A stretch of DNA of 64,000 nucleotides from Mycobacterium sp. (lineage in GTDB: Bacteria > Actinomycetota > Actinomycetes > Mycobacteriales > Mycobacteriaceae), in contig JBOGDC010000003.1 in the NCBI GenBank assembly GCA_050701835.1, positions 28,085 through 92,084 of the forward strand, given 5' to 3'. Positions 1 through 64,000 of this stretch are shown here, piece after piece. Each line of letters starts with the position of its first letter. Position 1 is the stretch's first letter. The notes under the pieces are model-generated. The model was not told the origin of the DNA. It searched no databases and saw only the letters and a list, made by a program, of their open reading frames with translations. Position numbers and translations under genes: made by a program.

Positions 1-1168
1 CGGACGTCGTAGTGGCGTTCACAACATCGACGGTGCTGGTAGGAGCCACCGACGCGGAAGCGGGACCGGAGTCCTCCCCCGTAAATGCGGCAGTCACCTT
101 GGCCCGAATTGCGACCGGGTCGACGATATTTACGTCCATTCCGTTGACGGAGTCATATCGGACGACGGGCAACGTCTGGAAGTTCAGATTCCCGTCGGCA
201 ATCTGACCGAGACGCTGGAATTGCTTCTCGGTCCAGCCTTTCGACAGCACAACATCCTTGTGGACGACGTTCATCAGACCGTTCAGCTTGGTGATGTCGG
301 TGAAGCTCCCCCCATTGCGCAATTGCTGCATCACCGATATCAGGAACGCCTGCTGACGGTGGGTTCGGTCGAGGTCGCCATTCTCCAGACCGTGACGTTG
401 ACGCACGAACGCCAGTGCCTGTGAGGCGTTGAGGGTCTGTTCACCAGCCTGGAAGTTCGCGCCCGAATAGCTGTCGTAGACGGCCTCGTTCAGGCATACC
501 GTCACCCCGCCCAGCTCGGAGGCCAGATCGTAGAAGCCGACGAGATTAACCTCGGCGAAGTAATCGATGGGCTGACCGGTGAGCCGGTGGACGGCGTTGA
601 GGGTGGCACGGCGTCCGGCCTCGCGGCTCTGCTGCTCCAGGGTCGCCTGATCGGTGATGCCTTCGTTGACCAGCTTGTCCGCCTCGTTGGCCTTCGTCAG
701 GCCATACGCTTCCTTGATCTTGATGTGCTTGTAGCCGGGGATGCCCTCGGCCGGGACCCAGTCGTCACGCGGGATCGAGAATGCGGTGACCTTGTTGTCC
801 GCGCCCACGTGCACGAGTATCAGGGTGTTGGTGTTGTATCCGCCCGCATCCGAATCGCCCGCGTGCAGCTGATTCAGGACCGCCCTGGGCAGGTCGTTTC
901 CGTCCTGGTCCTTCCGAGAGTCCAGGCCGATCAACAGCATGTTCATCGAGCCGTCGTTGGACTTGCCGCCTTCGGCCTCTGCCCCTGAGGTGGGGACATG
1001 GCTGAACGCCTTGTAGAAGACCTGCCATCCTGCACCGGTTACCACCAGGCTGCCGCAGGCGAGCAGCGCGAAAATAACCCGCCCGGCCGCCGTTCTACTG
1101 ACTGACCAGCGGTTACTTGACTTCGGCAGTGCGTGTCTGGGCCGCGTACGACCGATGTCGCGGCTCAC
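1..1168 (-). CDS. LytR-CpsA-Psr (LCP) family cell-envelope phosphotransferase; 3' end runs off the window
   Basis: Not in the ORF track because it is cut by the window edge. Hand translation of the reverse strand gives VSRDIGRTRPRHALPKSSNRWSVSRTAAGRVIFALLACGSLVVTGAGW (TM anchor), then MNMLLIGLDSRKD, NTLILVHV, FSIPRDDWV, NLVGFYDLA and ALAFVRQRHGLENGDLDR, which are typical LCP motifs. The only in-frame start below the upstream stop (1172-1174) is GTG at 1166-1168. Confidence 0.8.
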   Translation of the reverse strand, partial: MSRDIGRTRPRHALPKSSNRWSVSRTAAGRVIFALLACGSLVVTGAGWQVFYKAFSHVPTSGAEAEGGKSNDGSMNMLLIGLDSRKDQDGNDLPRAVLNQLHAGDSDAGGYNTNTLILVHVGADNKVTAFSIPRDDWVPAEGIPGYKHIKIKEAYGLTKANEADKLVNEGITDQATLEQQSREAGRRATLNAVHRLTGQPIDYFAEVNLVGFYDLASELGGVTVCLNEAVYDSYSGANFQAGEQTLNASQALAFVRQRHGLENGDLDRTHRQQAFLISVMQQLRNGGSFTDITKLNGLMNVVHKDVVLSKGWTEKQFQRLGQIADGNLNFQTLPVVRYDSVNGMDVNIVDPVAIRAKVTAAFTGEDSGPASASVAPTSTVDVVNATTTS

Positions 1169-1211
1169 CCGTCACCACCAATACAAGGCAGCAACGTGCA
1201 CACACTAGATG

Positions 1212-2156
1212 TCATCCCCTGCCGAATCTCTCGCGCAATTGTGGATCATTGTCCCACCACAATGACGGCGTTGCCACGTGGTCGTCATCCCCCTGTGGAT
1301 ACTGCTGCTGTTCTGCTATCTGATCGAGACGATCCAGCTCTGAATCGACCAGCTCAGCCTGCGTTTTCTCGTCGACCGAGAAGGCACGCATGAGCAAGAT
1401 CAGGAACGGAACCGAAAGCACATCTCCCATGATCCACAAGATTCCGGCGCCAAACGACTGGTCGTCACGCACACTGGGTCCCCAGCCGGTGCGTGCATTC
1501 AGGTAGAAATCCGCACAAATCAGCGAGCCCTGCCACAACACGAGACCGAGAACCCCGTCTCCCAACGTCTCGGCGATGCTGATGACCATCGACACCATCT
1601 GGGAGTACCGATGCGGAACCGGATCGGTCTGCAGGCGCGCATAGAAGTATCCAAATCCGATCAGCACCAGCAATATTCGCGTGAGAGCGGCGACGGACGG
1701 CTGTTCGAGAGTGGCGCGATACCAAGGCGTCAGGTACAGCAGCCATGGCGTGGCGAGCATCCCCACCGAGGTGGTGAACGGGTGTACGAAAACCCGCGCC
1801 GCCGCGGACCGCAGGACGAGATCGATCCGCTCCTGCCAGACAGGCGAAACTGCGGCGCGAATCACAGTGACCGGGCGTCCCAACGCCAACAGAAACGGGA
1901 CCACGAAGATCAGCAGCAGGACCTGCAGCGCTCGTACCCAGAACAAGACCTGGGCGTACACGCCCACCGCGCTCATTGTGGCCAGCAGCCATACCAGCAG
2001 TCCAGCACCGAAGACCATGAGAAGGCGGCGTTCGCGCGCCGAATTTCGTCGGTAACACCAGTAATACCCGGCCCCCAGCCCCACAACGAGCAGTGCGGAC
2101 CAGGTATCGAAGGCCCACGCACCGATTGCGGATGCGGGAGTCAGAGGAGCCAGCAC
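1212..2156 (-). CDS. Polytopic membrane protein, tentatively cytochrome c oxidase assembly factor CtaG-like
   Basis: 314-aa ORF with multiple hydrophobic helices and a hydrophilic acidic C-terminal tail. The family assignment comes from overall resemblance only. Confidence 0.6.
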   Translation of the reverse strand: MLAPLTPASAIGAWAFDTWSALLVVGLGAGYYWCYRRNSARERRLLMVFGAGLLVWLLATMSAVGVYAQVLFWVRALQVLLLIFVVPFLLALGRPVTVIRAAVSPVWQERIDLVLRSAAARVFVHPFTTSVGMLATPWLLYLTPWYRATLEQPSVAALTRILLVLIGFGYFYARLQTDPVPHRYSQMVSMVISIAETLGDGVLGLVLWQGSLICADFYLNARTGWGPSVRDDQSFGAGILWIMGDVLSVPFLILLMRAFSVDEKTQAELVDSELDRLDQIAEQQQYPQGDDDHVATPSLWWDNDPQLRERFGRG

Positions 2157-2215
2157 ACCCCTGAGTATGGGGGCTGGATTCCCTCCTCAACCTGGGCGTT
2201 TACTGTGAATTCCGA

Positions 2216-2839
2216 CTACTCGCCGATATCGCCGACGTGGCCGTGCAGCTCCACGCGTCCGTCCGCGAGCTTGTACGTCAGGTACACGATGGCCAACTTC
2301 TTGGCACGGACCGCTTCGGCGACCACTTGAGAGCGCTGCAGCAGCTTGGTGCCGGTCTCCTGCACGTGGCGGGCCTCGAACTCGTCGACCCGGGTCAGCC
2401 CGTCCTTACGGCCGCTCAGGATGGACGGGATCACCCGCACGACCAAGTCGCGGATGTACCCGCCCGGTACCTCACCGGTGTCGAGAGCTTCCAATGTGGC
2501 GGCGACAGCACCACACGAGTCATGCCCGAGGATGGCGATCAGCGGTACCCCGAGAACGGAGACCCCGTACTCAATGGAACCGAGCACGGCGGAGTCGATT
2601 ACCTGGCCCGCGGTGCGGACGATGAACATGTCGCCCAGACCCTGGTCGAAGATGATTTCAGCGGCGACCCGACTGTCCGAACATCCGAACAGCATCACCT
2701 GGGGGTTCTGGCCGGAGGCGAGTTCCGCGCGACGGGCAATGCTCTGGCTCGGATGCTGGGGGTATCCACCGACAAAACGCTGGTTACCCTCTTTGAGTGC
2801 CTTCCAGGCGGACTTCGGATCAGATGCCATGCCCGCCAT
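2216..2839 (-). CDS. canB: Beta-class carbonic anhydrase
   Basis: AWKALKEGNQRFVGG...HPSQS, GCSDSRVAAEIIFDQGLGDMF and GHDSCGAV motifs, near-collinear with M. tuberculosis CanB as I recall it. The track ORF extends to 2914; the likely start is MAGMAS (2839) or MAS (2830). Confidence 0.85.
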   Translation of the reverse strand: MAGMASDPKSAWKALKEGNQRFVGGYPQHPSQSIARRAELASGQNPQVMLFGCSDSRVAAEIIFDQGLGDMFIVRTAGQVIDSAVLGSIEYGVSVLGVPLIAILGHDSCGAVAATLEALDTGEVPGGYIRDLVVRVIPSILSGRKDGLTRVDEFEARHVQETGTKLLQRSQVVAEAVRAKKLAIVYLTYKLADGRVELHGHVGDIGE

Positions 2840-3696
2840 TGTGCCCTGACGAGCTTTTGGACTGGTTCGACACCGCCGAGCGGGACTTGCCGTGGCGCCG
2901 TCCAGAGGCAACACCGTGGCACATTCTCATCAGCGAGGTGATGCTCCAACAAACGCCGGTGTCCCGAGTGGAGCCGGTGTGGCGGGAATGGGTGGCACGC
3001 TGGCCGGTTCCGTCGGCGATGGCGAAATCATCTGTGGCCGAAGTCTTACGCGCATGGGGAAAGCTCGGCTATCCCCGCCGGGCCATGCGGTTGCATGAAT
3101 GCGCGACGTTGCTGGCGCGCGATTATCACGACCAGGTGCCCGACGACGTGGAGACGCTACTGACGCTTCCGGGAGTGGGCGCGTATACAGCCCGCGCCAT
3201 CGCCTGCTTCGGATATGGACAGCGAGTTCCGGTGGTGGACACCAATGTTCGCCGGGTAATCGCGCGTGCCGTGCGCGGTATCGCCGACTCCGCACCATCG
3301 GCCCGGGACCTTCGCGATGCCGAGGCGCTACTACCCGCCGAGAACGGCGCACGGTTCTCGGCGGCACTCATGGAGCTGGGCGCCCTGGTGTGCACCGCAC
3401 GCGCGCCCCAGTGTCCGATATGTCCACTGAGCTCATGTGACTGGCATGAAACCGGACATCCCCCATTGGACACGCCGGCGCGCCCGGCGCAGAAGTACGC
3501 CGGTACGGATCGTCAGGTACGCGGACGGCTGCTGGATGTGCTGCGCGGCAGCAATATTCCGGTGGATCGCGCACAGCTCGACGTGGTGTGGCTCTCCGAT
3601 GTCGCGCAACGTGATCGTGCGTTGGACTCGCTGCTCGTTGACGGGTTGGTGGAGCAGACTACGGATGGTCGCTTCGCGCTTGCCGGCGAGGGCTAG
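2797..3696 (+). CDS. mutY: A/G-specific adenine DNA glycosylase
   Basis: LLDWFDTAERDLPWRR, HhH-GPD region LPGVGAYTARAI, and Fe-S cluster cysteines CTARAPQCPICPLSSC. The start may be the second ATG at 2824. Confidence 0.9.
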   Translation: MPSRRTSDQMPCPPLCPDELLDWFDTAERDLPWRRPEATPWHILISEVMLQQTPVSRVEPVWREWVARWPVPSAMAKSSVAEVLRAWGKLGYPRRAMRLHECATLLARDYHDQVPDDVETLLTLPGVGAYTARAIACFGYGQRVPVVDTNVRRVIARAVRGIADSAPSARDLRDAEALLPAENGARFSAALMELGALVCTARAPQCPICPLSSCDWHETGHPPLDTPARPAQKYAGTDRQVRGRLLDVLRGSNIPVDRAQLDVVWLSDVAQRDRALDSLLVDGLVEQTTDGRFALAGEG

Positions 3697-4649
3697 CCGG
3701 CAGCCACCGCGAAGGTCCTGCGGTAATCGGTGGGGGTGATGCCGACGCCGCGCCGGAAGTGGTGGCGCAATAGGATCGCGGTACCGAACCCGCTGCGTGC
3801 CGCGACCGTATCGATATCCAGGTCTGTCTCCTCCAGCAGGCGCCTCGCCAGTAGCACCCGCTGATCGATAATCCAGCGCATGGGTGTCACACCGGTTTGG
3901 TCGGCGAACTTGCGGGCGAACGTACGCGTCGACATGTGTGCGCGCGCGGCAAGATCCGCGACCGTGTGCGTTTGGTCGACGTTCTCGATCAGCCAGTCGA
4001 ACAGTCCACCAAAGCCGTTGGTAGCCATGTCGGGAACAGGGTGCGGGATGAATTGGCGCTGGCCACCCGAACGCTGCGGCGGCACCACCATGCGTCGCGC
4101 TATCCGGTTGGTGATCTCGCTGCCCAGCTCGCGGCGCACCAAATGCAGGCAAGCGTCGATTCCCGCAGCCGTCCCGGCACTGGTGATGAGGTCCCCGTCG
4201 TCGACAAACAGCACGTCTCGGTCCACCGACGCGGTCGGATACCGGCGGGCCAGCTCATCGGTGTACATCCAGTGTGTTGTGCAGCGACGCCCGTCCAGCA
4301 GGCCTGCCGCGCCCGCGATGAAGACGCCCGAGCAGACGGTGAGAATGGTGGCCCCGCGATCGGCCGCCGCACGTAGCGCCTCAAGAGCCTCTGCTGGATA
4401 CCCCTCGGTGTGGGGGCGGGCGGGTACCGCGACCAGGTCGGCATCGGCCAGTCCTTCGAGCCCGCGGTCCGGGATGATCGATGCCCCCACCGTGGTGCGC
4501 AGCGGCGCGCCCGCTTCGACCCCGCAGACCCGAAAGTCGAAATTCGGCACGCCGTCCCGGGTGCGGTCGATACCGAAGACCTCGCAGATGACCCCGAATT
4601 CGAAAACGGCCACCCGATCGAGAACCAGGGCGGCCACCGAATGCAACAT
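3693..4649 (-). CDS. GlxA-family transcriptional regulator (DJ-1/PfpI domain plus AraC-type HTH)
   Basis: N-terminal DJ-1/PfpI-like region (ILTVCSGVFIAGAAGLLDGRR) and C-terminal AraC HTH (HMSTRTFARKFADQTGVTPMRWI...SGFGTAILLRHHFRR). Confidence 0.85.
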   Translation of the reverse strand: MLHSVAALVLDRVAVFEFGVICEVFGIDRTRDGVPNFDFRVCGVEAGAPLRTTVGASIIPDRGLEGLADADLVAVPARPHTEGYPAEALEALRAAADRGATILTVCSGVFIAGAAGLLDGRRCTTHWMYTDELARRYPTASVDRDVLFVDDGDLITSAGTAAGIDACLHLVRRELGSEITNRIARRMVVPPQRSGGQRQFIPHPVPDMATNGFGGLFDWLIENVDQTHTVADLAARAHMSTRTFARKFADQTGVTPMRWIIDQRVLLARRLLEETDLDIDTVAARSGFGTAILLRHHFRRGVGITPTDYRRTFAVAAG

Positions 4650-4720
4650 GGCTGAATATTATCGAAGAACGTCAATTCCGCCACTGTTGGCGCGATATTA
4701 GTCAGAACACAATTATTGCC

Positions 4721-4924
4721 ATGACCATGTTCGCCGCCATCCTCGTCCTGCTATCCCCTTTCGCCCTGGCGGTCACGCTGAGCTGGATCGCGCGTCGGCA
4801 CGAGACGTTCCGAATCCGCCTCGACCAGTTCCGAGTCGCCGCGCCGCTGGGCGGCACCTTCGCCGACGATCGGGACCTCGAACGGCAGCTGCATGAGATG
4901 GAAGTCATCCGCTCCCGGCGCTAG
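4721..4924 (+). CDS. Small hypothetical membrane-anchored protein (67 aa)
   Basis: N-terminal hydrophobic helix and strong G/C third-position bias. It fills an otherwise empty gap. I recognise no homology. Confidence 0.4.
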   Translation: MTMFAAILVLLSPFALAVTLSWIARRHETFRIRLDQFRVAAPLGGTFADDRDLERQLHEMEVIRSRR

Positions 4925-4932
4925 CCGGGCAA

Positions 4933-6360
4933 CTACCGCCGCGGACGTGACCCCGGTTCCTGAACTGGGCTGCTCTGCGGCGCGGGCGGCAGCACAGGGG
5001 CAGGCAGAGTGTCCGTGCGATCGGCCGCCGCGACTAGCGGCGCGGTATTCGGTAACGCGGGTGCCGACTGCGAGGGACCGTCGAAACCAAAGGCCGAGAG
5101 CATGTTTCCGAAGGTCTTGCGCCGCCACGTCGAGACGTTCGGCTCGCGCACACCGGTGAACTCTTCGAGAAACCGCAACACCGAGGTGTGGTCGAAGGCC
5201 TCACTGGCCACCCACCCGCCGACCGACCACGGCGAAATCACGATGGCCGGGACCCGGAATCCACCGCCGATCGGCGCACCCTTGACCCACTCCCCTGCGG
5301 TGCCCGGCGGCGGAGTCGGCGGCACCACATGATCGAACAACCCGTCATTCTCGTCGTAGTTGAGGATGAACACCGTCTTGGCCCACAACTCGGGGTTGGC
5401 CGCGATCGCATCGATCTTGCCGGCGATATACGCCGCGCCATCTGCCGGCCGATACGCGGGATGCTCGCTGGCAGTACTGGTCATGACCAGCCAAGACACC
5501 GCCGGCAACCTGCCGGCCCGCGCGTCTTCCTCGAACCGTGTCGCGCTCACGGGCGCTATTCCTTTGTCATACAAGGGCTCTCCAGGCCCGCTCTGCTGAA
5601 AACGGCTAAACAGCTTCAACACATTGCAGCCGCCGAAGTCGTCCTCCTCGGCGTATACCCGCCAGCTCACCCCCGCGGCCTCAAGGCGCTCGGCATAAGT
5701 GGTCCAGCGGTACCCGCCCGGCACTGGAGTGTTCCAGGTGATGGGGCCGCCGTTCGCGGCGTCGGGATCGATGGTTCCGGTCATCCACATCATCCGGTTG
5801 GGCCAGGTCGGACCCATCACCGAGGAGTGGAAGTTATCGCACACCGTGAACGCCTCAGCGAGGGCGAAGTGGAATGGGATGTCGGCGCGCTCGTAGTACC
5901 CCATCACGTACGGATAGTGCTCGCCGTCCACCCTGCGGTGCGCGGCCATCCAGTTGTCCATCTTCCCGTGGTTCCACGAGTCGTGCTGCACCGACCATGC
6001 GTGACTCGTGGTCGGGATCTTCTGCACGCTACTCACCGCTGTATCCAAATGGAATGGCAGCAGATAGCCGTCAGGATTCTGCGGATCAGGCTGGTGGAAG
6101 ACGGATTTCCCGGTGGAGAGAGTCGCCGCCGCCGGATCGTTGAAGCCGCGGACACCCGACATCGTGCCGAAATAATGATCGAAGGACCGGTTCTCCATCA
6201 TGAGTACGACAACGTGCTCCACATCTTTGAGCGATGCCGATTTCGGTGACGGCTGAGCGAGGACCCGTTGGATGTTCGACGGCATGAGCGAGGCGGCGGC
6301 GGTGAAGGCAGCGGCACCTGCGGCCGAGGTAAGCAGGCGTCGACGCGTCAGCGGACTCAT
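4933..6360 (-). CDS. Tat-exported phosphoesterase family protein (phospholipase C / acid phosphatase AcpA-like)
   Basis: Twin-arginine leader MSPLTRRRLLTSAAGAAAFTAAAS, followed by the phosphoesterase signature VVVLMMENRSFDHYFG and a TSHAW region. Confidence 0.85.
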   Translation of the reverse strand: MSPLTRRRLLTSAAGAAAFTAAASLMPSNIQRVLAQPSPKSASLKDVEHVVVLMMENRSFDHYFGTMSGVRGFNDPAAATLSTGKSVFHQPDPQNPDGYLLPFHLDTAVSSVQKIPTTSHAWSVQHDSWNHGKMDNWMAAHRRVDGEHYPYVMGYYERADIPFHFALAEAFTVCDNFHSSVMGPTWPNRMMWMTGTIDPDAANGGPITWNTPVPGGYRWTTYAERLEAAGVSWRVYAEEDDFGGCNVLKLFSRFQQSGPGEPLYDKGIAPVSATRFEEDARAGRLPAVSWLVMTSTASEHPAYRPADGAAYIAGKIDAIAANPELWAKTVFILNYDENDGLFDHVVPPTPPPGTAGEWVKGAPIGGGFRVPAIVISPWSVGGWVASEAFDHTSVLRFLEEFTGVREPNVSTWRRKTFGNMLSAFGFDGPSQSAPALPNTAPLVAAADRTDTLPAPVLPPAPQSSPVQEPGSRPRR

Positions 6361-6364
6361 GACG

Positions 6365-7171
6365 TCAGGCTACGACCGACGACCCCGGCGAGGTCGCTGC
6401 CGCGAGGAAGTCGGAGACAGCGGTCCGGTAAAGGTTCGGCGAATCGTCGTGCATCAAATGACCCGATCCGGCGATCTTGAAATATGTTGTTCGCCTACCT
6501 ATTTCGGCCATATTCTGCATTTGTCCTGCCGGGGTTACGGTGTCGTTGGCCTCCAGCAGAAGCGCCGGGCAGCGCACCGTCCGCCACTCATCCCAAAAGT
6601 CGCGGGTTCCCCATTCCGCCGCAGTGGAAATCCACTTGTCAATCGGTCCATGCAGCCGCCAGCCATCCTCGGCGTGATCGAACGCCTCCCGAAAGTACTG
6701 GCCCGCAATCTTTCCGAATCGCGAAGTGAACTCGTCGACCGAGGTGAACACCTCTGGCCACGAGTACAACCAGGGCTCCCAGGGGCCCGTCGTCCCGCCC
6801 ACGAAATCGGGCGCCATATCCTCCACCACCAGGCCGGATACCAGCTCCGGCCGCTGCGCAGCCAGGCACCAGGAATGCAACCCACCCATGGAGTGCCCAA
6901 TCAGCACCACCGGAGCGCCCACTGACTGCACCGATTCGGCCAACGCATCGACATAACGCTCCGTCGAAACAGGTTGTGAATCAAGGACATCGCGGCCGCG
7001 ATGCCATGGCGCATCGTAGGTGTGGACACGACCGAAGTCGCGCAGCCACGGCACCTGCCGCGACCAGGTGCTACCCCTGCCCATGAGCCCGTGCACCAGC
7101 ACCAGCGCGGGGCCGTCGGTACGCCCGCCGTGATCGGTGATGTGGTCCCCGTGCATGCCCCTCATCATCAC
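6365..7171 (-). CDS. Alpha/beta-fold hydrolase
   Basis: HGLMGRG oxyanion region, nucleophile elbow GHSMGG, and C-terminal GHLMHDD. Its position matches the Rv3591c-like hydrolase next to mhuD. Confidence 0.8.
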   Translation of the reverse strand: MMMRGMHGDHITDHGGRTDGPALVLVHGLMGRGSTWSRQVPWLRDFGRVHTYDAPWHRGRDVLDSQPVSTERYVDALAESVQSVGAPVVLIGHSMGGLHSWCLAAQRPELVSGLVVEDMAPDFVGGTTGPWEPWLYSWPEVFTSVDEFTSRFGKIAGQYFREAFDHAEDGWRLHGPIDKWISTAAEWGTRDFWDEWRTVRCPALLLEANDTVTPAGQMQNMAEIGRRTTYFKIAGSGHLMHDDSPNLYRTAVSDFLAAATSPGSSVVA

Positions 7172-7209
7172 CCCTCATCATGCGGGAGCCCGCACGGTAG
7201 CCTGAACCC

Positions 7210-7527
7210 ATGTCCGTGGTGAAGATCAACGCAATCGAGATCCCCGAAGGTGCGGGTCCTGAGCTGGAGAAGCGGTTCGCTCACCGGGCCGGTGCTGTGG
7301 AGAACCAGCCAGGATTCCTGGGCTTTCAGCTGCTGCGCCCCGTCAAGGGTGAGGATCGCTACTTCGTGGTCACCCAGTGGGAATCCGAGGAGGCCTTCCA
7401 GGCTTGGGCCACCGGTCCGGCAGTCGAGGCACACGCCGGCCAGCAGGCCAAGCCCGTCGCTAAGGGCGCGCATCTGCTGGAGTTCGAGGTGGTGCTCGAT
7501 GTGACCGGGGCTGCTCCCAAGGCGTGA
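7210..7527 (+). CDS. mhuD: Heme-degrading monooxygenase (ABM/IsdG family)
   Basis: 105 aa. MSVVKINAIEIPEGAGPELEKRFAHRAGAVENQPGFLGFQLLRPVKGEDRYFVVTQWESEEAFQAW is nearly collinear with M. tuberculosis MhuD as I recall it. Confidence 0.9.
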   Translation: MSVVKINAIEIPEGAGPELEKRFAHRAGAVENQPGFLGFQLLRPVKGEDRYFVVTQWESEEAFQAWATGPAVEAHAGQQAKPVAKGAHLLEFEVVLDVTGAAPKA

Positions 7528-8864
7528 ACAGGGGCTCGCTGGGCGCGCGCGTGACGCGCGCCGTTTCGGTGTGCACGGTGGCCGCGTTGGCCGTGTCGGT
7601 CGGCAGCACAGCGGGGTGCGGCATCAAGCTGCGGCAGGTGCCGCATGGTGACGTGGACACCAGCACACCTCCAGGCCTGCGATCGCAGCAGTTGATCGAC
7701 ATGCTGAATTCGAATTGGCCGATCGGCAAGCAGGGCGTGGCGACGATGGCGGCGGCCAACAAGGTCGACGACTACACCGAGATCATGACCAAGCTGTGGG
7801 TCGACCGGCCGTACAAGGTCAGCTCCGTCGATCTCGCCGCGAGCAGCTCCACCGTCCACCTGATTGCGCCGTATGGCGCCAACGTGGACATCGGACTGCG
7901 GACCAACGACAAGGGGGATGTCGACAGGCTGGTTCCGTATCAGCAGCCTCCCAATATCGCCGCGTGGTCGGATGTCGATACCGCCCTGTCGGCATCTGGT
8001 GGCCGCTACTCCTACCGGGCCTCAAAGGTCGTCAACGGACAGTGCGAGCAGGTTGCCGGGACCAACACGTCCGAATCCATGCCGCTTGCTTCGGTTTTCA
8101 AGCTGTACGTGCTGTTGGCGACCGGCACCGCCATCAACGCCGGCACCCTCAAGTGGGATGACCAGCTCACCGTCACCGATCGGGGCAAGGCGCTCGGAAG
8201 CTCGATGGACAAGTTGCCGACGGGCTCGACGGTGTCGGTGCGTACCGCGGTCCAGAAGATGATCTCGGTAAGCGACAACATGGGCACCGACATGTTGATC
8301 AACCGCCTCGGCCGACACGCAATCGAAAAGGCGCTGGCCGACGGGGGCCATCACGACCCCGCGTCGATGACTCCCTTCCCCACCATGCACGAGCTGTTCA
8401 CCATCGGCTGGGGCATGCCCGATGCCCGCCAGCAATGGAAGAACACCACCACAGCCGCGCAGCGGGGCCAGATGCTTGCCGATGCCGACACCCGCGAATA
8501 CAACCTCGATCCGGACCGGACTACCACTCCGGCTTCGAAGTTCGGCGTCGAGTGGTACGGCAGCGCCGAGGACATCTGCCGGGTTCACGTGGCGCTACAG
8601 AAGGTCGCCGTCGGCCCCGCAACACCGATTCGCGACATCCTGTCGGCAACACCTGGTATCGATCTGCACAGCGAAAACTGGCGCTACATCGCCGCCAAGG
8701 GCGGCAACCTACCCGGTGACCTGAGCTTCAGCTGGTACGCCGAGGACCGCAACCGCCAGCCGTATGTGGTGAGCTTCCAAATGAATTGGGACCGTGCCTT
8801 CGGCCCCGGCGCGGCAGGCTGGGTCATCGGCCTGGCCCAGGGTGTCTTCAAGAAACTCGGCTGA
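7524..8864 (+). CDS. lpqF: Lipoprotein LpqF-like serine hydrolase (class A beta-lactamase-related fold)
   Basis: Lipobox STAGC, an SxxK motif (SVFK) and an SDN motif (SVSDN). The GTG start overlaps the mhuD stop (GTGA). Confidence 0.8.
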   Translation: MNRGSLGARVTRAVSVCTVAALAVSVGSTAGCGIKLRQVPHGDVDTSTPPGLRSQQLIDMLNSNWPIGKQGVATMAAANKVDDYTEIMTKLWVDRPYKVSSVDLAASSSTVHLIAPYGANVDIGLRTNDKGDVDRLVPYQQPPNIAAWSDVDTALSASGGRYSYRASKVVNGQCEQVAGTNTSESMPLASVFKLYVLLATGTAINAGTLKWDDQLTVTDRGKALGSSMDKLPTGSTVSVRTAVQKMISVSDNMGTDMLINRLGRHAIEKALADGGHHDPASMTPFPTMHELFTIGWGMPDARQQWKNTTTAAQRGQMLADADTREYNLDPDRTTTPASKFGVEWYGSAEDICRVHVALQKVAVGPATPIRDILSATPGIDLHSENWRYIAAKGGNLPGDLSFSWYAEDRNRQPYVVSFQMNWDRAFGPGAAGWVIGLAQGVFKKLG

Positions 8865-8879
8865 CAACAGGCCATCGGC

Positions 8880-8931
8880 CGTCGAGTGCGAGCCTGATGC
8901 GGAAATAGGGCCGCCACACTCGCACTCGACG
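8880..8931. terminator. Hairpin between the convergent genes lpqF and cbtA (possible bidirectional terminator)
   Basis: Perfect 13-bp inverted repeat CGTCGAGTGCGAG ... CTCGCACTCGACG (8880-8892 and 8919-8931) with a 26-nt loop. No clear U-tract. Confidence 0.45.
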
Positions 8932-8942
8932 AAAGTTCGTCC

Positions 8943-9749
8943 TTACGCAGCTACGGCCGTCTCGGTCTGCGCAGGCTTGCGCCCAACCACCGTCGCGAAC
9001 CCAATACCGATGGTTGCCCACAAGATCGCCTGCGCGATGAACGAGTACAGCCTGAAGAGGTACAGATCCTGAGCCGGGAAGCTGGGAAACACGATGTTGC
9101 CCGCTGCGTCGAGTAGCGGCCCCGGCGTCTCAGCGATATTGGGGAGAATCAACATGATCAAGACCGTGACGATGATGAATGCCTTACCGGCGACGATATT
9201 CGCCGTCCAGTTCCCATAACGCGCGGCGAGTCTGCGGCTCAGCCAGATCGCCCCGACAAGTGCGGCTATCGAGATCACGACCATCAGGAGATACAGACCG
9301 GTGCGTTCCTTGATCGTCTCCTCGGCACTCGCAGCCGGCGGGTTGGGCGGGTACTTCAGGAACGGCGTGGCATAGAACGCCACAAACATGCCGCCGGAGA
9401 CCACCAGCGCCAGATTGCGCGCCGACAGGTTGCCCAGCCGCCCAATGCTCACCGTGTAGATCACGGCGAAGAGTGCACCCATGGCCAATCCGAACAGCAG
9501 CATTCCGAAGAACAGGCCCACGTTCTCTTGCACGGTGCGCGTAAACAGCTCCGCGCCCTCGTGACCGTGTTCGTGCATACCCGCAACCTCATCGAGTGCG
9601 TGCTGCGCCTCGCCACGGCCTTCTTCGTACCCGATTGCCCTGTTGATGACCGGTTCTACCGCAATCCGGCCGAAGACAAACGCCAGCACACCACCAAGAG
9701 CGCCAAACCCTAAGGCACGCAGAATTATCGAAGCTATTGACTTATTCAT
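8943..9749 (-). CDS. cbtA: Cobalt transporter subunit CbtA-like membrane protein
   Basis: Several TM helices and a His-rich loop (AGMHEHGHEGAE). It sits immediately downstream of a CbtB-like ORF and behind a cobalamin riboswitch. Confidence 0.8.
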   Translation of the reverse strand: MNKSIASIILRALGFGALGGVLAFVFGRIAVEPVINRAIGYEEGRGEAQHALDEVAGMHEHGHEGAELFTRTVQENVGLFFGMLLFGLAMGALFAVIYTVSIGRLGNLSARNLALVVSGGMFVAFYATPFLKYPPNPPAASAEETIKERTGLYLLMVVISIAALVGAIWLSRRLAARYGNWTANIVAGKAFIIVTVLIMLILPNIAETPGPLLDAAGNIVFPSFPAQDLYLFRLYSFIAQAILWATIGIGFATVVGRKPAQTETAVAA

Positions 9750-9767
9750 TGGTTAGTCCGCGACCTA

Positions 9768-9974
9768 TCAGTGGCAGGGGAAGCCGAGGAAGTGGCGGGC
9801 GTCGTGCACGAATTCATGTACGTGCATATCGCTACCGAAAACCGATACCGCGCCCTGATCGACTCCCACGAAGTAGTACGTGAGCAACGCCAAGAAGGTC
9901 GTGATGGTGAGCCACAGCGCCGCCTGCGACAAGGAGACTGCGACGGGAGTGCTGCCAGAGGAAATGTTGGCCAT
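9768..9974 (-). CDS. cbtB: Cobalt transporter subunit CbtB-like small membrane protein (68 aa)
   Basis: MANISSGSTPVAVSLSQAALWLTITTFLALLTYYFVGVDQGA...HVHEFVHDARHFLGFPCH has one TM helix plus a His-rich tail. ATG at 9972-9974 is preceded by AAGGAG. The rest of the 216-aa track ORF is riboswitch RNA. Confidence 0.75.
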   Translation of the reverse strand: MANISSGSTPVAVSLSQAALWLTITTFLALLTYYFVGVDQGAVSVFGSDMHVHEFVHDARHFLGFPCH

Positions 9975-9977
9975 GAT

Positions 9978-10112
9978 GCTCCTTCTCGGGATGCGCGTCC
10001 CGATCCGATCTGTCGACGGCGGGGTCTGACTCTTACAGTGGCGCGACCGTCCTGGGATTACACCAGGTTCCCGTCCTGTCGAAGGACGAATTGAGCCTAG
10101 TCGACGCAGCTG
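9978..10112 (-). promoter_or_regulatory. Cobalamin (B12) riboswitch in the cbtB-cbtA leader
   Basis: The reverse strand reads ACGGGAACCTGGTGTAATCCCAGGACGGTCGCGCCACTGTAAGAGTCAGACCCCGCC (core at 10019-10080), which matches the conserved cobalamin-riboswitch core including the GCCACTG B12 box. It is flanked by pairable GTCGAC segments, and a TCGGGA/TCCCGA hairpin abuts the RBS. Confidence 0.65.
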
Positions 10113-10144
10113 GGCCGCGCATTCGAGTGATAGTTTTGGTCTTG

Positions 10145-10340
10145 CATTGGTTTCTCCGAAAGCATCACGGGTGCCTTCGGAGATCGCAAGAGGGAATCCG
10201 GTGTAAACCCGGAGCTGCCCCGCAGCGGTAAGTGGAAACGACAGCGGCATTCCAAAGCACTGGGTTCTAGCCCGGGAAGCAGCCGCCGGTAGGTGAGGCG
10301 TGACGACCCTCGTGTCCGCGAGTCCGAAGACCTGCCAACG
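10145..10340 (+). promoter_or_regulatory. Cobalamin (B12) riboswitch in the leader of the ABC importer operon
   Basis: GGGTGCC...AGAGGGAATCCGGTGTAAACCCGGAGCTGCCCCGCAGCGGTAAGTGG...GCACTGGG...CCCGGGAAGC...GAGTCCGAAGACCTGCC matches the canonical cobalamin riboswitch consensus blocks. A CCGCACC/GGTGCGG hairpin follows at about 10344-10361. Confidence 0.8.
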
Positions 10341-10465
10341 TGACCGCACCGCCCGGTGCGGCCTTCGCCAGCACCGAGGGATCAGCTGGTGGGTAGCGCG
10401 CGTATCCGGCATATCCACTCTCGGCTCTGTCCCGCCCCCGTTGCAGGCGACCCGACGACGCAGGA

Positions 10466-11524
10466 ATGCCGATGCCCGCCGTACAGCACCGACGATCAGT
10501 GATACTTGCTGCGGTTGGGGGCCTAGCGACGCTGGCGGCCCTGTCCGTGATCGCGCTGGCCTTCGGTACCGCCGACGTACCCTGGCGCGACTGTCTGCGT
10601 TTCCTCTGGGTGGGCGGAACCGGCGGGTCCATCCAGGCCGCCGATGCCGCGAACTACCGGATCGTCATCGAGTCGAGGCTGCCGCGGGTAATTCTCGCGA
10701 TCCTCGTCGGCGCGGGGCTCAGCGTGGTCGGTGCGCTTGTGCAGGCGATGGTCCGCAATGCGCTGGCGGATCCTTACGTTCTCGGCATTTCATCGGGAGC
10801 CTCGGTCGGTGCGACCGCGGTGGTGGTCTACGGAGTGCTCGGCACTTTCGGCGCGTACGCGCTACCGCTGTCAGCCTCGCTTGGAGCCCTGATAGCAACC
10901 GCGCTGGTCTACCAGATCGCCCGTACTCCACAGGGTTTGGTGCCGCTGCGGCTGGTTCTAGTGGGCACGGCCGTCGGCTACGGGCTGTCCGCGGTGACGA
11001 CGGTGCTGGTATTCCTGGCACCCAACGGCGAGGCAGCGCGCAGTGTCATGTTCTGGCTACTCGGCAGCTTGGGGGCGTCGTCCTGGGACAAGGTGCCCGT
11101 GGCGCTCGCGGCCACCGCCATCGGGATCGCCTGTGTCGCTGGGCTGGCCCGTCATCTCAACGCCCTTTCCATGGGCGATGAGGTGAGCGCATCACTGGGT
11201 CTGCCCGCCGGGCGATTCCGGGTGGCGCTGTTCGTGCTGGCTGCCGCCATGACCGGCTGCTACGTATCCATCTGCGGAGCAATCGGATTCGTGGGGCTCG
11301 TGATTCCGCACGCGGCCAGGCTGCTGGTCGGCGCGGACCACCGACGAGTCATGATCGTCGCACCCGTGCTGGGCGCGTGCTTCCTGGTTGCCGCCGATCT
11401 CGTTGCGCGTACCGCGATTCCGCCACAAGAGCTTCCGCTTGGCGCGATCACCGCGGCCGTCGGAGTGCCGGTTTTCGTCGGATTGATGCGCCGCCGCGCG
11501 ATGTCGGCGGGGACGGTGGGCTGA
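10466..11524 (+). CDS. FecCD/BtuC-family ABC transporter permease
   Basis: 352 aa with about 9-10 TM helices. RLPRVILAILVGAGLSVVGALVQ...NALADPYVLGISSGAS is typical of FecCD-family permeases. Confidence 0.9.
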   Translation: MPMPAVQHRRSVILAAVGGLATLAALSVIALAFGTADVPWRDCLRFLWVGGTGGSIQAADAANYRIVIESRLPRVILAILVGAGLSVVGALVQAMVRNALADPYVLGISSGASVGATAVVVYGVLGTFGAYALPLSASLGALIATALVYQIARTPQGLVPLRLVLVGTAVGYGLSAVTTVLVFLAPNGEAARSVMFWLLGSLGASSWDKVPVALAATAIGIACVAGLARHLNALSMGDEVSASLGLPAGRFRVALFVLAAAMTGCYVSICGAIGFVGLVIPHAARLLVGADHRRVMIVAPVLGACFLVAADLVARTAIPPQELPLGAITAAVGVPVFVGLMRRRAMSAGTVG

Positions 11525-12300
11525 TGGAGGTCACCTATCGCAGCGTGTCGGTCGATATCGCGGGCGCACAGATCGTCACGGATATCGAACTGCACATTGC
11601 TTCGGGCGGTTTCGTGGGCATTGTCGGCCCCAATGGCAGCGGCAAATCGACCGCCCTGCGCTGCTTGTACCGTGCGCTCACGCCCGTCTCGGGCGATGTT
11701 CAGGTCAACGGCGTATCGGTGCGCGCGATCAGCATGCGGGAGAATGCCCGCCAGGTGGCGGCGCTTACCCAGGACATGTCCCTGGACTTCGACTTCACTG
11801 CCGCAGAAGTGGTGGGCACCGGCCGGTTACCGCACGGCACATCCCTGCGCGGCACCACAGCGCGGGACCGGCAGGTCTGCGCGGAGGCCATGGAGACGGC
11901 CGATGTGACCGCGCTTGCCGGCCGCGGGTTCAGCTCCCTTTCTGGTGGCGAACGGCAGCGGGTTCTCATCGCCCGCGCACTGGCCCAACAGCCTCGCGTG
12001 CTGGTACTCGACGAGCCGACCAACCATCTGGACGTGCATCATCAGTACTCAATACTCAGTTCAGCTCGTGCCCTGGGTATTACGGTGATCGCGGCGCTTC
12101 ACGATCTCAACCTCGCGGCGCAATACTGCGACACCATCCACGTCATGGCGGAGGGCCGCGTCGCGCAGTCGGGAACACCACACGAAGTCATCACCGCCGA
12201 GACCATTGCCCGCTGGTTCGGCATCGGCTGTCACGTCATCGCGCATCCGCGAAGCGGAGTCCCACAGGTCATTTTCGACACACAGGAGAAGACGGAATGA
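11524..12300 (+). CDS. ABC transporter ATP-binding protein (FepC/BtuD-like)
   Basis: Walker A GPNGSGKST, signature LSGGERQRV, and Walker B VLVLDEPTNHLD. The ATG overlaps the permease stop (ATGA at 11521-11526). The track ORF start at 11377 is an upstream extension. Confidence 0.9.
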   Translation: MEVTYRSVSVDIAGAQIVTDIELHIASGGFVGIVGPNGSGKSTALRCLYRALTPVSGDVQVNGVSVRAISMRENARQVAALTQDMSLDFDFTAAEVVGTGRLPHGTSLRGTTARDRQVCAEAMETADVTALAGRGFSSLSGGERQRVLIARALAQQPRVLVLDEPTNHLDVHHQYSILSSARALGITVIAALHDLNLAAQYCDTIHVMAEGRVAQSGTPHEVITAETIARWFGIGCHVIAHPRSGVPQVIFDTQEKTE

Positions 12301-13286
12301 AGATGTACGCGATGGCGCTCGCCATGTCGCTACTCATCGCCGGTTGCGCGAACATTGAGGCGCAGGCCCCCGGTACCGAGAACGTGTCAGTCGATAATTG
12401 CTCTGCCCCGCTTAATGTTCCGATCCCAGTAACCCGCGCCATCAGTAACGACACCGGAGTCACCGAGCTGCTGTTCGCGCTGGGGCTCCAGGATCGGATG
12501 GCCGGCTACTTCATGGATGCCGGACAAGACCGCGATGTACGAAACTCGCCGTGGAAGGCACAGTTCGAGTCCACTCCCAACCTCGGCCAGGGATTTACCC
12601 GCGAAGCGGTGCAGGCGGCACGCCCGGATCTCGTATTCGCTGGGTGGAGTTACGGATTCAACGAAACCTCGGGGCTGACGCCGGATTGGGTGCGCTCCAT
12701 CGGCGCGGTGCCCTATCAGCTGACCGAGGCATGCCGTCAGCCCGGAACCGTGCGGCGCGGGATCGAACCCCCACTGGACGCCCTGTACGAGGATCTGACC
12801 AACCTGGGAACCATTTTCGGCGTTCAGGATCGCGCCCGAGATTTGGTCGCCACCTACCGCACGGCCATCGACATGGTGCAATCGCATGTTCCCCGGGGAC
12901 AGGCGCCCGCCCGGGTGTTCCTGTACGACAGCGGAGAGGCCGAGCCGTTCACATCGGGCAAGAATGCAGCACCACAACAGATCATCGAGAAGGCCGGCGG
13001 CCGGAACATCTTCTCCGATCTCGACGACAGCTGGACCACCGCCGCCTGGGAGACCGCCGCCCAGCGTGACCCAGAGGTGATCGTCATCTGCGATTACGGA
13101 GTGGGACCGAACAACACCGCCGACGCGAAGATCAACCTTCTCAAGGCTCAACCGCTCATGAAGCACACACGAGCGGTGCGTGACGGGAATTTCATCGTGC
13201 TGCCGTATGCCGCGCTGGTCGAGGGGCCACGCAATCCGGATGCCATCGTCACGGTGGCAAACTATCTGCGCGACAAGGGATTCTGA
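12297..13286 (+). CDS. Lipoprotein, periplasmic-binding-protein (BtuF/FhuD-type) substrate-binding component
   Basis: Lipobox LIAGC. The start overlaps the ATPase stop, and the size and operon position fit a class III substrate-binding protein. Confidence 0.85.
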   Translation: MKMYAMALAMSLLIAGCANIEAQAPGTENVSVDNCSAPLNVPIPVTRAISNDTGVTELLFALGLQDRMAGYFMDAGQDRDVRNSPWKAQFESTPNLGQGFTREAVQAARPDLVFAGWSYGFNETSGLTPDWVRSIGAVPYQLTEACRQPGTVRRGIEPPLDALYEDLTNLGTIFGVQDRARDLVATYRTAIDMVQSHVPRGQAPARVFLYDSGEAEPFTSGKNAAPQQIIEKAGGRNIFSDLDDSWTTAAWETAAQRDPEVIVICDYGVGPNNTADAKINLLKAQPLMKHTRAVRDGNFIVLPYAALVEGPRNPDAIVTVANYLRDKGF

Positions 13287-13307
13287 GCCTGAGCATAGGG
13301 TGGCGAG

Positions 13308-14174
13308 ATGAGCTCCCCTGTCTCCCTCGGCCTGATGGTGCCGCCGTCGCTCCCACCGGAGCGGCTGCCTGAGATCGCCCGCGCGGCCGATGCTGCCGGA
13401 CTCGACCAGCTGTGGGTCTGCGAGGACTGCTTCGCCACCACGTCGATCGCCTACGCGTCCCTGGCCCTCGCTGCAACCGACCGAATCAGAGTGGGCACAG
13501 GTTTCCTCTCCGCGCCGGTGCGCAATGTCGTGACGGCGGCGATGGATTACAGCGTCCTGGCCCGTACCTTCCCCGGCAGGGTGCTGCCGGGAATCGGGCA
13601 CGGCTGGCAGCCACATATGGCACAGATCGGCGCCAAGGTCAGCTCACCGTTGACCCTGCTCGAGGAGTACGTGACTGCACTGCGAGATCTGTTGGCAGGC
13701 AAGGAAGTCAGTGTCGCCGGGCGATATGTGCGGCTGGACCGAGTGCGGCTCGAGTGGCCGCCAGCCGAACGATTGCCCATCATGGTGGGCGCCAACGGTC
13801 CCAAATCGCTGCGCCTAGCGGGTCTACTAGGTGACGGCACATTGCTGACCAGCATGGTCTCGGCCGACACTGTTGCCGCCCACTGTGCGCTGATCGACCC
13901 CAAGCCGGGCCACCGGATTTTCCTGAGTCGCACCATTAGTGTCGGCCCCGACGCGGCCGGAATCATCGCGACCGATCCCGGCCACTACCCCGGCATCTCG
14001 TTCGATCCCTCGGCGAGTGTCGGCGGAAACGCCACTGAGGTGGCCAATCAGCTTCTCGCGCTGCGCGAGTTCGGTGTCACCGATTTCATCGCGTCACCGA
14101 CCGGAAACGAGCCCGACCTCATCGACTACATCCACAGCCTCGGCCACGACGTCATGCCGCTGCTGCACTCGTGA
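13308..14174 (+). CDS. LLM-class (luciferase-like) F420-dependent oxidoreductase
   Basis: 288 aa. LDQLWVCEDCF...GTGFLSAPVRN...MVGANGPKSLRLAGLLGDG is typical of the LLM class F420 subgroup. Confidence 0.8.
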   Translation: MSSPVSLGLMVPPSLPPERLPEIARAADAAGLDQLWVCEDCFATTSIAYASLALAATDRIRVGTGFLSAPVRNVVTAAMDYSVLARTFPGRVLPGIGHGWQPHMAQIGAKVSSPLTLLEEYVTALRDLLAGKEVSVAGRYVRLDRVRLEWPPAERLPIMVGANGPKSLRLAGLLGDGTLLTSMVSADTVAAHCALIDPKPGHRIFLSRTISVGPDAAGIIATDPGHYPGISFDPSASVGGNATEVANQLLALREFGVTDFIASPTGNEPDLIDYIHSLGHDVMPLLHS

Positions 14175-14191
14175 AGCAAGGGATTCTGAAC

Positions 14192-14662
14192 CTAGTCACC
14201 GTCTCCCGCCAATTCTTTGCCCCAGACCGCCTTAGCCCCGGAATCTCCGATCCGGATGACACCGACGATTGATACGACACCGAGCACCAACACGAGTGCC
14301 GCGACAGTCAGGTGTGGCCCAAGCCGTTTCGGTGACAAGTCCAGCCGATGGGCAATGGCCAGCACGATCGCTCCCAAGACCAGCGCACCGGAGAACACCA
14401 GCATCCAATCGCCACGTTGGGCGTGGGTCTGCAGAATCTCGCTGGGATGCTTCTCTCGATCGAACAGCCACTCCCCGGCAGATGTGGTGAGCGGTGTGAG
14501 TATCAGCGTGACGACCGATAGCGACGCCACCAACCACACCAGCCGCGACCGGACCGCGACGGAAAACCCGCACAGGATCTCCAAGATCGCCGTCAGCGGA
14601 GCAAGCACGACAACGAAATGCACCAACAGCACGTGTGCAGGCAGCCCGCTGAGCGTGTTCAT
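14192..14662 (-). CDS. DUF2231-like small polytopic membrane protein
   Basis: 156 aa with four predicted TM helices. HVLLVHFVVVLAPL at the N-terminus resembles DUF2231. Confidence 0.6.
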   Translation of the reverse strand: MNTLSGLPAHVLLVHFVVVLAPLTAILEILCGFSVAVRSRLVWLVASLSVVTLILTPLTTSAGEWLFDREKHPSEILQTHAQRGDWMLVFSGALVLGAIVLAIAHRLDLSPKRLGPHLTVAALVLVLGVVSIVGVIRIGDSGAKAVWGKELAGDGD

Positions 14663-14696
14663 GCGGCGACACTACTGCGGCGAAGCGGCCGGTGGC

Positions 14697-14744
14697 CGAA
14701 AATACCGAACGCCCGGCTGCCGTAACAACGACAACCGGGCGTTC
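14697..14744 (-). terminator. Intrinsic terminator downstream of clpC1
   Basis: Perfect 10-bp stem GAACGCCCGG/CCGGGCGTTC (14707-14716 and 14735-14744), 11 nt after the clpC1 stop. On the transcribed strand it is followed by GGUAUUUUCGG. Confidence 0.55.
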
Positions 14745-14754
14745 TATCGATTGA

Positions 14755-17292
<2,538 letters not shown>

Positions 17293-17593
17293 CGGTCTCC
17301 CTCGCTTCCTCGTCCGGTCGTTGCGCAAGCGGCTCAACGTGCCGCTCGGGGCTCCCCCCAAACGGCTCATCTCCGCTGGCACTCCGACCTAATTGCCACT
17401 CTAGTGGTCGGCCGTAGTCGATGCGGAGTTCGCATACCTGGAGATACCTCCGGAGATACCGGAGGAACCTTCCTCATATACGAAATCACCGCACCCGGCG
17501 GTGCTTGTTAGGCAACCGAACAACGCCAGATGCGGTGAAAACGTTTCCGATTTTGACCCGGCTTCGCCGTAAGCGAAATACGGGAGGAATGTA

Positions 17594-17938
17594 CTAGTTG
17601 GCAGCGTTGAAGGAATCGACAACCTCAGCGGGAATACGGCCTCGTGACGACACGTTGTGGCCGTTCTTGCGCGCCCACTCCCGGATCGCTGCGCTCTGTT
17701 CACGGTCGATGCTGGCACGTCCGCGACCCGATCCTGAGCTCCCCCGCCCACGACGACGGCCGCTGACACGGCGAGCGTGCTCGACCCACGTGGTGAGCTG
17801 ATTACGCAGCTTCTCCGCATTCTTAGAAGAAAGGTCGATCTCGTAAGTCACGCCATCAATACCGAATTCAACGGTTTCGTCGGCAGGCGCTTCGCCATCG
17901 ACATCGTCGACAAGCGTTACCGTGACCTTCTTAGCCAT
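17594..17938 (-). CDS. lsr2: Nucleoid-associated protein Lsr2 (H-NS-like)
   Basis: [48 protein letters not shown]...[33 protein letters not shown] is an unmistakable Lsr2 sequence with the RGR AT-hook. Confidence 0.95.
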
Positions 17939-18100
17939 TCCCTTAGTCCTTCCAAATGCGGAACCCCCGTTGGTCCACCTCAAACATGCCACGGATTGCC
18001 GCAAAGTTCAACATACCCGCAAGGCTGTGCGTGTTCCGCTCAAAGCAAGCGTTTCACTACACTCATAGTTGAAAAATGCGGGAAAATTCGGACGCCTAGA

Positions 18101-19630
18101 TCAGAGTGTGGGCCGGACAATCGGGAACAAGATCGTCTCTCGAATTCCGAAACCGGTAAGAGCCATCAACAATCGGTCGATACCCATACCGGTCCCCGCG
18201 GCGGGAGGCATCGCATACTCCATGGCAGCGAGGAAGTCCTCATCGAGGCTCATGGCTTCGTCATCGCCGGCAGCAGCCAATCGTGCCTGGTCAACAAATC
18301 TTTCTCGCTGGATCACCGGGTCGATCAACTCCGAGTAGCCGGTCGCCAATTCAAACCCACGGATATACAGATCCCACTTCTCGGTCACTCCCGCGGTACT
18401 CCGATGCTGTCGAGTCAACGGAGCCGTCTCGACGGGGAAATCCCTAACAAACGTCGGTGTGTACATTTTGTCTCCGACCTGGTGCTCCCACAGTTCCTCG
18501 ACGAGTTTTCCGTGACCAAAACCACGATCGGTAGGAATCTCAGCGCCCACCCGATCCGCGATCTTCCATAGCGTGGCAACCGGAGTTTCGGGCGTGATCT
18601 CCTCACCAAGCGCATCCGACAACGACGGATACATTTCCAGCGTCGTCCACTGACCGTCCAAGTCATAGGTTGATCCATCGGGCAACGTCACCTGCCGGGT
18701 ACCCATTGCATCGTCCGCTACCTCTTGGATGAGCTCACGGATCATTGTGGCGGCGGTATCGTACGTGCCATAGGTCTCATATGTTTCAAGCATCACAAAT
18801 TCAGGAGAATGCGTAGAGTCCGCTCCTTCATTTCGAAAAACTCGATTGAGTTCGAAAATCTTGTCGAAGCCGCCAACGAGCGCCCTTTTCAGGAAAAGTT
18901 CCGGTGCAATACGGAGAAACAGGTCGATATCGAGCGCGTTGGAATGCGTAACGAACGGCCGCGCAGCAGCACCTCCGGCGAGGGTCTGCAAGATGGGGGT
19001 CTCCAACTCCAAGAAGCCACGCCGATGCATCGCGTCGCGAATCGCCCTCATCACCGCGACCCGTTGCCGCGCGATCTGGCGCGCCTCTGGCCGCACGATG
19101 AGGTCCACGTACCGCTGGCGCACTCTGGTCTCTTCTGACATCTCCTTGTGAGCAACGGGCAGCGGACGGAGAGACTTCGACGCCATCTGCCAACTGTCGG
19201 CCAGGACGCTCAGCTCACCGCGACGCGAGCTGATGACCTCTCCACGCACGAACACGATGTCGCCAAGATCCACATCCGTCTTCCAATCGGCGAGGGCCTG
19301 CTCCCCGACCCCGGCGAGGCTGATCATCACCTGCAGGGGGGTGCCATCACCGTCCTGCAGCGTCGCGAAGCACAGCTTGCCCGTATTGCGGGAGAAGATG
19401 ACGCGACCTGAAACACCCACCTGGTCACCGGTGCTGGTGTCGGTTTCCAGATCCACGTAGGCGTCACGAATCTGCTTGAGGCTATGGGTGCGGGGCACCT
19501 CCACCGGATACGGCTGGGTGCCTTCAGCGAGAAGCTTCTCGCGCTTGGCCTGACGGATGCGAAATTGTTCCGGCAAGCTGGTCTGCGCGTCAGGATCAGT
19601 CACGTCTCGGCAGCTTAGCCGTACTACCAC
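18101..19630 (-). CDS. lysS: Lysyl-tRNA synthetase (class II)
   Basis: OB-fold anticodon-binding region and class II motifs ([24 protein letters not shown]). Confidence 0.95.
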
Positions 19631-19666
19631 GCTCCGACTGATTTGCCGATTCGGACGTGTGGATAC

Positions 19667-20482
19667 CTATTTCGCCGTGCGGGTCTTGCCGCGCTGGTCA
19701 GCTCGGTTGCGCTCGTACACCAGCCGTAAGCCGTCGAGTGTGAGGTGCTCTTCATAACGGTCCACGGCGTGTATCTCGGGAAGAATCAGTGGCGCGGTGT
19801 GACCGGTCGCGACCACCGTCACGCCCGCACCACTGAAACCATCGATATCGCGGCGCACCCGCTCCACCAAACCGTTCACCAGGCCGGCGAATCCGAATAC
19901 GGCCCCCGATTGCATGCATTCCACAGTGTTCTTACCGACCACCGAGCGTGGGCGGGTCAGCTCCACGCGCCGCAGAGCGGCGCTGCGGGCGGCCGCGGCA
20001 TCGGAGGACACCTGCACGCCCGGAGCGATCGCACCCCCCAGGAACTCCCCCTTAGCCGACACCACATCCACACAGATCGACGATCCGAAATCCACCACGA
20101 TGCATGCGGAACCGAACTTATGATGCGCAGCAAGGCAATTGACGATCCGGTCGGCACCGACCTCCTTGGGGTTGTCGACCAGTAGCGGGAGGCCGGTGCG
20201 TACCCCTGGTTCGATGAGAACCTGCGGAACCGAAGACCAGTACTGGTCGAACATCCCGCGCATTTCATGCAGCACAGATGGCACGGTGGAAAGCGCCGCA
20301 ACCCCGGTCAACGTCTCGCTGTCATCGCCTATCAGGCCGTCGATAGTCAGTGCCAGCTCGTCGGCGGTGATCTCGGTTTCCGTACGGATCCGCCAGTGCT
20401 GAACCACCTTGGCGTGCTCACCAGCGCCGGCCACCAGCCCCAGCACTGTGTGGGTGTTGCGTACGTCGATTGCCAGCAGCAC
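19667..20482 (-). CDS. coaX: Type III pantothenate kinase
   Basis: [16 protein letters not shown]..., [11 protein letters not shown], and GGAIAPG motifs. Confidence 0.9.
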
Positions 20483-20484
20483 GG

Positions 20485-20907
20485 CTACACCAGACCGCGC
20501 GGCGACACCAAGCCGAAGTTCTCGGGCACGTAGGCCGGGTCATCGGAGTGCTCGCCCAGTTCAACCCGCTTGTTGTCCGAGTCCACGAACACCACCCGCG
20601 GCGAGAAGACGCGGGCCTCCTCGTCGCTCATCACACCGTAGGCGATGATGATCACCAAGTCTCCCGGGTGCACCAGATGTGCTGCGGCACCATTGATCCC
20701 GATGACGCCACTGCCACGGGTGCCCGTGATCGCGTACGTCTCCAACCGGGCACCGTTATCGACATCGACAATGGTGACCTGTTCGCCCTCCAGCAGGTCC
20801 GCGGCCTCCATGAGATCGGGATCGATGGTGACGGAACCGACGTAGTGCAGATCGGCGTGCGTCACGGTGGCCCGATGGATCTTTGACTTCATCATCGTGC
20901 GGAACAT
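20485..20907 (-). CDS. panD: Aspartate 1-decarboxylase
   Basis: [29 protein letters not shown] includes the GS self-cleavage site. The start overlaps the panC stop. Confidence 0.93.
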
Positions 20908-21851
20908 CAGTTTCTCCAAGGTAATTTGTGGTCGGGATCAGTCGGGCCGCCCGGTTGGGTCGGGCCGATTTCGACGGGAACGTTGTCCAAAAGTCGGGTT
21001 GCCCCCAGCGTGGCCGCCACCAACATGCGGCCGGGCCCTTGCGCGGGGACGGGACCGAGATCGGCGCCACGCACCTCCAGGTAGTCCACCTGTATCGCGG
21101 GCACCTCATCCAGCACGGCACGGGCGGCGTCCAGAGCTGCCTCCGAACCCATTGGAGCTGAATAGATTCCGGCGAGGAGCGCAGCCGACAATGCTCCCGC
21201 CTGTTCGCGGTGCTCGTGGCTCAGGTAGACGTTGCGCGAGGACATCGCCAATCCGTCGGCCTCTCGGACGATCGGAATCGGAACAATGCGCGTCTTGAGG
21301 TTCAGATCCGCGACCATCTGCCTGACGAGTACCAGCTGCTGGTAATCCTTCTCCCCGAAATACGCCTGGTCGGGCGCCACGATTTGCAGCAACTTGTGCA
21401 CGACCGTCAGCATCCCGGCGAAATGCGTTGGGCGTGAGGCGCCCTCAAGCTCCGCGCCGAGCGGTCCGGGCAGGATGGTGGTGCGTTGACCGTTGGGGTA
21501 CATCGATTCCGCGGTCGGCGCGAACACCAGCTCCACCCCCTCGCCGCGCAGCTTCTCGACATCCGAATCCAAGGTTCGCGGATAAGCGTCGAGGTCCTCG
21601 CCGGGGCCGAACTGTAAGGGGTTCACGAAGATCGACACCACAACCACCGCACCCGGTACCTTCCGGGCGTGCCGGACCAGCGTCAGATGGCCCTCATGCA
21701 GGGCACCCATGGTCGGCACCAACATGATCCGGCGGCCGGTATGCCGCAATGCCTTCGATACGTCGTACATGGCGTCGGGGTCGTGGTGAACGGTCAGCTC
21801 TCCGCTGAGGTAGCCCTTCGGGCCCTTCGGCCCATACAAACTCGTCATCAC
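20907..21851 (-). CDS. panC: Pantoate-beta-alanine ligase
   Basis: [26 protein letters not shown] and FGEKDYQQL motifs. Confidence 0.93.
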
Positions 21852-21858
21852 TGTGTCT

Positions 21859-22812
21859 TCACCTAGTCCGGGGTTCCAAAGCTACGAAAACCGATTGGGG
21901 AGCATGCGCGCGTTGCGCGGTACGGCGAGCGTCGGCGCGATACGCCTCCGCCAATGCCGGATCTGTCTCGGCAAGTGCGTCGAGATGACGGCGAACGGCG
22001 GCACCGTCTCCGCGTGCCACCGGGCCTGTCAGTGCCGACTGCCCACGCTCCAGGGCGTTGGCGACGGCGGCATGCACCAGCGGCCCCAGCACCCGCTCGG
22101 GCAGGCCGCTGGGGCCTTCGCCAATTGTCTCCTGCCCCAACAGTTCCTGCCCCCAGAGCGCGGAGCGCAGCGCCTCGACCGCGTCCAGCACGAGGGTCAC
22201 GACATGGTTGCTTCCGTGCGCCAGAGCTGCGTGATAGAGGGTGCGCGCATCTTCTCGCACCCGCATCGGTTCTCCGCCGATCTCCAGCACCAGCGCGGTA
22301 CCGATGGCGTAACCCGTCTCGTCGGCGGCAGTAATGCCAAAGCAGGAGTTGAGAAGTCGTTCGATGTCCTCGTCGCCACCGGTGAAGGTCATCGCCGGAT
22401 GGATTGCCAACGGAACGCATCCGAGATCGGTCAGCGGCTCCAGTATTGCGATGCCATTGGCGCCGGAAGTGTGTACGACGATGGTTCCCGGCCGCACCGA
22501 CCCGGTAGCGGCAAGACCAGAGACCAAGGCCGCCAACTCGTGATCGGGCACCGCAAGCAGCAGTAGCTCGGCGCGTGGGGCCACCTCTTGGGCGGGCAGT
22601 ACCTGACTTTCCGGCAGGCGTTCTTCGGCGCGCCGTCGCGAGGCATCGGACACCGCGCTACATGCGACGACGAAGTGCCCCGCCGCCTCCAGGGCGACGC
22701 CGATTGCCGTGCCAACTCGGCCGGCGGAAATGATCCCGATGGCGAGGCGGGCAGGCCGCAAGCCGTCTAGCGGCCCGTCGGCTCGGCCATCAACACTGAA
22801 AGCCTCAGACAT
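21859..22812 (-). CDS. Rossmann-fold NAD(P)-binding protein with DUF2520-like C-terminal domain (Rv3603c-like)
   Basis: [14 protein letters not shown] dinucleotide-binding motif. The conserved position next to panC suggests a possible ketopantoate-reductase-type role; this is inference only. Confidence 0.7.
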
Positions 22813-22967
22813 GCTGAACGAGACACCTCGCTGGCTAGAAACGTTCCAGTCCTGCGCTGCAGGTACCGGACGGTCATCAGCAGGTTAATCCCACCGCAGT
22901 GCGAGCGGCAGGGGACTAGGCCGTTAGATTGCTCACTTTCGCGCACGGTGACGAAATCGAAGCAGGG

Positions 22968-24443
22968 TCAGTCCTCGCGGCGGCGACGGCGGCCACCCGA
23001 CTCCGAAGAATCACCCTGGAGGCGTCCGAGCAGGTCGGCGACCGAAAAGCCACCCGTTTCCTCGACCCGGCGCCTGCCCTGGGAATCCTCGGACTCCTCG
23101 GATTCTGCGGGCTCCGGAGCCCGCCGTCGGCCGCGAGATTCCTCGGGATCCGGCGCGCGGTGGCCGCCGGAACTCTCGGGATGGCTCTGTTGTTCGGGCG
23201 CCGGGGGTGGGTAGGAAGGTTCGGGTGCCCAGTGCCCACCTGCCCCGGTTTCGGTCGCGGCCGGTGCCTGGTGCCGAGACGCAATCCCCGAGTGGCGTCC
23301 CGGTGCTGGTTCAGCCTGGTGGGGGGCTGAGGGTGGCGGCGGCGCGGGTTCGTTGGGGGCCCAATTGCTTCCGGAGCTTCCGGGGGGTAGCCACTGGCCC
23401 TCTGCGGGTGCCGGAGACCAGCTGTTCTGCGGCGGCGGCGGCGCATTCCAATCGGGTGGCGGTGCGTTCCAGACGGATTGCGGGGCAGGCTGCGCCGGAG
23501 GTGCTATTGGCTGAGGCGCCGGATCCCAGTCCTCACCATCCGCCGCGGCGTCCCAATCCTCCTGTCTGGCAGCCCAATACGCTGGCTGTTCGGTCTGCGC
23601 GGCAACCGGGACTTCGGGTTCGCGGTCCTGCGCTACATGCGGCTCAGGTTGCGGACGCCAATGAGTCCCGGACGACACCGGCTGCTGATACGGCTCGGGC
23701 TCGTGCGGTTGAGCGGCTCCGTAGTAGGCAGGTGTCGGATAGGGCGGCGTAGGAGGAGCCTCGTCCTCGTCCACGTGATGGGGGTCTTCGGCGACGTCGA
23801 TGATCGGGTACTCAGAAGTCCGAGTGTCCTCGTCGACGGCGGTGACGTCCTGGTATTCGGTCGCGGGGGCGGCCTGCTGCTGAGGCTCCCGAACGGAGTG
23901 GGTGAACGCTGCCGAAGCGCGCTCAGTTCTGTCGGGCCCGGGCTCGGGCTCCGCGCCGGGCCAGGGCCCCAAAGCGCGAATCGGATCGTGCTCGATCGCC
24001 GGCCGGTCGCTCAGGTCGGTGTTGAAAAGGATCTCCAGGTTGGTGCGCAACGCAGAGAGCTCGGCGCGCAGCGTCGCGATCTCATCGGCGGCCTGTGCCT
24101 CGATCTCCCCTGCCAGCTGCTGACGCAGTCTGCTCTCCACCGTCAGCTCGTACTCGCGTCGCGCAGAAATCTCCCGCTCCAGCTGCAGGTCGTAGACGAG
24201 TTTCTGATCGCGTACCTTCGATTGATCGGCATCACTTTGCCGCCGATAGGTCAGCGCGGCGAATGACGCGATGACCGCAGCCCATAGCGCCAGCAACAAG
24301 CCGACGCGTAGATAGATGGCCTTATCGGTGAAAACCAGGGCTATCCCGGACCCGATCGCCAGCACCAGCAACGCGGTCAGCAACGCCCAGCCGGGGCGGC
24401 GGCTGCCACGCCGGAGCTTCGCCGCGCGGGTGGGCATGGTCAT
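22968..24443 (-). CDS. Membrane-anchored coiled-coil and Pro/Ala/Glu-rich low-complexity protein (Rv3604c-like)
   Basis: Two TM helices after MTMPTRAAKLRR, a coiled-coil-like segment, a long P/A/Q/W-rich region and an Arg-rich tail. Start chosen at 24443 so that the ORF does not overlap the upstream gene. Confidence 0.65.
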   Translation of the reverse strand: MTMPTRAAKLRRGSRRPGWALLTALLVLAIGSGIALVFTDKAIYLRVGLLLALWAAVIASFAALTYRRQSDADQSKVRDQKLVYDLQLEREISARREYELTVESRLRQQLAGEIEAQAADEIATLRAELSALRTNLEILFNTDLSDRPAIEHDPIRALGPWPGAEPEPGPDRTERASAAFTHSVREPQQQAAPATEYQDVTAVDEDTRTSEYPIIDVAEDPHHVDEDEAPPTPPYPTPAYYGAAQPHEPEPYQQPVSSGTHWRPQPEPHVAQDREPEVPVAAQTEQPAYWAARQEDWDAAADGEDWDPAPQPIAPPAQPAPQSVWNAPPPDWNAPPPPQNSWSPAPAEGQWLPPGSSGSNWAPNEPAPPPPSAPHQAEPAPGRHSGIASRHQAPAATETGAGGHWAPEPSYPPPAPEQQSHPESSGGHRAPDPEESRGRRRAPEPAESEESEDSQGRRRVEETGGFSVADLLGRLQGDSSESGGRRRRRED

Positions 24444-24513
24444 GGGGGTGACTGTACCCGGACAGTGCAGTGTGCTGGCCGACCTTGATTCGGCGATTCG
24501 ACATGCGCGAGTG

Positions 24514-24981
24514 CTATCGAGCGGGAGTCGCGGGCGGATCGGGCGGGGACTTACAGCAATGCTGAAGCCATAGCCCCGCGACCACAAGCGCCACCGCACA
24601 TCCGGTCGCGATCACCACGCCCAGAGTGTCCGCTACAGCGGCCGCCAGCTGCGCCCGACGCGGCAGGATGTAGATGAGCATCGCCATCCACCATCCGGTC
24701 ATCAGCGTGCCAAGCCATGCCGACGCCTTCGCGACTACCACTGAGCGCGCCACCGCGAGCGCGGGCAAACGCCCGGTGCCGACTCCGATCTCACCGTCGT
24801 TGACCTTGTTGCGAATGTAGAGCGCCCAGCCACCCTCAGCGATCGCCAACACAAACAGCGAGACACCTGCGAGCAACGGGATCGGCGGCAAGGATCCGTA
24901 CGTTGCCGAGACGAAGAAGTAGCCGAGGATCACCGTGACCACGCCCGCGGTCAGCAGATCGCGGATCCGGGTGGCGCCCAC
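24514..24981 (-). CDS. DUF3180-like four-TM membrane protein (Rv3605c-like)
   Basis: 155 aa with four hydrophobic helices. The start overlaps the folK stop, as in the conserved fol cluster. Confidence 0.6.
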   Translation of the reverse strand: MGATRIRDLLTAGVVTVILGYFFVSATYGSLPPIPLLAGVSLFVLAIAEGGWALYIRNKVNDGEIGVGTGRLPALAVARSVVVAKASAWLGTLMTGWWMAMLIYILPRRAQLAAAVADTLGVVIATGCAVALVVAGLWLQHCCKSPPDPPATPAR

Positions 24982-25511
24982 TACGCCACCGGACCGGTCA
25001 GGGTGTCATCCACCCGTCGCACGCCGTCGCGTTCTGCCGGTTCGAGGCCCGCCAGCAGGTCCGCTGCCGGGCGGGTCTGCCCGTCGACGGTCAGCATCGC
25101 ACCCGGTTCGATCGCCAGCCACGGCACCAGCACGAAGGCGCGCTGATGCGCGCGGGGATGCGGCAGCGTGAGATCTGGATCATCGGAAAGAATCTCGACG
25201 GAGGCCGTATCGGCGCCTTGCCTGCAGCTGATCACATCGACATCGAGAGTGCGTGGCCCCCAACGCTCCGCGCGCAGCCGCTGCGCGGACTGCTCCAGAC
25301 GATGCGCCACTGCGAGCCACTCCTGGGGCTCACGTCCCTCGGCGATGACGACGGCATTGAGGAAGTCTTCTTGCGGAACCGGCCCCCATGGGGCGGTCTG
25401 GTAAACCGGCGATATCCCCACCACATCCGCGCCGAGACTGTCGACGACCGATTGCAGATGCGCCAGCCTGTCACCGAGGTTGGATCCGATGGACAGCACG
25501 GCGTGTGTCAC
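24981..25511 (-). CDS. folK: 2-amino-4-hydroxy-6-hydroxymethyldihydropteridine pyrophosphokinase
   Basis: AVLSIGSNLGDR...QTAPWG...NAVV...RWGPRTLDVDV motifs. Confidence 0.9.
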   Translation of the reverse strand: MTHAVLSIGSNLGDRLAHLQSVVDSLGADVVGISPVYQTAPWGPVPQEDFLNAVVIAEGREPQEWLAVAHRLEQSAQRLRAERWGPRTLDVDVISCRQGADTASVEILSDDPDLTLPHPRAHQRAFVLVPWLAIEPGAMLTVDGQTRPAADLLAGLEPAERDGVRRVDDTLTGPVA

Positions 25512-25894
25512 TACTGCGATCCCCCGGAGCGAGACCGCCGGGATCGTCGGGCCACCACGGCCACATCGTTGAACGTCAGGGGAATTGGCGCGTTGGGTTT
25601 GTGAACCACCGCCTCCACGGCATGCACCCTCGCGTCGGTCATCACGTCATCGGCGATGGCGCCCGCGACGGATTCGATGAGATTGCGCGGCGGACCCGCC
25701 AGGATCGCGGCGGCCCGCTGAGCCAGCTCTCCGTAATCGAGGGTATCGGTCAGCTGATCGGTGGCCGCAGCGGTATCGAGGTCCAGCCACACGGTGATAT
25801 CCACCGAAAACTCCTGGCCGTCGCGACGCTCATGCTCGAATACGCCGTGGTAACCAAAGACTTTCAGGCCCCGGAGCTCTATGCGGTCGGTCAT
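25511..25894 (-). CDS. folB: Dihydroneopterin aldolase
   Basis: [27 protein letters not shown]...DYGELA...VHKPNAPI. Confidence 0.9.
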
Positions 25895-26919
25895 TTCGTG
25901 TCGCCTCGGGAACCGCGCTGCGCAACCTCACGACGCCACTTACCGGCGGGTGCTGGGCGTTTGGTCCGAACCGTCACCTCGACGGTGGCCTCCTCCTCAA
26001 CAGACTCGGCGGCGGCCGGCTCGGCCGGTGGGGCGCTCTCGTCCTGCTGGCCCACCTCTCGCTCTTCTACACCCTCTTCGAGGGTCTCGGCACCACCCGT
26101 CTCCCAGGCGCGCACTACTTTCAGCGCATCCATCGACGCCGTGACATCGTGCACACGCACACCCCACACCTCATGAAGCGCGGCGAGTGCCGTGATGACG
26201 GCGGTAGCAGTTTCACGCCCGTCGGCCGGTCGCTCCACTCCCTTGAGATCGGTGAGCAGCGAGCCCAAGAATCGTTTCCGGGAGGCACCGATGAGAATCG
26301 GGAATCCAAGCTCCTGCATATCCGGGATCGCTTGCAATAGAAGCCAATTATGGTGCGCGGTTTTGGCGAAGCCGAGACCGGGATCGAGAATGAGCCGCTC
26401 GCGAGACACACCTGCCTTGAGCGCGACGTCCACCGATTCCATGAGTTCGCGCGATACGTCGGCGACTACGTCCACATAGTTCCGGGCGGCCGATGCATGG
26501 ATGAAATCCTTTGAACGCCAATGCATCAGGATCCAGGGCAAGCCTAGGTCAGCCATCAACGGAGCCATCGCCGGATCGGCACGCCCGCCCGAGACGTCAT
26601 TCACCATATTCGCCCCGGCCTTGACCGCGGCCGCTGCGACCGACGCGCGCATGGTGTCGACGCTGATGTTGATGCCGTGACTCGCAAGCTCTTCGATTAC
26701 CGGGACCACTCGCTGCAACTCGATCTTCTGCGCGATCGACTTGGCACCGGGACGCGTCGATTGCCCGCCGACATCGATGATGTCGGCGCCGGCGGAGGCC
26801 AGCGCCAGCCCATGTGCCACCGCATCCGATTGCCTGACGAATTTCCCACCGTCAGAGAAGGAGTCGTCGGTGACGTTGACGACTCCCAGGATGTGGGTCA
26901 GTGCGGGAGTATCCGTCAC
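25891..26919 (-). CDS. folP: Dihydropteroate synthase with a roughly 65-aa C-terminal extension
   Basis: [39 protein letters not shown] and GASRKRF motifs. An acidic-then-basic tail follows VRVHDV...VVRAWE. Confidence 0.92.
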
Positions 26920-26926
26920 GTCCCGA

Positions 26927-27541
26927 TCATGTCCTTAGTATCAAGTCGAGAACCTCGGCCCGCGAGGCCACATCGGTTTTGAACTGGCCGCGCACGGCGG
27001 AGGTGGTGGTTGTCGCCCCCGGCTTGCGCACACCGCGCATCGCCATACACAGATGTTCGGCCTCCACCACAACGATCACGCCGCGCGGTTCCAGCTTGCG
27101 CACCAACGCGTCCGCAATCTGTGCCGTCAACCGCTCCTGAACCTGCGGCCGTTTTGCGTAAAGGTCAACCAGGCGTGCGATTTTCGACAGCCCGGTGACC
27201 CGGCCGTGTTGACCGGGGATGTATCCGACGTGCGCGACACCATGGAAGGACACCAGGTGATGTTCACATGTCGAGTACATCGGTATCGATTTCACCAGCA
27301 CCAGCTCGTCGTGCTGTTCGTCAAAGGTGGTGTTCAGCACCGTGTCCGGATCGGTGTACAGCCCCGCGAATATCTCCCGGTAGGCGCGTGCCACGCGGGC
27401 GGGGGTGTCCACGAGTCCGTTTCTGTCCGGATCTTCACCGACCGCATACAGCAGTTCGCGGACCGCGGCCTCTGCTCGTGCCTGGTCGAAAACATGAGAG
27501 GTCGGCTGACCGTTGTGCTCGGCCGTCTCGGGCGAGTTCAT
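26927..27541 (-). CDS. folE: GTP cyclohydrolase I
   Basis: MNSPETAEH..., then [25 protein letters not shown] and [10 protein letters not shown] at 27539-27541. The 355-aa track ORF is an extension that overlaps ftsH. Confidence 0.93.
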
Positions 27542-27542
27542 C

Positions 27543-29840
<2,298 letters not shown>

Positions 29841-29909
29841 ACAGCGTCGGCCGCGGTCAGCGGCCCGGTCCTTCCGTAGACAATGGGGAAGACATAAGGA
29901 ACTTTCAGG

Positions 29910-30437
29910 CTACCTCACCTGCGTTTTCACTTGTATCGCGCGCATTGCGCGTTCGGCGAAACCGGAGGCATCGGGATTGTCTAGGTATTGAACAAAACGA
30001 TGTGCAGGTAGATCGCGTCGGGTGACCTGATGTCCTGGACTACGTCGCGGTACACCCACGGCTTCTCGATGTGATCTTGGGCTGTCTTGACGTTCGTAGT
30101 GATCTTGGGCTGTCTTGACGTTCGTAGCGCTCGACATCGGCGGTCCGGCGATGAACGTCATGTCCGACGGATCCTTTACCGGCAGAAAAGGCGCGATGAA
30201 CGCCGAATTCCGCAGGATCGCCTCGACATCCCGTTCCGTGACACGCAATGCCACCTCATATCGGGTGTCGATACCGTGATCCATTCGAACCTTGAGCACA
30301 CCGACCCCGTTCGGGATATCGACCTTTCCGAATGCTTCCGCCTCTTCGAGAGGCACTTCGACACCGGCGCGTCCGAAATCAAGGGAACACCCAGCTAATA
30401 GCGCGCACAAAACCAGCCCCACCAGCGCTCGCACCAC
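29910..30437 (-). CDS. Hypothetical lipoprotein whose C-terminal third is replaced by a frameshift (28-bp tandem duplication)
   Basis: Signal peptide and lipobox LLAGC. After ...SSATNVKTAQDH the same 28 nt are read again in a shifted frame (YERQDSPRSH), giving an Arg-rich tail. Removing one copy restores ...DHIEKPWVYRDVVQDIRSPDAIYLHIVLFNT, with a stop at 29981-29983. Confidence 0.55.
   Translation of the reverse strand: MVRALVGLVLCALLAGCSLDFGRAGVEVPLEEAEAFGKVDIPNGVGVLKVRMDHGIDTRYEVALRVTERDVEAILRNSAFIAPFLPVKDPSDMTFIAGPPMSSATNVKTAQDHYERQDSPRSHREAVGVPRRSPGHQVTRRDLPAHRFVQYLDNPDASGFAERAMRAIQVKTQVR
30071..30126. repeat. Perfect 2 x 28-bp tandem duplication
   Basis: GTGATCTTGGGCTGTCTTGACGTTCGTA occurs at 30071-30098 and again at 30099-30126 with no mismatch. 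Confidence 0.95.
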
Positions 30438-30564
30438 TCCCCCTCAGCATGAGATCAGGCCTGTTCAACCCTCCGGGCCGTGATCTTGTTCACGGTACTA
30501 TCGCCCGAGCATCACGAGCGTGGGCACCAGGTCTGCGTGCGACCGAGAACGAAGAGGTCCAGTC

Positions 30565-32208
30565 ATGCCTGGTCGCCATAGTGAAAGCAATCGCCGGCGA
30601 CAGCGCTCTGGCAGATCAAGTCTGCCCAAGTGGATTGCACTGGCGGTGATCGCCATCCTGCTCGGTGGGCTCGGGGTATTCGTCTTCAAGAAGCTGTCCG
30701 AGAGGTGCGGCGACGTCGATACCTTTACAGTCGCCGCCGATCCGGCCATCGCGCCCGTCATATCCAAGGTGGTCGACGGCGCGGGCGCGAAGGGTCTCGG
30801 CTGCACAAAACTCACCGTGGGCGCAAAACCTTCGGCGTTAACAGCGTCGACGATCGGCAAGCCCAACGGGGCGCCCGCACTATGGCTCCCCGATTCATCG
30901 ATCTGGTTGGTGAAACAGCTCCGGACCACTGGCTCTCCGCTGGATTCGGCAAGCCAATCAGTGGCCAGAACTCCTGTCGTCGTAGTAGCCAAGCAGGGCG
31001 AGACGCCGACATTCGACTCGTGGCTGAGCGTGTTGAAGCAACCCGGGCTGCGGATCGGTAATCCGTTGGAGGACACCGTGGCGGCAGGTCCAGTGCTGGG
31101 CGCGCTCGCGGAGGCCGAACAGGGAAAGAGCGACCCCAACGCGATTACCGCGGCACTGGTTCCCATTGCTCAGGCGCAGTTGACGAACACCAAGCAGAGC
31201 AGTGCCGAGGAACGTCTGGGCGAGGTGGCCAAGAATGGCGGCCTGGCGGTGTCCACGGAGCAACAGCTCGTCGACTACAACGCCAAGCATCCGGACACGA
31301 AGCTCACCGCCGTCGTTCCGGCGACCGGCACGCCAGCCCTGAATTACCCGATCGCGGTCACCGAACCCGCCAACGATCGGCACGCCGCGGCCAAGCACTC
31401 CGGGGAAGCCCTGGCCGAACGCCTCGCCGGCAGCGAGGGTAAGGACGCCTTGCTGAGCGCAGGATTCCGCGGACCCGACTTCGCGCCGCTGGACGGTAAG
31501 GGGGTGGGCACCGTGGAGACGCTCACGGTCAATGACCTGACCGCATTCGACACGGCTATGCGCCGATATGCGGTGCTGGCCTTGCCTTCTCGGATGCTTG
31601 CCGTGCTCGACGTCTCCGGCTCGATGCGGGCGGCCGCGGGCCCGACGACGCGAGTCGGCCTACTGAGCCAGGCGATCGACAACGGGCTTCCGCTGTTCCC
31701 CGAGAACGCTCAGATCGGGTTGTGGGCGTTCTCAATCGACAAGGGCGGCCCAAACCAGGACTGGCGAGAGCTACAACCCATCCGCACGCTTAACGAACAG
31801 GTGGGCGATAAGACACAACGCCAGCTCCTTCTCGATAGCGGGCATGGTCTGGACGCCCTCGTCGGCGGCGGAACCGGTTTGTATGACACCACTCTCGCGG
31901 CGTTCCGGAAGGTTCAGTCCACGTACGACCCCCACTACATCAATAGCGTGGTGATCATCACCGACGGAGCGAACGAGGATCCGAACGGCATCTCACTGGA
32001 TCAGCTGCTCGCCACGCTGAAGAAGGAACAGGACCCTTCGCGGCCCATCGTGCTCATCACCCTCGGCATCACCGAGGACGCGGATGCCCCTGTCCTCAAA
32101 CAGATTTCGGATGCTTCCCCAGGCGGTGCCAGCCGGGTCGCGCGCAGCGCCGACGAGATTCCCAATATCGTCACCGACCTCATCCGAGCTCGCACCGCCG
32201 CACACTAA
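30565..32208 (+). CDS. Membrane-anchored fusion of a solute-binding-like domain and a von Willebrand factor A (VWA) domain
   Basis: N-terminal Arg-rich segment plus TM helix (WIALAVIAILLGGLGVFVF), a PBP-like middle region, and a VWA MIDAS motif (LDVSGSM ... TGLYDT ... VIITDGANED). ATG at 30565 is preceded by GAAGAGG. Confidence 0.8.
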   Translation: MPGRHSESNRRRQRSGRSSLPKWIALAVIAILLGGLGVFVFKKLSERCGDVDTFTVAADPAIAPVISKVVDGAGAKGLGCTKLTVGAKPSALTASTIGKPNGAPALWLPDSSIWLVKQLRTTGSPLDSASQSVARTPVVVVAKQGETPTFDSWLSVLKQPGLRIGNPLEDTVAAGPVLGALAEAEQGKSDPNAITAALVPIAQAQLTNTKQSSAEERLGEVAKNGGLAVSTEQQLVDYNAKHPDTKLTAVVPATGTPALNYPIAVTEPANDRHAAAKHSGEALAERLAGSEGKDALLSAGFRGPDFAPLDGKGVGTVETLTVNDLTAFDTAMRRYAVLALPSRMLAVLDVSGSMRAAAGPTTRVGLLSQAIDNGLPLFPENAQIGLWAFSIDKGGPNQDWRELQPIRTLNEQVGDKTQRQLLLDSGHGLDALVGGGTGLYDTTLAAFRKVQSTYDPHYINSVVIITDGANEDPNGISLDQLLATLKKEQDPSRPIVLITLGITEDADAPVLKQISDASPGGASRVARSADEIPNIVTDLIRARTAAH

Positions 32209-32867
32209 ACGAAGACGGCCTCGGGCTCCGGAGGGTTCGACAGCAGCGCGGGCAGCACGAAAACCCGCACATAGCGCCGAACCTGCTCGGGATTATCAGT
32301 GCCGGGTATCAGGCCGAGCAGCAGGGACAACGCGACGGACAGCACATACCGCGCCGCGTCCTCGGGCCGCACGCCCTCGCGAACCTCGGATATCCGGGTG
32401 CTGAAAACCCCCGCGTACATTGACGTCAGCAGGTCAATGAGATTCGGGGCGTTGACAATCAGCGATGCGACCGTGCCGCGATCGTCTCGGTCGGCAAGCA
32501 CCCGCAACAAGGGGTTAGCGCCGACCTCCACCGAAACAATCACCATCGACTCCGGAATGATCTCGGTGAGGTTCTTCAGAACGATGAGGCGACCGATCAT
32601 CTTGGCGATCTCGTTCATCGTCGTGCGGACCACGAGGGCGTCCATCAAGTCTTCGCGGTTCCGGAAATGCCGATACATCACAGCCCTGCTGTATCCGGCT
32701 TCCCGCGCGATGGCTTCCATGGTGGATGCGCCGTACCCACGATCGACGAACAGTCGCTCGGCGGCGTCCAGGAGCTGAGTTTGTGCCTGCTGTGCGGTGT
32801 TTCCGCCACCGGGAGGTCTACCGCGGCCGCGGGGAGCCTTGTTCTCGCTCTCGCTTTTGCGAGCCAT
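32205..32867 (-). CDS. TetR-family transcriptional regulator
   Basis: HTH region LLDAAERLFVDRGYGASTMEAIAREAGYSRAVMYRHFRNRE. The likely start is MARKSE at 32867. Confidence 0.85.
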   Translation of the reverse strand: MARKSESENKAPRGRGRPPGGGNTAQQAQTQLLDAAERLFVDRGYGASTMEAIAREAGYSRAVMYRHFRNREDLMDALVVRTTMNEIAKMIGRLIVLKNLTEIIPESMVIVSVEVGANPLLRVLADRDDRGTVASLIVNAPNLIDLLTSMYAGVFSTRISEVREGVRPEDAARYVLSVALSLLLGLIPGTDNPEQVRRYVRVFVLPALLSNPPEPEAVFV

Positions 32868-32972
32868 CGGCGAGGCCTCCTTGCAACAATATATTGACAC
32901 TTATCGCCTGATGCCTATTATTGAGACTGCGACGATCTCGTCCTGGCATCAACCGGAAAGGCCCGAGTTTAT

Positions 32973-33800
32973 ATGCCTAATCACCCCGCAGAACTCGATG
33001 AATACACAAATCCGAGCGGACTCGTACCGGATCAGGTGACGTGGACGCCGTGGCTCAAGGCCTGGCGGATGCTGTTCAGTTCGAAGTACCACGGCGACAT
33101 CTACGAGGCGTTTCTCGGGATGGAAGCGCCGGTTCTTGCTCGCGCCTACTACCAAGTACGGTCGCACCCTAACGGCCGCGCATTGTTCAAGAAGAAACCC
33201 GATCTGCTGGCGGTGTTGAACGACGAGGACTACCTGGCCTCATTGCCTTTCGGCAGTCTCGGGCATGCGTACCTGTCGTTCTTGCACACCAACAAGCTCG
33301 ACGCGGGAGTGTTCGGGGAGGCGGCCATCATCAGGCCGATCGCCGAGAAGAACAACTGGGACGACGATTTCTACTACATGATCATTCGGGGCACCGCCCT
33401 GCACGATATGTTCCATACTATCGGCGGCTACGGTCCCGATATTTCCGGCGAGATGGCTAACATCGGATTCCATTGTGGCCAAATGGAACCCGCCGGACCA
33501 TTGGAGAGGCTCGGCATGTTCGGAGCCCTCACTCTGCCCGGCGCATCGGTGCCGTTCAAGCTCCGCTACTACCGACAGGCGGTGGAGCGCGGCCGCCGCG
33601 CCGACCTGCTGATGGCAGCCCCCTGGGAGGAGCTACTCGAACGGCCCTACCGCGAGGTCCAAGACACCCTGGGCGTGATGCCCGTCGAGAGAGCCCACCC
33701 CCAGGGCAGGTGGGTGACGGCGTGGACGCCTCCTTCCGTCAAGCCGCCAACCCCCTGGAACTACGAGCAGATTTTGGCCGAGGGACCCGTGGCAGCCTGA
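32973..33800 (+). CDS. Coq4-family protein (ubiquinone-biosynthesis Coq4-like fold)
   Basis: Contains HDMFHTIGGYGPDISGE, which matches the Coq4 HDxxH-x11-E putative metal-binding motif, and upstream SLGHAYLSFL, which resembles the Coq4 N-terminal region. Confidence 0.7.
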   Translation: MPNHPAELDEYTNPSGLVPDQVTWTPWLKAWRMLFSSKYHGDIYEAFLGMEAPVLARAYYQVRSHPNGRALFKKKPDLLAVLNDEDYLASLPFGSLGHAYLSFLHTNKLDAGVFGEAAIIRPIAEKNNWDDDFYYMIIRGTALHDMFHTIGGYGPDISGEMANIGFHCGQMEPAGPLERLGMFGALTLPGASVPFKLRYYRQAVERGRRADLLMAAPWEELLERPYREVQDTLGVMPVERAHPQGRWVTAWTPPSVKPPTPWNYEQILAEGPVAA

Positions 33801-33978
33801 GCACTCATCGACGGACCTACCTGCACCGGAGCGCACGTCCATCGCAATCTCGGTGGCGGTGAACTCCATCGGGCCCAATGTGACCGACACTCCTGGTCCG
33901 TAGTCGCCGGTTGAGCGTTGTGGTTTAGTGGCAATCACAACGACGCTGTTGGGCACCCGAGAAGGTGAGAATGCGCTC

Positions 33979-34944
33979 ATGACCGATGCCACTGTGGATA
34001 TCCGGGAACGTGACATCGCAACAAACGGTGTGCACCTGCGCATAGTGGAGGCCGGTGAACCCGGCCAACCGGTAGTCCTTCTGGCGCACGGCTTCCCCGA
34101 GCTGGCGTATTCCTGGCGCCACCAGATTCCGGCACTCGCCGCCGCCGGATACCACGTCATCGCTCCCGACCAGCGCGGTTACGGCAGGTCAAGTGCGCCC
34201 GCGCATATCGACGACTACAACATCGAGGCGCTATCCGACGATCTACTCGGCATCCTTGACGATGTGGGCGCCGGCAAGGCGACCTTCGTAGGACACGACT
34301 GGGGCGCCGTCGTCACCTGGCATACCGCGCTCGCCGTCCCCGAACGCGTCGCAGGCGTCGCGGGTCTTTCTGTCCCGTTCACCCGACGCAGCCAGGCAGC
34401 TCCCACCCAGGCGTGGAAGAAGCTATTCGGCGACAACTTTATCTACATCCTGTATTTCCAGGAGCCCGGGTTGGCCGATGCCGACCTCAATCGCGATCCG
34501 GCCGCCACCATGCGCCGCATGATGGTCGGCATGGCCCATATCGATGGCGCCACGATGATCGCACCGGGACCCGCCGGATTCATTGAGCGCATGACCGATC
34601 CCGGCGAGCTTCCCAACTGGCTCAGCAATACCGAATTGGACCACTACATCGCCGAATTCACCCGCACCGGGTTCACCGGCGGACTGAACTGGTACCGGAA
34701 CTTCGATCGCAACTGGGCGCTTACCGAGCATCTGACGGACGCGAATGTGGTTGTGCCGTCGCTATTCATCGCGGGTGCCGCCGATCCCGTCCTCGGCTTC
34801 GCGGACCACGCGGGCAGCCTGAAGCACCGAACCGACAATCGTGGAGACATCCTGATCGAAGGTGCCGGGCACTGGATTCAGCAGGAGCGACCACAGGAAG
34901 TCAATGCCGCGCTATTGGAGTTCTTGGGTCAGGTCGCGCGATGA
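33979..34944 (+). CDS. Alpha/beta-fold epoxide hydrolase (EphA-like)
   Basis: HGFPELAYSWRHQ, nucleophile motif GHDWGA, NWYRN and GAGHWIQQE are classic epoxide hydrolase motifs. Confidence 0.85.
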   Translation: MTDATVDIRERDIATNGVHLRIVEAGEPGQPVVLLAHGFPELAYSWRHQIPALAAAGYHVIAPDQRGYGRSSAPAHIDDYNIEALSDDLLGILDDVGAGKATFVGHDWGAVVTWHTALAVPERVAGVAGLSVPFTRRSQAAPTQAWKKLFGDNFIYILYFQEPGLADADLNRDPAATMRRMMVGMAHIDGATMIAPGPAGFIERMTDPGELPNWLSNTELDHYIAEFTRTGFTGGLNWYRNFDRNWALTEHLTDANVVVPSLFIAGAADPVLGFADHAGSLKHRTDNRGDILIEGAGHWIQQERPQEVNAALLEFLGQVAR

Positions 34945-36164
34945 CGGCCTCGTCGCCCCTTCGATTTGGGGCCTTCATCACCCCGTTTCACCCAGTAGGA
35001 CAGAATCCCACCACCGCGTTGGAATATGACCTGGATCGAGTGGTGGCCCTGGACCGGTTGGGCTACCAGGAGGCGTGGTTTGGCGAGCACCATTCCGGTG
35101 GATACGAATTGATCTCCTGCCCTGAGGTTTTCATCGCCACCGCGGCCGAACGCACCAAACACATCAGACTGGGCACCGGGGTGGTATCACTGCCGTATCA
35201 CCACCCACTCATGGTGGTGGACCGCTGGATTCTGCTCGATCACATCACCAGAGGCCGAGTCATCTTCGGTACCGGGCCGGGGGCACTGCCCACCGACGCC
35301 TACATGATGGGAATTGACCCGGTTGATCAGCGGCAGATGCAGGAGGAGTCGCTCGAAGCAATTCTTGCCCTGCTACGTGCGGCCCCGGAAGAGCGCATCA
35401 ACCGCGAAACGTCCTGGTTCACCCTGCGCGACGCGCAGCTTCAGCTGCGCCCTTATACCCATCCCTATCCGGAAATCCTTACGGCCGCCATGTTTTCGCC
35501 CTCCGGCCCCCGACTCGCCGGAAAACTCGGCGCGGGCCTGCTGTCTCTCTCCGCGTCAATACCCGGCGGTTTCGCCGCACTCGAGAACGCCTGGGAGGTG
35601 GTGCGCGAGCAGGCCACCGGGCACGGCCACCCCGAGCCCGATCGGTCCAGCTGGCGAGTACTCGGCATCATGCATCTGGCCGAGACGCGCGAGCAGGCCA
35701 TCGAAGACTGCACCTACGGACTGCCCGACTACGCCCACTACTTCGGCGCCGTTGGCGTGCTACCGCTGGCCAACGAGGTCGATGGCGAACAGCAAGATCC
35801 GCGAGAATTCGTTAAATCATATGTGGAACAAAGCAATTGCTGCATAGGAACACCTGACGACGCGATCGAGTACATTCAAGATCTACTCGACAAGTCAGGC
35901 GGCTTCGGCACGTTCCTGATGCTCGGCCACGATTGGGCGCCACCAGAGGCCACGTTCAAGTCCTATGAACTGTTCGCCCGCAAGGTGATCCCGCATTTCA
36001 CCGGCCAGCTGACTGCCGCCACGGTCTCGCACGATTGGGCGCAGGCCAAGCGCGGAGAGCTGTTGGGTAGGGCCGGCGAGGCGGTGGCGAAGGCCATCGG
36101 CGAGCACGTGAGCGATGAGCGACTGACGCGAAAAGCAGACAACTCAGTGAAGGATTCGATCTAA
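34941..36164 (+). CDS. LLM-class flavin-dependent monooxygenase
   Basis: 407 aa. FGAFITPFH...LDRLGYQEAWFGEHH is a luciferase-like TIM-barrel signature. The start overlaps the upstream stop. Confidence 0.85.
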   Translation: MTASSPLRFGAFITPFHPVGQNPTTALEYDLDRVVALDRLGYQEAWFGEHHSGGYELISCPEVFIATAAERTKHIRLGTGVVSLPYHHPLMVVDRWILLDHITRGRVIFGTGPGALPTDAYMMGIDPVDQRQMQEESLEAILALLRAAPEERINRETSWFTLRDAQLQLRPYTHPYPEILTAAMFSPSGPRLAGKLGAGLLSLSASIPGGFAALENAWEVVREQATGHGHPEPDRSSWRVLGIMHLAETREQAIEDCTYGLPDYAHYFGAVGVLPLANEVDGEQQDPREFVKSYVEQSNCCIGTPDDAIEYIQDLLDKSGGFGTFLMLGHDWAPPEATFKSYELFARKVIPHFTGQLTAATVSHDWAQAKRGELLGRAGEAVAKAIGEHVSDERLTRKADNSVKDSI

Positions 36165-37208
36165 ATGCGGGCATCGGTGCTGCGCAACGGCGCAATGGTC
36201 TATCGCGACGACGTCACCGACCCGGTACCGGGCGAAGGCCAAGTGCTCGTGAAGGTCACTGCGTGCGGGATCTGCGGATCCGACCTGCACTTCGCCAAGC
36301 ACGGCGCGCAGGCCATCGCTCTGTCCAAGCAGATGGCGGGCGTACCCAGCCTTACTGACGGCGTCGACTTGGGCGCCGATGTATTCATGGGACACGAGTT
36401 CGCCGCCGAGGTGATCGAGGCCGGACCGGGTACCGAGGCTCCCGCCCCCGGGACGTCGGTGACATCGATTCCGATCCTCCTGTCCACCAAGGGAATCGAA
36501 CCCATCGTGTACAGCAACAGCACTCTCGGTGGCTATGCCGAGCAGATGCTGTTGAGCGCGCCGCTGCTGCTGCCCATCCCCAACGGTCTCGACCCGCGGC
36601 ATGCGGCGCTGACCGAACCGATGGCAGTGGGGCTACATGCCGTCAACAAATCGGGCATCCGCCCCGGCAACGGCGCAATCGTCATCGGCTGTGGCCCCAT
36701 CGGCGCGGCAGTGATAGCCGCCCTTCACATCCTGGGCATCGAGCCGATCGTCGCCGCCGATTTCTCTCCCACCCGACGCGATCTCGCGCGGCTCATGGGG
36801 GCGCACGAAGTGATCGATCCCGCCGCCGAAGCCACCTTCGATGCCTGGGCACGCGTCGGCACGGGCGCACCCGTGATCTTCGAAGCCGTCGGGGTACCGG
36901 GCATCCTTAACGACGTGCTCCGCGATGCGCCGCACAGCTCTCGGGTGGTGGTCGTGGGCGTTTGTATGGAACCCGATGCCATCACCCCGTATTTCGGGAT
37001 CGCCAAGGAAGTTGCGGTTCAATTCGTGCTCGCCTACGACCCTGCCGAGTTCTCCGAGACGCTGCGGCGAATAGCACACGGCGAGATAGACGTTGCGCCG
37101 CTAGTCACCGGTGAGGTAGGTCTGGAAGATGTCGGGTCGGCATTTGCCGATCTGAGTAATGCCGAACGGCAGCCAGTACAGCACTGCAAGATCTTGGTGG
37201 TGCCCTAG
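36165..37208 (+). CDS. Zinc-dependent medium-chain alcohol dehydrogenase
   Basis: GEGQVLVKVTACGICGSDLH, GHEFAAEV and Rossmann motif VIGCGPIGAA. Confidence 0.85.
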   Translation: MRASVLRNGAMVYRDDVTDPVPGEGQVLVKVTACGICGSDLHFAKHGAQAIALSKQMAGVPSLTDGVDLGADVFMGHEFAAEVIEAGPGTEAPAPGTSVTSIPILLSTKGIEPIVYSNSTLGGYAEQMLLSAPLLLPIPNGLDPRHAALTEPMAVGLHAVNKSGIRPGNGAIVIGCGPIGAAVIAALHILGIEPIVAADFSPTRRDLARLMGAHEVIDPAAEATFDAWARVGTGAPVIFEAVGVPGILNDVLRDAPHSSRVVVVGVCMEPDAITPYFGIAKEVAVQFVLAYDPAEFSETLRRIAHGEIDVAPLVTGEVGLEDVGSAFADLSNAERQPVQHCKILVVP

Positions 37209-37233
37209 TGGTCGGGGAAGACAGGAGTGAGGC

Positions 37234-37968
37234 GTGAAAGCACTAACCCGGATGACCGCCGTTGCGGCCACCGCCGCGCTGGCGGTGTTCGTCGCCGGCT
37301 GCGGTGACGATTCCGAAGGCAGTCCCGAGTCGCTGCGGAACGTCACCGTCATCGGCAAGGGTGAGGTCAAGGGCGCACCCGACGTGCTGCGTGCCGACGT
37401 GGGCGTATCGGTTATCGCCAAGGATGTGTCCGGCGCGCTGTCCCAGGCCAGCGAGAAGGCACAGGCTGTCATCGATGCGGTGGTCGGGGCCGGGGTGGCC
37501 CGCGAGGATGTGCAGACCAACGAGCTGTCCATCCAGCCGGAACAGACGTACCCGCAGGGCGGACCGCCCAGCATCACCGGTTACAACGCCACCAACTCCG
37601 TGCGCATCAACGTCCGCGACCTCAAGAAGGCCTCGGAAGTGCTGGACAAGGCGGTGCGCGCCGGCGGAGATGCCGCCCGTCTGTCCAGCGTCAGCTTCGA
37701 CCTCGATAACGACGCGGACCTGGTGAAAGGCGCACGAGAGCGTGCCTTCAACGATGCCAAGGCGCGCGCCGAGCAGTACGCCGGCCTGTCGGGATCCACG
37801 CTGGGCAAGGTGCTGCGGATCGACGAGTCGCATGGTTCCGTGCCGCCGCCGACGCCCATGATGGGCAAGCGGGCACCTATGCAGGCGGATGCGCAGTTTG
37901 CACCCCCGCTGGAACCGGGGCAGCAGACCGTGAGCTTCCAAGTGAGCGTCATCTGGGAGTTGAGCTGA
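37234..37968 (+). CDS. SIMPL/DUF541-family lipoprotein (LpqG-like)
   Basis: Lipobox FVAGC, then GEVKGAPDVLRADVGV...ARAEQYAGLSG...PLEPGQQTVSFQVSVIWEL. Confidence 0.8.
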   Translation: MKALTRMTAVAATAALAVFVAGCGDDSEGSPESLRNVTVIGKGEVKGAPDVLRADVGVSVIAKDVSGALSQASEKAQAVIDAVVGAGVAREDVQTNELSIQPEQTYPQGGPPSITGYNATNSVRINVRDLKKASEVLDKAVRAGGDAARLSSVSFDLDNDADLVKGARERAFNDAKARAEQYAGLSGSTLGKVLRIDESHGSVPPPTPMMGKRAPMQADAQFAPPLEPGQQTVSFQVSVIWELS

Positions 37969-37971
37969 CGG

Positions 37972-38583
37972 ATGGGCGAAATAACGGTCGTCGGCCGGGG
38001 TGAGGCCAGCGGGAGCCCCGACGTGTTCATGGCCACCGTCGGCGTCTCGGTGCGTTCACGCCGTGTTGCCGGCGTGATGGCCGATGTGAAGGCCAAGGCC
38101 CACGCCGTCATCGAGGCGGTCCTGTCCTCCGGCGTACCACCCGAGGATGTCCGGACGGCCTCGATGTCGGTGCATCCACAGTTCGACGGCAATCGCGTCA
38201 CCGGCTACGCCGCGGATAACTCGGTTCGGATCACCGTCCGGGATCTGTCCAAGGTGTCCGAGGTGCTGGACAGGGCGATCAGCGCCGGAGGTGATGCCGC
38301 GCAACTCTCCGGGGTCAGCTTCGATCTGCAGGACAGCACCGCGCTCGACACCTTGGCACGCGACAGCGCGTTCGCCGATGCCAAGGCTCGCGCCGAGCAG
38401 TACGCCAGGCTCTCCGACGCGACGCTCGGGCGAGTGGTTCGTGTCGAGGACACCGGTCAGAACTCAGCGCCAACGATGCGAATGGCAACCATGGCGATGC
38501 GGTCCGCTCCGGCAGGGCCACCGGTGGAAGCGGGCCAACAGACGGTCAGCGCTCATATCACGGTGGCGTGGGAGCTGGTCTAG
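37972..38583 (+). CDS. SIMPL/DUF541-family protein, signal-less paralog of the upstream gene
   Basis: Collinear with 37234-37968 ([16 protein letters not shown]...[11 protein letters not shown]...[19 protein letters not shown]) but starts directly at the domain with no signal peptide. Confidence 0.75.
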
Positions 38584-39194
38584 TCCATGTAGACGCGCGG
38601 GTGCAGAGTGCCGATAAAGGGCAGGTCACGGTACCGCTCGCCATAGTCGAGCCCATATCCGACGACGAACTCGTTGGGGATCTCGAATCCGACGAGGGCC
38701 ACATCGACGTCGACCTTGTTGGCCTCGGGCTTGCGCAGTAACGAGACCACGTTGAGCGAGCGCGGCCCGCGGGAGGTCAAGTTACGCATGAGCCAGCTCA
38801 GAGTCAGGCCGGAGTCGATGATGTCCTCGACGATGAGGACGTCCCGGTTCTGGATGTCCCGGTCGAGATCCTTGAGAATGCGCACCACACCGGAGGACGA
38901 GGTTGCCGAGCCGTAGGAGCTGACAGCCATGAATTCCATCTGCGTGGGGATCGGGATCGCCCTGGCCAGGTCCGAGACGAACATGACGGCCCCCTTGAGG
39001 ACGGTCACCAGCAGCAGATCACCCTCGATATCCCGGTACTTCTCGCCGATAGCGGCGCCGAGCTCCAGAGTCTTGGCACGGATCTGCTCCTCGGTAAGCA
39101 GAACCGACCTCACGTCACCGCCGTACTGCTCACCACACGATGAGCCGCTTGCACGAGGAGTAGCAGGAACTGCCTGATCCTGTTCGCAGGTCAC
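38580..39194 (-). CDS. hpt: Hypoxanthine-guanine phosphoribosyltransferase
   Basis: [21 protein letters not shown]...[17 protein letters not shown]...[25 protein letters not shown] start at 39192-39194. The 379-aa track ORF is an upstream extension. Confidence 0.93.
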
Positions 39195-39284
39195 GACCGA
39201 CAGCGTGCCATGGAGGGGGTTAGCTCTCCAAGCCGGTGGCGTTCGACTAGTGACTTTGTTTACGAAATAGGCCAATATGGAAAC

Positions 39285-40757
39285 GTGAGCAATGGCGCTT
39301 ACGGGACCGGGTCCCGAGATATCCGCGTGGTGGTGATCGGTGCGGGCATGTCCGGCCTGTGCATGGCCTCCGCTCTTCGACACCGGGGCATCAGCAACTT
39401 CACCGTCTACGAGAAGGCCGACGAGGTCGGCGGCACCTGGCGAGACAACACCTACCCGGGTCTGCAGTGCGATGTGCCCTCGCGCTACTACTCGTACTCC
39501 TTCGCCCCGAATCCCGGTTGGAGTAAGGGGTTTTCGCCCGGACCGGAGATCCACCAGTATTTCGTGAGATTCGCCGACGACCAGGATCTGCGCCGCAATA
39601 TTCGTTTCGGCGCAGCCGTCACCCGGGCCGAGTGGGTAGACGGCCATTGGGAATTGAAGCTTTCCGACGGCAGCCGCGATACCGCGGATGTCGTGGTAGG
39701 TGCCACCGGGGTGCTGCACCTGCCACGTCTACCCGAGATCGAAGGACTACAGAGTTTCGTTGGACCGTGCTTCCACTCGGCACGCTGGGATCACTCGGTG
39801 TCGTACGCCGGTAAGCGGGTAGGCCTTATCGGGACAGGATCTTCAGGAGTCCAGATCATCAGCGCACTCGCCGAAGACGTACAGAGTCTTTCGGTGTTCC
39901 AGCGTACGGCGCAGTGGGTTGCCCCGGTGCCCAACTTCACCTACTCGACCATGTCCAAGTCCCTCTGGTCCCGCGCACCGATTCTGAACAGACTCTCCTA
40001 TCGTCTGTGGCGCTTCTATTTTGAACGCGGTGTGGGCGGGTCCGTGGTGAACCCGGGGGTACGGCGACGCGTTATTCAGGGTTTTGTGCGGGCCTCGCAC
40101 CGACTGCTCATCCGCGATCCGCGGCTGCGCGAGAAGCTGCATCCCGAGTACGAGCCACTCTGCCGAAGACTGGTGATGTCGGTGCCGTTCTTCAGGGCGG
40201 TCCAGCGACCCAATGTCTCGGTACTCACCGAAGGTATCAACCGCGTCATTCCACAAGGTGTCATCACCACGGATGGAAAGCTACACGAGCTTGATATCTT
40301 GGTGTGTGCCACCGGGTTTGACGCGCACTCATACCTGCGACCGATGGAGGTGATCGGGCGCGACGGAATTAAGCTGAGCGATGCGTGGAGTGACGGACCG
40401 CGCGCCTACCGCGCCGTGGGACTTGCCGGATTCCCGAACTTCTTCCTGCTGATCGGGCCGAACAGCCCGATCGGAAACAACTCGCTTATCTCGATCGCCG
40501 AAACACAGGTGAAGTTTGCGATGCATTGGATCGACGAGATCCGTTCCGGCCGAGTTGAATCGGTGGCACCCACGCCGGAGGCCGCGGAGATCTTCAACTC
40601 CGAGGTACGACGGGCGATGCCCAATACCGTGTGGTCCACCGGATGCGACAGCTGGTATCTGGGCGCTGACGGAGTACCCGAGCTGTGGCCATGGCCTCCC
40701 GTCGCGTACCGACGCACGCTCGCCTCGCCGATACGCGAAGACTTCGCGATCACCTGA
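39285..40757 (+). CDS. Type I Baeyer-Villiger / flavin-containing monooxygenase
   Basis: FAD motif GAGMSG, BVMO fingerprint [13 protein letters not shown] (FxGxxxHxxxW[PD]), and a second Rossmann motif GTGSSG. Likely GTG start at 39285. Confidence 0.85.
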
Positions 40758-40767
40758 CCTCTGCGGA

Positions 40768-41721
40768 TTAGACGTCCTGGACCGAGAGCACCAGTTCGTC
40801 GCCGGACCGGGACGCCACCAGTCGCTGATACGGCAGGTCGGCACCCACCGCCACACCGCCTTGCCCGCGCCATTGCACGGCGAGCGCGTCTACCGCGCGA
40901 ATCTGGTTGTCGTTCAGGTCCTGTGCGCCGCCCGCCAGTAGCCACAGCCTGATAACCCGCCGCCGCACCGCGGGCTCCAGGTCCCGCAGGCCTGAAATGG
41001 TCAGGGATTCCGAACCAGAGAAGACCGCCCGCGCCTGTTGGTCTAGTGCATTCCCGTCGTCTTGTAGCGATGTAGCGGTCCGCGCCAATGCCTCCGCAAC
41101 CCCGCCGCCCAGCACCTGCTCCAGCAGCGGCAACACCTCATGACGCAGGCGCACCCTGACGAACCGCGAGTCCAGGTTATGCGGGTCTTCCCAAGGGGTA
41201 AGCCCTAATTCGACACACGAGGCACGAGTCTCGGTTCGGCGAACATCGAGAAGGGGGCGGCACCACGGATCGTCCCAGGGGCGCATTCCGGCGATAGAAC
41301 GCCCACCGGATCCTCGTCCGAGCCCCAGCAGCACCGTTTCGGCTTGATCATCGAGAGTGTGCGCAAGGAGTACCGGCCGCCCCCCTCGTGCCTGGTCCAG
41401 CGCCGCATACCGGACGGCCCGCGCAGCCGCTTCCAGCCCGCCGATACCGTCGACGGTCACCGACAGCACCGACGCGGACTGGCATCCCACGGCAAGCGCT
41501 TGGCTCCGCGCTTCGCGCGCCACTCGAGCCGACTCCCGCTGTAGGCCATGGTCGACGATGAGCGCGGTCACCGCCCAGCCCTGGTCCACGGCGGCCGCGG
41601 TGAGCGCCAACGAATCAGCACCACCCGAGAGTGCCACGGCCACCTCTGTTACACCCGGGAGGTGCTGGGCTCCAAACGCTTTGACTGACCGCCGCAGCGC
41701 TAGAGAACTCGGGCGATCCAT
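40768..41721 (-). CDS. tilS: tRNA(Ile)-lysidine synthase
   Basis: PP-loop SGGADS in VAVALSGGADSLALTA, and HTLDDQAETVLLGL. The start at MDRPSS (41721) overlaps the 3' end of the upstream gene. Confidence 0.88.
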   Translation of the reverse strand: MDRPSSLALRRSVKAFGAQHLPGVTEVAVALSGGADSLALTAAAVDQGWAVTALIVDHGLQRESARVAREARSQALAVGCQSASVLSVTVDGIGGLEAAARAVRYAALDQARGGRPVLLAHTLDDQAETVLLGLGRGSGGRSIAGMRPWDDPWCRPLLDVRRTETRASCVELGLTPWEDPHNLDSRFVRVRLRHEVLPLLEQVLGGGVAEALARTATSLQDDGNALDQQARAVFSGSESLTISGLRDLEPAVRRRVIRLWLLAGGAQDLNDNQIRAVDALAVQWRGQGGVAVGADLPYQRLVASRSGDELVLSVQDV

Positions 41722-42782
41722 AGGTCCGGATTCTCGATCTCGGCGGGCTTGGGTAAGGTCCCGGAGTCTCGCCACACGGTGTTGAAGCGCTCCATCCCCA
41801 CCTTCCCAACCACATGGTCGACGAAGCGCTTGCCACGCGTGTACTGGCGCATCTTGGCGTCCATACCAATGAGTGCGCGGATAATCCGCTGCAGCGGTGG
41901 CTGTTTCCGCGAGCGCCGCGCCTCGAACCGGGACCTGATTACCGACACCGAGGGCACAACCGCCGGGCCCACTGCGTCCATGACATGGTCGGCATGCCCC
42001 TCCAACAGCGTGCCCAGTACCAGCAGACGATCGAGCGCATCCCTACCAATTTCGGACTGCATGGCGCGCAGCAGATCGACGATCCCGCCGTCGCCACCAT
42101 TTCCCTGTTTCTTGGATGAGCGCACAAACTCGGCCAGCCTGCCGAGCATTCCGGCCACATCCTCTTCCTGCTCGTGCGCGAGTGTCGCCAAAGTCCCTGA
42201 CATATAGCCCGACAACCACGGGTTGGCAGAGAACTGCACCCGGTGTGTCACCTCATGCAGGCATACCCACATCCGGAAATCGCCTGGCAGTACTCGAAGT
42301 TGGCGTTCGACTGCGATCACGTTCGGGTACACCAGCAGTAACGCACCTGCTCCGTCAGCAGTGAACGGGTCGTATTGCCCGAGGATGCCCGACGAGACGA
42401 AGGCCAGCACCGCACCGGTTTGAGCTCCGGCGACGCGCCCCGAAAGGAATCCCGTCGCCCCGTCATCGCCGCCGCCAGCCATCAGCCGCATTGACTCGGC
42501 GGCGGCCGCAATCCAGCTGGGGCGGTCCAGGATTCGCGCCTCCGGCACGGCCAGACCGTCGGCCAGGCCGGTGAGCTCACGCACCGGAGCCTCCGCGCGC
42601 CGGGCCGCGTCGCTTAGCTCGGCAATGGCCAGCTGACGGGTGTAGTCGGTGCTGGGCGGTGCTGGGCGCGCCAACTTGGCGCCCACAGTCGCCGCGAACT
42701 CCCAGTTGACCATCCGGCCAACCGTCAACTCGGGACGCTCGGTTGCAACTCCGCCCTGCTCGACCCAGCCCGATTCGACCAT
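41700..42782 (-). CDS. Zinc-dependent metalloprotease-like protein (DUF2342, Rv3626c-like)
   Basis: HEVTHRVQF (HExxH) motif and conserved position between dacB and tilS. The start may instead be MVNWEF (42713). Confidence 0.7.
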   Translation of the reverse strand: MVESGWVEQGGVATERPELTVGRMVNWEFAATVGAKLARPAPPSTDYTRQLAIAELSDAARRAEAPVRELTGLADGLAVPEARILDRPSWIAAAAESMRLMAGGGDDGATGFLSGRVAGAQTGAVLAFVSSGILGQYDPFTADGAGALLLVYPNVIAVERQLRVLPGDFRMWVCLHEVTHRVQFSANPWLSGYMSGTLATLAHEQEEDVAGMLGRLAEFVRSSKKQGNGGDGGIVDLLRAMQSEIGRDALDRLLVLGTLLEGHADHVMDAVGPAVVPSVSVIRSRFEARRSRKQPPLQRIIRALIGMDAKMRQYTRGKRFVDHVVGKVGMERFNTVWRDSGTLPKPAEIENPDLWIARVL

Positions 42783-44179
42783 CAGCTACATCCGCACGAC
42801 CGCAGCACCGCCGCGGTCGTGTCCACGGCGTTCCGCGCCGTCGGTGCAGTCGCCTGGTTCTGCATCAGCGCAAAGGTCAGCACCCGGCCGCTCGCATCGG
42901 TGACCACCCCGGCCAGTGTGTTCACACCGGTGAGGGAGCCAGTCTTGGCCCGTAACCACCCGGCAGCGTTGCGATCTTGGGTAACAAAGCGTTCCGACAG
43001 CGTGCCGCTACCACCTGCGATCGGCAACACGTCCAGGAGCGGACGCAGCTTCAGGTGATCAGGACCGGCAGCCGCCTCGATGACGTCATTCAGAGTGCGC
43101 GCGGTTACCCGGTCCTCCGAGGACAGTCCACTCGAATCGCGCAGCGTCAAACCAGTGAGATCAATTCCGTTGCTTCGTAATTGGGCGGTAACCGCATCGA
43201 CAGTGCCGGTAAAGGACTGCGCTCGACCCGATGCCAACGCCACCTCGCGCCCAATGGTCTCGGCCATGACGTTGTCGGAGGCGTTCATCATCTCTCGCAT
43301 CCGCTCCGTCAGCGGTGCCGACTGAACAGACGCAATGGTTTTCGCCGATGGCGGGGCAGTGTCCAACCGCACCGCGTCGGGGTCAACCCCGAGCGCCGTA
43401 GCGAGCGCGCGGCCCGCGTCCAGCGCCGGTGTGGTGGACCGACGCGAGTCGAAGTCGACGGGCTGTGTGCGTCCGGCATCAAGCATCACGGCCTGGATGG
43501 GTGCGACATCGCCGCCGTCGATATCGGCCGGATCCCATGCCTGCGCCATTGCCGGACCGCCAAACCGGCTGATATCCACCGTGATCGACGTGGCGGAAAC
43601 CCCGGACTTACGCACCTGATCAGCAAGGTCGCTGATGCGCGCGGCGTCGCGGTACCAGGTGTCGGTACCCGGCGGTGCCGCGCTGAGAATCGGATCTCCG
43701 CCGCCGACCAGGGTTACCAAGCCTGGTTGCGCGGCAACGTCGGCCACCACCGAGGTGGTGAGCTTGGCGTCCCTGTCGAGGGTGAGTAAAGCGGCCGCGG
43801 CGGTCAGCACCTTATTCGTGGATGCGGGCACCATCGGCACGGTGGAGCCCTGCTGCCACAGTTCGCGGCCCGTCAGCGCATCGGTCACCCTGCCGGTGAA
43901 CATAGCCAGCGCCGGATCGCGCAGCGCCTTATCGAGTGCCTGTGCCAGACCTGCCTCGGTGGGAATCGGTGCGCTGTCGGAAACCGGCACCACACCAGGT
44001 TTGGGGGTGATCAATGCCGGCTGCGACTCGGCGGCCTGCGACTGCCGCGAAGTCGAGGCCCCGGTGGTCAGCGAAACCACGAGAACCAGCGCAGCGATCG
44101 CCAACACCACCGCGATAGCAAGCAGGATGTGGGTAGAGCGCCGCCAGCCACGCGGATCGAGTGCCCTGGCGGTGACCAT
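42782..44179 (-). CDS. dacB: D-alanyl-D-alanine carboxypeptidase/endopeptidase (PBP4 family, DacB-like)
   Basis: SxxK motif [12 protein letters not shown] motif (NASDNVMAE) and KTG motif (RAKTGSLTG), with an N-terminal TM anchor. Start chosen at MVTARALD to leave a promoter gap to divergent ppa. Confidence 0.85.
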
Positions 44180-44303
44180 GCTTTGCAGAGTATCGCTATC
44201 CTGGTGCGCGCCGGACGAACGCTTGCGCGAACGCCGGCAGACCTGGATGAGCGCTTGCGCAAAGACCGACAGACCAAGTACCACGGACATTCAAGGAGCG
44301 GGT

Positions 44304-44792
44304 GTGGAATTCGACGTCACGATCGAGATCCCCAAGGGTCAGCGCAATAAGTATGAGGTCGATCACGAGACCGGCCGGGTGCGCCTGGACCGTTACCTCT
44401 ACACCCCGATGGCCTATCCCGCGGATTATGGCTTCATCGAGAACACCCTCGGCGAGGACGGCGATCCGCTGGACGCGCTGGTGCTGCTGCCCGAGTCAGT
44501 CTTCCCCGGCGTGATCGTCGAAGCGCGGCCCGTCGGAATGTTCAAGATGGTCGACGACGGCGGCGGTGATGACAAGGTGCTGTGCGTGCCCGCCGGTGAT
44601 ACGCGTTGGGACCACATCCAGGAGATCGGCGATGTGTCGAGCTTCGAGCTGGACTCCATCAAGCACTTCTTCGTGCATTACAAGGATCTGGAGCCCGGCA
44701 AGTTCGTCGAGGCCGCCGATTGGGTCGGCCGCGCCGAGGCAGAGGCCGAGGTGCTGGCATCGTTCGAGCGCCTCAAGACACAGGGCCACTAG
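44304..44792 (+). CDS. ppa: Inorganic pyrophosphatase
   Basis: (V)[64 protein letters not shown] at 44304 is preceded by AAGGAG. Embedded in a 385-aa track ORF that is an extension. Confidence 0.95.
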
Positions 44793-44795
44793 GCG

Positions 44796-45527
44796 TCAGG
44801 GCGCCACACACACGGCGCCCATCGGGCCACTGTTGGTGGCGACCACCACACCGTCGATGGTGATGGAGCAACTGGCCTCACCCCAATCGACGACCATGCG
44901 CGGCGATGCCGCGAAGTTGGTTATCGTCACGGACACTCCCCACGGGAGTTTGATGTCCTCAATGGTGACCAGTTCGGTGCCGGTCCAATAGTTGACCTTC
45001 AAGCCGAAATGCGGCGGCATCGGGTCGGCGCCCGACCCCCACGCGCTGTAGGTGACGCTCTTGCCGCCGTTTCCTGAACCGCCCGGACCTTGGCCCGATG
45101 TGGGCACCGGTTTCGGCGCCTCGATGGTGGTGGGAACCGGGGGCGCCTCGGTGGTCGTCGGCGTGGTCTCAACACCGGTGCTGGGATTCGGCGGCGGCGG
45201 TGACGGCGGAGGTGGTTCGGGCCTTGTCGTCGAGGGCATCGGGACGTCGTTGGGTCCGGTCCACGTCGTGGACGGGGTGACGGTGACCGTTGTGGGGGCG
45301 GCCGTCTCAGTTCTGCGGGTGATGACCAGGATCGCGGTCAGGGCTATCGCCAGCACCGCCAGAACGCTGACGCCGGCGACTATCCAGGGCCATTTCGGCG
45401 GTTTCGGATCCTCGGGATAGGGAACCGCCTCGCCAGGCGGCCATGGCTCCTGCGGGTACTCCTGCCAAGCCGGATCTGTCACTGTCCCCCCCTCCTCTCG
45501 CCCCGGCCCCAACCCAGGCTGAGGCAA
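44796..45527 (-). CDS. Membrane-anchored protein with a Pro/Thr-rich linker and an MmpS-like C-terminal domain
   Basis: Single TM helix (WPWIVAGVSVLAVLAIALTAILVI). The C-terminal block KSVTYSAWGSG...VNYWTGT...LPWGVSVT...ASCSITIDGVVVA...AVCVA resembles the MmpS fold pattern. Tentative. Confidence 0.55.
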   Translation of the reverse strand: MPQPGLGPGREEGGTVTDPAWQEYPQEPWPPGEAVPYPEDPKPPKWPWIVAGVSVLAVLAIALTAILVITRRTETAAPTTVTVTPSTTWTGPNDVPMPSTTRPEPPPPSPPPPNPSTGVETTPTTTEAPPVPTTIEAPKPVPTSGQGPGGSGNGGKSVTYSAWGSGADPMPPHFGLKVNYWTGTELVTIEDIKLPWGVSVTITNFAASPRMVVDWGEASCSITIDGVVVATNSGPMGAVCVAP

Positions 45528-45605
45528 TGTTACGCCGCGTTAAGCTCCTGCAAAATCAACCGTCACCCTCTAGCGAACATCGATCAATGGCCGAATCATG
45601 GTCAT

Positions 45606-46127
45606 ATGTTGATGCATCAGGGCATCGGCCGCGAAATGTTCAACCAGATGCCCGATACCAAAGCGGTCCACGCGCTATACGAGTGCGGTGGCAGTGTGAC
45701 CTGGGCCCGCAAGATTGCCGCAGCACGGCCCTTCACCGACCACAACGCCCTGTTCAGATTCGCCGACAACGAGCTGTTCGCGCTGTCCGAGGAGTCGCTG
45801 GACGAGTTGCTGATCGCGTATCCCCCTCTGGGCAAACGGCCGGGAAGTGCGCGGTCACAAGCGGAACAGTGCGCGATCCGTGACGAAACCCCGGGAGTGA
45901 TGGCCGCGCTACGGGCCGCCGCACATCGGTACGAGCACCACTTCGGTCATCGCTTCGTGATGCACACGTGCGGACAAGATGGGGCCTCCGTGCTGCGCGC
46001 CATCTCCGACCGGATGCATCACGACGTGGACACCGAACGCAAAGTGACCCGCAATGAACTCGCAAAGATCAACCGCACGCGGCTTGAGCGCATGCTCGGC
46101 CCCGAGGGCGGCTACGACAACTGGTGA
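45606..46127 (+). CDS. 2-oxo-4-hydroxy-4-carboxy-5-ureidoimidazoline (OHCU) decarboxylase
   Basis: LIAYPPLG...SQAEQ...YEHHFGHRFVMHTCG are typical OHCU decarboxylase (UraD) motifs. Confidence 0.8.
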   Translation: MLMHQGIGREMFNQMPDTKAVHALYECGGSVTWARKIAAARPFTDHNALFRFADNELFALSEESLDELLIAYPPLGKRPGSARSQAEQCAIRDETPGVMAALRAAAHRYEHHFGHRFVMHTCGQDGASVLRAISDRMHHDVDTERKVTRNELAKINRTRLERMLGPEGGYDNW

Positions 46128-46148
46128 TCAGGCTGTCCACGGCACTCG

Positions 46149-46691
46149 CTACGCCGCCAACGGCACCCGGTGTGGCAGTAAGGCCAGCACGCGCTGTGCA
46201 ACACAACGGATATCGGTCGACTGCGATACCGGAATCAGGGTCACGCCGTCGGCCACGCCTGCCAGGTAGATATCGGCGAGGAGTCCGGCCAGCCCCTCCG
46301 GCGTACCCGCATAAGACACCGAGGCGGGGGGCGACACAGTCGCGAAATGCTTACGCGCCATTCGAGAATCGGCCTCGATGTGCACGTAAACATCGAGAAT
46401 CACCGCGGCTGACTCCACGTGGGAACCACGGATCGTTTGGCACAACCGCTGGGCCTGTTTGAGGTCGGGAGCACTGACGCGCTCTGTCGCATCGGAACCC
46501 CCGGTCAGTTCGAGCCACTCATCAGGCGTTTCGGCAAATACACGAAACGGATGCGACGGTCGTCGACTCGCTGCTGCCACGGCGCTCACGGTATCGGCCG
46601 CCAAACGACCCTCGCCATCGTTGCGTTCACACCGAACCAAACGAATTACTTCCCGAAATGCTTCCCAGAAAATCGGGCAGCGGGCGTGCAT
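46149..46691 (-). CDS. Hypothetical protein; the C-terminal part resembles the C-terminal segment of LLM-class oxidoreductases (possible gene fragment)
   Basis: YAGTPEGLAGLLADIYLAGVADGVTLIP resembles the GTPE...ADG...L.P ending of luciferase-like monooxygenases, but there is no room for the N-terminal barrel. The 5' end overlaps the upstream gene, so the real start is uncertain. Confidence 0.35.
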   Translation of the reverse strand: MHARCPIFWEAFREVIRLVRCERNDGEGRLAADTVSAVAAASRRPSHPFRVFAETPDEWLELTGGSDATERVSAPDLKQAQRLCQTIRGSHVESAAVILDVYVHIEADSRMARKHFATVSPPASVSYAGTPEGLAGLLADIYLAGVADGVTLIPVSQSTDIRCVAQRVLALLPHRVPLAA

Positions 46692-48027
46692 CCTCGACAG
46701 GGCCTACCTGCCCGTCGCGCTCGGTGTAGCTCAGCGTGGGGCCGCGGTCAACGAGTTCACCGATCGCGTCCACAAGACGTGCGATATCGCTCGCCGTGGT
46801 TCCCAATCCGATGCTGGCGCGGACCGCTCCCGTCGGAGCGCCCAGTCTGGCCAACAGTGGGTGAGCGCAGAACCTGCCATCCCGCACGGCGATGCCGTGT
46901 TCGGCCGACAGGTAGGCGGCAACAACTGACGGTGTGTATCCGGCGACGGTGAAAGACACAATGCCCAGCACGTCACCACCCGCGGGCCAGATGCGCAGGG
47001 TGTCAACGCCTTCGACGGCATCCAGTCCATCACGCAGCTGGGCCGTCAGCAATTCCTCGACATGACTCGCCTCGACGAGGGCCTCCAACGCCTGGCAGGC
47101 TGCAGCCACCGCGGCGACTCCGACCACATTCGGCGTCCCCGCCTCATGCCGCTGCGGACCCGTGAGCCAGTCGGCACCGTCGACGCCTACCTCGCGGACT
47201 GCTCCGCCGCCCGCGAGGTAGGGCCGTGCGGCATCGAGCCAGTCAGATCGCCCCACCAGGACTCCGGCACCGAATGGTGCATACAGCTTGTGCCCGGAGA
47301 AGGCCAGATAGTCGATACCCGATGCCGCCAGGTCAACCCTGCGGTGCGGCACCAGCTGTGCCCCGTCCACCGCGATCCTTGCCCCATGCCGGTGCGCGAG
47401 GGCGGCGAGTTCCGCCAACGGCAGCACCTCGCCGGTGACATTTGAGGCGCCGGTGACGGCCAGTAGTGCTGCGGGCTGCCGTGCCAGTTCCTCGTTCAGC
47501 GCGGACACGGTATCCGCAACGGTGCCGCGGTGCTCCACCACTCGGGCGCCATATCGCTGCCAGGTCAAGAGGTTTGCATGGTGTTCGATGTCCAGCACCA
47601 CCACCTTGGCATGTCGCCGGCTTTCGGGCTCCGTCGTTGGATGTCGCCGGCTTTCGGGCTCCGTCGCGCCCGGCACCGCCGACGCCAGCAGGTTGAGCGA
47701 ATCGGTGGTGTTCCGGGTGAAGATCACCTGGTGGCCGTCGGGGGCTCCGACGAAGCGTGCCACCGTCTCCCGTGCTCCCTCGTAGAGAACCGTGCACACA
47801 CGTGAGGCATATCCGGCCCCGCGGTGCACGCTGGCGTAGTACGGCAGCAGCTCGGTAACCCGGTCCGCGACATCGGAGAGCGCGGGCGCGCTGGCCGCGT
47901 AGTCGAAGTTGGCGTACCTGATCCAGCCACCTTGGGCCAATGGCACTTTGGTATCGGCTCCCACAACGCGTGCGACCGCACGCTCGGACCCTGACTGTTT
48001 GGCCACGGATTCTTTGGACACAGACAT
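46627..48027 (-). CDS. Class V aminotransferase / cysteine desulfurase-like PLP enzyme
   Basis: FDYAASAP, FTRNTTDSLNLL, LDIEHHANLLTW and FSGHKLYAPFGAGVL (PLP lysine) motifs. ATG at 48025-48027. Confidence 0.85.
   Translation of the reverse strand: MSVSKESVAKQSGSERAVARVVGADTKVPLAQGGWIRYANFDYAASAPALSDVADRVTELLPYYASVHRGAGYASRVCTVLYEGARETVARFVGAPDGHQVIFTRNTTDSLNLLASAVPGATEPESRRHPTTEPESRRHAKVVVLDIEHHANLLTWQRYGARVVEHRGTVADTVSALNEELARQPAALLAVTGASNVTGEVLPLAELAALAHRHGARIAVDGAQLVPHRRVDLAASGIDYLAFSGHKLYAPFGAGVLVGRSDWLDAARPYLAGGGAVREVGVDGADWLTGPQRHEAGTPNVVGVAAVAAACQALEALVEASHVEELLTAQLRDGLDAVEGVDTLRIWPAGGDVLGIVSFTVAGYTPSVVAAYLSAEHGIAVRDGRFCAHPLLARLGAPTGAVRASIGLGTTASDIARLVDAIGELVDRGPTLSYTERDGQVGPVEDARPLPDFLGSISGSNSFGSV
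47611..47670. repeat. 2 x 30-bp in-frame tandem duplication inside the aminotransferase gene
   Basis: ATGTCGCCGGCTTTCGGGCTCCGTCG occurs at 47611-47636 and again at 47641-47666 (26/30 identical per unit). It encodes ATEPESRRHP followed by TTEPESRRHA. Confidence 0.9.
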
Positions 48028-48299
48028 GTGACATCCCATCTCACCGGACCCGCCCGGCGAGTCCACGCTTGCCGGCCCCGGTTGGGAACAACCAGGTCGT
48101 CACCTGGAGCACCCCGCCGTGGATGAGCCGCTGGCGCGAAGACCAACGGATTGGAGGAGGGTTGCCGACCAGCTAGCCAGGGCTTATCGCTGGTTCTCAT
48201 GACCTGTGCGCAGTCTGCCCGCCTGCCGCGACCATCGTCAAGCACATTGCGCAGGGTGATTCCAATCCTGATTTTCCGATCTGTGCGCGGTAGGGCAGA

Positions 48300-48412
48300 C
48301 TGGCTAGCGGAGGGGAGTATTCCTTCGCTGCGGTGTCGTCATCACATCGGCCATTGTTGGTCCGGTCGGTGCCGCAGGCCGGTCACCTACCGGCGGAAGA
48401 GACCTCCGGCGT
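48300..48412 (+). promoter_or_regulatory. yybP-ykoY (manganese) type riboswitch in the TerC leader
   Basis: The 5' CGGAGGGGAGUA and 3' AAGAGACCUCCG segments form a P1 stem with the conserved GGGGAGUA and GAGACC elements, about 100 nt apart. A TerC/Alx-family gene downstream is the classic genomic context. Confidence 0.6.
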
Positions 48413-48427
48413 TTTGACGACCGGAGG
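48403..48427 (+). promoter_or_regulatory. RBS-sequestering hairpin (expression platform)
   Basis: CCTCCGG (48403-48409) pairs with CCGGAGG (48421-48427), leaving an 11-nt loop. The 3' arm contains the GGAGG Shine-Dalgarno 7 nt before ATG 48435. The 5' arm overlaps the riboswitch P1 3' strand. Confidence 0.5.
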
Positions 48428-48434
48428 TTATTCA

Positions 48435-49418
48435 ATGCAGGTATCCCAGATCGAATGGATCATCACGCTGGCCGTGACGGTCGCGATCCTGTTGGTCGAT
48501 GTCGTAGTGATCGGTAGACGGCCGCATGAACCTTCGGTCCGGGAAACCGCCACGGCGCTAAGCATCTACCTAGGCCTGGCAGTGGCGTTCGGCCTGTGGG
48601 TGTGGTTCTTCCACGGCAGCCAGTTCGGGCTGGAGTTTTTCGCGGGCTGGCTCACCGAATACAGCCTGTCAGTGGACAACCTGTTCATCTTCTTGATCAT
48701 CATGGCCAGCTTCAAAGTGCCCAGGGTCTATCAGCAGGAAGCTCTGCTGATCGGCATCATTCTGGCGCTGATCTTCCGCGGCATCTTCATCGCGCTCGGC
48801 GCGGTCGCCATCAACGAATTCTCATGGATCTTCTACCTGTTCGGCGCATTCCTGGTGTACACGGCGATCAATCTGGCACGCGACACCGAGCATGACGACG
48901 ACGCCGAAAACACCGTGGTGAAGTTCGCCCGCAAGCACCTGCGAACCATCGACAAGTGGGATGGCCTACGGCTGTGGGTGAAAGACAACAGCACGAACGG
49001 CGCCAGACTTATCACGCCGATGTTCCTGGTAATCGTCGCGTTGGGCACCACCGACCTGCTCTTTGCGCTCGACTCGATTCCGGCCATCTACGGGCTTACC
49101 AAAGAGCCGTATCTGGTTTTCACCGCCAACGTGTTCGCGCTCATGGGCCTGCGGCAGCTGTATTTCCTTCTCGGCGACATGCTCAAGCGTCTGGTGTACC
49201 TGTCGCAGGGGCTGGCCTTCATCCTCTTCTTCATCGGCGTCAAGCTGGTCCTGCATGCACTGCACGAGAATGAGCTGCCGTTCATCAACGGCGGCGAACC
49301 CGTGCACGTCCCCGAGATACCAACGCTCGCAAGCCTCGCCGTGATCGTGGTGACGTTGCTCATCACCACCGCGGCCAGCCTGTATAAGACAAGGGTGCAT
49401 GACGCCCGAGAAGGCTAA
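48435..49418 (+). CDS. TerC/Alx-family integral membrane protein
   Basis: FFAGWLTEYSLSVDNLFIF...DLLFALDSIPAIYG are duplicated TerC motifs. ATG at 48435; the track ORF start at 48333 lies inside the riboswitch. Confidence 0.88.
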   Translation: MQVSQIEWIITLAVTVAILLVDVVVIGRRPHEPSVRETATALSIYLGLAVAFGLWVWFFHGSQFGLEFFAGWLTEYSLSVDNLFIFLIIMASFKVPRVYQQEALLIGIILALIFRGIFIALGAVAINEFSWIFYLFGAFLVYTAINLARDTEHDDDAENTVVKFARKHLRTIDKWDGLRLWVKDNSTNGARLITPMFLVIVALGTTDLLFALDSIPAIYGLTKEPYLVFTANVFALMGLRQLYFLLGDMLKRLVYLSQGLAFILFFIGVKLVLHALHENELPFINGGEPVHVPEIPTLASLAVIVVTLLITTAASLYKTRVHDAREG

Positions 49419-49592
49419 GAGTCAGCACCGGAACACTCCAACGGCCGCTCTGGCAAATTAGACGGCCGTGACCCCACCGCACCCACGCGACCACTTCCGC
49501 GCGGCACCAGGCCCAGTCGCACCCAGACCGATAGGCTCGCTGCGGTACCCCTCCAGGCCCATAAAACCGACGCGGAAATTACGAGGAGAAGC

Positions 49593-52500
49593 GTGACCGG
49601 CCCCGACGAGTCACCCACAAGCCGCGCGCGCGAAGAGGCACCGGATCCGGCGTCTCACCCCGCGCCTCACGAGGGCCCGACCAACCGTATTCCCCCGCAA
49701 TACCTCCTGGGGAAGTCCGCCGCACCGGCGCGCACCCTCATCGACATCCTCTACTCGACGGCCGCGGAGAATCCCGATGCGCCCGCCATCGACGACGGCA
49801 CCGTGCAGCTCACGTACTCCGAACTCATCGTCGATGTCGAGGCGAGCGTCGAGTGGCTGAGCACGCGCGGTATCGGGCGCGGCGATCGGGTCGGCATCCG
49901 AATGCCCTCCGGCAGCTACTCGCTCTATGTGGCAATCCTCGCGACCCTGGCCGCGGGGGCCGCGTACGTTCCCGTGGACGCCGATGATCCCGATGAGCGT
50001 GCGGCGCTGGTTTTCGGCGAGGCCGAGGTGGCCGCCGTCATCACGCCCGATGGGCTGGTTCGCGGTCCGGGGTCGTCGCGAGGTTGGCGCGCCACGAAAC
50101 CGACACCGCGCGACGATGCGTGGATCATCTTTACATCGGGTTCAACCGGTACCCCGAAGGGTGTGGCGGTGACGCACCGCAACGCCGCCGCCTTCGTCGA
50201 CGCCGAAGCGCAAATGTTCTTGCTGGACAGCCCAATCGGCCCGGAAGACCGGGTGCTTGCCGGACTTTCCGTGGCCTTCGACGCCTCCTGTGAGGAGATG
50301 TGGCTCGCGTGGCGCTACGGCGCCTGCCTGGTGCCCGCGCCTCGTTCCCTGGTGCGCAGCGGCATGGATCTGGGACCGTGGCTGGTATCCCGCGATGTCA
50401 CCGTGGTGTCGACGGTGCCTACCCTCGCGGCGCTCTGGCCGGCGGAAGCACTGGAGGCAGTCCGCCTGCTGATCTTCGGCGGTGAGGCCTGCCCACCGGA
50501 CCTTGCCGAGCGGCTCGCTACCGGAGAAGACGGTGCCGCACGCGAGGTGTGGAATACCTATGGCCCCACCGAGGCCACCGTGGTGGCGTGCGCGGCGAGG
50601 TTGGACGGGATGAGCCCGGTCAGCATCGGATTACCGCTACCTGGTTGGGATTTGGCGGTCGTGGATGCCCAGGGCAACCAGGTGGCGTACGGCGAGATCG
50701 GCGAGCTGGTGATCGGTGGCGTCGGGCTGGCCAAATACCTCGACCCGGACAAAGACGCCGAAAAGTACGCGCCGCTGCACACTTTGGGTTGGTCGCGCGC
50801 CTACCGCAGTGGTGACCTGGTGCGCTTGGAACCTGACGGACTGTATTTTCAGGGCCGCGCCGACGACCAGGTCAAGGTCGGGGGCCGCCGCATCGAACTC
50901 GGTGAAGTGGATGCGGCGCTGGTTAACCTGCCCGGAGTAAGCGGCGGCGCCGCCACGGTGCGCAAGACCGCGAGCGGCACCCCGCTGCTGGTGGGCTACA
51001 TCGCCAGTGCCGACCCCAACTTCGATATTGCCGCAGCCCGCGCAAGCCTGGCCGAATCGCTTCCCGCCGCACTGGTGCCGCGACTGGTCAAACTGGACGA
51101 ACTACCTACGCGTACATCGGGAAAGGTGGATCGTAACGCGCTGCCATGGCCGCCACCGGGAGCCAGCGCCGATGACGACGCACCCGAGCTAGGCGGCACC
51201 ATGGGCTGGCTCGCCGGATTGTGGCGCGACGTACTGGCGGCTCCGATCGACGGGCCCGAAGCCGACTTCTTCGCCCTCGGCGGCGGATCGCTCTCCGCGG
51301 CACAGCTGGTCGCGGCATTGCGCCAGCGCTACCCGCAGGTGACCGTCGCAAACCTGTACGACCAGCCGCGGCTCGGGTCGCTGGCCACGTATCTGGACGA
51401 GCTGGCACCTCCTGTCGCAGTCGAACCGCGGATCGTCAAACCGGTACCGCGCCTGGCCGAGCTGGCGCAACTTGTTGCGACGGTTCCACTGACCACGCTC
51501 ACCGGTCTGCAATGGGTGACGTGGCTTGCCCTGGCCAACAACGTATTTGCGACGTTTAGTCGGGTCCCATGGCTGGTCACCGTGAACTGGTGGGTGGTAT
51601 TGGCGGCATTCGTGCTCTTCATCACGCCCCTGGGTCGCATGAGCATTACCGTCATCGGAGCCCGGCTGCTGTTATCCGGAGTCAAGCCCGGCACGTACGC
51701 CCGTGGTGGAAGCGTGCATCTGCGCGTGTGGATTGCCGACCGGCTCGCTACCGCCAGCGGCGCCGAGAACCTTTCCGGCGCACCGTGGATGGTGTACTAC
51801 GCCCGGGCCCTGGGTGCGCGCGTAGGCAACGGGGTCGATCTGCATTCGTCGCCGCCGGTGACCGGGTGGCTCACCCTTGGTCACCGCAGTTCCGTCGAGC
51901 CTGAGGTCGACCTGTCCGGGCATTGGGTGGATGGTGACAAATTCCATGTCGGACCGATCATTATCGGGGACGACGCCACCGTGGGTGCCCGCACCACGCT
52001 GTTTCCCGGCTCGGTCATCGGTAAGAACGCCGACGTGGCACCGGGTTCCGGTGTCACCGGACGGGTAAAGAATGGTCAGTACTGGAAGGGATCGCCGGCG
52101 ATCAAGTCCGGTAAGGCACGTCATCCCTGGCCCGACTATCGTCCGCCCCGTGCGGCGCAATGGATTGCGATCTACGGCATAACCTCCGTCCTGATCGGTG
52201 GACTGCCGCTATTGGCGCTGGCCGCCGGTTTGGCCGCGGTGGCGTTCGGCATCAGGGACGCCGCCACTATCTGCGAAGCCGTTGTGCCTGCGCTCATCTG
52301 GACGCCCGGCGCGGCATTGGTCAGCGTGGTCATCTACGCCGGCATCACCGTGGTACTGGTGCGGCTGCTGTCGATCGGCGTGCACGAGGGATATCACCCG
52401 GTCCGCAGCAGGCAGGGATGGCAACTATGGGGCACCGAACGCCTGATGGACGCCGCCCGTAACTACCTTTTCCCCATCTATGCGAGCCTGCTGACTCCAT

Positions 52501-53624
52501 GGTGGTTGCGCATTCTGGGCGCGAAAATTGGCAAGGACACCGAGATTTCGACGGCACTGGTGATGCCGAAGTTCACCGAGGTGGACGACGGGGCCTTCCT
52601 GGCCGACGACACCATGGTCGCCTCCTACGAGCTGGGCGGCGGCTGGATTCACATCGCCAAGGCCCGGATCGGCAAGCGTGCCTTCCTGGGTAATTCCGGT
52701 ATCACCCAGCCGGGCCGCAAGGTCCCCAATGACGCGTTGGTCGCCGTCCTGTCCGCCACTCCGCATAAGGCGAAATCAGGTTCGTCGTGGATCGGCAGCC
52801 CACCGAAGCGGCTGCGCCGGAAGGCCGATGACGCGGATGCCACGCGTACATTCGCGCCGCCGTTCCGGCTCAAGATCATGCGTTCGATCGTCGAAACCTG
52901 CCGAATCATCCCGATCATCGTCACGTTCGGGATCGGCGTCGGGGTGCTGTTGACCCTGCAGACGATCGCCATCCGATCCAATTTCTGGGTGGCCGCGGCG
53001 TTGAGCGGTGTCGTGATGCTGGCTGCCGGGCTGGTGGCGGGCGCGATCAGCGTCGTAGCCAAATGGGTGGTGGTGGGCCGCACAAAGGCCGTCGAGAAAC
53101 CGCTGTGGTCGTCGTTCGTCTGGCGCAATGAGGTCGCCGATACTTTCGTGGAAACGGTTGCCGCCGTGTGGTTTGCGCGCGCCGCCTCGGGGACCGTAAT
53201 GCAGATCTGGTGGCTTCGGAGTCTGGGCGCCAAGATTGGCCGCGGTGTGTGGTGCGAGACCTACTGGTTGCCCGAGGCTGATCTGGTGACGCTGGGCAAG
53301 GGTGCCACCGTGAACCGCGGCTGCGTGGTGCAAACGCATCTCTTCCACGACCGGATCATGCGGATGGACACCGTCACCCTCGGCGAGGGTGCCACTCTGG
53401 GACCACATTGTGTGGCGCTGCCGGCAGCCGAGCTCGGCGCGGGAGCCACCGTCGGTCCCGCCTCGCTGGTGGTCCGCGGTGACGTGGTCCCCCCGTCGAC
53501 CCGGTGGCAGGGCAACCCGATTTCGCCATGGGGCAAGCTGGACCCAATGGCACCTAAGAAATCCAAGGCCGGCAGGGGCCCAAAAGGTAAGGGCCCGCAT
53601 GACGAGGACACAGCGGCCGAATGA
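49593..53624 (+). CDS. Pls-type single-module non-ribosomal peptide synthetase (A-T followed by three membrane-separated hexapeptide-repeat domains)
   Basis: 1343 aa with a GTG start after GAGGAG. Adenylation motifs A1-A10 are all present: LTYSEL, AGAAYVPVD, FTSGSTGTPKGV, FDAS, NTYGPTE, GELVIGGVGLAKYL, YRSGDL, GRADDQVKVGGRRIELGEV, SGKVDR. Carrier motif FFALGGGSLS. No C or TE domain. The C-terminal roughly 720 aa alternate hydrophobic helix pairs with left-handed-helix-like repeat segments. Confidence 0.9.
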   Translation: MTGPDESPTSRAREEAPDPASHPAPHEGPTNRIPPQYLLGKSAAPARTLIDILYSTAAENPDAPAIDDGTVQLTYSELIVDVEASVEWLSTRGIGRGDRVGIRMPSGSYSLYVAILATLAAGAAYVPVDADDPDERAALVFGEAEVAAVITPDGLVRGPGSSRGWRATKPTPRDDAWIIFTSGSTGTPKGVAVTHRNAAAFVDAEAQMFLLDSPIGPEDRVLAGLSVAFDASCEEMWLAWRYGACLVPAPRSLVRSGMDLGPWLVSRDVTVVSTVPTLAALWPAEALEAVRLLIFGGEACPPDLAERLATGEDGAAREVWNTYGPTEATVVACAARLDGMSPVSIGLPLPGWDLAVVDAQGNQVAYGEIGELVIGGVGLAKYLDPDKDAEKYAPLHTLGWSRAYRSGDLVRLEPDGLYFQGRADDQVKVGGRRIELGEVDAALVNLPGVSGGAATVRKTASGTPLLVGYIASADPNFDIAAARASLAESLPAALVPRLVKLDELPTRTSGKVDRNALPWPPPGASADDDAPELGGTMGWLAGLWRDVLAAPIDGPEADFFALGGGSLSAAQLVAALRQRYPQVTVANLYDQPRLGSLATYLDELAPPVAVEPRIVKPVPRLAELAQLVATVPLTTLTGLQWVTWLALANNVFATFSRVPWLVTVNWWVVLAAFVLFITPLGRMSITVIGARLLLSGVKPGTYARGGSVHLRVWIADRLATASGAENLSGAPWMVYYARALGARVGNGVDLHSSPPVTGWLTLGHRSSVEPEVDLSGHWVDGDKFHVGPIIIGDDATVGARTTLFPGSVIGKNADVAPGSGVTGRVKNGQYWKGSPAIKSGKARHPWPDYRPPRAAQWIAIYGITSVLIGGLPLLALAAGLAAVAFGIRDAATICEAVVPALIWTPGAALVSVVIYAGITVVLVRLLSIGVHEGYHPVRSRQGWQLWGTERLMDAARNYLFPIYASLLTPWWLRILGAKIGKDTEISTALVMPKFTEVDDGAFLADDTMVASYELGGGWIHIAKARIGKRAFLGNSGITQPGRKVPNDALVAVLSATPHKAKSGSSWIGSPPKRLRRKADDADATRTFAPPFRLKIMRSIVETCRIIPIIVTFGIGVGVLLTLQTIAIRSNFWVAAALSGVVMLAAGLVAGAISVVAKWVVVGRTKAVEKPLWSSFVWRNEVADTFVETVAAVWFARAASGTVMQIWWLRSLGAKIGRGVWCETYWLPEADLVTLGKGATVNRGCVVQTHLFHDRIMRMDTVTLGEGATLGPHCVALPAAELGAGATVGPASLVVRGDVVPPSTRWQGNPISPWGKLDPMAPKKSKAGRGPKGKGPHDEDTAAE
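49725..51155 (+). other. Adenylation domain of the NRPS (approximate limits)
   Basis: Spans core motifs from LTYSEL (aa ~73) to SGKVDR (Lys511, nt 51123-51125). Confidence 0.8.
51195..51410 (+). other. Thiolation (carrier protein) domain of the NRPS (approximate limits)
   Basis: WRDVL...DFFALGGGSLSAAQLVAALRQRYPQVTVANLYDQPRLGSLATYL. The putative phosphopantetheine serine is Ser566 (nt 51288-51290). Confidence 0.8.
51465..53532 (+). other. Membrane-embedded tri-partite C-terminal region (TM pair, C1, TM pair, C2, TM pair, C3) of the NRPS (approximate limits)
   Basis: Three helix pairs: LVATVPLTTLTGLQWVTWLALANNVF / WWVVLAAFVLFITPLG; IAIYGITSVLIGGLPLLALAAGLAAVAF / ALVSVVIYAGITVVLVRLL; IIPIIVTFGIGVGVLLTLQ / FWVAAALSGVVMLAAGLVAGAISVVA. 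They separate three related soluble segments that each begin W..R.LGA+(V/I)G. Confidence 0.7.
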
Positions 53625-54973
53625 CCAAACCAGGTAAAAAGGCAGCCAAAAAGCTCCCCCCAAGGCCGCCGATTATCGACCCCTACCTGCCACAGAACGG
53701 CAACTACGGATACCGGGTGTCGCGCTACGAGCTGGACCTTGAGTACAAGGTCGCCATCAACCGGCTGACCGGCACCGCGACAATCACTGCCGTCACGCTC
53801 GCCACACTCAAGGAGTTCACCCTCGATCTCGCCGATACCCTCGGAGCCTCGAAGGTGACCGTGAATGGCAGGCGCCCAACACATTTCGGACACCGATCCG
53901 GAAAGATCACCATCAAACTGGTCACCGCCATCCCCGCGGGGGCGGCCATGACGATCGTGATCCGTTACGGCGGCTCGCCACGCCCCATCAACAGCACGTG
54001 GGGAGACGTCGGGTTCGAAGAGCTGTCCAATGGCGCGCTGGTGGCCGGGCAGCCGAACGGCGCGGCGTCCTGGTTCCCCTGTGACGACCACCCCAGCTCC
54101 AAGGCGAGCTACCGATTCGTCATCAGCTGCGACAGCCCCTACTGCGTTGTCTCGAATGGGGAACTCATATCCCGGCGCGTCCGGGCCGCCCACACCACCT
54201 GGACCTACGAACAGCCCGAGCCGATGGCGCCCTACCTGGCGACACTGCAGATCGGGGACTACCAGATGGTCAAGCTCGCCAAGAACCCCGTGTCGATGAA
54301 CGCCGCGCTGCCGTCACGTCTACGCGATCGCTTCGAACATGACTTCGGCAGGCAGCCGCAGATGATGAAGCTGTTCATCAAGCAGTTCGGCCCGTACCCC
54401 TTTGCCGCGGGATACACCGTCGTTGTCGCCGATGACGATCTCGACATTCCTCTTGAAGCACAAAGTATTTCGGTCTTTGGAGCCAACCATTGCGATGGGG
54501 CGCGGCACTCTGAGCGGCTCGTCGCACACGAGCTGGCGCACCAGTGGTTCGGCAATAGCGTCACCGCGCGCCGCTGGCGCGACATTTGGCTCCACGAGGG
54601 GTTCGCCTGTTATGCCGAATGGCTGTGGTCCGAGGAGTCCGGCGGCCCGTCCGCCGATTCCCGTGCGCGCCACTATCACCAGAAGCTGAAGGACCTCCCG
54701 CAGGACTTGATACTGGCCGACCCCGGCCCCCAACTGATGTTCGACGATCGTGTGTACAAACGCGGAGCGCTGACACTGCACGCCTTGCGTTTGCGTCTCG
54801 GTGATACGAAATTCTTTGCGCTACTACAAGACTGGACCACCCGATACCGGCACAGCACCGTCATCACCGACGACTTCACCGGCCTGGCCGCCGCATACTC
54901 CGATGAATCGCTGCGACCGCTGTGGTCCGCATGGCTATACGAGAAACAACTTCCCCCCTTGGGCCGGAAGTGA
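53621..54973 (+). CDS. M1-family zinc metallopeptidase (aminopeptidase N-like), apparently cytoplasmic
   Basis: HELAHQWFGN followed 18 residues later by E in WLHEGFACYAE (HExxH-x18-E). The upstream GQPNGAASWFPCDD block sits where the exopeptidase motif is found in actinobacterial M1 enzymes. There is no hydrophobic signal sequence. The ATG overlaps the NRPS stop. Confidence 0.9.
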   Translation: MTKPGKKAAKKLPPRPPIIDPYLPQNGNYGYRVSRYELDLEYKVAINRLTGTATITAVTLATLKEFTLDLADTLGASKVTVNGRRPTHFGHRSGKITIKLVTAIPAGAAMTIVIRYGGSPRPINSTWGDVGFEELSNGALVAGQPNGAASWFPCDDHPSSKASYRFVISCDSPYCVVSNGELISRRVRAAHTTWTYEQPEPMAPYLATLQIGDYQMVKLAKNPVSMNAALPSRLRDRFEHDFGRQPQMMKLFIKQFGPYPFAAGYTVVVADDDLDIPLEAQSISVFGANHCDGARHSERLVAHELAHQWFGNSVTARRWRDIWLHEGFACYAEWLWSEESGGPSADSRARHYHQKLKDLPQDLILADPGPQLMFDDRVYKRGALTLHALRLRLGDTKFFALLQDWTTRYRHSTVITDDFTGLAAAYSDESLRPLWSAWLYEKQLPPLGRK

Positions 54974-56265
54974 CCGACGCCGGCCCGACTGAGTATGAGC
55001 CTCTTCACCCAAGCGGCTCATCGGTCCGCTCCAGCGTCGCGCGGATCGGCGCCGCCACTGCCATCAGCGCGATCTGCGGCTACACCGTGCTGTATCTGGC
55101 GGCACGAGAGCTCGGTCCCGCACTGTTCTCGGTGTTCGGAGTCTTCTGGGGCGCTTTCGGTTTGGTCACCGGTGCGGCTAACGGGCTGTTGCAGGAAACC
55201 ACCCGCGAAGTGCGGCTTTCGCTAGCACAGCGGGAACGATCGCCACTGTCAACCACTCTGCCGATCAGAATCGCCTTCACGTTCGCGATCGGCTCTGTCG
55301 TCGGGATCGTCGGCACCGCACCACTATGGGCATCGCATGTATTCGCCGAGTTCCGTTGGCTCAGCGTCGCATTGCTTGCCGGTGGGCTCGCCGGGTTCTG
55401 CATGCACGCGACCACACTGGGCGCGCTGGCCGGATCAAACCGCTGGACCCAGTATGGCGTTCTGATGGTGACCGACGCCGGAATCCGACTGGTGGTGGCC
55501 GTTGTCACGTTCGCAGCCACCCTCGGACTCGTCGGCTATCTCTGGGCCACGGTTGCCGGATCGATGTCCTGGCTACTACTCACGTTCGTATCGAAACCCA
55601 CTCGCGCCGCACTGAAAGTGCCCGCCCTCGTAGACACCATGGAGTTCCTGCGCGGCGCCCGGCACTCGATCGCCGCGGCCGCGGCCAGCGCCGTCCTGGT
55701 GATGGGGTTCCCGGTGCTGTTGCAGTCGACGACGGGCGATCTCGGCACCACCGGAGGTGTGGTGATCCTGGCCGTCACGCTGACCCGCGCACCGCTGTTA
55801 GTGCCGCTCACGGCCTTACAGGGCAACCTCATCGCCCATTTTGTGGATGAACGGGATCGGCGCCTGCATGCCCTGCTGACACCTGCGGTCATCATCATCG
55901 GAGTCGGGGTCGCGGGCGTCGCACTCGCAGGATCCATCGGCCCCTGGCTACTGCGGACGGCATTCGATCCGGCATATCAGGCGGGCGGACCGCTTTTGGG
56001 TTGGTTGACCGCCGGCGCGGTGATGATCGCCCTGTTGACCCTGACCGGAGCGGCCACCGTCGCACATGCCCGTCACCGCGCCTACTCGGCCGGGTGGGTA
56101 GGTGCCACGGTGGTGTCGGCGCTGCTATTGCTGCTGCCTCTGGGGTTGGAGGAACGGACGGTGATCGCGTTGATCGGCGGACCCGTCGTCGGAATCGTGG
56201 TGCATGTCGCCGCACTTGCGTTCTGGAATGACAAGCCGGGGACGCTTGACCCCGTCGTCGACTAA
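54970..56265 (+). CDS. Polytopic membrane protein, Wzx/MOP-superfamily flippase/exporter-like
   Basis: About 12-14 hydrophobic helices. The N-terminal pattern ...YLAARELGPALFSVFGVFWGAFGLVTGAANGLLQETTREV resembles polysaccharide-biosynthesis (PST/Wzx) proteins. The GTG start overlaps the M1 stop (GTGA at 54970-54973). Family call is tentative. Confidence 0.6.
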   Translation: MTDAGPTEYEPLHPSGSSVRSSVARIGAATAISAICGYTVLYLAARELGPALFSVFGVFWGAFGLVTGAANGLLQETTREVRLSLAQRERSPLSTTLPIRIAFTFAIGSVVGIVGTAPLWASHVFAEFRWLSVALLAGGLAGFCMHATTLGALAGSNRWTQYGVLMVTDAGIRLVVAVVTFAATLGLVGYLWATVAGSMSWLLLTFVSKPTRAALKVPALVDTMEFLRGARHSIAAAAASAVLVMGFPVLLQSTTGDLGTTGGVVILAVTLTRAPLLVPLTALQGNLIAHFVDERDRRLHALLTPAVIIIGVGVAGVALAGSIGPWLLRTAFDPAYQAGGPLLGWLTAGAVMIALLTLTGAATVAHARHRAYSAGWVGATVVSALLLLLPLGLEERTVIALIGGPVVGIVVHVAALAFWNDKPGTLDPVVD

Positions 56266-56284
56266 TCGTCGAGCACTTATCCGC

Positions 56285-57670
56285 TCAGATCCCCGCCGCG
56301 TGCTCCAACTCCACAAGCGCGGCCTCGAGTCCGTCGGCCATCTCGTCGATATCCGCGGCGACCTCCGGCGTGGTGACAAACCCGAAATCCATGTAATCCA
56401 GGTACGAGAAGCAGGTGATATTGAGGGCCACATCCATCACCGGCGGACCGAGCGGCAACATCTTCTCAAGCTGAGCTCCGGCCATGTACAGCGGAAACTG
56501 TGGGCCCGGCACATTCGACAGCACCAGGTTGATCGGAGCCAGGTTCTTCGATAGGCCGCTCGCCGTGTATGCGCGCGCCGCGAGCTGCAGCAGGCCCGGC
56601 GGGGTGGTGTCGGTGAGCCCCATGATCTGGTGCGCCGACATGGCTTTGGCCATTTCCTTTGCGCCCTGGGTACCTTCGTAGATGGCCCCGATCCGCTCGG
56701 CCGGGTCTTCGATATTGGTGGCCAGCGAAACCGTCATTGAGCTGATCTGGTTTCCGACCGTTCCATCGGTGTCCTCTGAGCGCACCGACACCGGTATCTG
56801 CACGATGAGTGGTTCTACCGGTAGTTCATCGCGTTTGAGCAGGTAGTCGCGGACGGCACCGGCAACGATGGCCAGCACCACATCGTTGACCTTGACGCCG
56901 AAAGCGTCCTTCAATGCCTTCACACGTGCGAGGTCCAGCCGTCCCCCGGCGATCCGGCGATGCGGACCCACATGCGCATTGAACCGGGTGTGCGGAGCCT
57001 CGAAGAATCCGGGCGGCTTGCGATCCATGCCGAAGACCGCCAGCTGCTGGCGCACCGTCTGTTCGACCAGCCTGGCAATCCGGTACGGCGTCTTCACGCC
57101 GATATTGACCAAAGCGCTCAACAGGATTCGCTCAATCCCGGGCTGGCCCTCACCCACCAACGATCCGACGGTGGCCTCGGGCGCCGGGCGGGGTTCGGGG
57201 GTGATATCCATCAGAATCTCACCCAGGCCGGCACCGGAAACACCGTCGACGATGGCATGGTGCATCTTGGTCAGTGTCGCGACGCGACCCCCCTCGACAC
57301 CCTCGATGATCCACAGCTCCCATAGCGGCCGCGACTTGTCCAGCTTGTACGACATCAACCGACCGGCCAGCTCTTCGAGCTCCTTGCGACCGCCGGGCGC
57401 GGGCACCCCTATCCGGCGGATGTGGAAGTCGGGATCTAGATCCTCGTCCTCCACAAACCACGGACGGTCCAGGCCCAGCGGGACGTCCATGATCCGCCAG
57501 CGCAGCTGCGGCATCTGCGGCAATCGCTCGATGATCAGCTCACGCACCCGCTCGAAGCTGTACTCCGGCGCATTCGTGGGGTCGTATACGGACAACCCAC
57601 CAATGTGCATGTGCCAGCCCGCCGTTTCGGCATGCCAGAACGCCGCATCTACCCCAGACAGCCGTTTCAT
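56285..57670 (-). CDS. Wax ester synthase / diacylglycerol acyltransferase (WS/DGAT)
   Basis: [15 protein letters not shown]..., catalytic motif [10 protein letters not shown], and C-terminal NVPGP. ATG at 57668-57670. Confidence 0.9.
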
Positions 57671-57776
57671 GGCGCAAACACTAATGCCGTGGCTCGTCCC
57701 TTCCACTGAAATGGAAGGACTCATCGGCGACGGGTGTGAAGTCCGCTGACGGGCTACCGGTGCTACCTTGATCCCA

Positions 57777-58471
57777 GTGAGCAACACCGGTAACAATGAC
57801 GTCTGGCTCGTCATCCCCGCCTACAACGAGGGACCAGTCATCGCCGACGTCATCGCCGCGGCGCTTGGCACCTTCCCCAACATCGTCTGCGTGGACGACG
57901 GCAGCGCCGACCGCAGCGCCGCGCTCGCGCATGGCGCGGGGGCGCATGTGGTCCGCCATCCCGTCAACATGGGCCAAGGCGCGGCCATCCAGACCGGCGT
58001 TGAATACGCACGCACACAGCCCGGTGCACAGATCTTCGTCACATTCGATGCCGACGGGCAACACCAGGTCAAGGATGTGGTGGCCATGGTGGACAGGTTG
58101 CGGCTAGAACCACTCGACATCATCATCGGCACCCGGTTCGGTGCCGGGTCCGCGCCGGGGCATGTGCCGATGATCAAGCGGGTAGTGCTGAAAACCGTTG
58201 TGCTGCTGAGCCCCCGCACCCGCCGCCTCAACCTGACCGACGCTCACAACGGTCTACGCGTCTTCAACCGAACCGTCGCCAATGGCCTCAACATCACCAT
58301 GAACGGGATGGGCCATGCCAGCGAGTTCATCGCGTTGATCGCCGAAAACCATTGGCGAGTGGCCGAACAACCCGTCGACATCCTCTACACCGAATACTCG
58401 ATGGCAAAGGGGCAGTCGCTGCTCAACGGAGTCAACATCATGTTCGACACCGCCTTCCGCAGGAGGCTTCC

Positions 58472-58475
<4 letters not shown>
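57777..58475 (+). CDS. GT2-family polyprenyl-phosphate glycosyltransferase (Rv3631/PpgS-like)
   Basis: [30 protein letters not shown] and GTRF motifs. The start is GTG at 57777 or TTG at 57768. Confidence 0.85.
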
Positions 58476-59821
<1,346 letters not shown>

Positions 59822-59877
59822 CTACCGACCGTGCCTGTTGCTCTTCGCGCAAGCGCTCATCGATAAAGTCTGACCCA

Positions 59878-61659
59878 ATGCCCTTCCGACTTCCTCCCCA
59901 GATGAACCGTGTTGCCGTCGCGGCCGCGGCCCTCATCGCGGCGCACCTCGTGGTGCGCGGTCTGCTGGCGTTCGGAGGCGATTTCTACTGGGATGACCTG
60001 ATCTTGGTCGGCCGCGCCGGCACGCAGGGCCTGTTCTCGCCGTCGTACCTGTTCGACGATCACGACGGGCATGTCATGCCCGCGGCTTTCCTGCTCGCGG
60101 GAACCATCACCAAGCTGGCGCCGCTGAACTGGTTCTGGCCGGCACTGAGCCTGCTGATCCTGCAGGCATTGGGGTCCTTGGCGCTGCTACGGGCATTGTG
60201 GGTAATCCTTGGCTGGCGTCCGGTGCTGCTGGCCCCGCTCACCTTCGCCCTGTTCACACCCCTGGCAATACCCGGATTCACCTGGTGGGCCGCCGCGCTG
60301 AACTCGCTGCCGATGCTGACCGCGATGTGCTGGTTCGTCGGCGACGCGGTCCTGCTGGATCGCACCGGAAACCGCAAGTATGCGGCGACGGCGATGGTGG
60401 CGTTCCTCGGCGGACTGCTGTTCTTCGAGAAATCGGTGGTCATTCCGTTTGTGGCGTTCGCGGTGGTCGCGCTCCTGGCCTATCTACGCGAGGGCAGTTG
60501 GTCGGTGCTGACGTGCACCTGGCGGCGGAGCGCACTGTTGTGGATACCCGCGGGAGTTCTGACCGCCGCGTGGATGGCGCTCTATCTGGTGGTGGTGGAC
60601 CAAAAGCGATGGAGCACCGACCTGTCGATGACGTGGTCGCTGCTACAACGTTCGTTCACGCACGGTGTGCTGCCCGGCTTGGTGGGCGGCCCGTGGCGTT
60701 GGGATCGCTGGGTGCCGAGCTCCCCCTGGGCCGAGCCGTCGTCGGCGGTGATCTGGCTCGGGGCGGTCGCGCTCGCGGCGACGATCGCTCTCACCTGTTT
60801 CCGTAAGCAGCGGCTCGGGGCGGTGTGGTTCACGCTGCTGGGCTATCTGGTAGCCAGCCAAGTGCCGATCTATCTCATGCGTTCGTCCGCGTTCACGGCG
60901 CTGCTGCTCGCACAGACACTGCGGTATCTGCCAGATCTAGTGGTGGTGGCGACGCTCCTCGCAGCGGTCGGGCTCACCGCCCCAAACCGTCGAGGGACCG
61001 GATTCCTGGACAGTTCCCCGCGGCGCACCCTGGTGGTCGCCTTGGCGTTGTCTCTGTTCGTGGCGAGCAGCCTGATATCGACCGTGAGCTATCTGCGTAG
61101 CTGGCGCAATAACCCCGCCTCGCCCTATATCGCCAATGTCAAAGAGTCGCTGGCCGCGGTTGCGGACGGGCCCGCGGTACTCGACCAGGATGTCGATCCG
61201 CTGGTATTGCAGAACGTGGTGCGGCCGGAGAATCTCCTGAGTCATATGTTCGCCCTGGTCCGTCCCCGGCCGGAGATCGCTTCCACCACAACGTACTTAC
61301 GAATGCTTGATCGCAACGGCCGCCTGCTGGACGCACAGGTTACGTGGGTGCGTGCCGTCACCGAGGGGCCGGCGCCCGGCTGCGGTTACCTGGTGCAATC
61401 CACCGAGACCATGCCCCTGACCGGACCATTGCTGCCCGCCGACTGGATCGTCGAATTGAACTATTTGGCCAATACCGAGGGTGCGGTGTGGGCGTCGCTG
61501 ACCAATGGCCCGCGGGTCAAGGTTCCGGTGCGTCCTGGGCTCAACCGGGTGTTCATCAGACTCCCAGGTTCGGGAAATGCACTTACCCTGCAACCGATTA
61601 CGCAGTCGTTATCGCTGTGCGTCGCCGTTGGTCCGGTCGGGGCGCTCGCTCCCCGGTAG
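59878..61659 (+). CDS. Large polytopic membrane protein with C-terminal soluble domain (Rv3635-like; GT-C-like architecture)
   Basis: 593 aa. About 10-12 N-terminal TM helices including an early FYWDDL motif, then a roughly 180-aa hydrophilic C-terminus. The function call rests on architecture and synteny only. Confidence 0.65.
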   Translation: MPFRLPPQMNRVAVAAAALIAAHLVVRGLLAFGGDFYWDDLILVGRAGTQGLFSPSYLFDDHDGHVMPAAFLLAGTITKLAPLNWFWPALSLLILQALGSLALLRALWVILGWRPVLLAPLTFALFTPLAIPGFTWWAAALNSLPMLTAMCWFVGDAVLLDRTGNRKYAATAMVAFLGGLLFFEKSVVIPFVAFAVVALLAYLREGSWSVLTCTWRRSALLWIPAGVLTAAWMALYLVVVDQKRWSTDLSMTWSLLQRSFTHGVLPGLVGGPWRWDRWVPSSPWAEPSSAVIWLGAVALAATIALTCFRKQRLGAVWFTLLGYLVASQVPIYLMRSSAFTALLLAQTLRYLPDLVVVATLLAAVGLTAPNRRGTGFLDSSPRRTLVVALALSLFVASSLISTVSYLRSWRNNPASPYIANVKESLAAVADGPAVLDQDVDPLVLQNVVRPENLLSHMFALVRPRPEIASTTTYLRMLDRNGRLLDAQVTWVRAVTEGPAPGCGYLVQSTETMPLTGPLLPADWIVELNYLANTEGAVWASLTNGPRVKVPVRPGLNRVFIRLPGSGNALTLQPITQSLSLCVAVGPVGALAPR

Positions 61660-61669
61660 ATTAGGAACC

Positions 61670-63316
61670 ATGCTCGGAGACCTGGCTTTGACCTGGACCG
61701 GACGACTGTCCGCTCCTGTCCTTGAAAAGCTTCTCGACCTGCCCGAACCCGTCACCCACGAGGTGCGGGCCCGACGGAACATCAAGGTGACAATGCCCGA
61801 CGGCGTGCAGCTGGCGACCGACCATTTCCGCCCTCCCGGGCAGGATCCCATGCCGGTCGTCATCTTCCGCACTCCGTATGACAAGCAGGGCATGATCACT
61901 CAACTGTGGTCGATGTTGCTGGCACGTCAAGGATTTCAGGTAATCCTGCAGGACACTCGAGGGCAGTTCGGCTCCCAGGGCAGATTCGACGCATTCCGGC
62001 AGGAGCGCGAGGACGGCCTCGCCACCGCGGCCTGGATCCGGGAACAGCCATGGTGCGACGGCACACTTGCGACCGCCGGCCCGTCGTACCTCGGGCACAC
62101 ACAGTGGGCGGTGGCGCCGTATGTCGAACCGCCGTTGGCGGCCATGTGCCCGGCGATCACCACCAGCAATTTCACCGAGCTCTTCTATCCGGGCGGCGCA
62201 TTCAATCTGCACAACCTGCTGAGCTGGTCGGCGGCGATTGGTTCACCTGACAGCTCCACACTGACACGTCTGCTATGGGCAAGCAGGCACGCGAAGCGAG
62301 TGCGCAGCGCCATGGATCATCTACCCCTGGGCAATGCCGACAACGCTGCGATCGGTAAACCAGAACCGTTCTGGCGCACCGTAACCGACCACACGAGTGA
62401 TGACTATTGGGACGAGATCAACCACACCCCGCGACTCGCAACGCTCAGCACACCGGTGAGCATGGTGACCGGGTGGTGGGACCTGCTCCTGGTGGGCCAG
62501 CTGCGCGACTATGTCGAACTGCAGGAAGCCAACTGTCCACGGCGAATCACCATCGGCCCGTGGGACCACACGAAGTCGATCAAGGCCGCGATCACCGACA
62601 GCTTCTCCTGGCTGGCGGCACATCTGCGCGGCGACGTCTCGTCCACCCACCGCGCTCCGGTGCGGGTCTATCTGCAGAAGGCGGGCCAGTGGCTGGACTT
62701 CGATCGGTGGCCGCCCAGGGCGTCGACTCCCACCCCGCTGTATCTGCACGCCGACCGGGCTCTGAATTGGCAATCCCCGCAAGGTGATAACACCGTCGAT
62801 GAATTCGTGTACGACCCGGCAGATCCCACTCCGGTGGTCGGCGGGCCGCTGCTGGATACCGGGGCGTCCGGTCAGCGCGACAACTCCCAGACCGAAAAAC
62901 GCGCCGATGTCCTGGTTTTCACCAGCGAGCCAATAACGAGCGATCTGGACCTGATCGGCCCGGTCTCGGCATCCGTGTACGCAACAACCGACAGTGGCCA
63001 GGGTGATCTGTTCGTCAGGCTCTGCGATATAGATCGAAATGGTGTGTCCCGCAATGTTACCGACGGAATAGTGAGATTGAACGGTGCCACCGGATCACCG
63101 GTGCAGGTGACCATGCATCCGACCGGTTACCGCGTGGCCAAGGGACACCGGCTGCGGATACAGGTCAGCGGGGGCGCGTTTCCCAACCACGCCCGTAACA
63201 CCGGCACAGGTGAGCCACTCGCAACCGCCAGCCGACTCGTACCTGTCCACTTCGAAGTACGTCACGACGCCACACACCCGTCGTCGGTGACGTTACCTGT
63301 GATGTCTAAATCGTGA
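61670..63316 (+). CDS. CocE/NonD-family (S15, X-Pro dipeptidyl-peptidase-like) serine hydrolase
   Basis: PVVIFRTPYDK, QDTRGQFGSQG, nucleophile motif GPSYLG, and a C-terminal jelly-roll region. ATG at 61670; the track start at 61505 is an extension. Confidence 0.85.
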   Translation: MLGDLALTWTGRLSAPVLEKLLDLPEPVTHEVRARRNIKVTMPDGVQLATDHFRPPGQDPMPVVIFRTPYDKQGMITQLWSMLLARQGFQVILQDTRGQFGSQGRFDAFRQEREDGLATAAWIREQPWCDGTLATAGPSYLGHTQWAVAPYVEPPLAAMCPAITTSNFTELFYPGGAFNLHNLLSWSAAIGSPDSSTLTRLLWASRHAKRVRSAMDHLPLGNADNAAIGKPEPFWRTVTDHTSDDYWDEINHTPRLATLSTPVSMVTGWWDLLLVGQLRDYVELQEANCPRRITIGPWDHTKSIKAAITDSFSWLAAHLRGDVSSTHRAPVRVYLQKAGQWLDFDRWPPRASTPTPLYLHADRALNWQSPQGDNTVDEFVYDPADPTPVVGGPLLDTGASGQRDNSQTEKRADVLVFTSEPITSDLDLIGPVSASVYATTDSGQGDLFVRLCDIDRNGVSRNVTDGIVRLNGATGSPVQVTMHPTGYRVAKGHRLRIQVSGGAFPNHARNTGTGEPLATASRLVPVHFEVRHDATHPSSVTLPVMSKS

Positions 63317-63870
63317 AATATATTGTTGTCCTTGGTATTTCTGCAGTATTTCTGACGGCGTGCGGCGGCAACAACGCAACAGAAAGCAGGCCCACCCTCA
63401 TCCACGTCGGCGGTACCGGCGCAGGCACCGAGATCAAGGTGGTGACGGCAGAGGACGGTAAGCCCGGCGCCATTGGACAGCAGGTGCACGACGGTGACCT
63501 TGCCTTTGTGGTCACCCGAGTGAGCAACGCAGGCACCGTCGGCGACCCGGCCAATCCGGCACTGGAGGCGAACGCGACTGGCACCTTTGTCGTCGTACAC
63601 GTCGAAGTCCTGAACCTCGGAAAGGTGACGCACTCCTTCCTCGGAGACGAGCAGAAGCTCAGGGATGCAACGGGCAAGGAGTACGCGCCCGACAGCATGG
63701 CGAATATCTTGGCGCGCAATGCCGAACAGCTCGAACCGGGCGCAGAACTCGGCCCCGGCGCGCAGAAACGGTCCGTGCTCGTCTACGACGTGCCCGCCGG
63801 CACTGCGCCCAAGGAGATCGACCTGCACACCGAAAACGCATCCAAGGGCGCCCGGGTGCTACTCGGCTAG
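63313..63870 (+). CDS. DUF4352-like lipoprotein
   Basis: Lipobox LTACG. The pattern VHDGDLAFVVT...GTFVVVHVEVLNLGK...RSVLVYDVPAG is typical of DUF4352. The GTG start overlaps the upstream stop. Confidence 0.7.
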   Translation: MKYIVVLGISAVFLTACGGNNATESRPTLIHVGGTGAGTEIKVVTAEDGKPGAIGQQVHDGDLAFVVTRVSNAGTVGDPANPALEANATGTFVVVHVEVLNLGKVTHSFLGDEQKLRDATGKEYAPDSMANILARNAEQLEPGAELGPGAQKRSVLVYDVPAGTAPKEIDLHTENASKGARVLLG

Positions 63871-64000
63871 TCGGCGGCGGCCGGAAACAACGCGTAGGCA
63901 ATCCTTGAGGCAATCTCGCGCGGGTCGGCATCATCGCGTGAATCGCCAAGAGCCCCACTGGTCCACAGTGATACGAACCCGTGTACCAAGGACCATGCCG
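63871..64000 (-). CDS. 3' end of an unidentified reverse-strand gene (5' part lies beyond the window)
   Basis: Hand translation gives ...GMVLGTRVRITVDSGALGDSRDDADPREIASRIAYALFPAAAD followed by a stop (63871-63873). Open to the window edge with G/C-rich third positions. No family assigned. Confidence 0.35.

Follow-up and report, generated by a model that had tools for sequence, protein, structure and literature searches.

Does a mycobacterium carry the genes for a polycationic homopolymer of an amino acid, and do these genes form one unit with an exporter of their own? The question is raised by three consecutive genes at positions 49593–56265 of the window, i.e. the whole stretch of 64,000 nucleotides from Mycobacterium sp. 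analysed here. The organism belongs to Mycobacteroides, within the M. abscessus/chelonae group. A first-pass annotation had described them as a Pls-type NRPS, an M1 peptidase and a MOP-like exporter, with the polymer left open. The sequence features it listed are confirmed, all of them lying where it had placed them. [quoted passage not shown] Epsilon-PL is a potent polycationic antimicrobial in industrial use.

Locus layout and the synthetase

The features of the locus are as follows.

49532–49537, + strand: possible −10 hexamer TAGGCT upstream of pls, in a conserved block; the promoter role is putative
49584–49589, + strand: Shine-Dalgarno sequence GAGGAG, 3 nt 5′ of the pls GTG start, read directly from the sequence
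49593–53624, + strand: pls orthologue, 1343-aa membrane-bound single-module NRPS, predicted epsilon-poly-L-lysine synthetase (domain matches, PDB match)
49758–51152, + strand: adenylation (A) domain, about aa 56–520, predicted to be L-lysine-specific (Pls A-domain alignment, code)
51207–51395, + strand: carrier (thiolation, T) domain, aa 539–601 (PF00550, E 2.7e-12)
51465–53522, + strand: Pls/PosA polymerisation domain, aa 625–1310, in the order TM1-2, C1, TM3-4, C2, TM5-6, C3 (TIGR02353, hydropathy, AlphaFold)
53621–54973, + strand: pldII-like two-domain M1 zinc metallopeptidase, 450 aa (PF17900 and PF01433)
54970–56265, + strand: gene 3, 12-helix MOP-superfamily membrane protein, 431 aa, Rv3630 orthologue (AlphaFold, Foldseek, peptide match, synteny)

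Stop and start codons overlap between the three genes, as had been read earlier, first as ATGA (53621–53624, pls and peptidase) and then as GTGA (54970–54973, peptidase and gene 3). Because of the GTGA overlap with the peptidase stop, the probable start of gene 3 is 54970 and not 54922; the resulting product of 431 aa compares with 414–430 aa in homologues. Gene 3 is probably co-transcribed with pls-pldII here. The GAGGAG in front of the GTG start of pls is kept in all three Mycobacteroides sequences. Further upstream, the window, M. franklinii and M. abscessus have exactly the same GACCGATAGGC-TCGCTGCGG block, which contains TAGGCT, and the intergenic region outside this block is divergent among the three.

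Pfam recognises in the synthetase an AMP-binding domain (aa 56–381, E 5e-62), the PP-binding domain and a Hexapep match (aa 789–823), with neither a Condensation nor a Thioesterase domain. The protein is a single A-T module by Pfam, free of condensation, epimerisation and thioesterase domains, in agreement with the domain content first proposed. Ser566 in the motif LGGGSLS is the predicted phosphopantetheine site, and the motif is nearly invariant in 41 homologues. The synthetase also exceeds the NCBIfam cutoff for the amino-acid adenylation domain. A search of its C-terminal region with TIGR02353 (Pls/PosA family), which the first-pass annotation had proposed, gave 733 bits where the cutoff is 423, and protein aa 625–1310 correspond to profile positions 2–695 of 695. 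This match and the best PDB match, 7wew, bear out the Pls-type assignment.

Six hydrophobic helices in three pairs (approximately aa 621–678, 866–926 and 1105–1155) are found by hydropathy, as had been expected, and the long helix pairs of the AlphaFold model coincide with them. The three soluble segments between and behind these pairs are mutually similar (23–26% identity; pairwise BLASTP E 1e-7, 8e-10 and 1e-5). The motif W..R.LGA[KR][VI]G, described as common to the three segments, is exact at aa 970 and 1206 and only relaxed in C1, where it reads WMVYYARALGARVG. In the AlphaFold model (pTM 0.77) the C-terminal domain consists of three repeats, each a helix hairpin followed by helices and a short-strand beta-helix. 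Foldseek places it closest to left-handed beta-helix acetyltransferases, e.g. CysE, galactoside acetyltransferase and Vat(D). Hydropathy, C1–C3 similarity, AlphaFold and Foldseek all point to three transmembrane pairs with three tandem beta-helix domains, which at the level of predicted structure is the layout modelled for PosA.

Predicted lysine specificity and product

The closest entry to the synthetase in the PDB is the A domain of Streptomyces albulus Pls (7wew, 645 bits), followed at a distance by the next NRPS (360 bits) and by PosA (8g95, 193 bits). Aligned with the crystallised S. albulus domain, as had been advised, the window A domain is 63% identical over 490 residues. The core motifs SGSTGTPKG, YRSGD, GRADDQVKVGGRRIELGE and SGKVDR are present. 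More specifically, the Stachelhaus code of the window protein, DAESIGTVVK, is exactly the lysine code of S. albulus Pls (reference codes from PMC10522769, Supplementary Table 2), with Asp, Ala and Glu at positions 1, 2 and 3 as in lysine-type codes. All 82 sequences compared, the window and all 80 related loci among them, carry this same code. As the window code is that of Pls for lysine, the choice of substrate among Lys, Orn, Dab and Dap is not an open one, contrary to what the first-pass annotation had held.

Could the enzyme nevertheless make something else, such as another diamino-acid polymer or very short oligomers, or transfer lysyl groups to an envelope acceptor? The family does include polymerases for Orn, Dab, Dap and beta-Lys (PMC10522769), no product has been observed in mycobacteria, and the locus abuts cell-envelope genes. 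However, the codes for Orn (DMEHNGTVSK), Dab, Dap and beta-Lys differ from that of Pls, and from the window, at position 2 and elsewhere. A pldII-type peptidase as neighbour has been reported to be specific to pls contexts, and the more divergent orthologue of Corynebacterium variabile, from the same order and 51% identical to S. albulus Pls, makes authentic 26–35-mer epsilon-PL on heterologous expression in S. coelicolor (PMC8117764). We regard a different product as improbable.

The comparison with known synthetases leads in the same direction. TIGR02353 also takes in PosA, which makes delta-poly-L-ornithine in Acinetobacter baumannii, and the synthetases for Dab, Dap and beta-Lys polymers, all with the same overall architecture; like the window protein, PosA is predicted to carry a pseudo-trimeric beta-helix domain on a base of six membrane helices. 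Yet the A domain of PosA is far more distant from the window than that of Pls (193 as compared to 645 bits), its code is DMEHNGTVSK and not DAESIGTVVK (PMC10522769), and these synthetases stand in a different gene context, without a peptidase (PMC8117764). S. albulus Pls (BAG68864; 7wew) and its C. variabile orthologue have the A-T-(TM pair-C)x3 order without condensation or thioesterase domains, as in the window, and the likeness to the former extends to the A domain, the lysine code and a translationally coupled peptidase gene downstream. The window synthetase, compared here by its A domain and with its product predicted, differs from S. albulus Pls in carrying a Lys/Gly-rich C-terminal tail, and its host in being a mycolic-acid bacterium with an outer mycomembrane. 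Together, the family, the lysine code and the pairing with a peptidase gene, which recurs at 77 of 80 loci and agrees with the pls-pldII operon published for Streptomyces and Corynebacterium, make epsilon-PL the most likely product of the window synthetase.

If the window enzyme works like the characterised Streptomyces enzyme, from which the following steps are taken, the A domain would turn L-lysine into lysyl-AMP, and the lysyl group would then be loaded on the phosphopantetheine arm of the carrier domain at Ser566. The C-terminal domain, in which the three beta-helix repeats would form a pseudo-trimer tied to the membrane through the three helix hairpins, would repeatedly pass lysyl to an epsilon-amino group, either that of free lysine or that of a free growing chain. 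The isopeptide-linked polycation would be released without a thioesterase, and the coupled M1 enzyme, predicted to be cytoplasmic, would hydrolyse the polymer as PldII does.

The paired M1 peptidase

Both peptidase domains, PF17900 and PF01433, are above their cutoffs. The HELAH-x18-E zinc site and the catalytic Tyr are kept, and HELAH, WLHEGFA and VYKRGA are conserved. In all 80 aligned peptidases the GXMEN exopeptidase motif is replaced by P[LIV]EA[QM] (PLEAQ in the window), which suggests a fit with the endo-type action reported for PldII. No signal peptide or membrane anchor was found in the window peptidase or in any of the 79 orthologues inspected, and hydropathy gives no N-terminal hydrophobic segment, so the protein is rightly described as a signal-less M1 zinc peptidase; its catalytic motifs are intact. 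Its closest solved relative is a 474-aa two-domain M1 protease (6a8z/6iff).

Of the 80 actinobacterial loci, 77 have by tblastn a peptidase homologue behind pls, nearly always directly adjoining. The pair ranges from Mycobacteriaceae to Kribbella and Amycolatopsis and is present also in one Streptomyces-like genome (L082), where the M1 peptidase behind pls is 51% identical to the window protein. A pls-pldII operon with translational coupling has been published for S. albulus (PMC9223678), and a pls-peptidase operon has been reported for C. variabile as well (PMC8117764). The statement in the first-pass annotation that a polymer-degrading peptidase gene sits beside pls in S. albulus was correct (PMC9223678, PMC8117764). 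[quoted passage not shown] That the window peptidase corresponds to PldII is supported, as a sequence-based assignment, by its conserved position, its Pfam family and the published descriptions, on which the likeness is drawn. It most likely hydrolyses epsilon-poly-lysine, for self-protection or trimming. PldII has been described outside the membrane, acting at its outer face (PMC9223678), whereas the window peptidase, with no signal or anchor, is predicted to be cytoplasmic.

In laboratory culture, neither epsilon-PL nor Pls protein could be detected in C. variabile itself (PMC8117764), and the mycobacterial pls locus may for this reason be silent. That finding would also fit a silent or decaying relic without current function, as would the Streptomyces-like L082 copy of pls, which is broken into two ORFs. 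In the window, on the other hand, each ORF is intact, no catalytic motif is missing, and synteny of the locus is maintained across Mycobacteroides and Mycolicibacterium. In comparisons with M. franklinii and M. abscessus, dN/dS is 0.03–0.11 at dS 0.7–0.9 (synthetase 0.05, peptidase 0.03), which shows purifying selection on each of the three genes. A relic is highly improbable on these grounds.

We found no literature report of an epsilon-poly-lysine polymer from any mycobacterium, which leaves this part of the claimed novelty standing. The genes themselves are less new: NCBI annotation already names mycobacterial homologues "Pls/PosA family NRPS", and an "M. tuberculosis" entry with a predicted Lys code is contained in Supplementary Table 2 of PMC10522769. 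The synthetase–peptidase pair is a well-described system that standard annotation pipelines already recognise here. An active locus would mean that epsilon-PL is made by members of the M. abscessus group and by many environmental mycobacteria, and the polymer could then influence how they compete in biofilms and water systems, the charge of their envelope or their interactions with the host.

Gene 3 and the question of export

The AlphaFold model of gene 3 (pLDDT 83.7, pTM 0.84) has 12 predicted membrane helices in two six-helix lobes. Foldseek matches it to MATE, WzxE and MurJ with TM-scores of 0.66–0.73; there are 51 PDB matches at E<=0.001, and among the 50 matches listed all are MATE, Wzx, MurJ or other MOP-family proteins. 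The earlier reading as a Wzx/MOP-like protein with 12–14 transmembrane helices agrees with this. Gene 3 shares the fold of the MOP superfamily (MATE, Wzx, MurJ) but has no match in Pfam (E<=10) or NCBIfam, the MatE, Polysacc_synt and MurJ families included; Polysacc_synt is marginal in 3 of 67 homologues (best E 0.0015), and a profile search of PDB sequences found none.

The uncharacterised membrane protein Rv3630 of M. tuberculosis (43 kDa) has a MATE-like model and has been connected with mutations for pyrazinoic-acid resistance. Over a stretch of 20 residues (aa 271–290) gene 3 is identical to it at 19, and the two are alike in size and in MATE-like fold, and each has a PpgS-like GT2 and a DUF2304 gene downstream. 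In M. tuberculosis Rv3630 adjoins Rv3631/PpgS; unlike Rv3630, gene 3 is attached here to the end of the pls-pldII operon. Gene 3 adjoins pldII in 25 of the 77 pls-pldII loci, including those of Dietzia (39% identity), Williamsia and Speluncibacter. In 17 of these 25 the same strand also carries, no more than a few kb away, genes for a PpgS-like GT2 and a DUF2304 protein, which come directly after gene 3 in 13 of them. The other 52 loci, among them those of Rhodococcus, Nocardia, Tsukamurella, Kribbella, Amycolatopsis, slow-growing Mycobacterium and Mycolicibacter, have pls-pldII without adjoining gene 3, and so has the Streptomyces-like genome. In Mycolicibacter engbaekii, pls-pldII comes after an Rv3635-like gene and is not followed by a MOP gene.

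These distributions bear on the first-pass proposal that all three genes are one dedicated unit, in which the MOP protein would carry poly-lysine, or oligomers trimmed by the peptidase, out through the plasma membrane. The same strand, the GTGA overlap and the recurrence of a MOP homologue after pldII in 25 loci, some of them in distant genera, speak for it. MATE-type MOP transporters export organic cations, the best fold matches of gene 3 are MATE proteins, and to our knowledge epsilon-PL has no known export route. A dedicated exporter would, however, hardly be absent at 52 of 77 loci and accompany the GT2/DUF2304 block instead. Gene 3 is an Rv3630 orthologue, and its invariant membrane residues across 67 diverse homologues are arginines (R79, R173, R273), whereas acidic residues would be expected for binding a polycation. 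The three genes probably do not form one synthesise-trim-export unit, and we judge the dedicated unit unlikely. The case for gene 3 as a poly-lysine exporter is weak and its membership of the poly-lysine system doubtful. Because the 4-nt overlap with pldII suggests co-expression, some room is left for an export role.

Gene 3 most likely belongs to the adjacent cell-envelope block of PpgS-like, DUF2304, epimerase and Rv3635-like genes, and its substrate is probably anionic, lipid-linked or phosphate-bearing rather than poly-lysine. There is a slim chance that both views meet: pls-pldII would have been joined, in rapid growers and the M. abscessus group, in front of the Rv3630/PpgS/Rv3632 arabinogalactan-galactosamine block as an envelope-charge module, the Rv3630-type MOP protein exporting poly-lysine or trimmed oligomers that, alongside cationic GalN, would tune the surface charge of the pathogen. 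We know of no identified flippase for the PpgS galactosamine pathway. With the gene 3 family as a guide, Rv3630 gains a context of its own, i.e. a MOP fold with invariant membrane arginines beside this pathway.

Synthetase and its predicted substrate

Three ORFs occupy 49593-56265 on the same strand in the ORF listing:

49593-53624 (+), pls ORF, 1343 aa, with a GTG start 3 bases after a GAGGAG Shine-Dalgarno sequence
53621-54973 (+), pldII-like M1 peptidase ORF, 450 aa, with its start inside the pls stop codon (ATGA overlap)
54970-56265 (+), MOP gene, listed from 54922; the probable start GTG 54970 overlaps the peptidase stop (GTGA) and gives 431 aa

The first-pass annotation had described the 1343-aa protein as an adenylation and a carrier domain followed by three similar soluble segments, each preceded by a pair of membrane helices. 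Pfam places AMP-binding at aa 56-381, PP-binding at aa 539-601 and a single Hexapep match at aa 789-823, and neither a condensation nor a thioesterase domain was found in the Pfam scan. TIGR02353, currently named "Pls/PosA family non-ribosomal peptide synthetase" in NCBIfam, spans aa 625-1310 end to end with 733 bits, the curated cutoff being 423. By hydropathy, hydrophobic helices come in three pairs (about aa 621-678, 866-926 and 1105-1155), and the three soluble segments are mutually similar (23-26% identity, E 1e-5 to 8e-10). The AlphaFold model of aa 610-1343 (pTM 0.77) likewise has three repeats, each a long helix hairpin leading into helices and a run of short strands; its top fold matches in the PDB are left-handed beta-helix acetyltransferases. 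No full-length Pls-like structure was found among the PDB entries searched by sequence and fold. The description is therefore correct.

[quoted passage not shown] It matches the crystallised S. albulus domain (7wew) with 645 bits, as compared to 360 bits for the next NRPS; the ornithine-activating domain of PosA (8g95-8g98) reaches about 193 bits in a PDB sequence search. More specifically, the ten Stachelhaus positions, taken from an alignment anchored on Pls motifs, read DAESIGTVVK. This is exactly the lysine code of S. albulus Pls and differs from the codes of the Orn, Dab, Dap and beta-Lys synthetases (reference codes from PMC10522769). The same code is present in all 80 related loci, which are the best 80 of about 600 matches and not a complete census. 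Because the code is identical to that of Pls, unlike those of the other synthetases, and is shared by all 80 loci, the predicted substrate is almost certainly L-lysine. The wider range of substrates considered in the first-pass annotation is not borne out, as we reject Orn, Dab and Dap because of the specificity code.

Peptidase gene and its pairing with pls

The second protein has the M1 N-terminal and catalytic domains (Pfam); its zinc site (HEXXH-x18-E) and catalytic tyrosine are present. In place of the exopeptidase motif GXMEN, 80 of 80 aligned peptidase sequences have P[LIV]EA[QM], and the window protein scores far under the PepN and LTA4H equivalog cutoffs of NCBIfam. Among solved structures, a two-domain M1 protease of 474 aa is nearest to it. 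No N-terminal hydrophobic segment was found in the window protein or in any aligned orthologue.

Among the best 80 of about 600 matches, 77 loci have a peptidase homologue (50-95% identity) downstream of the synthetase, immediately adjoining it in nearly all. These loci range over Mycobacteriaceae, Rhodococcus, Nocardia, Tsukamurella, Dietzia, Kribbella, Amycolatopsis and others. The same order is found at locus L082 of a 9.9-Mb genome (GCA_043203765.1), taken as Streptomyces-like on account of a chaplin-domain gene some 2 kb upstream; it served as a stand-in for comparison with S. albulus Pls and PldII. At 10001-13876 of L082 the pls homologue is split into two called ORFs (707 and 563 aa) ahead of the M1 peptidase; the split would reflect a frameshifted pseudogene or else an error of assembly.

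According to PMC9223678, the product of S. albulus pldII is an endo-type metallopeptidase that breaks down epsilon-PL and protects its producer, and the gene adjoins pls and is translationally coupled to it. The first-pass annotation had also placed a polymer-degrading peptidase gene beside S. albulus pls, and the paper agrees. The layout in the window matches it exactly in adjacency and coupling. For Corynebacterium variabile an operon of pls and a peptidase gene is reported as well; its Pls shares no more than 51% identity with that of S. albulus and still gave epsilon-PL of 26-35 residues in S. coelicolor (PMC8117764). Because of the conserved pairing and the published S. albulus and Corynebacterium arrangements, we file the two genes as pls and pldII orthologues, S. 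albulus PldII being compared by its published description. We infer the substrate of the peptidase and the product of the locus, as well as the role of the MOP gene.

A polycationic homopolymer system had been proposed as new to mycobacteria. For the gene family this does not hold, since mycobacterial homologues are already named "Pls/PosA family non-ribosomal peptide synthetase" by NCBI. M. tuberculosis H37Rv is not known to carry pls. This conflicts with PLV54557.1, which the PosA paper (PMC10522769) lists under "Mycobacterium tuberculosis" with the Lys code. In antiSMASH-type surveys, 218 of 263 Nocardia genomes have clusters of this type (NAPAA), and an orthologue from the same order as mycobacteria, that of Corynebacterium, is proven biochemically (PMC8117764). 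For the polymer the proposal stands: no mycobacterial epsilon-PL or other cationic homopolymer is reported in the full-text literature searched. The locus is a reasonable and cheap experimental target and would not surprise specialists in either field.

MOP gene and the neighbouring cell-envelope block

The start of the third gene is more probably GTG 54970 than 54922, and at 431 aa the protein fits the lengths of its homologues (414-430 aa). It has no Pfam match even at E<=10 and no NCBIfam match, and a profile of 67 members found nothing among PDB sequences; scanned singly against Pfam, the 67 homologues gave only marginal Polysacc_synt matches. The AlphaFold model (pLDDT 83.7, pTM 0.84) has 12 membrane helices, and its fold matches are to MATE, WzxE and MurJ structures (TM-scores 0.66-0.73). 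Judging from the model and these fold matches, the earlier label "MOP-like" holds at the level of fold.

The first-pass annotation had joined this gene to the other two as a plausible unit that makes, trims or degrades, and exports the polymer. The GTGA overlap with the peptidase gene makes co-transcription with pls-pldII likely, and for this reason we leave some room for a dedicated poly-lysine exporter. The distribution of the gene argues against it. In the best 80 of about 600 matches, the MOP gene stands behind only 25 of the 77 pls-pldII pairs. A GT2 glycosyltransferase and a DUF2304 gene lie within a few kb on the same strand in 17 of these 25 loci, and within about 130 nt after the MOP gene in 13 of the 17, every one Mycolicibacterium-type. 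The genes that come next are usually those of an epimerase and of a roughly 590-aa membrane protein. In Mycolicibacter engbaekii pls-pldII is placed after the gene of the 590-aa protein, and the MOP gene is absent behind it. The window contains:

56285-57814 (-), wax-ester synthase/diacylglycerol acyltransferase (WS/DGAT; TIGR02946, 492 bits)
57768-61659, PpgS-like GT2, DUF2304, epimerase (- strand) and a 593-aa protein without Pfam match; also downstream of the MOP gene in related loci L001-L014, L025 and L030

In the window, M. franklinii and M. abscessus the MOP gene and GT2 are separated by the WS/DGAT gene, which runs on the opposite strand; this also speaks against the exporter. The WS/DGAT gene is missing at this position in the remaining loci where the MOP gene follows pldII.

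The 57768-61659 block corresponds to the Rv3631-Rv3635 arabinogalactan-galactosamine region of M. tuberculosis, and together with the MOP gene to Rv3630-Rv3635. According to published descriptions of this region, Rv3631 is PpgS, a polyprenyl-phospho-N-acetylgalactosamine synthase, Rv3632 is its small partner, and the sizes given for Rv3630, Rv3631 and Rv3632 (43, 26 and 13 kDa) agree with the lengths of 431, 235 and about 133 aa in the window. The published Rv3630 peptide LTRAPLLVPLTAMQGNLIAH is identical to aa 271-290 of the MOP protein at 19 of 20 positions, and matches the consensus of its close homologues exactly. An independent published model of Rv3630 is MATE-like, which we also count against the exporter. 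Moreover, the charged residues invariant among 67 diverse homologues are R79, R173 and R273, each within a predicted membrane helix. The flippases of lipid-linked sugars, MurJ and Wzx, typically have cavities lined with arginine; MATE proteins that export cations rely on acidic residues instead.

Because of the synteny, the Rv3630 match and the invariant arginines, we think that the MOP gene functionally belongs to the cell-envelope block, and a dedicated poly-lysine exporter is unlikely. As a member of that block, the Rv3630 orthologue would be a candidate for moving polyprenyl-P-GalNAc across the membrane, a step for which we know of no identified flippase. Another conserved exporter was sought behind pldII in genera that lack the MOP gene. 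The ORF clusters, dominated by spurious ORFs of high GC content, yielded only neighbours particular to one genus, namely an alpha/beta-hydrolase-like ORF in Nocardia and, in Rhodococcus, a multi-helix membrane ORF as well as a regulator-like one.

Conservation and surroundings of the locus

The nearest genome locus among the best 80 of about 600 matches is that of Mycobacteroides franklinii (92% protein and 84% nucleotide identity), and the gene order is shared with M. abscessus (class-V aminotransferase, TerC, pls, M1 peptidase, MOP, WS/DGAT). The window thus comes from a Mycobacteroides species other than these two. Against them pls has a dN/dS of 0.05, pldII one of 0.03 and the MOP gene values of 0.08-0.11, with dS at 0.7-0.9. 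The three genes are under selection and inherited vertically; we reject horizontal transfer in view of the unremarkable GC content and the conserved synteny. A short conserved block upstream of pls carries a possible promoter element:

49532-49537 (+), TAGGCT, kept in three Mycobacteroides species; it may be the -10 element of pls

No riboswitch or leader RNA was found upstream of pls even at E<=1. Other features of the window are:

48333-49418 (+), TerC/Alx-family membrane protein (TIGR03718, 368 bits)
48060-48204 (-), full-length SAM-IV riboswitch (90.5 bits, gathering score 38)
46627-48066 (-), class-V aminotransferase/SufS-like cysteine desulfurase ORF
42782-44290 (-), S13 D-Ala-D-Ala carboxypeptidase
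27543-29840 (-), FtsH
14755-17382 (-), ClpC-type ATPase
10131-10353 (+), cobalamin riboswitch (100.7 bits)
10466-11524 (+) and 12297-13286 (+), FecCD-type permease and periplasmic binding protein ORFs

From the ClpC-type ATPase, FtsH and S13 carboxypeptidase matches, we take the window to be a conserved core-chromosome region equivalent to M. tuberculosis Rv3596c-Rv3635. The TerC/Alx gene lies just upstream of pls, on the same strand in Mycobacteroides and on the opposite strand in Mycolicibacterium loci; no yybP-ykoY or other riboswitch was detected ahead of it. The SAM-IV riboswitch is directly upstream of the aminotransferase/desulfurase ORF, whose true start would be further downstream because the listed GTG 48066 overlaps the aptamer; the M. 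abscessus counterpart is called at 431 aa. In many Rhodococcus and Nocardia loci a homologue with about 60% identity precedes pls, on the opposite strand. The cobalamin riboswitch precedes the permease and binding protein ORFs, which probably form a B12 uptake ABC system.
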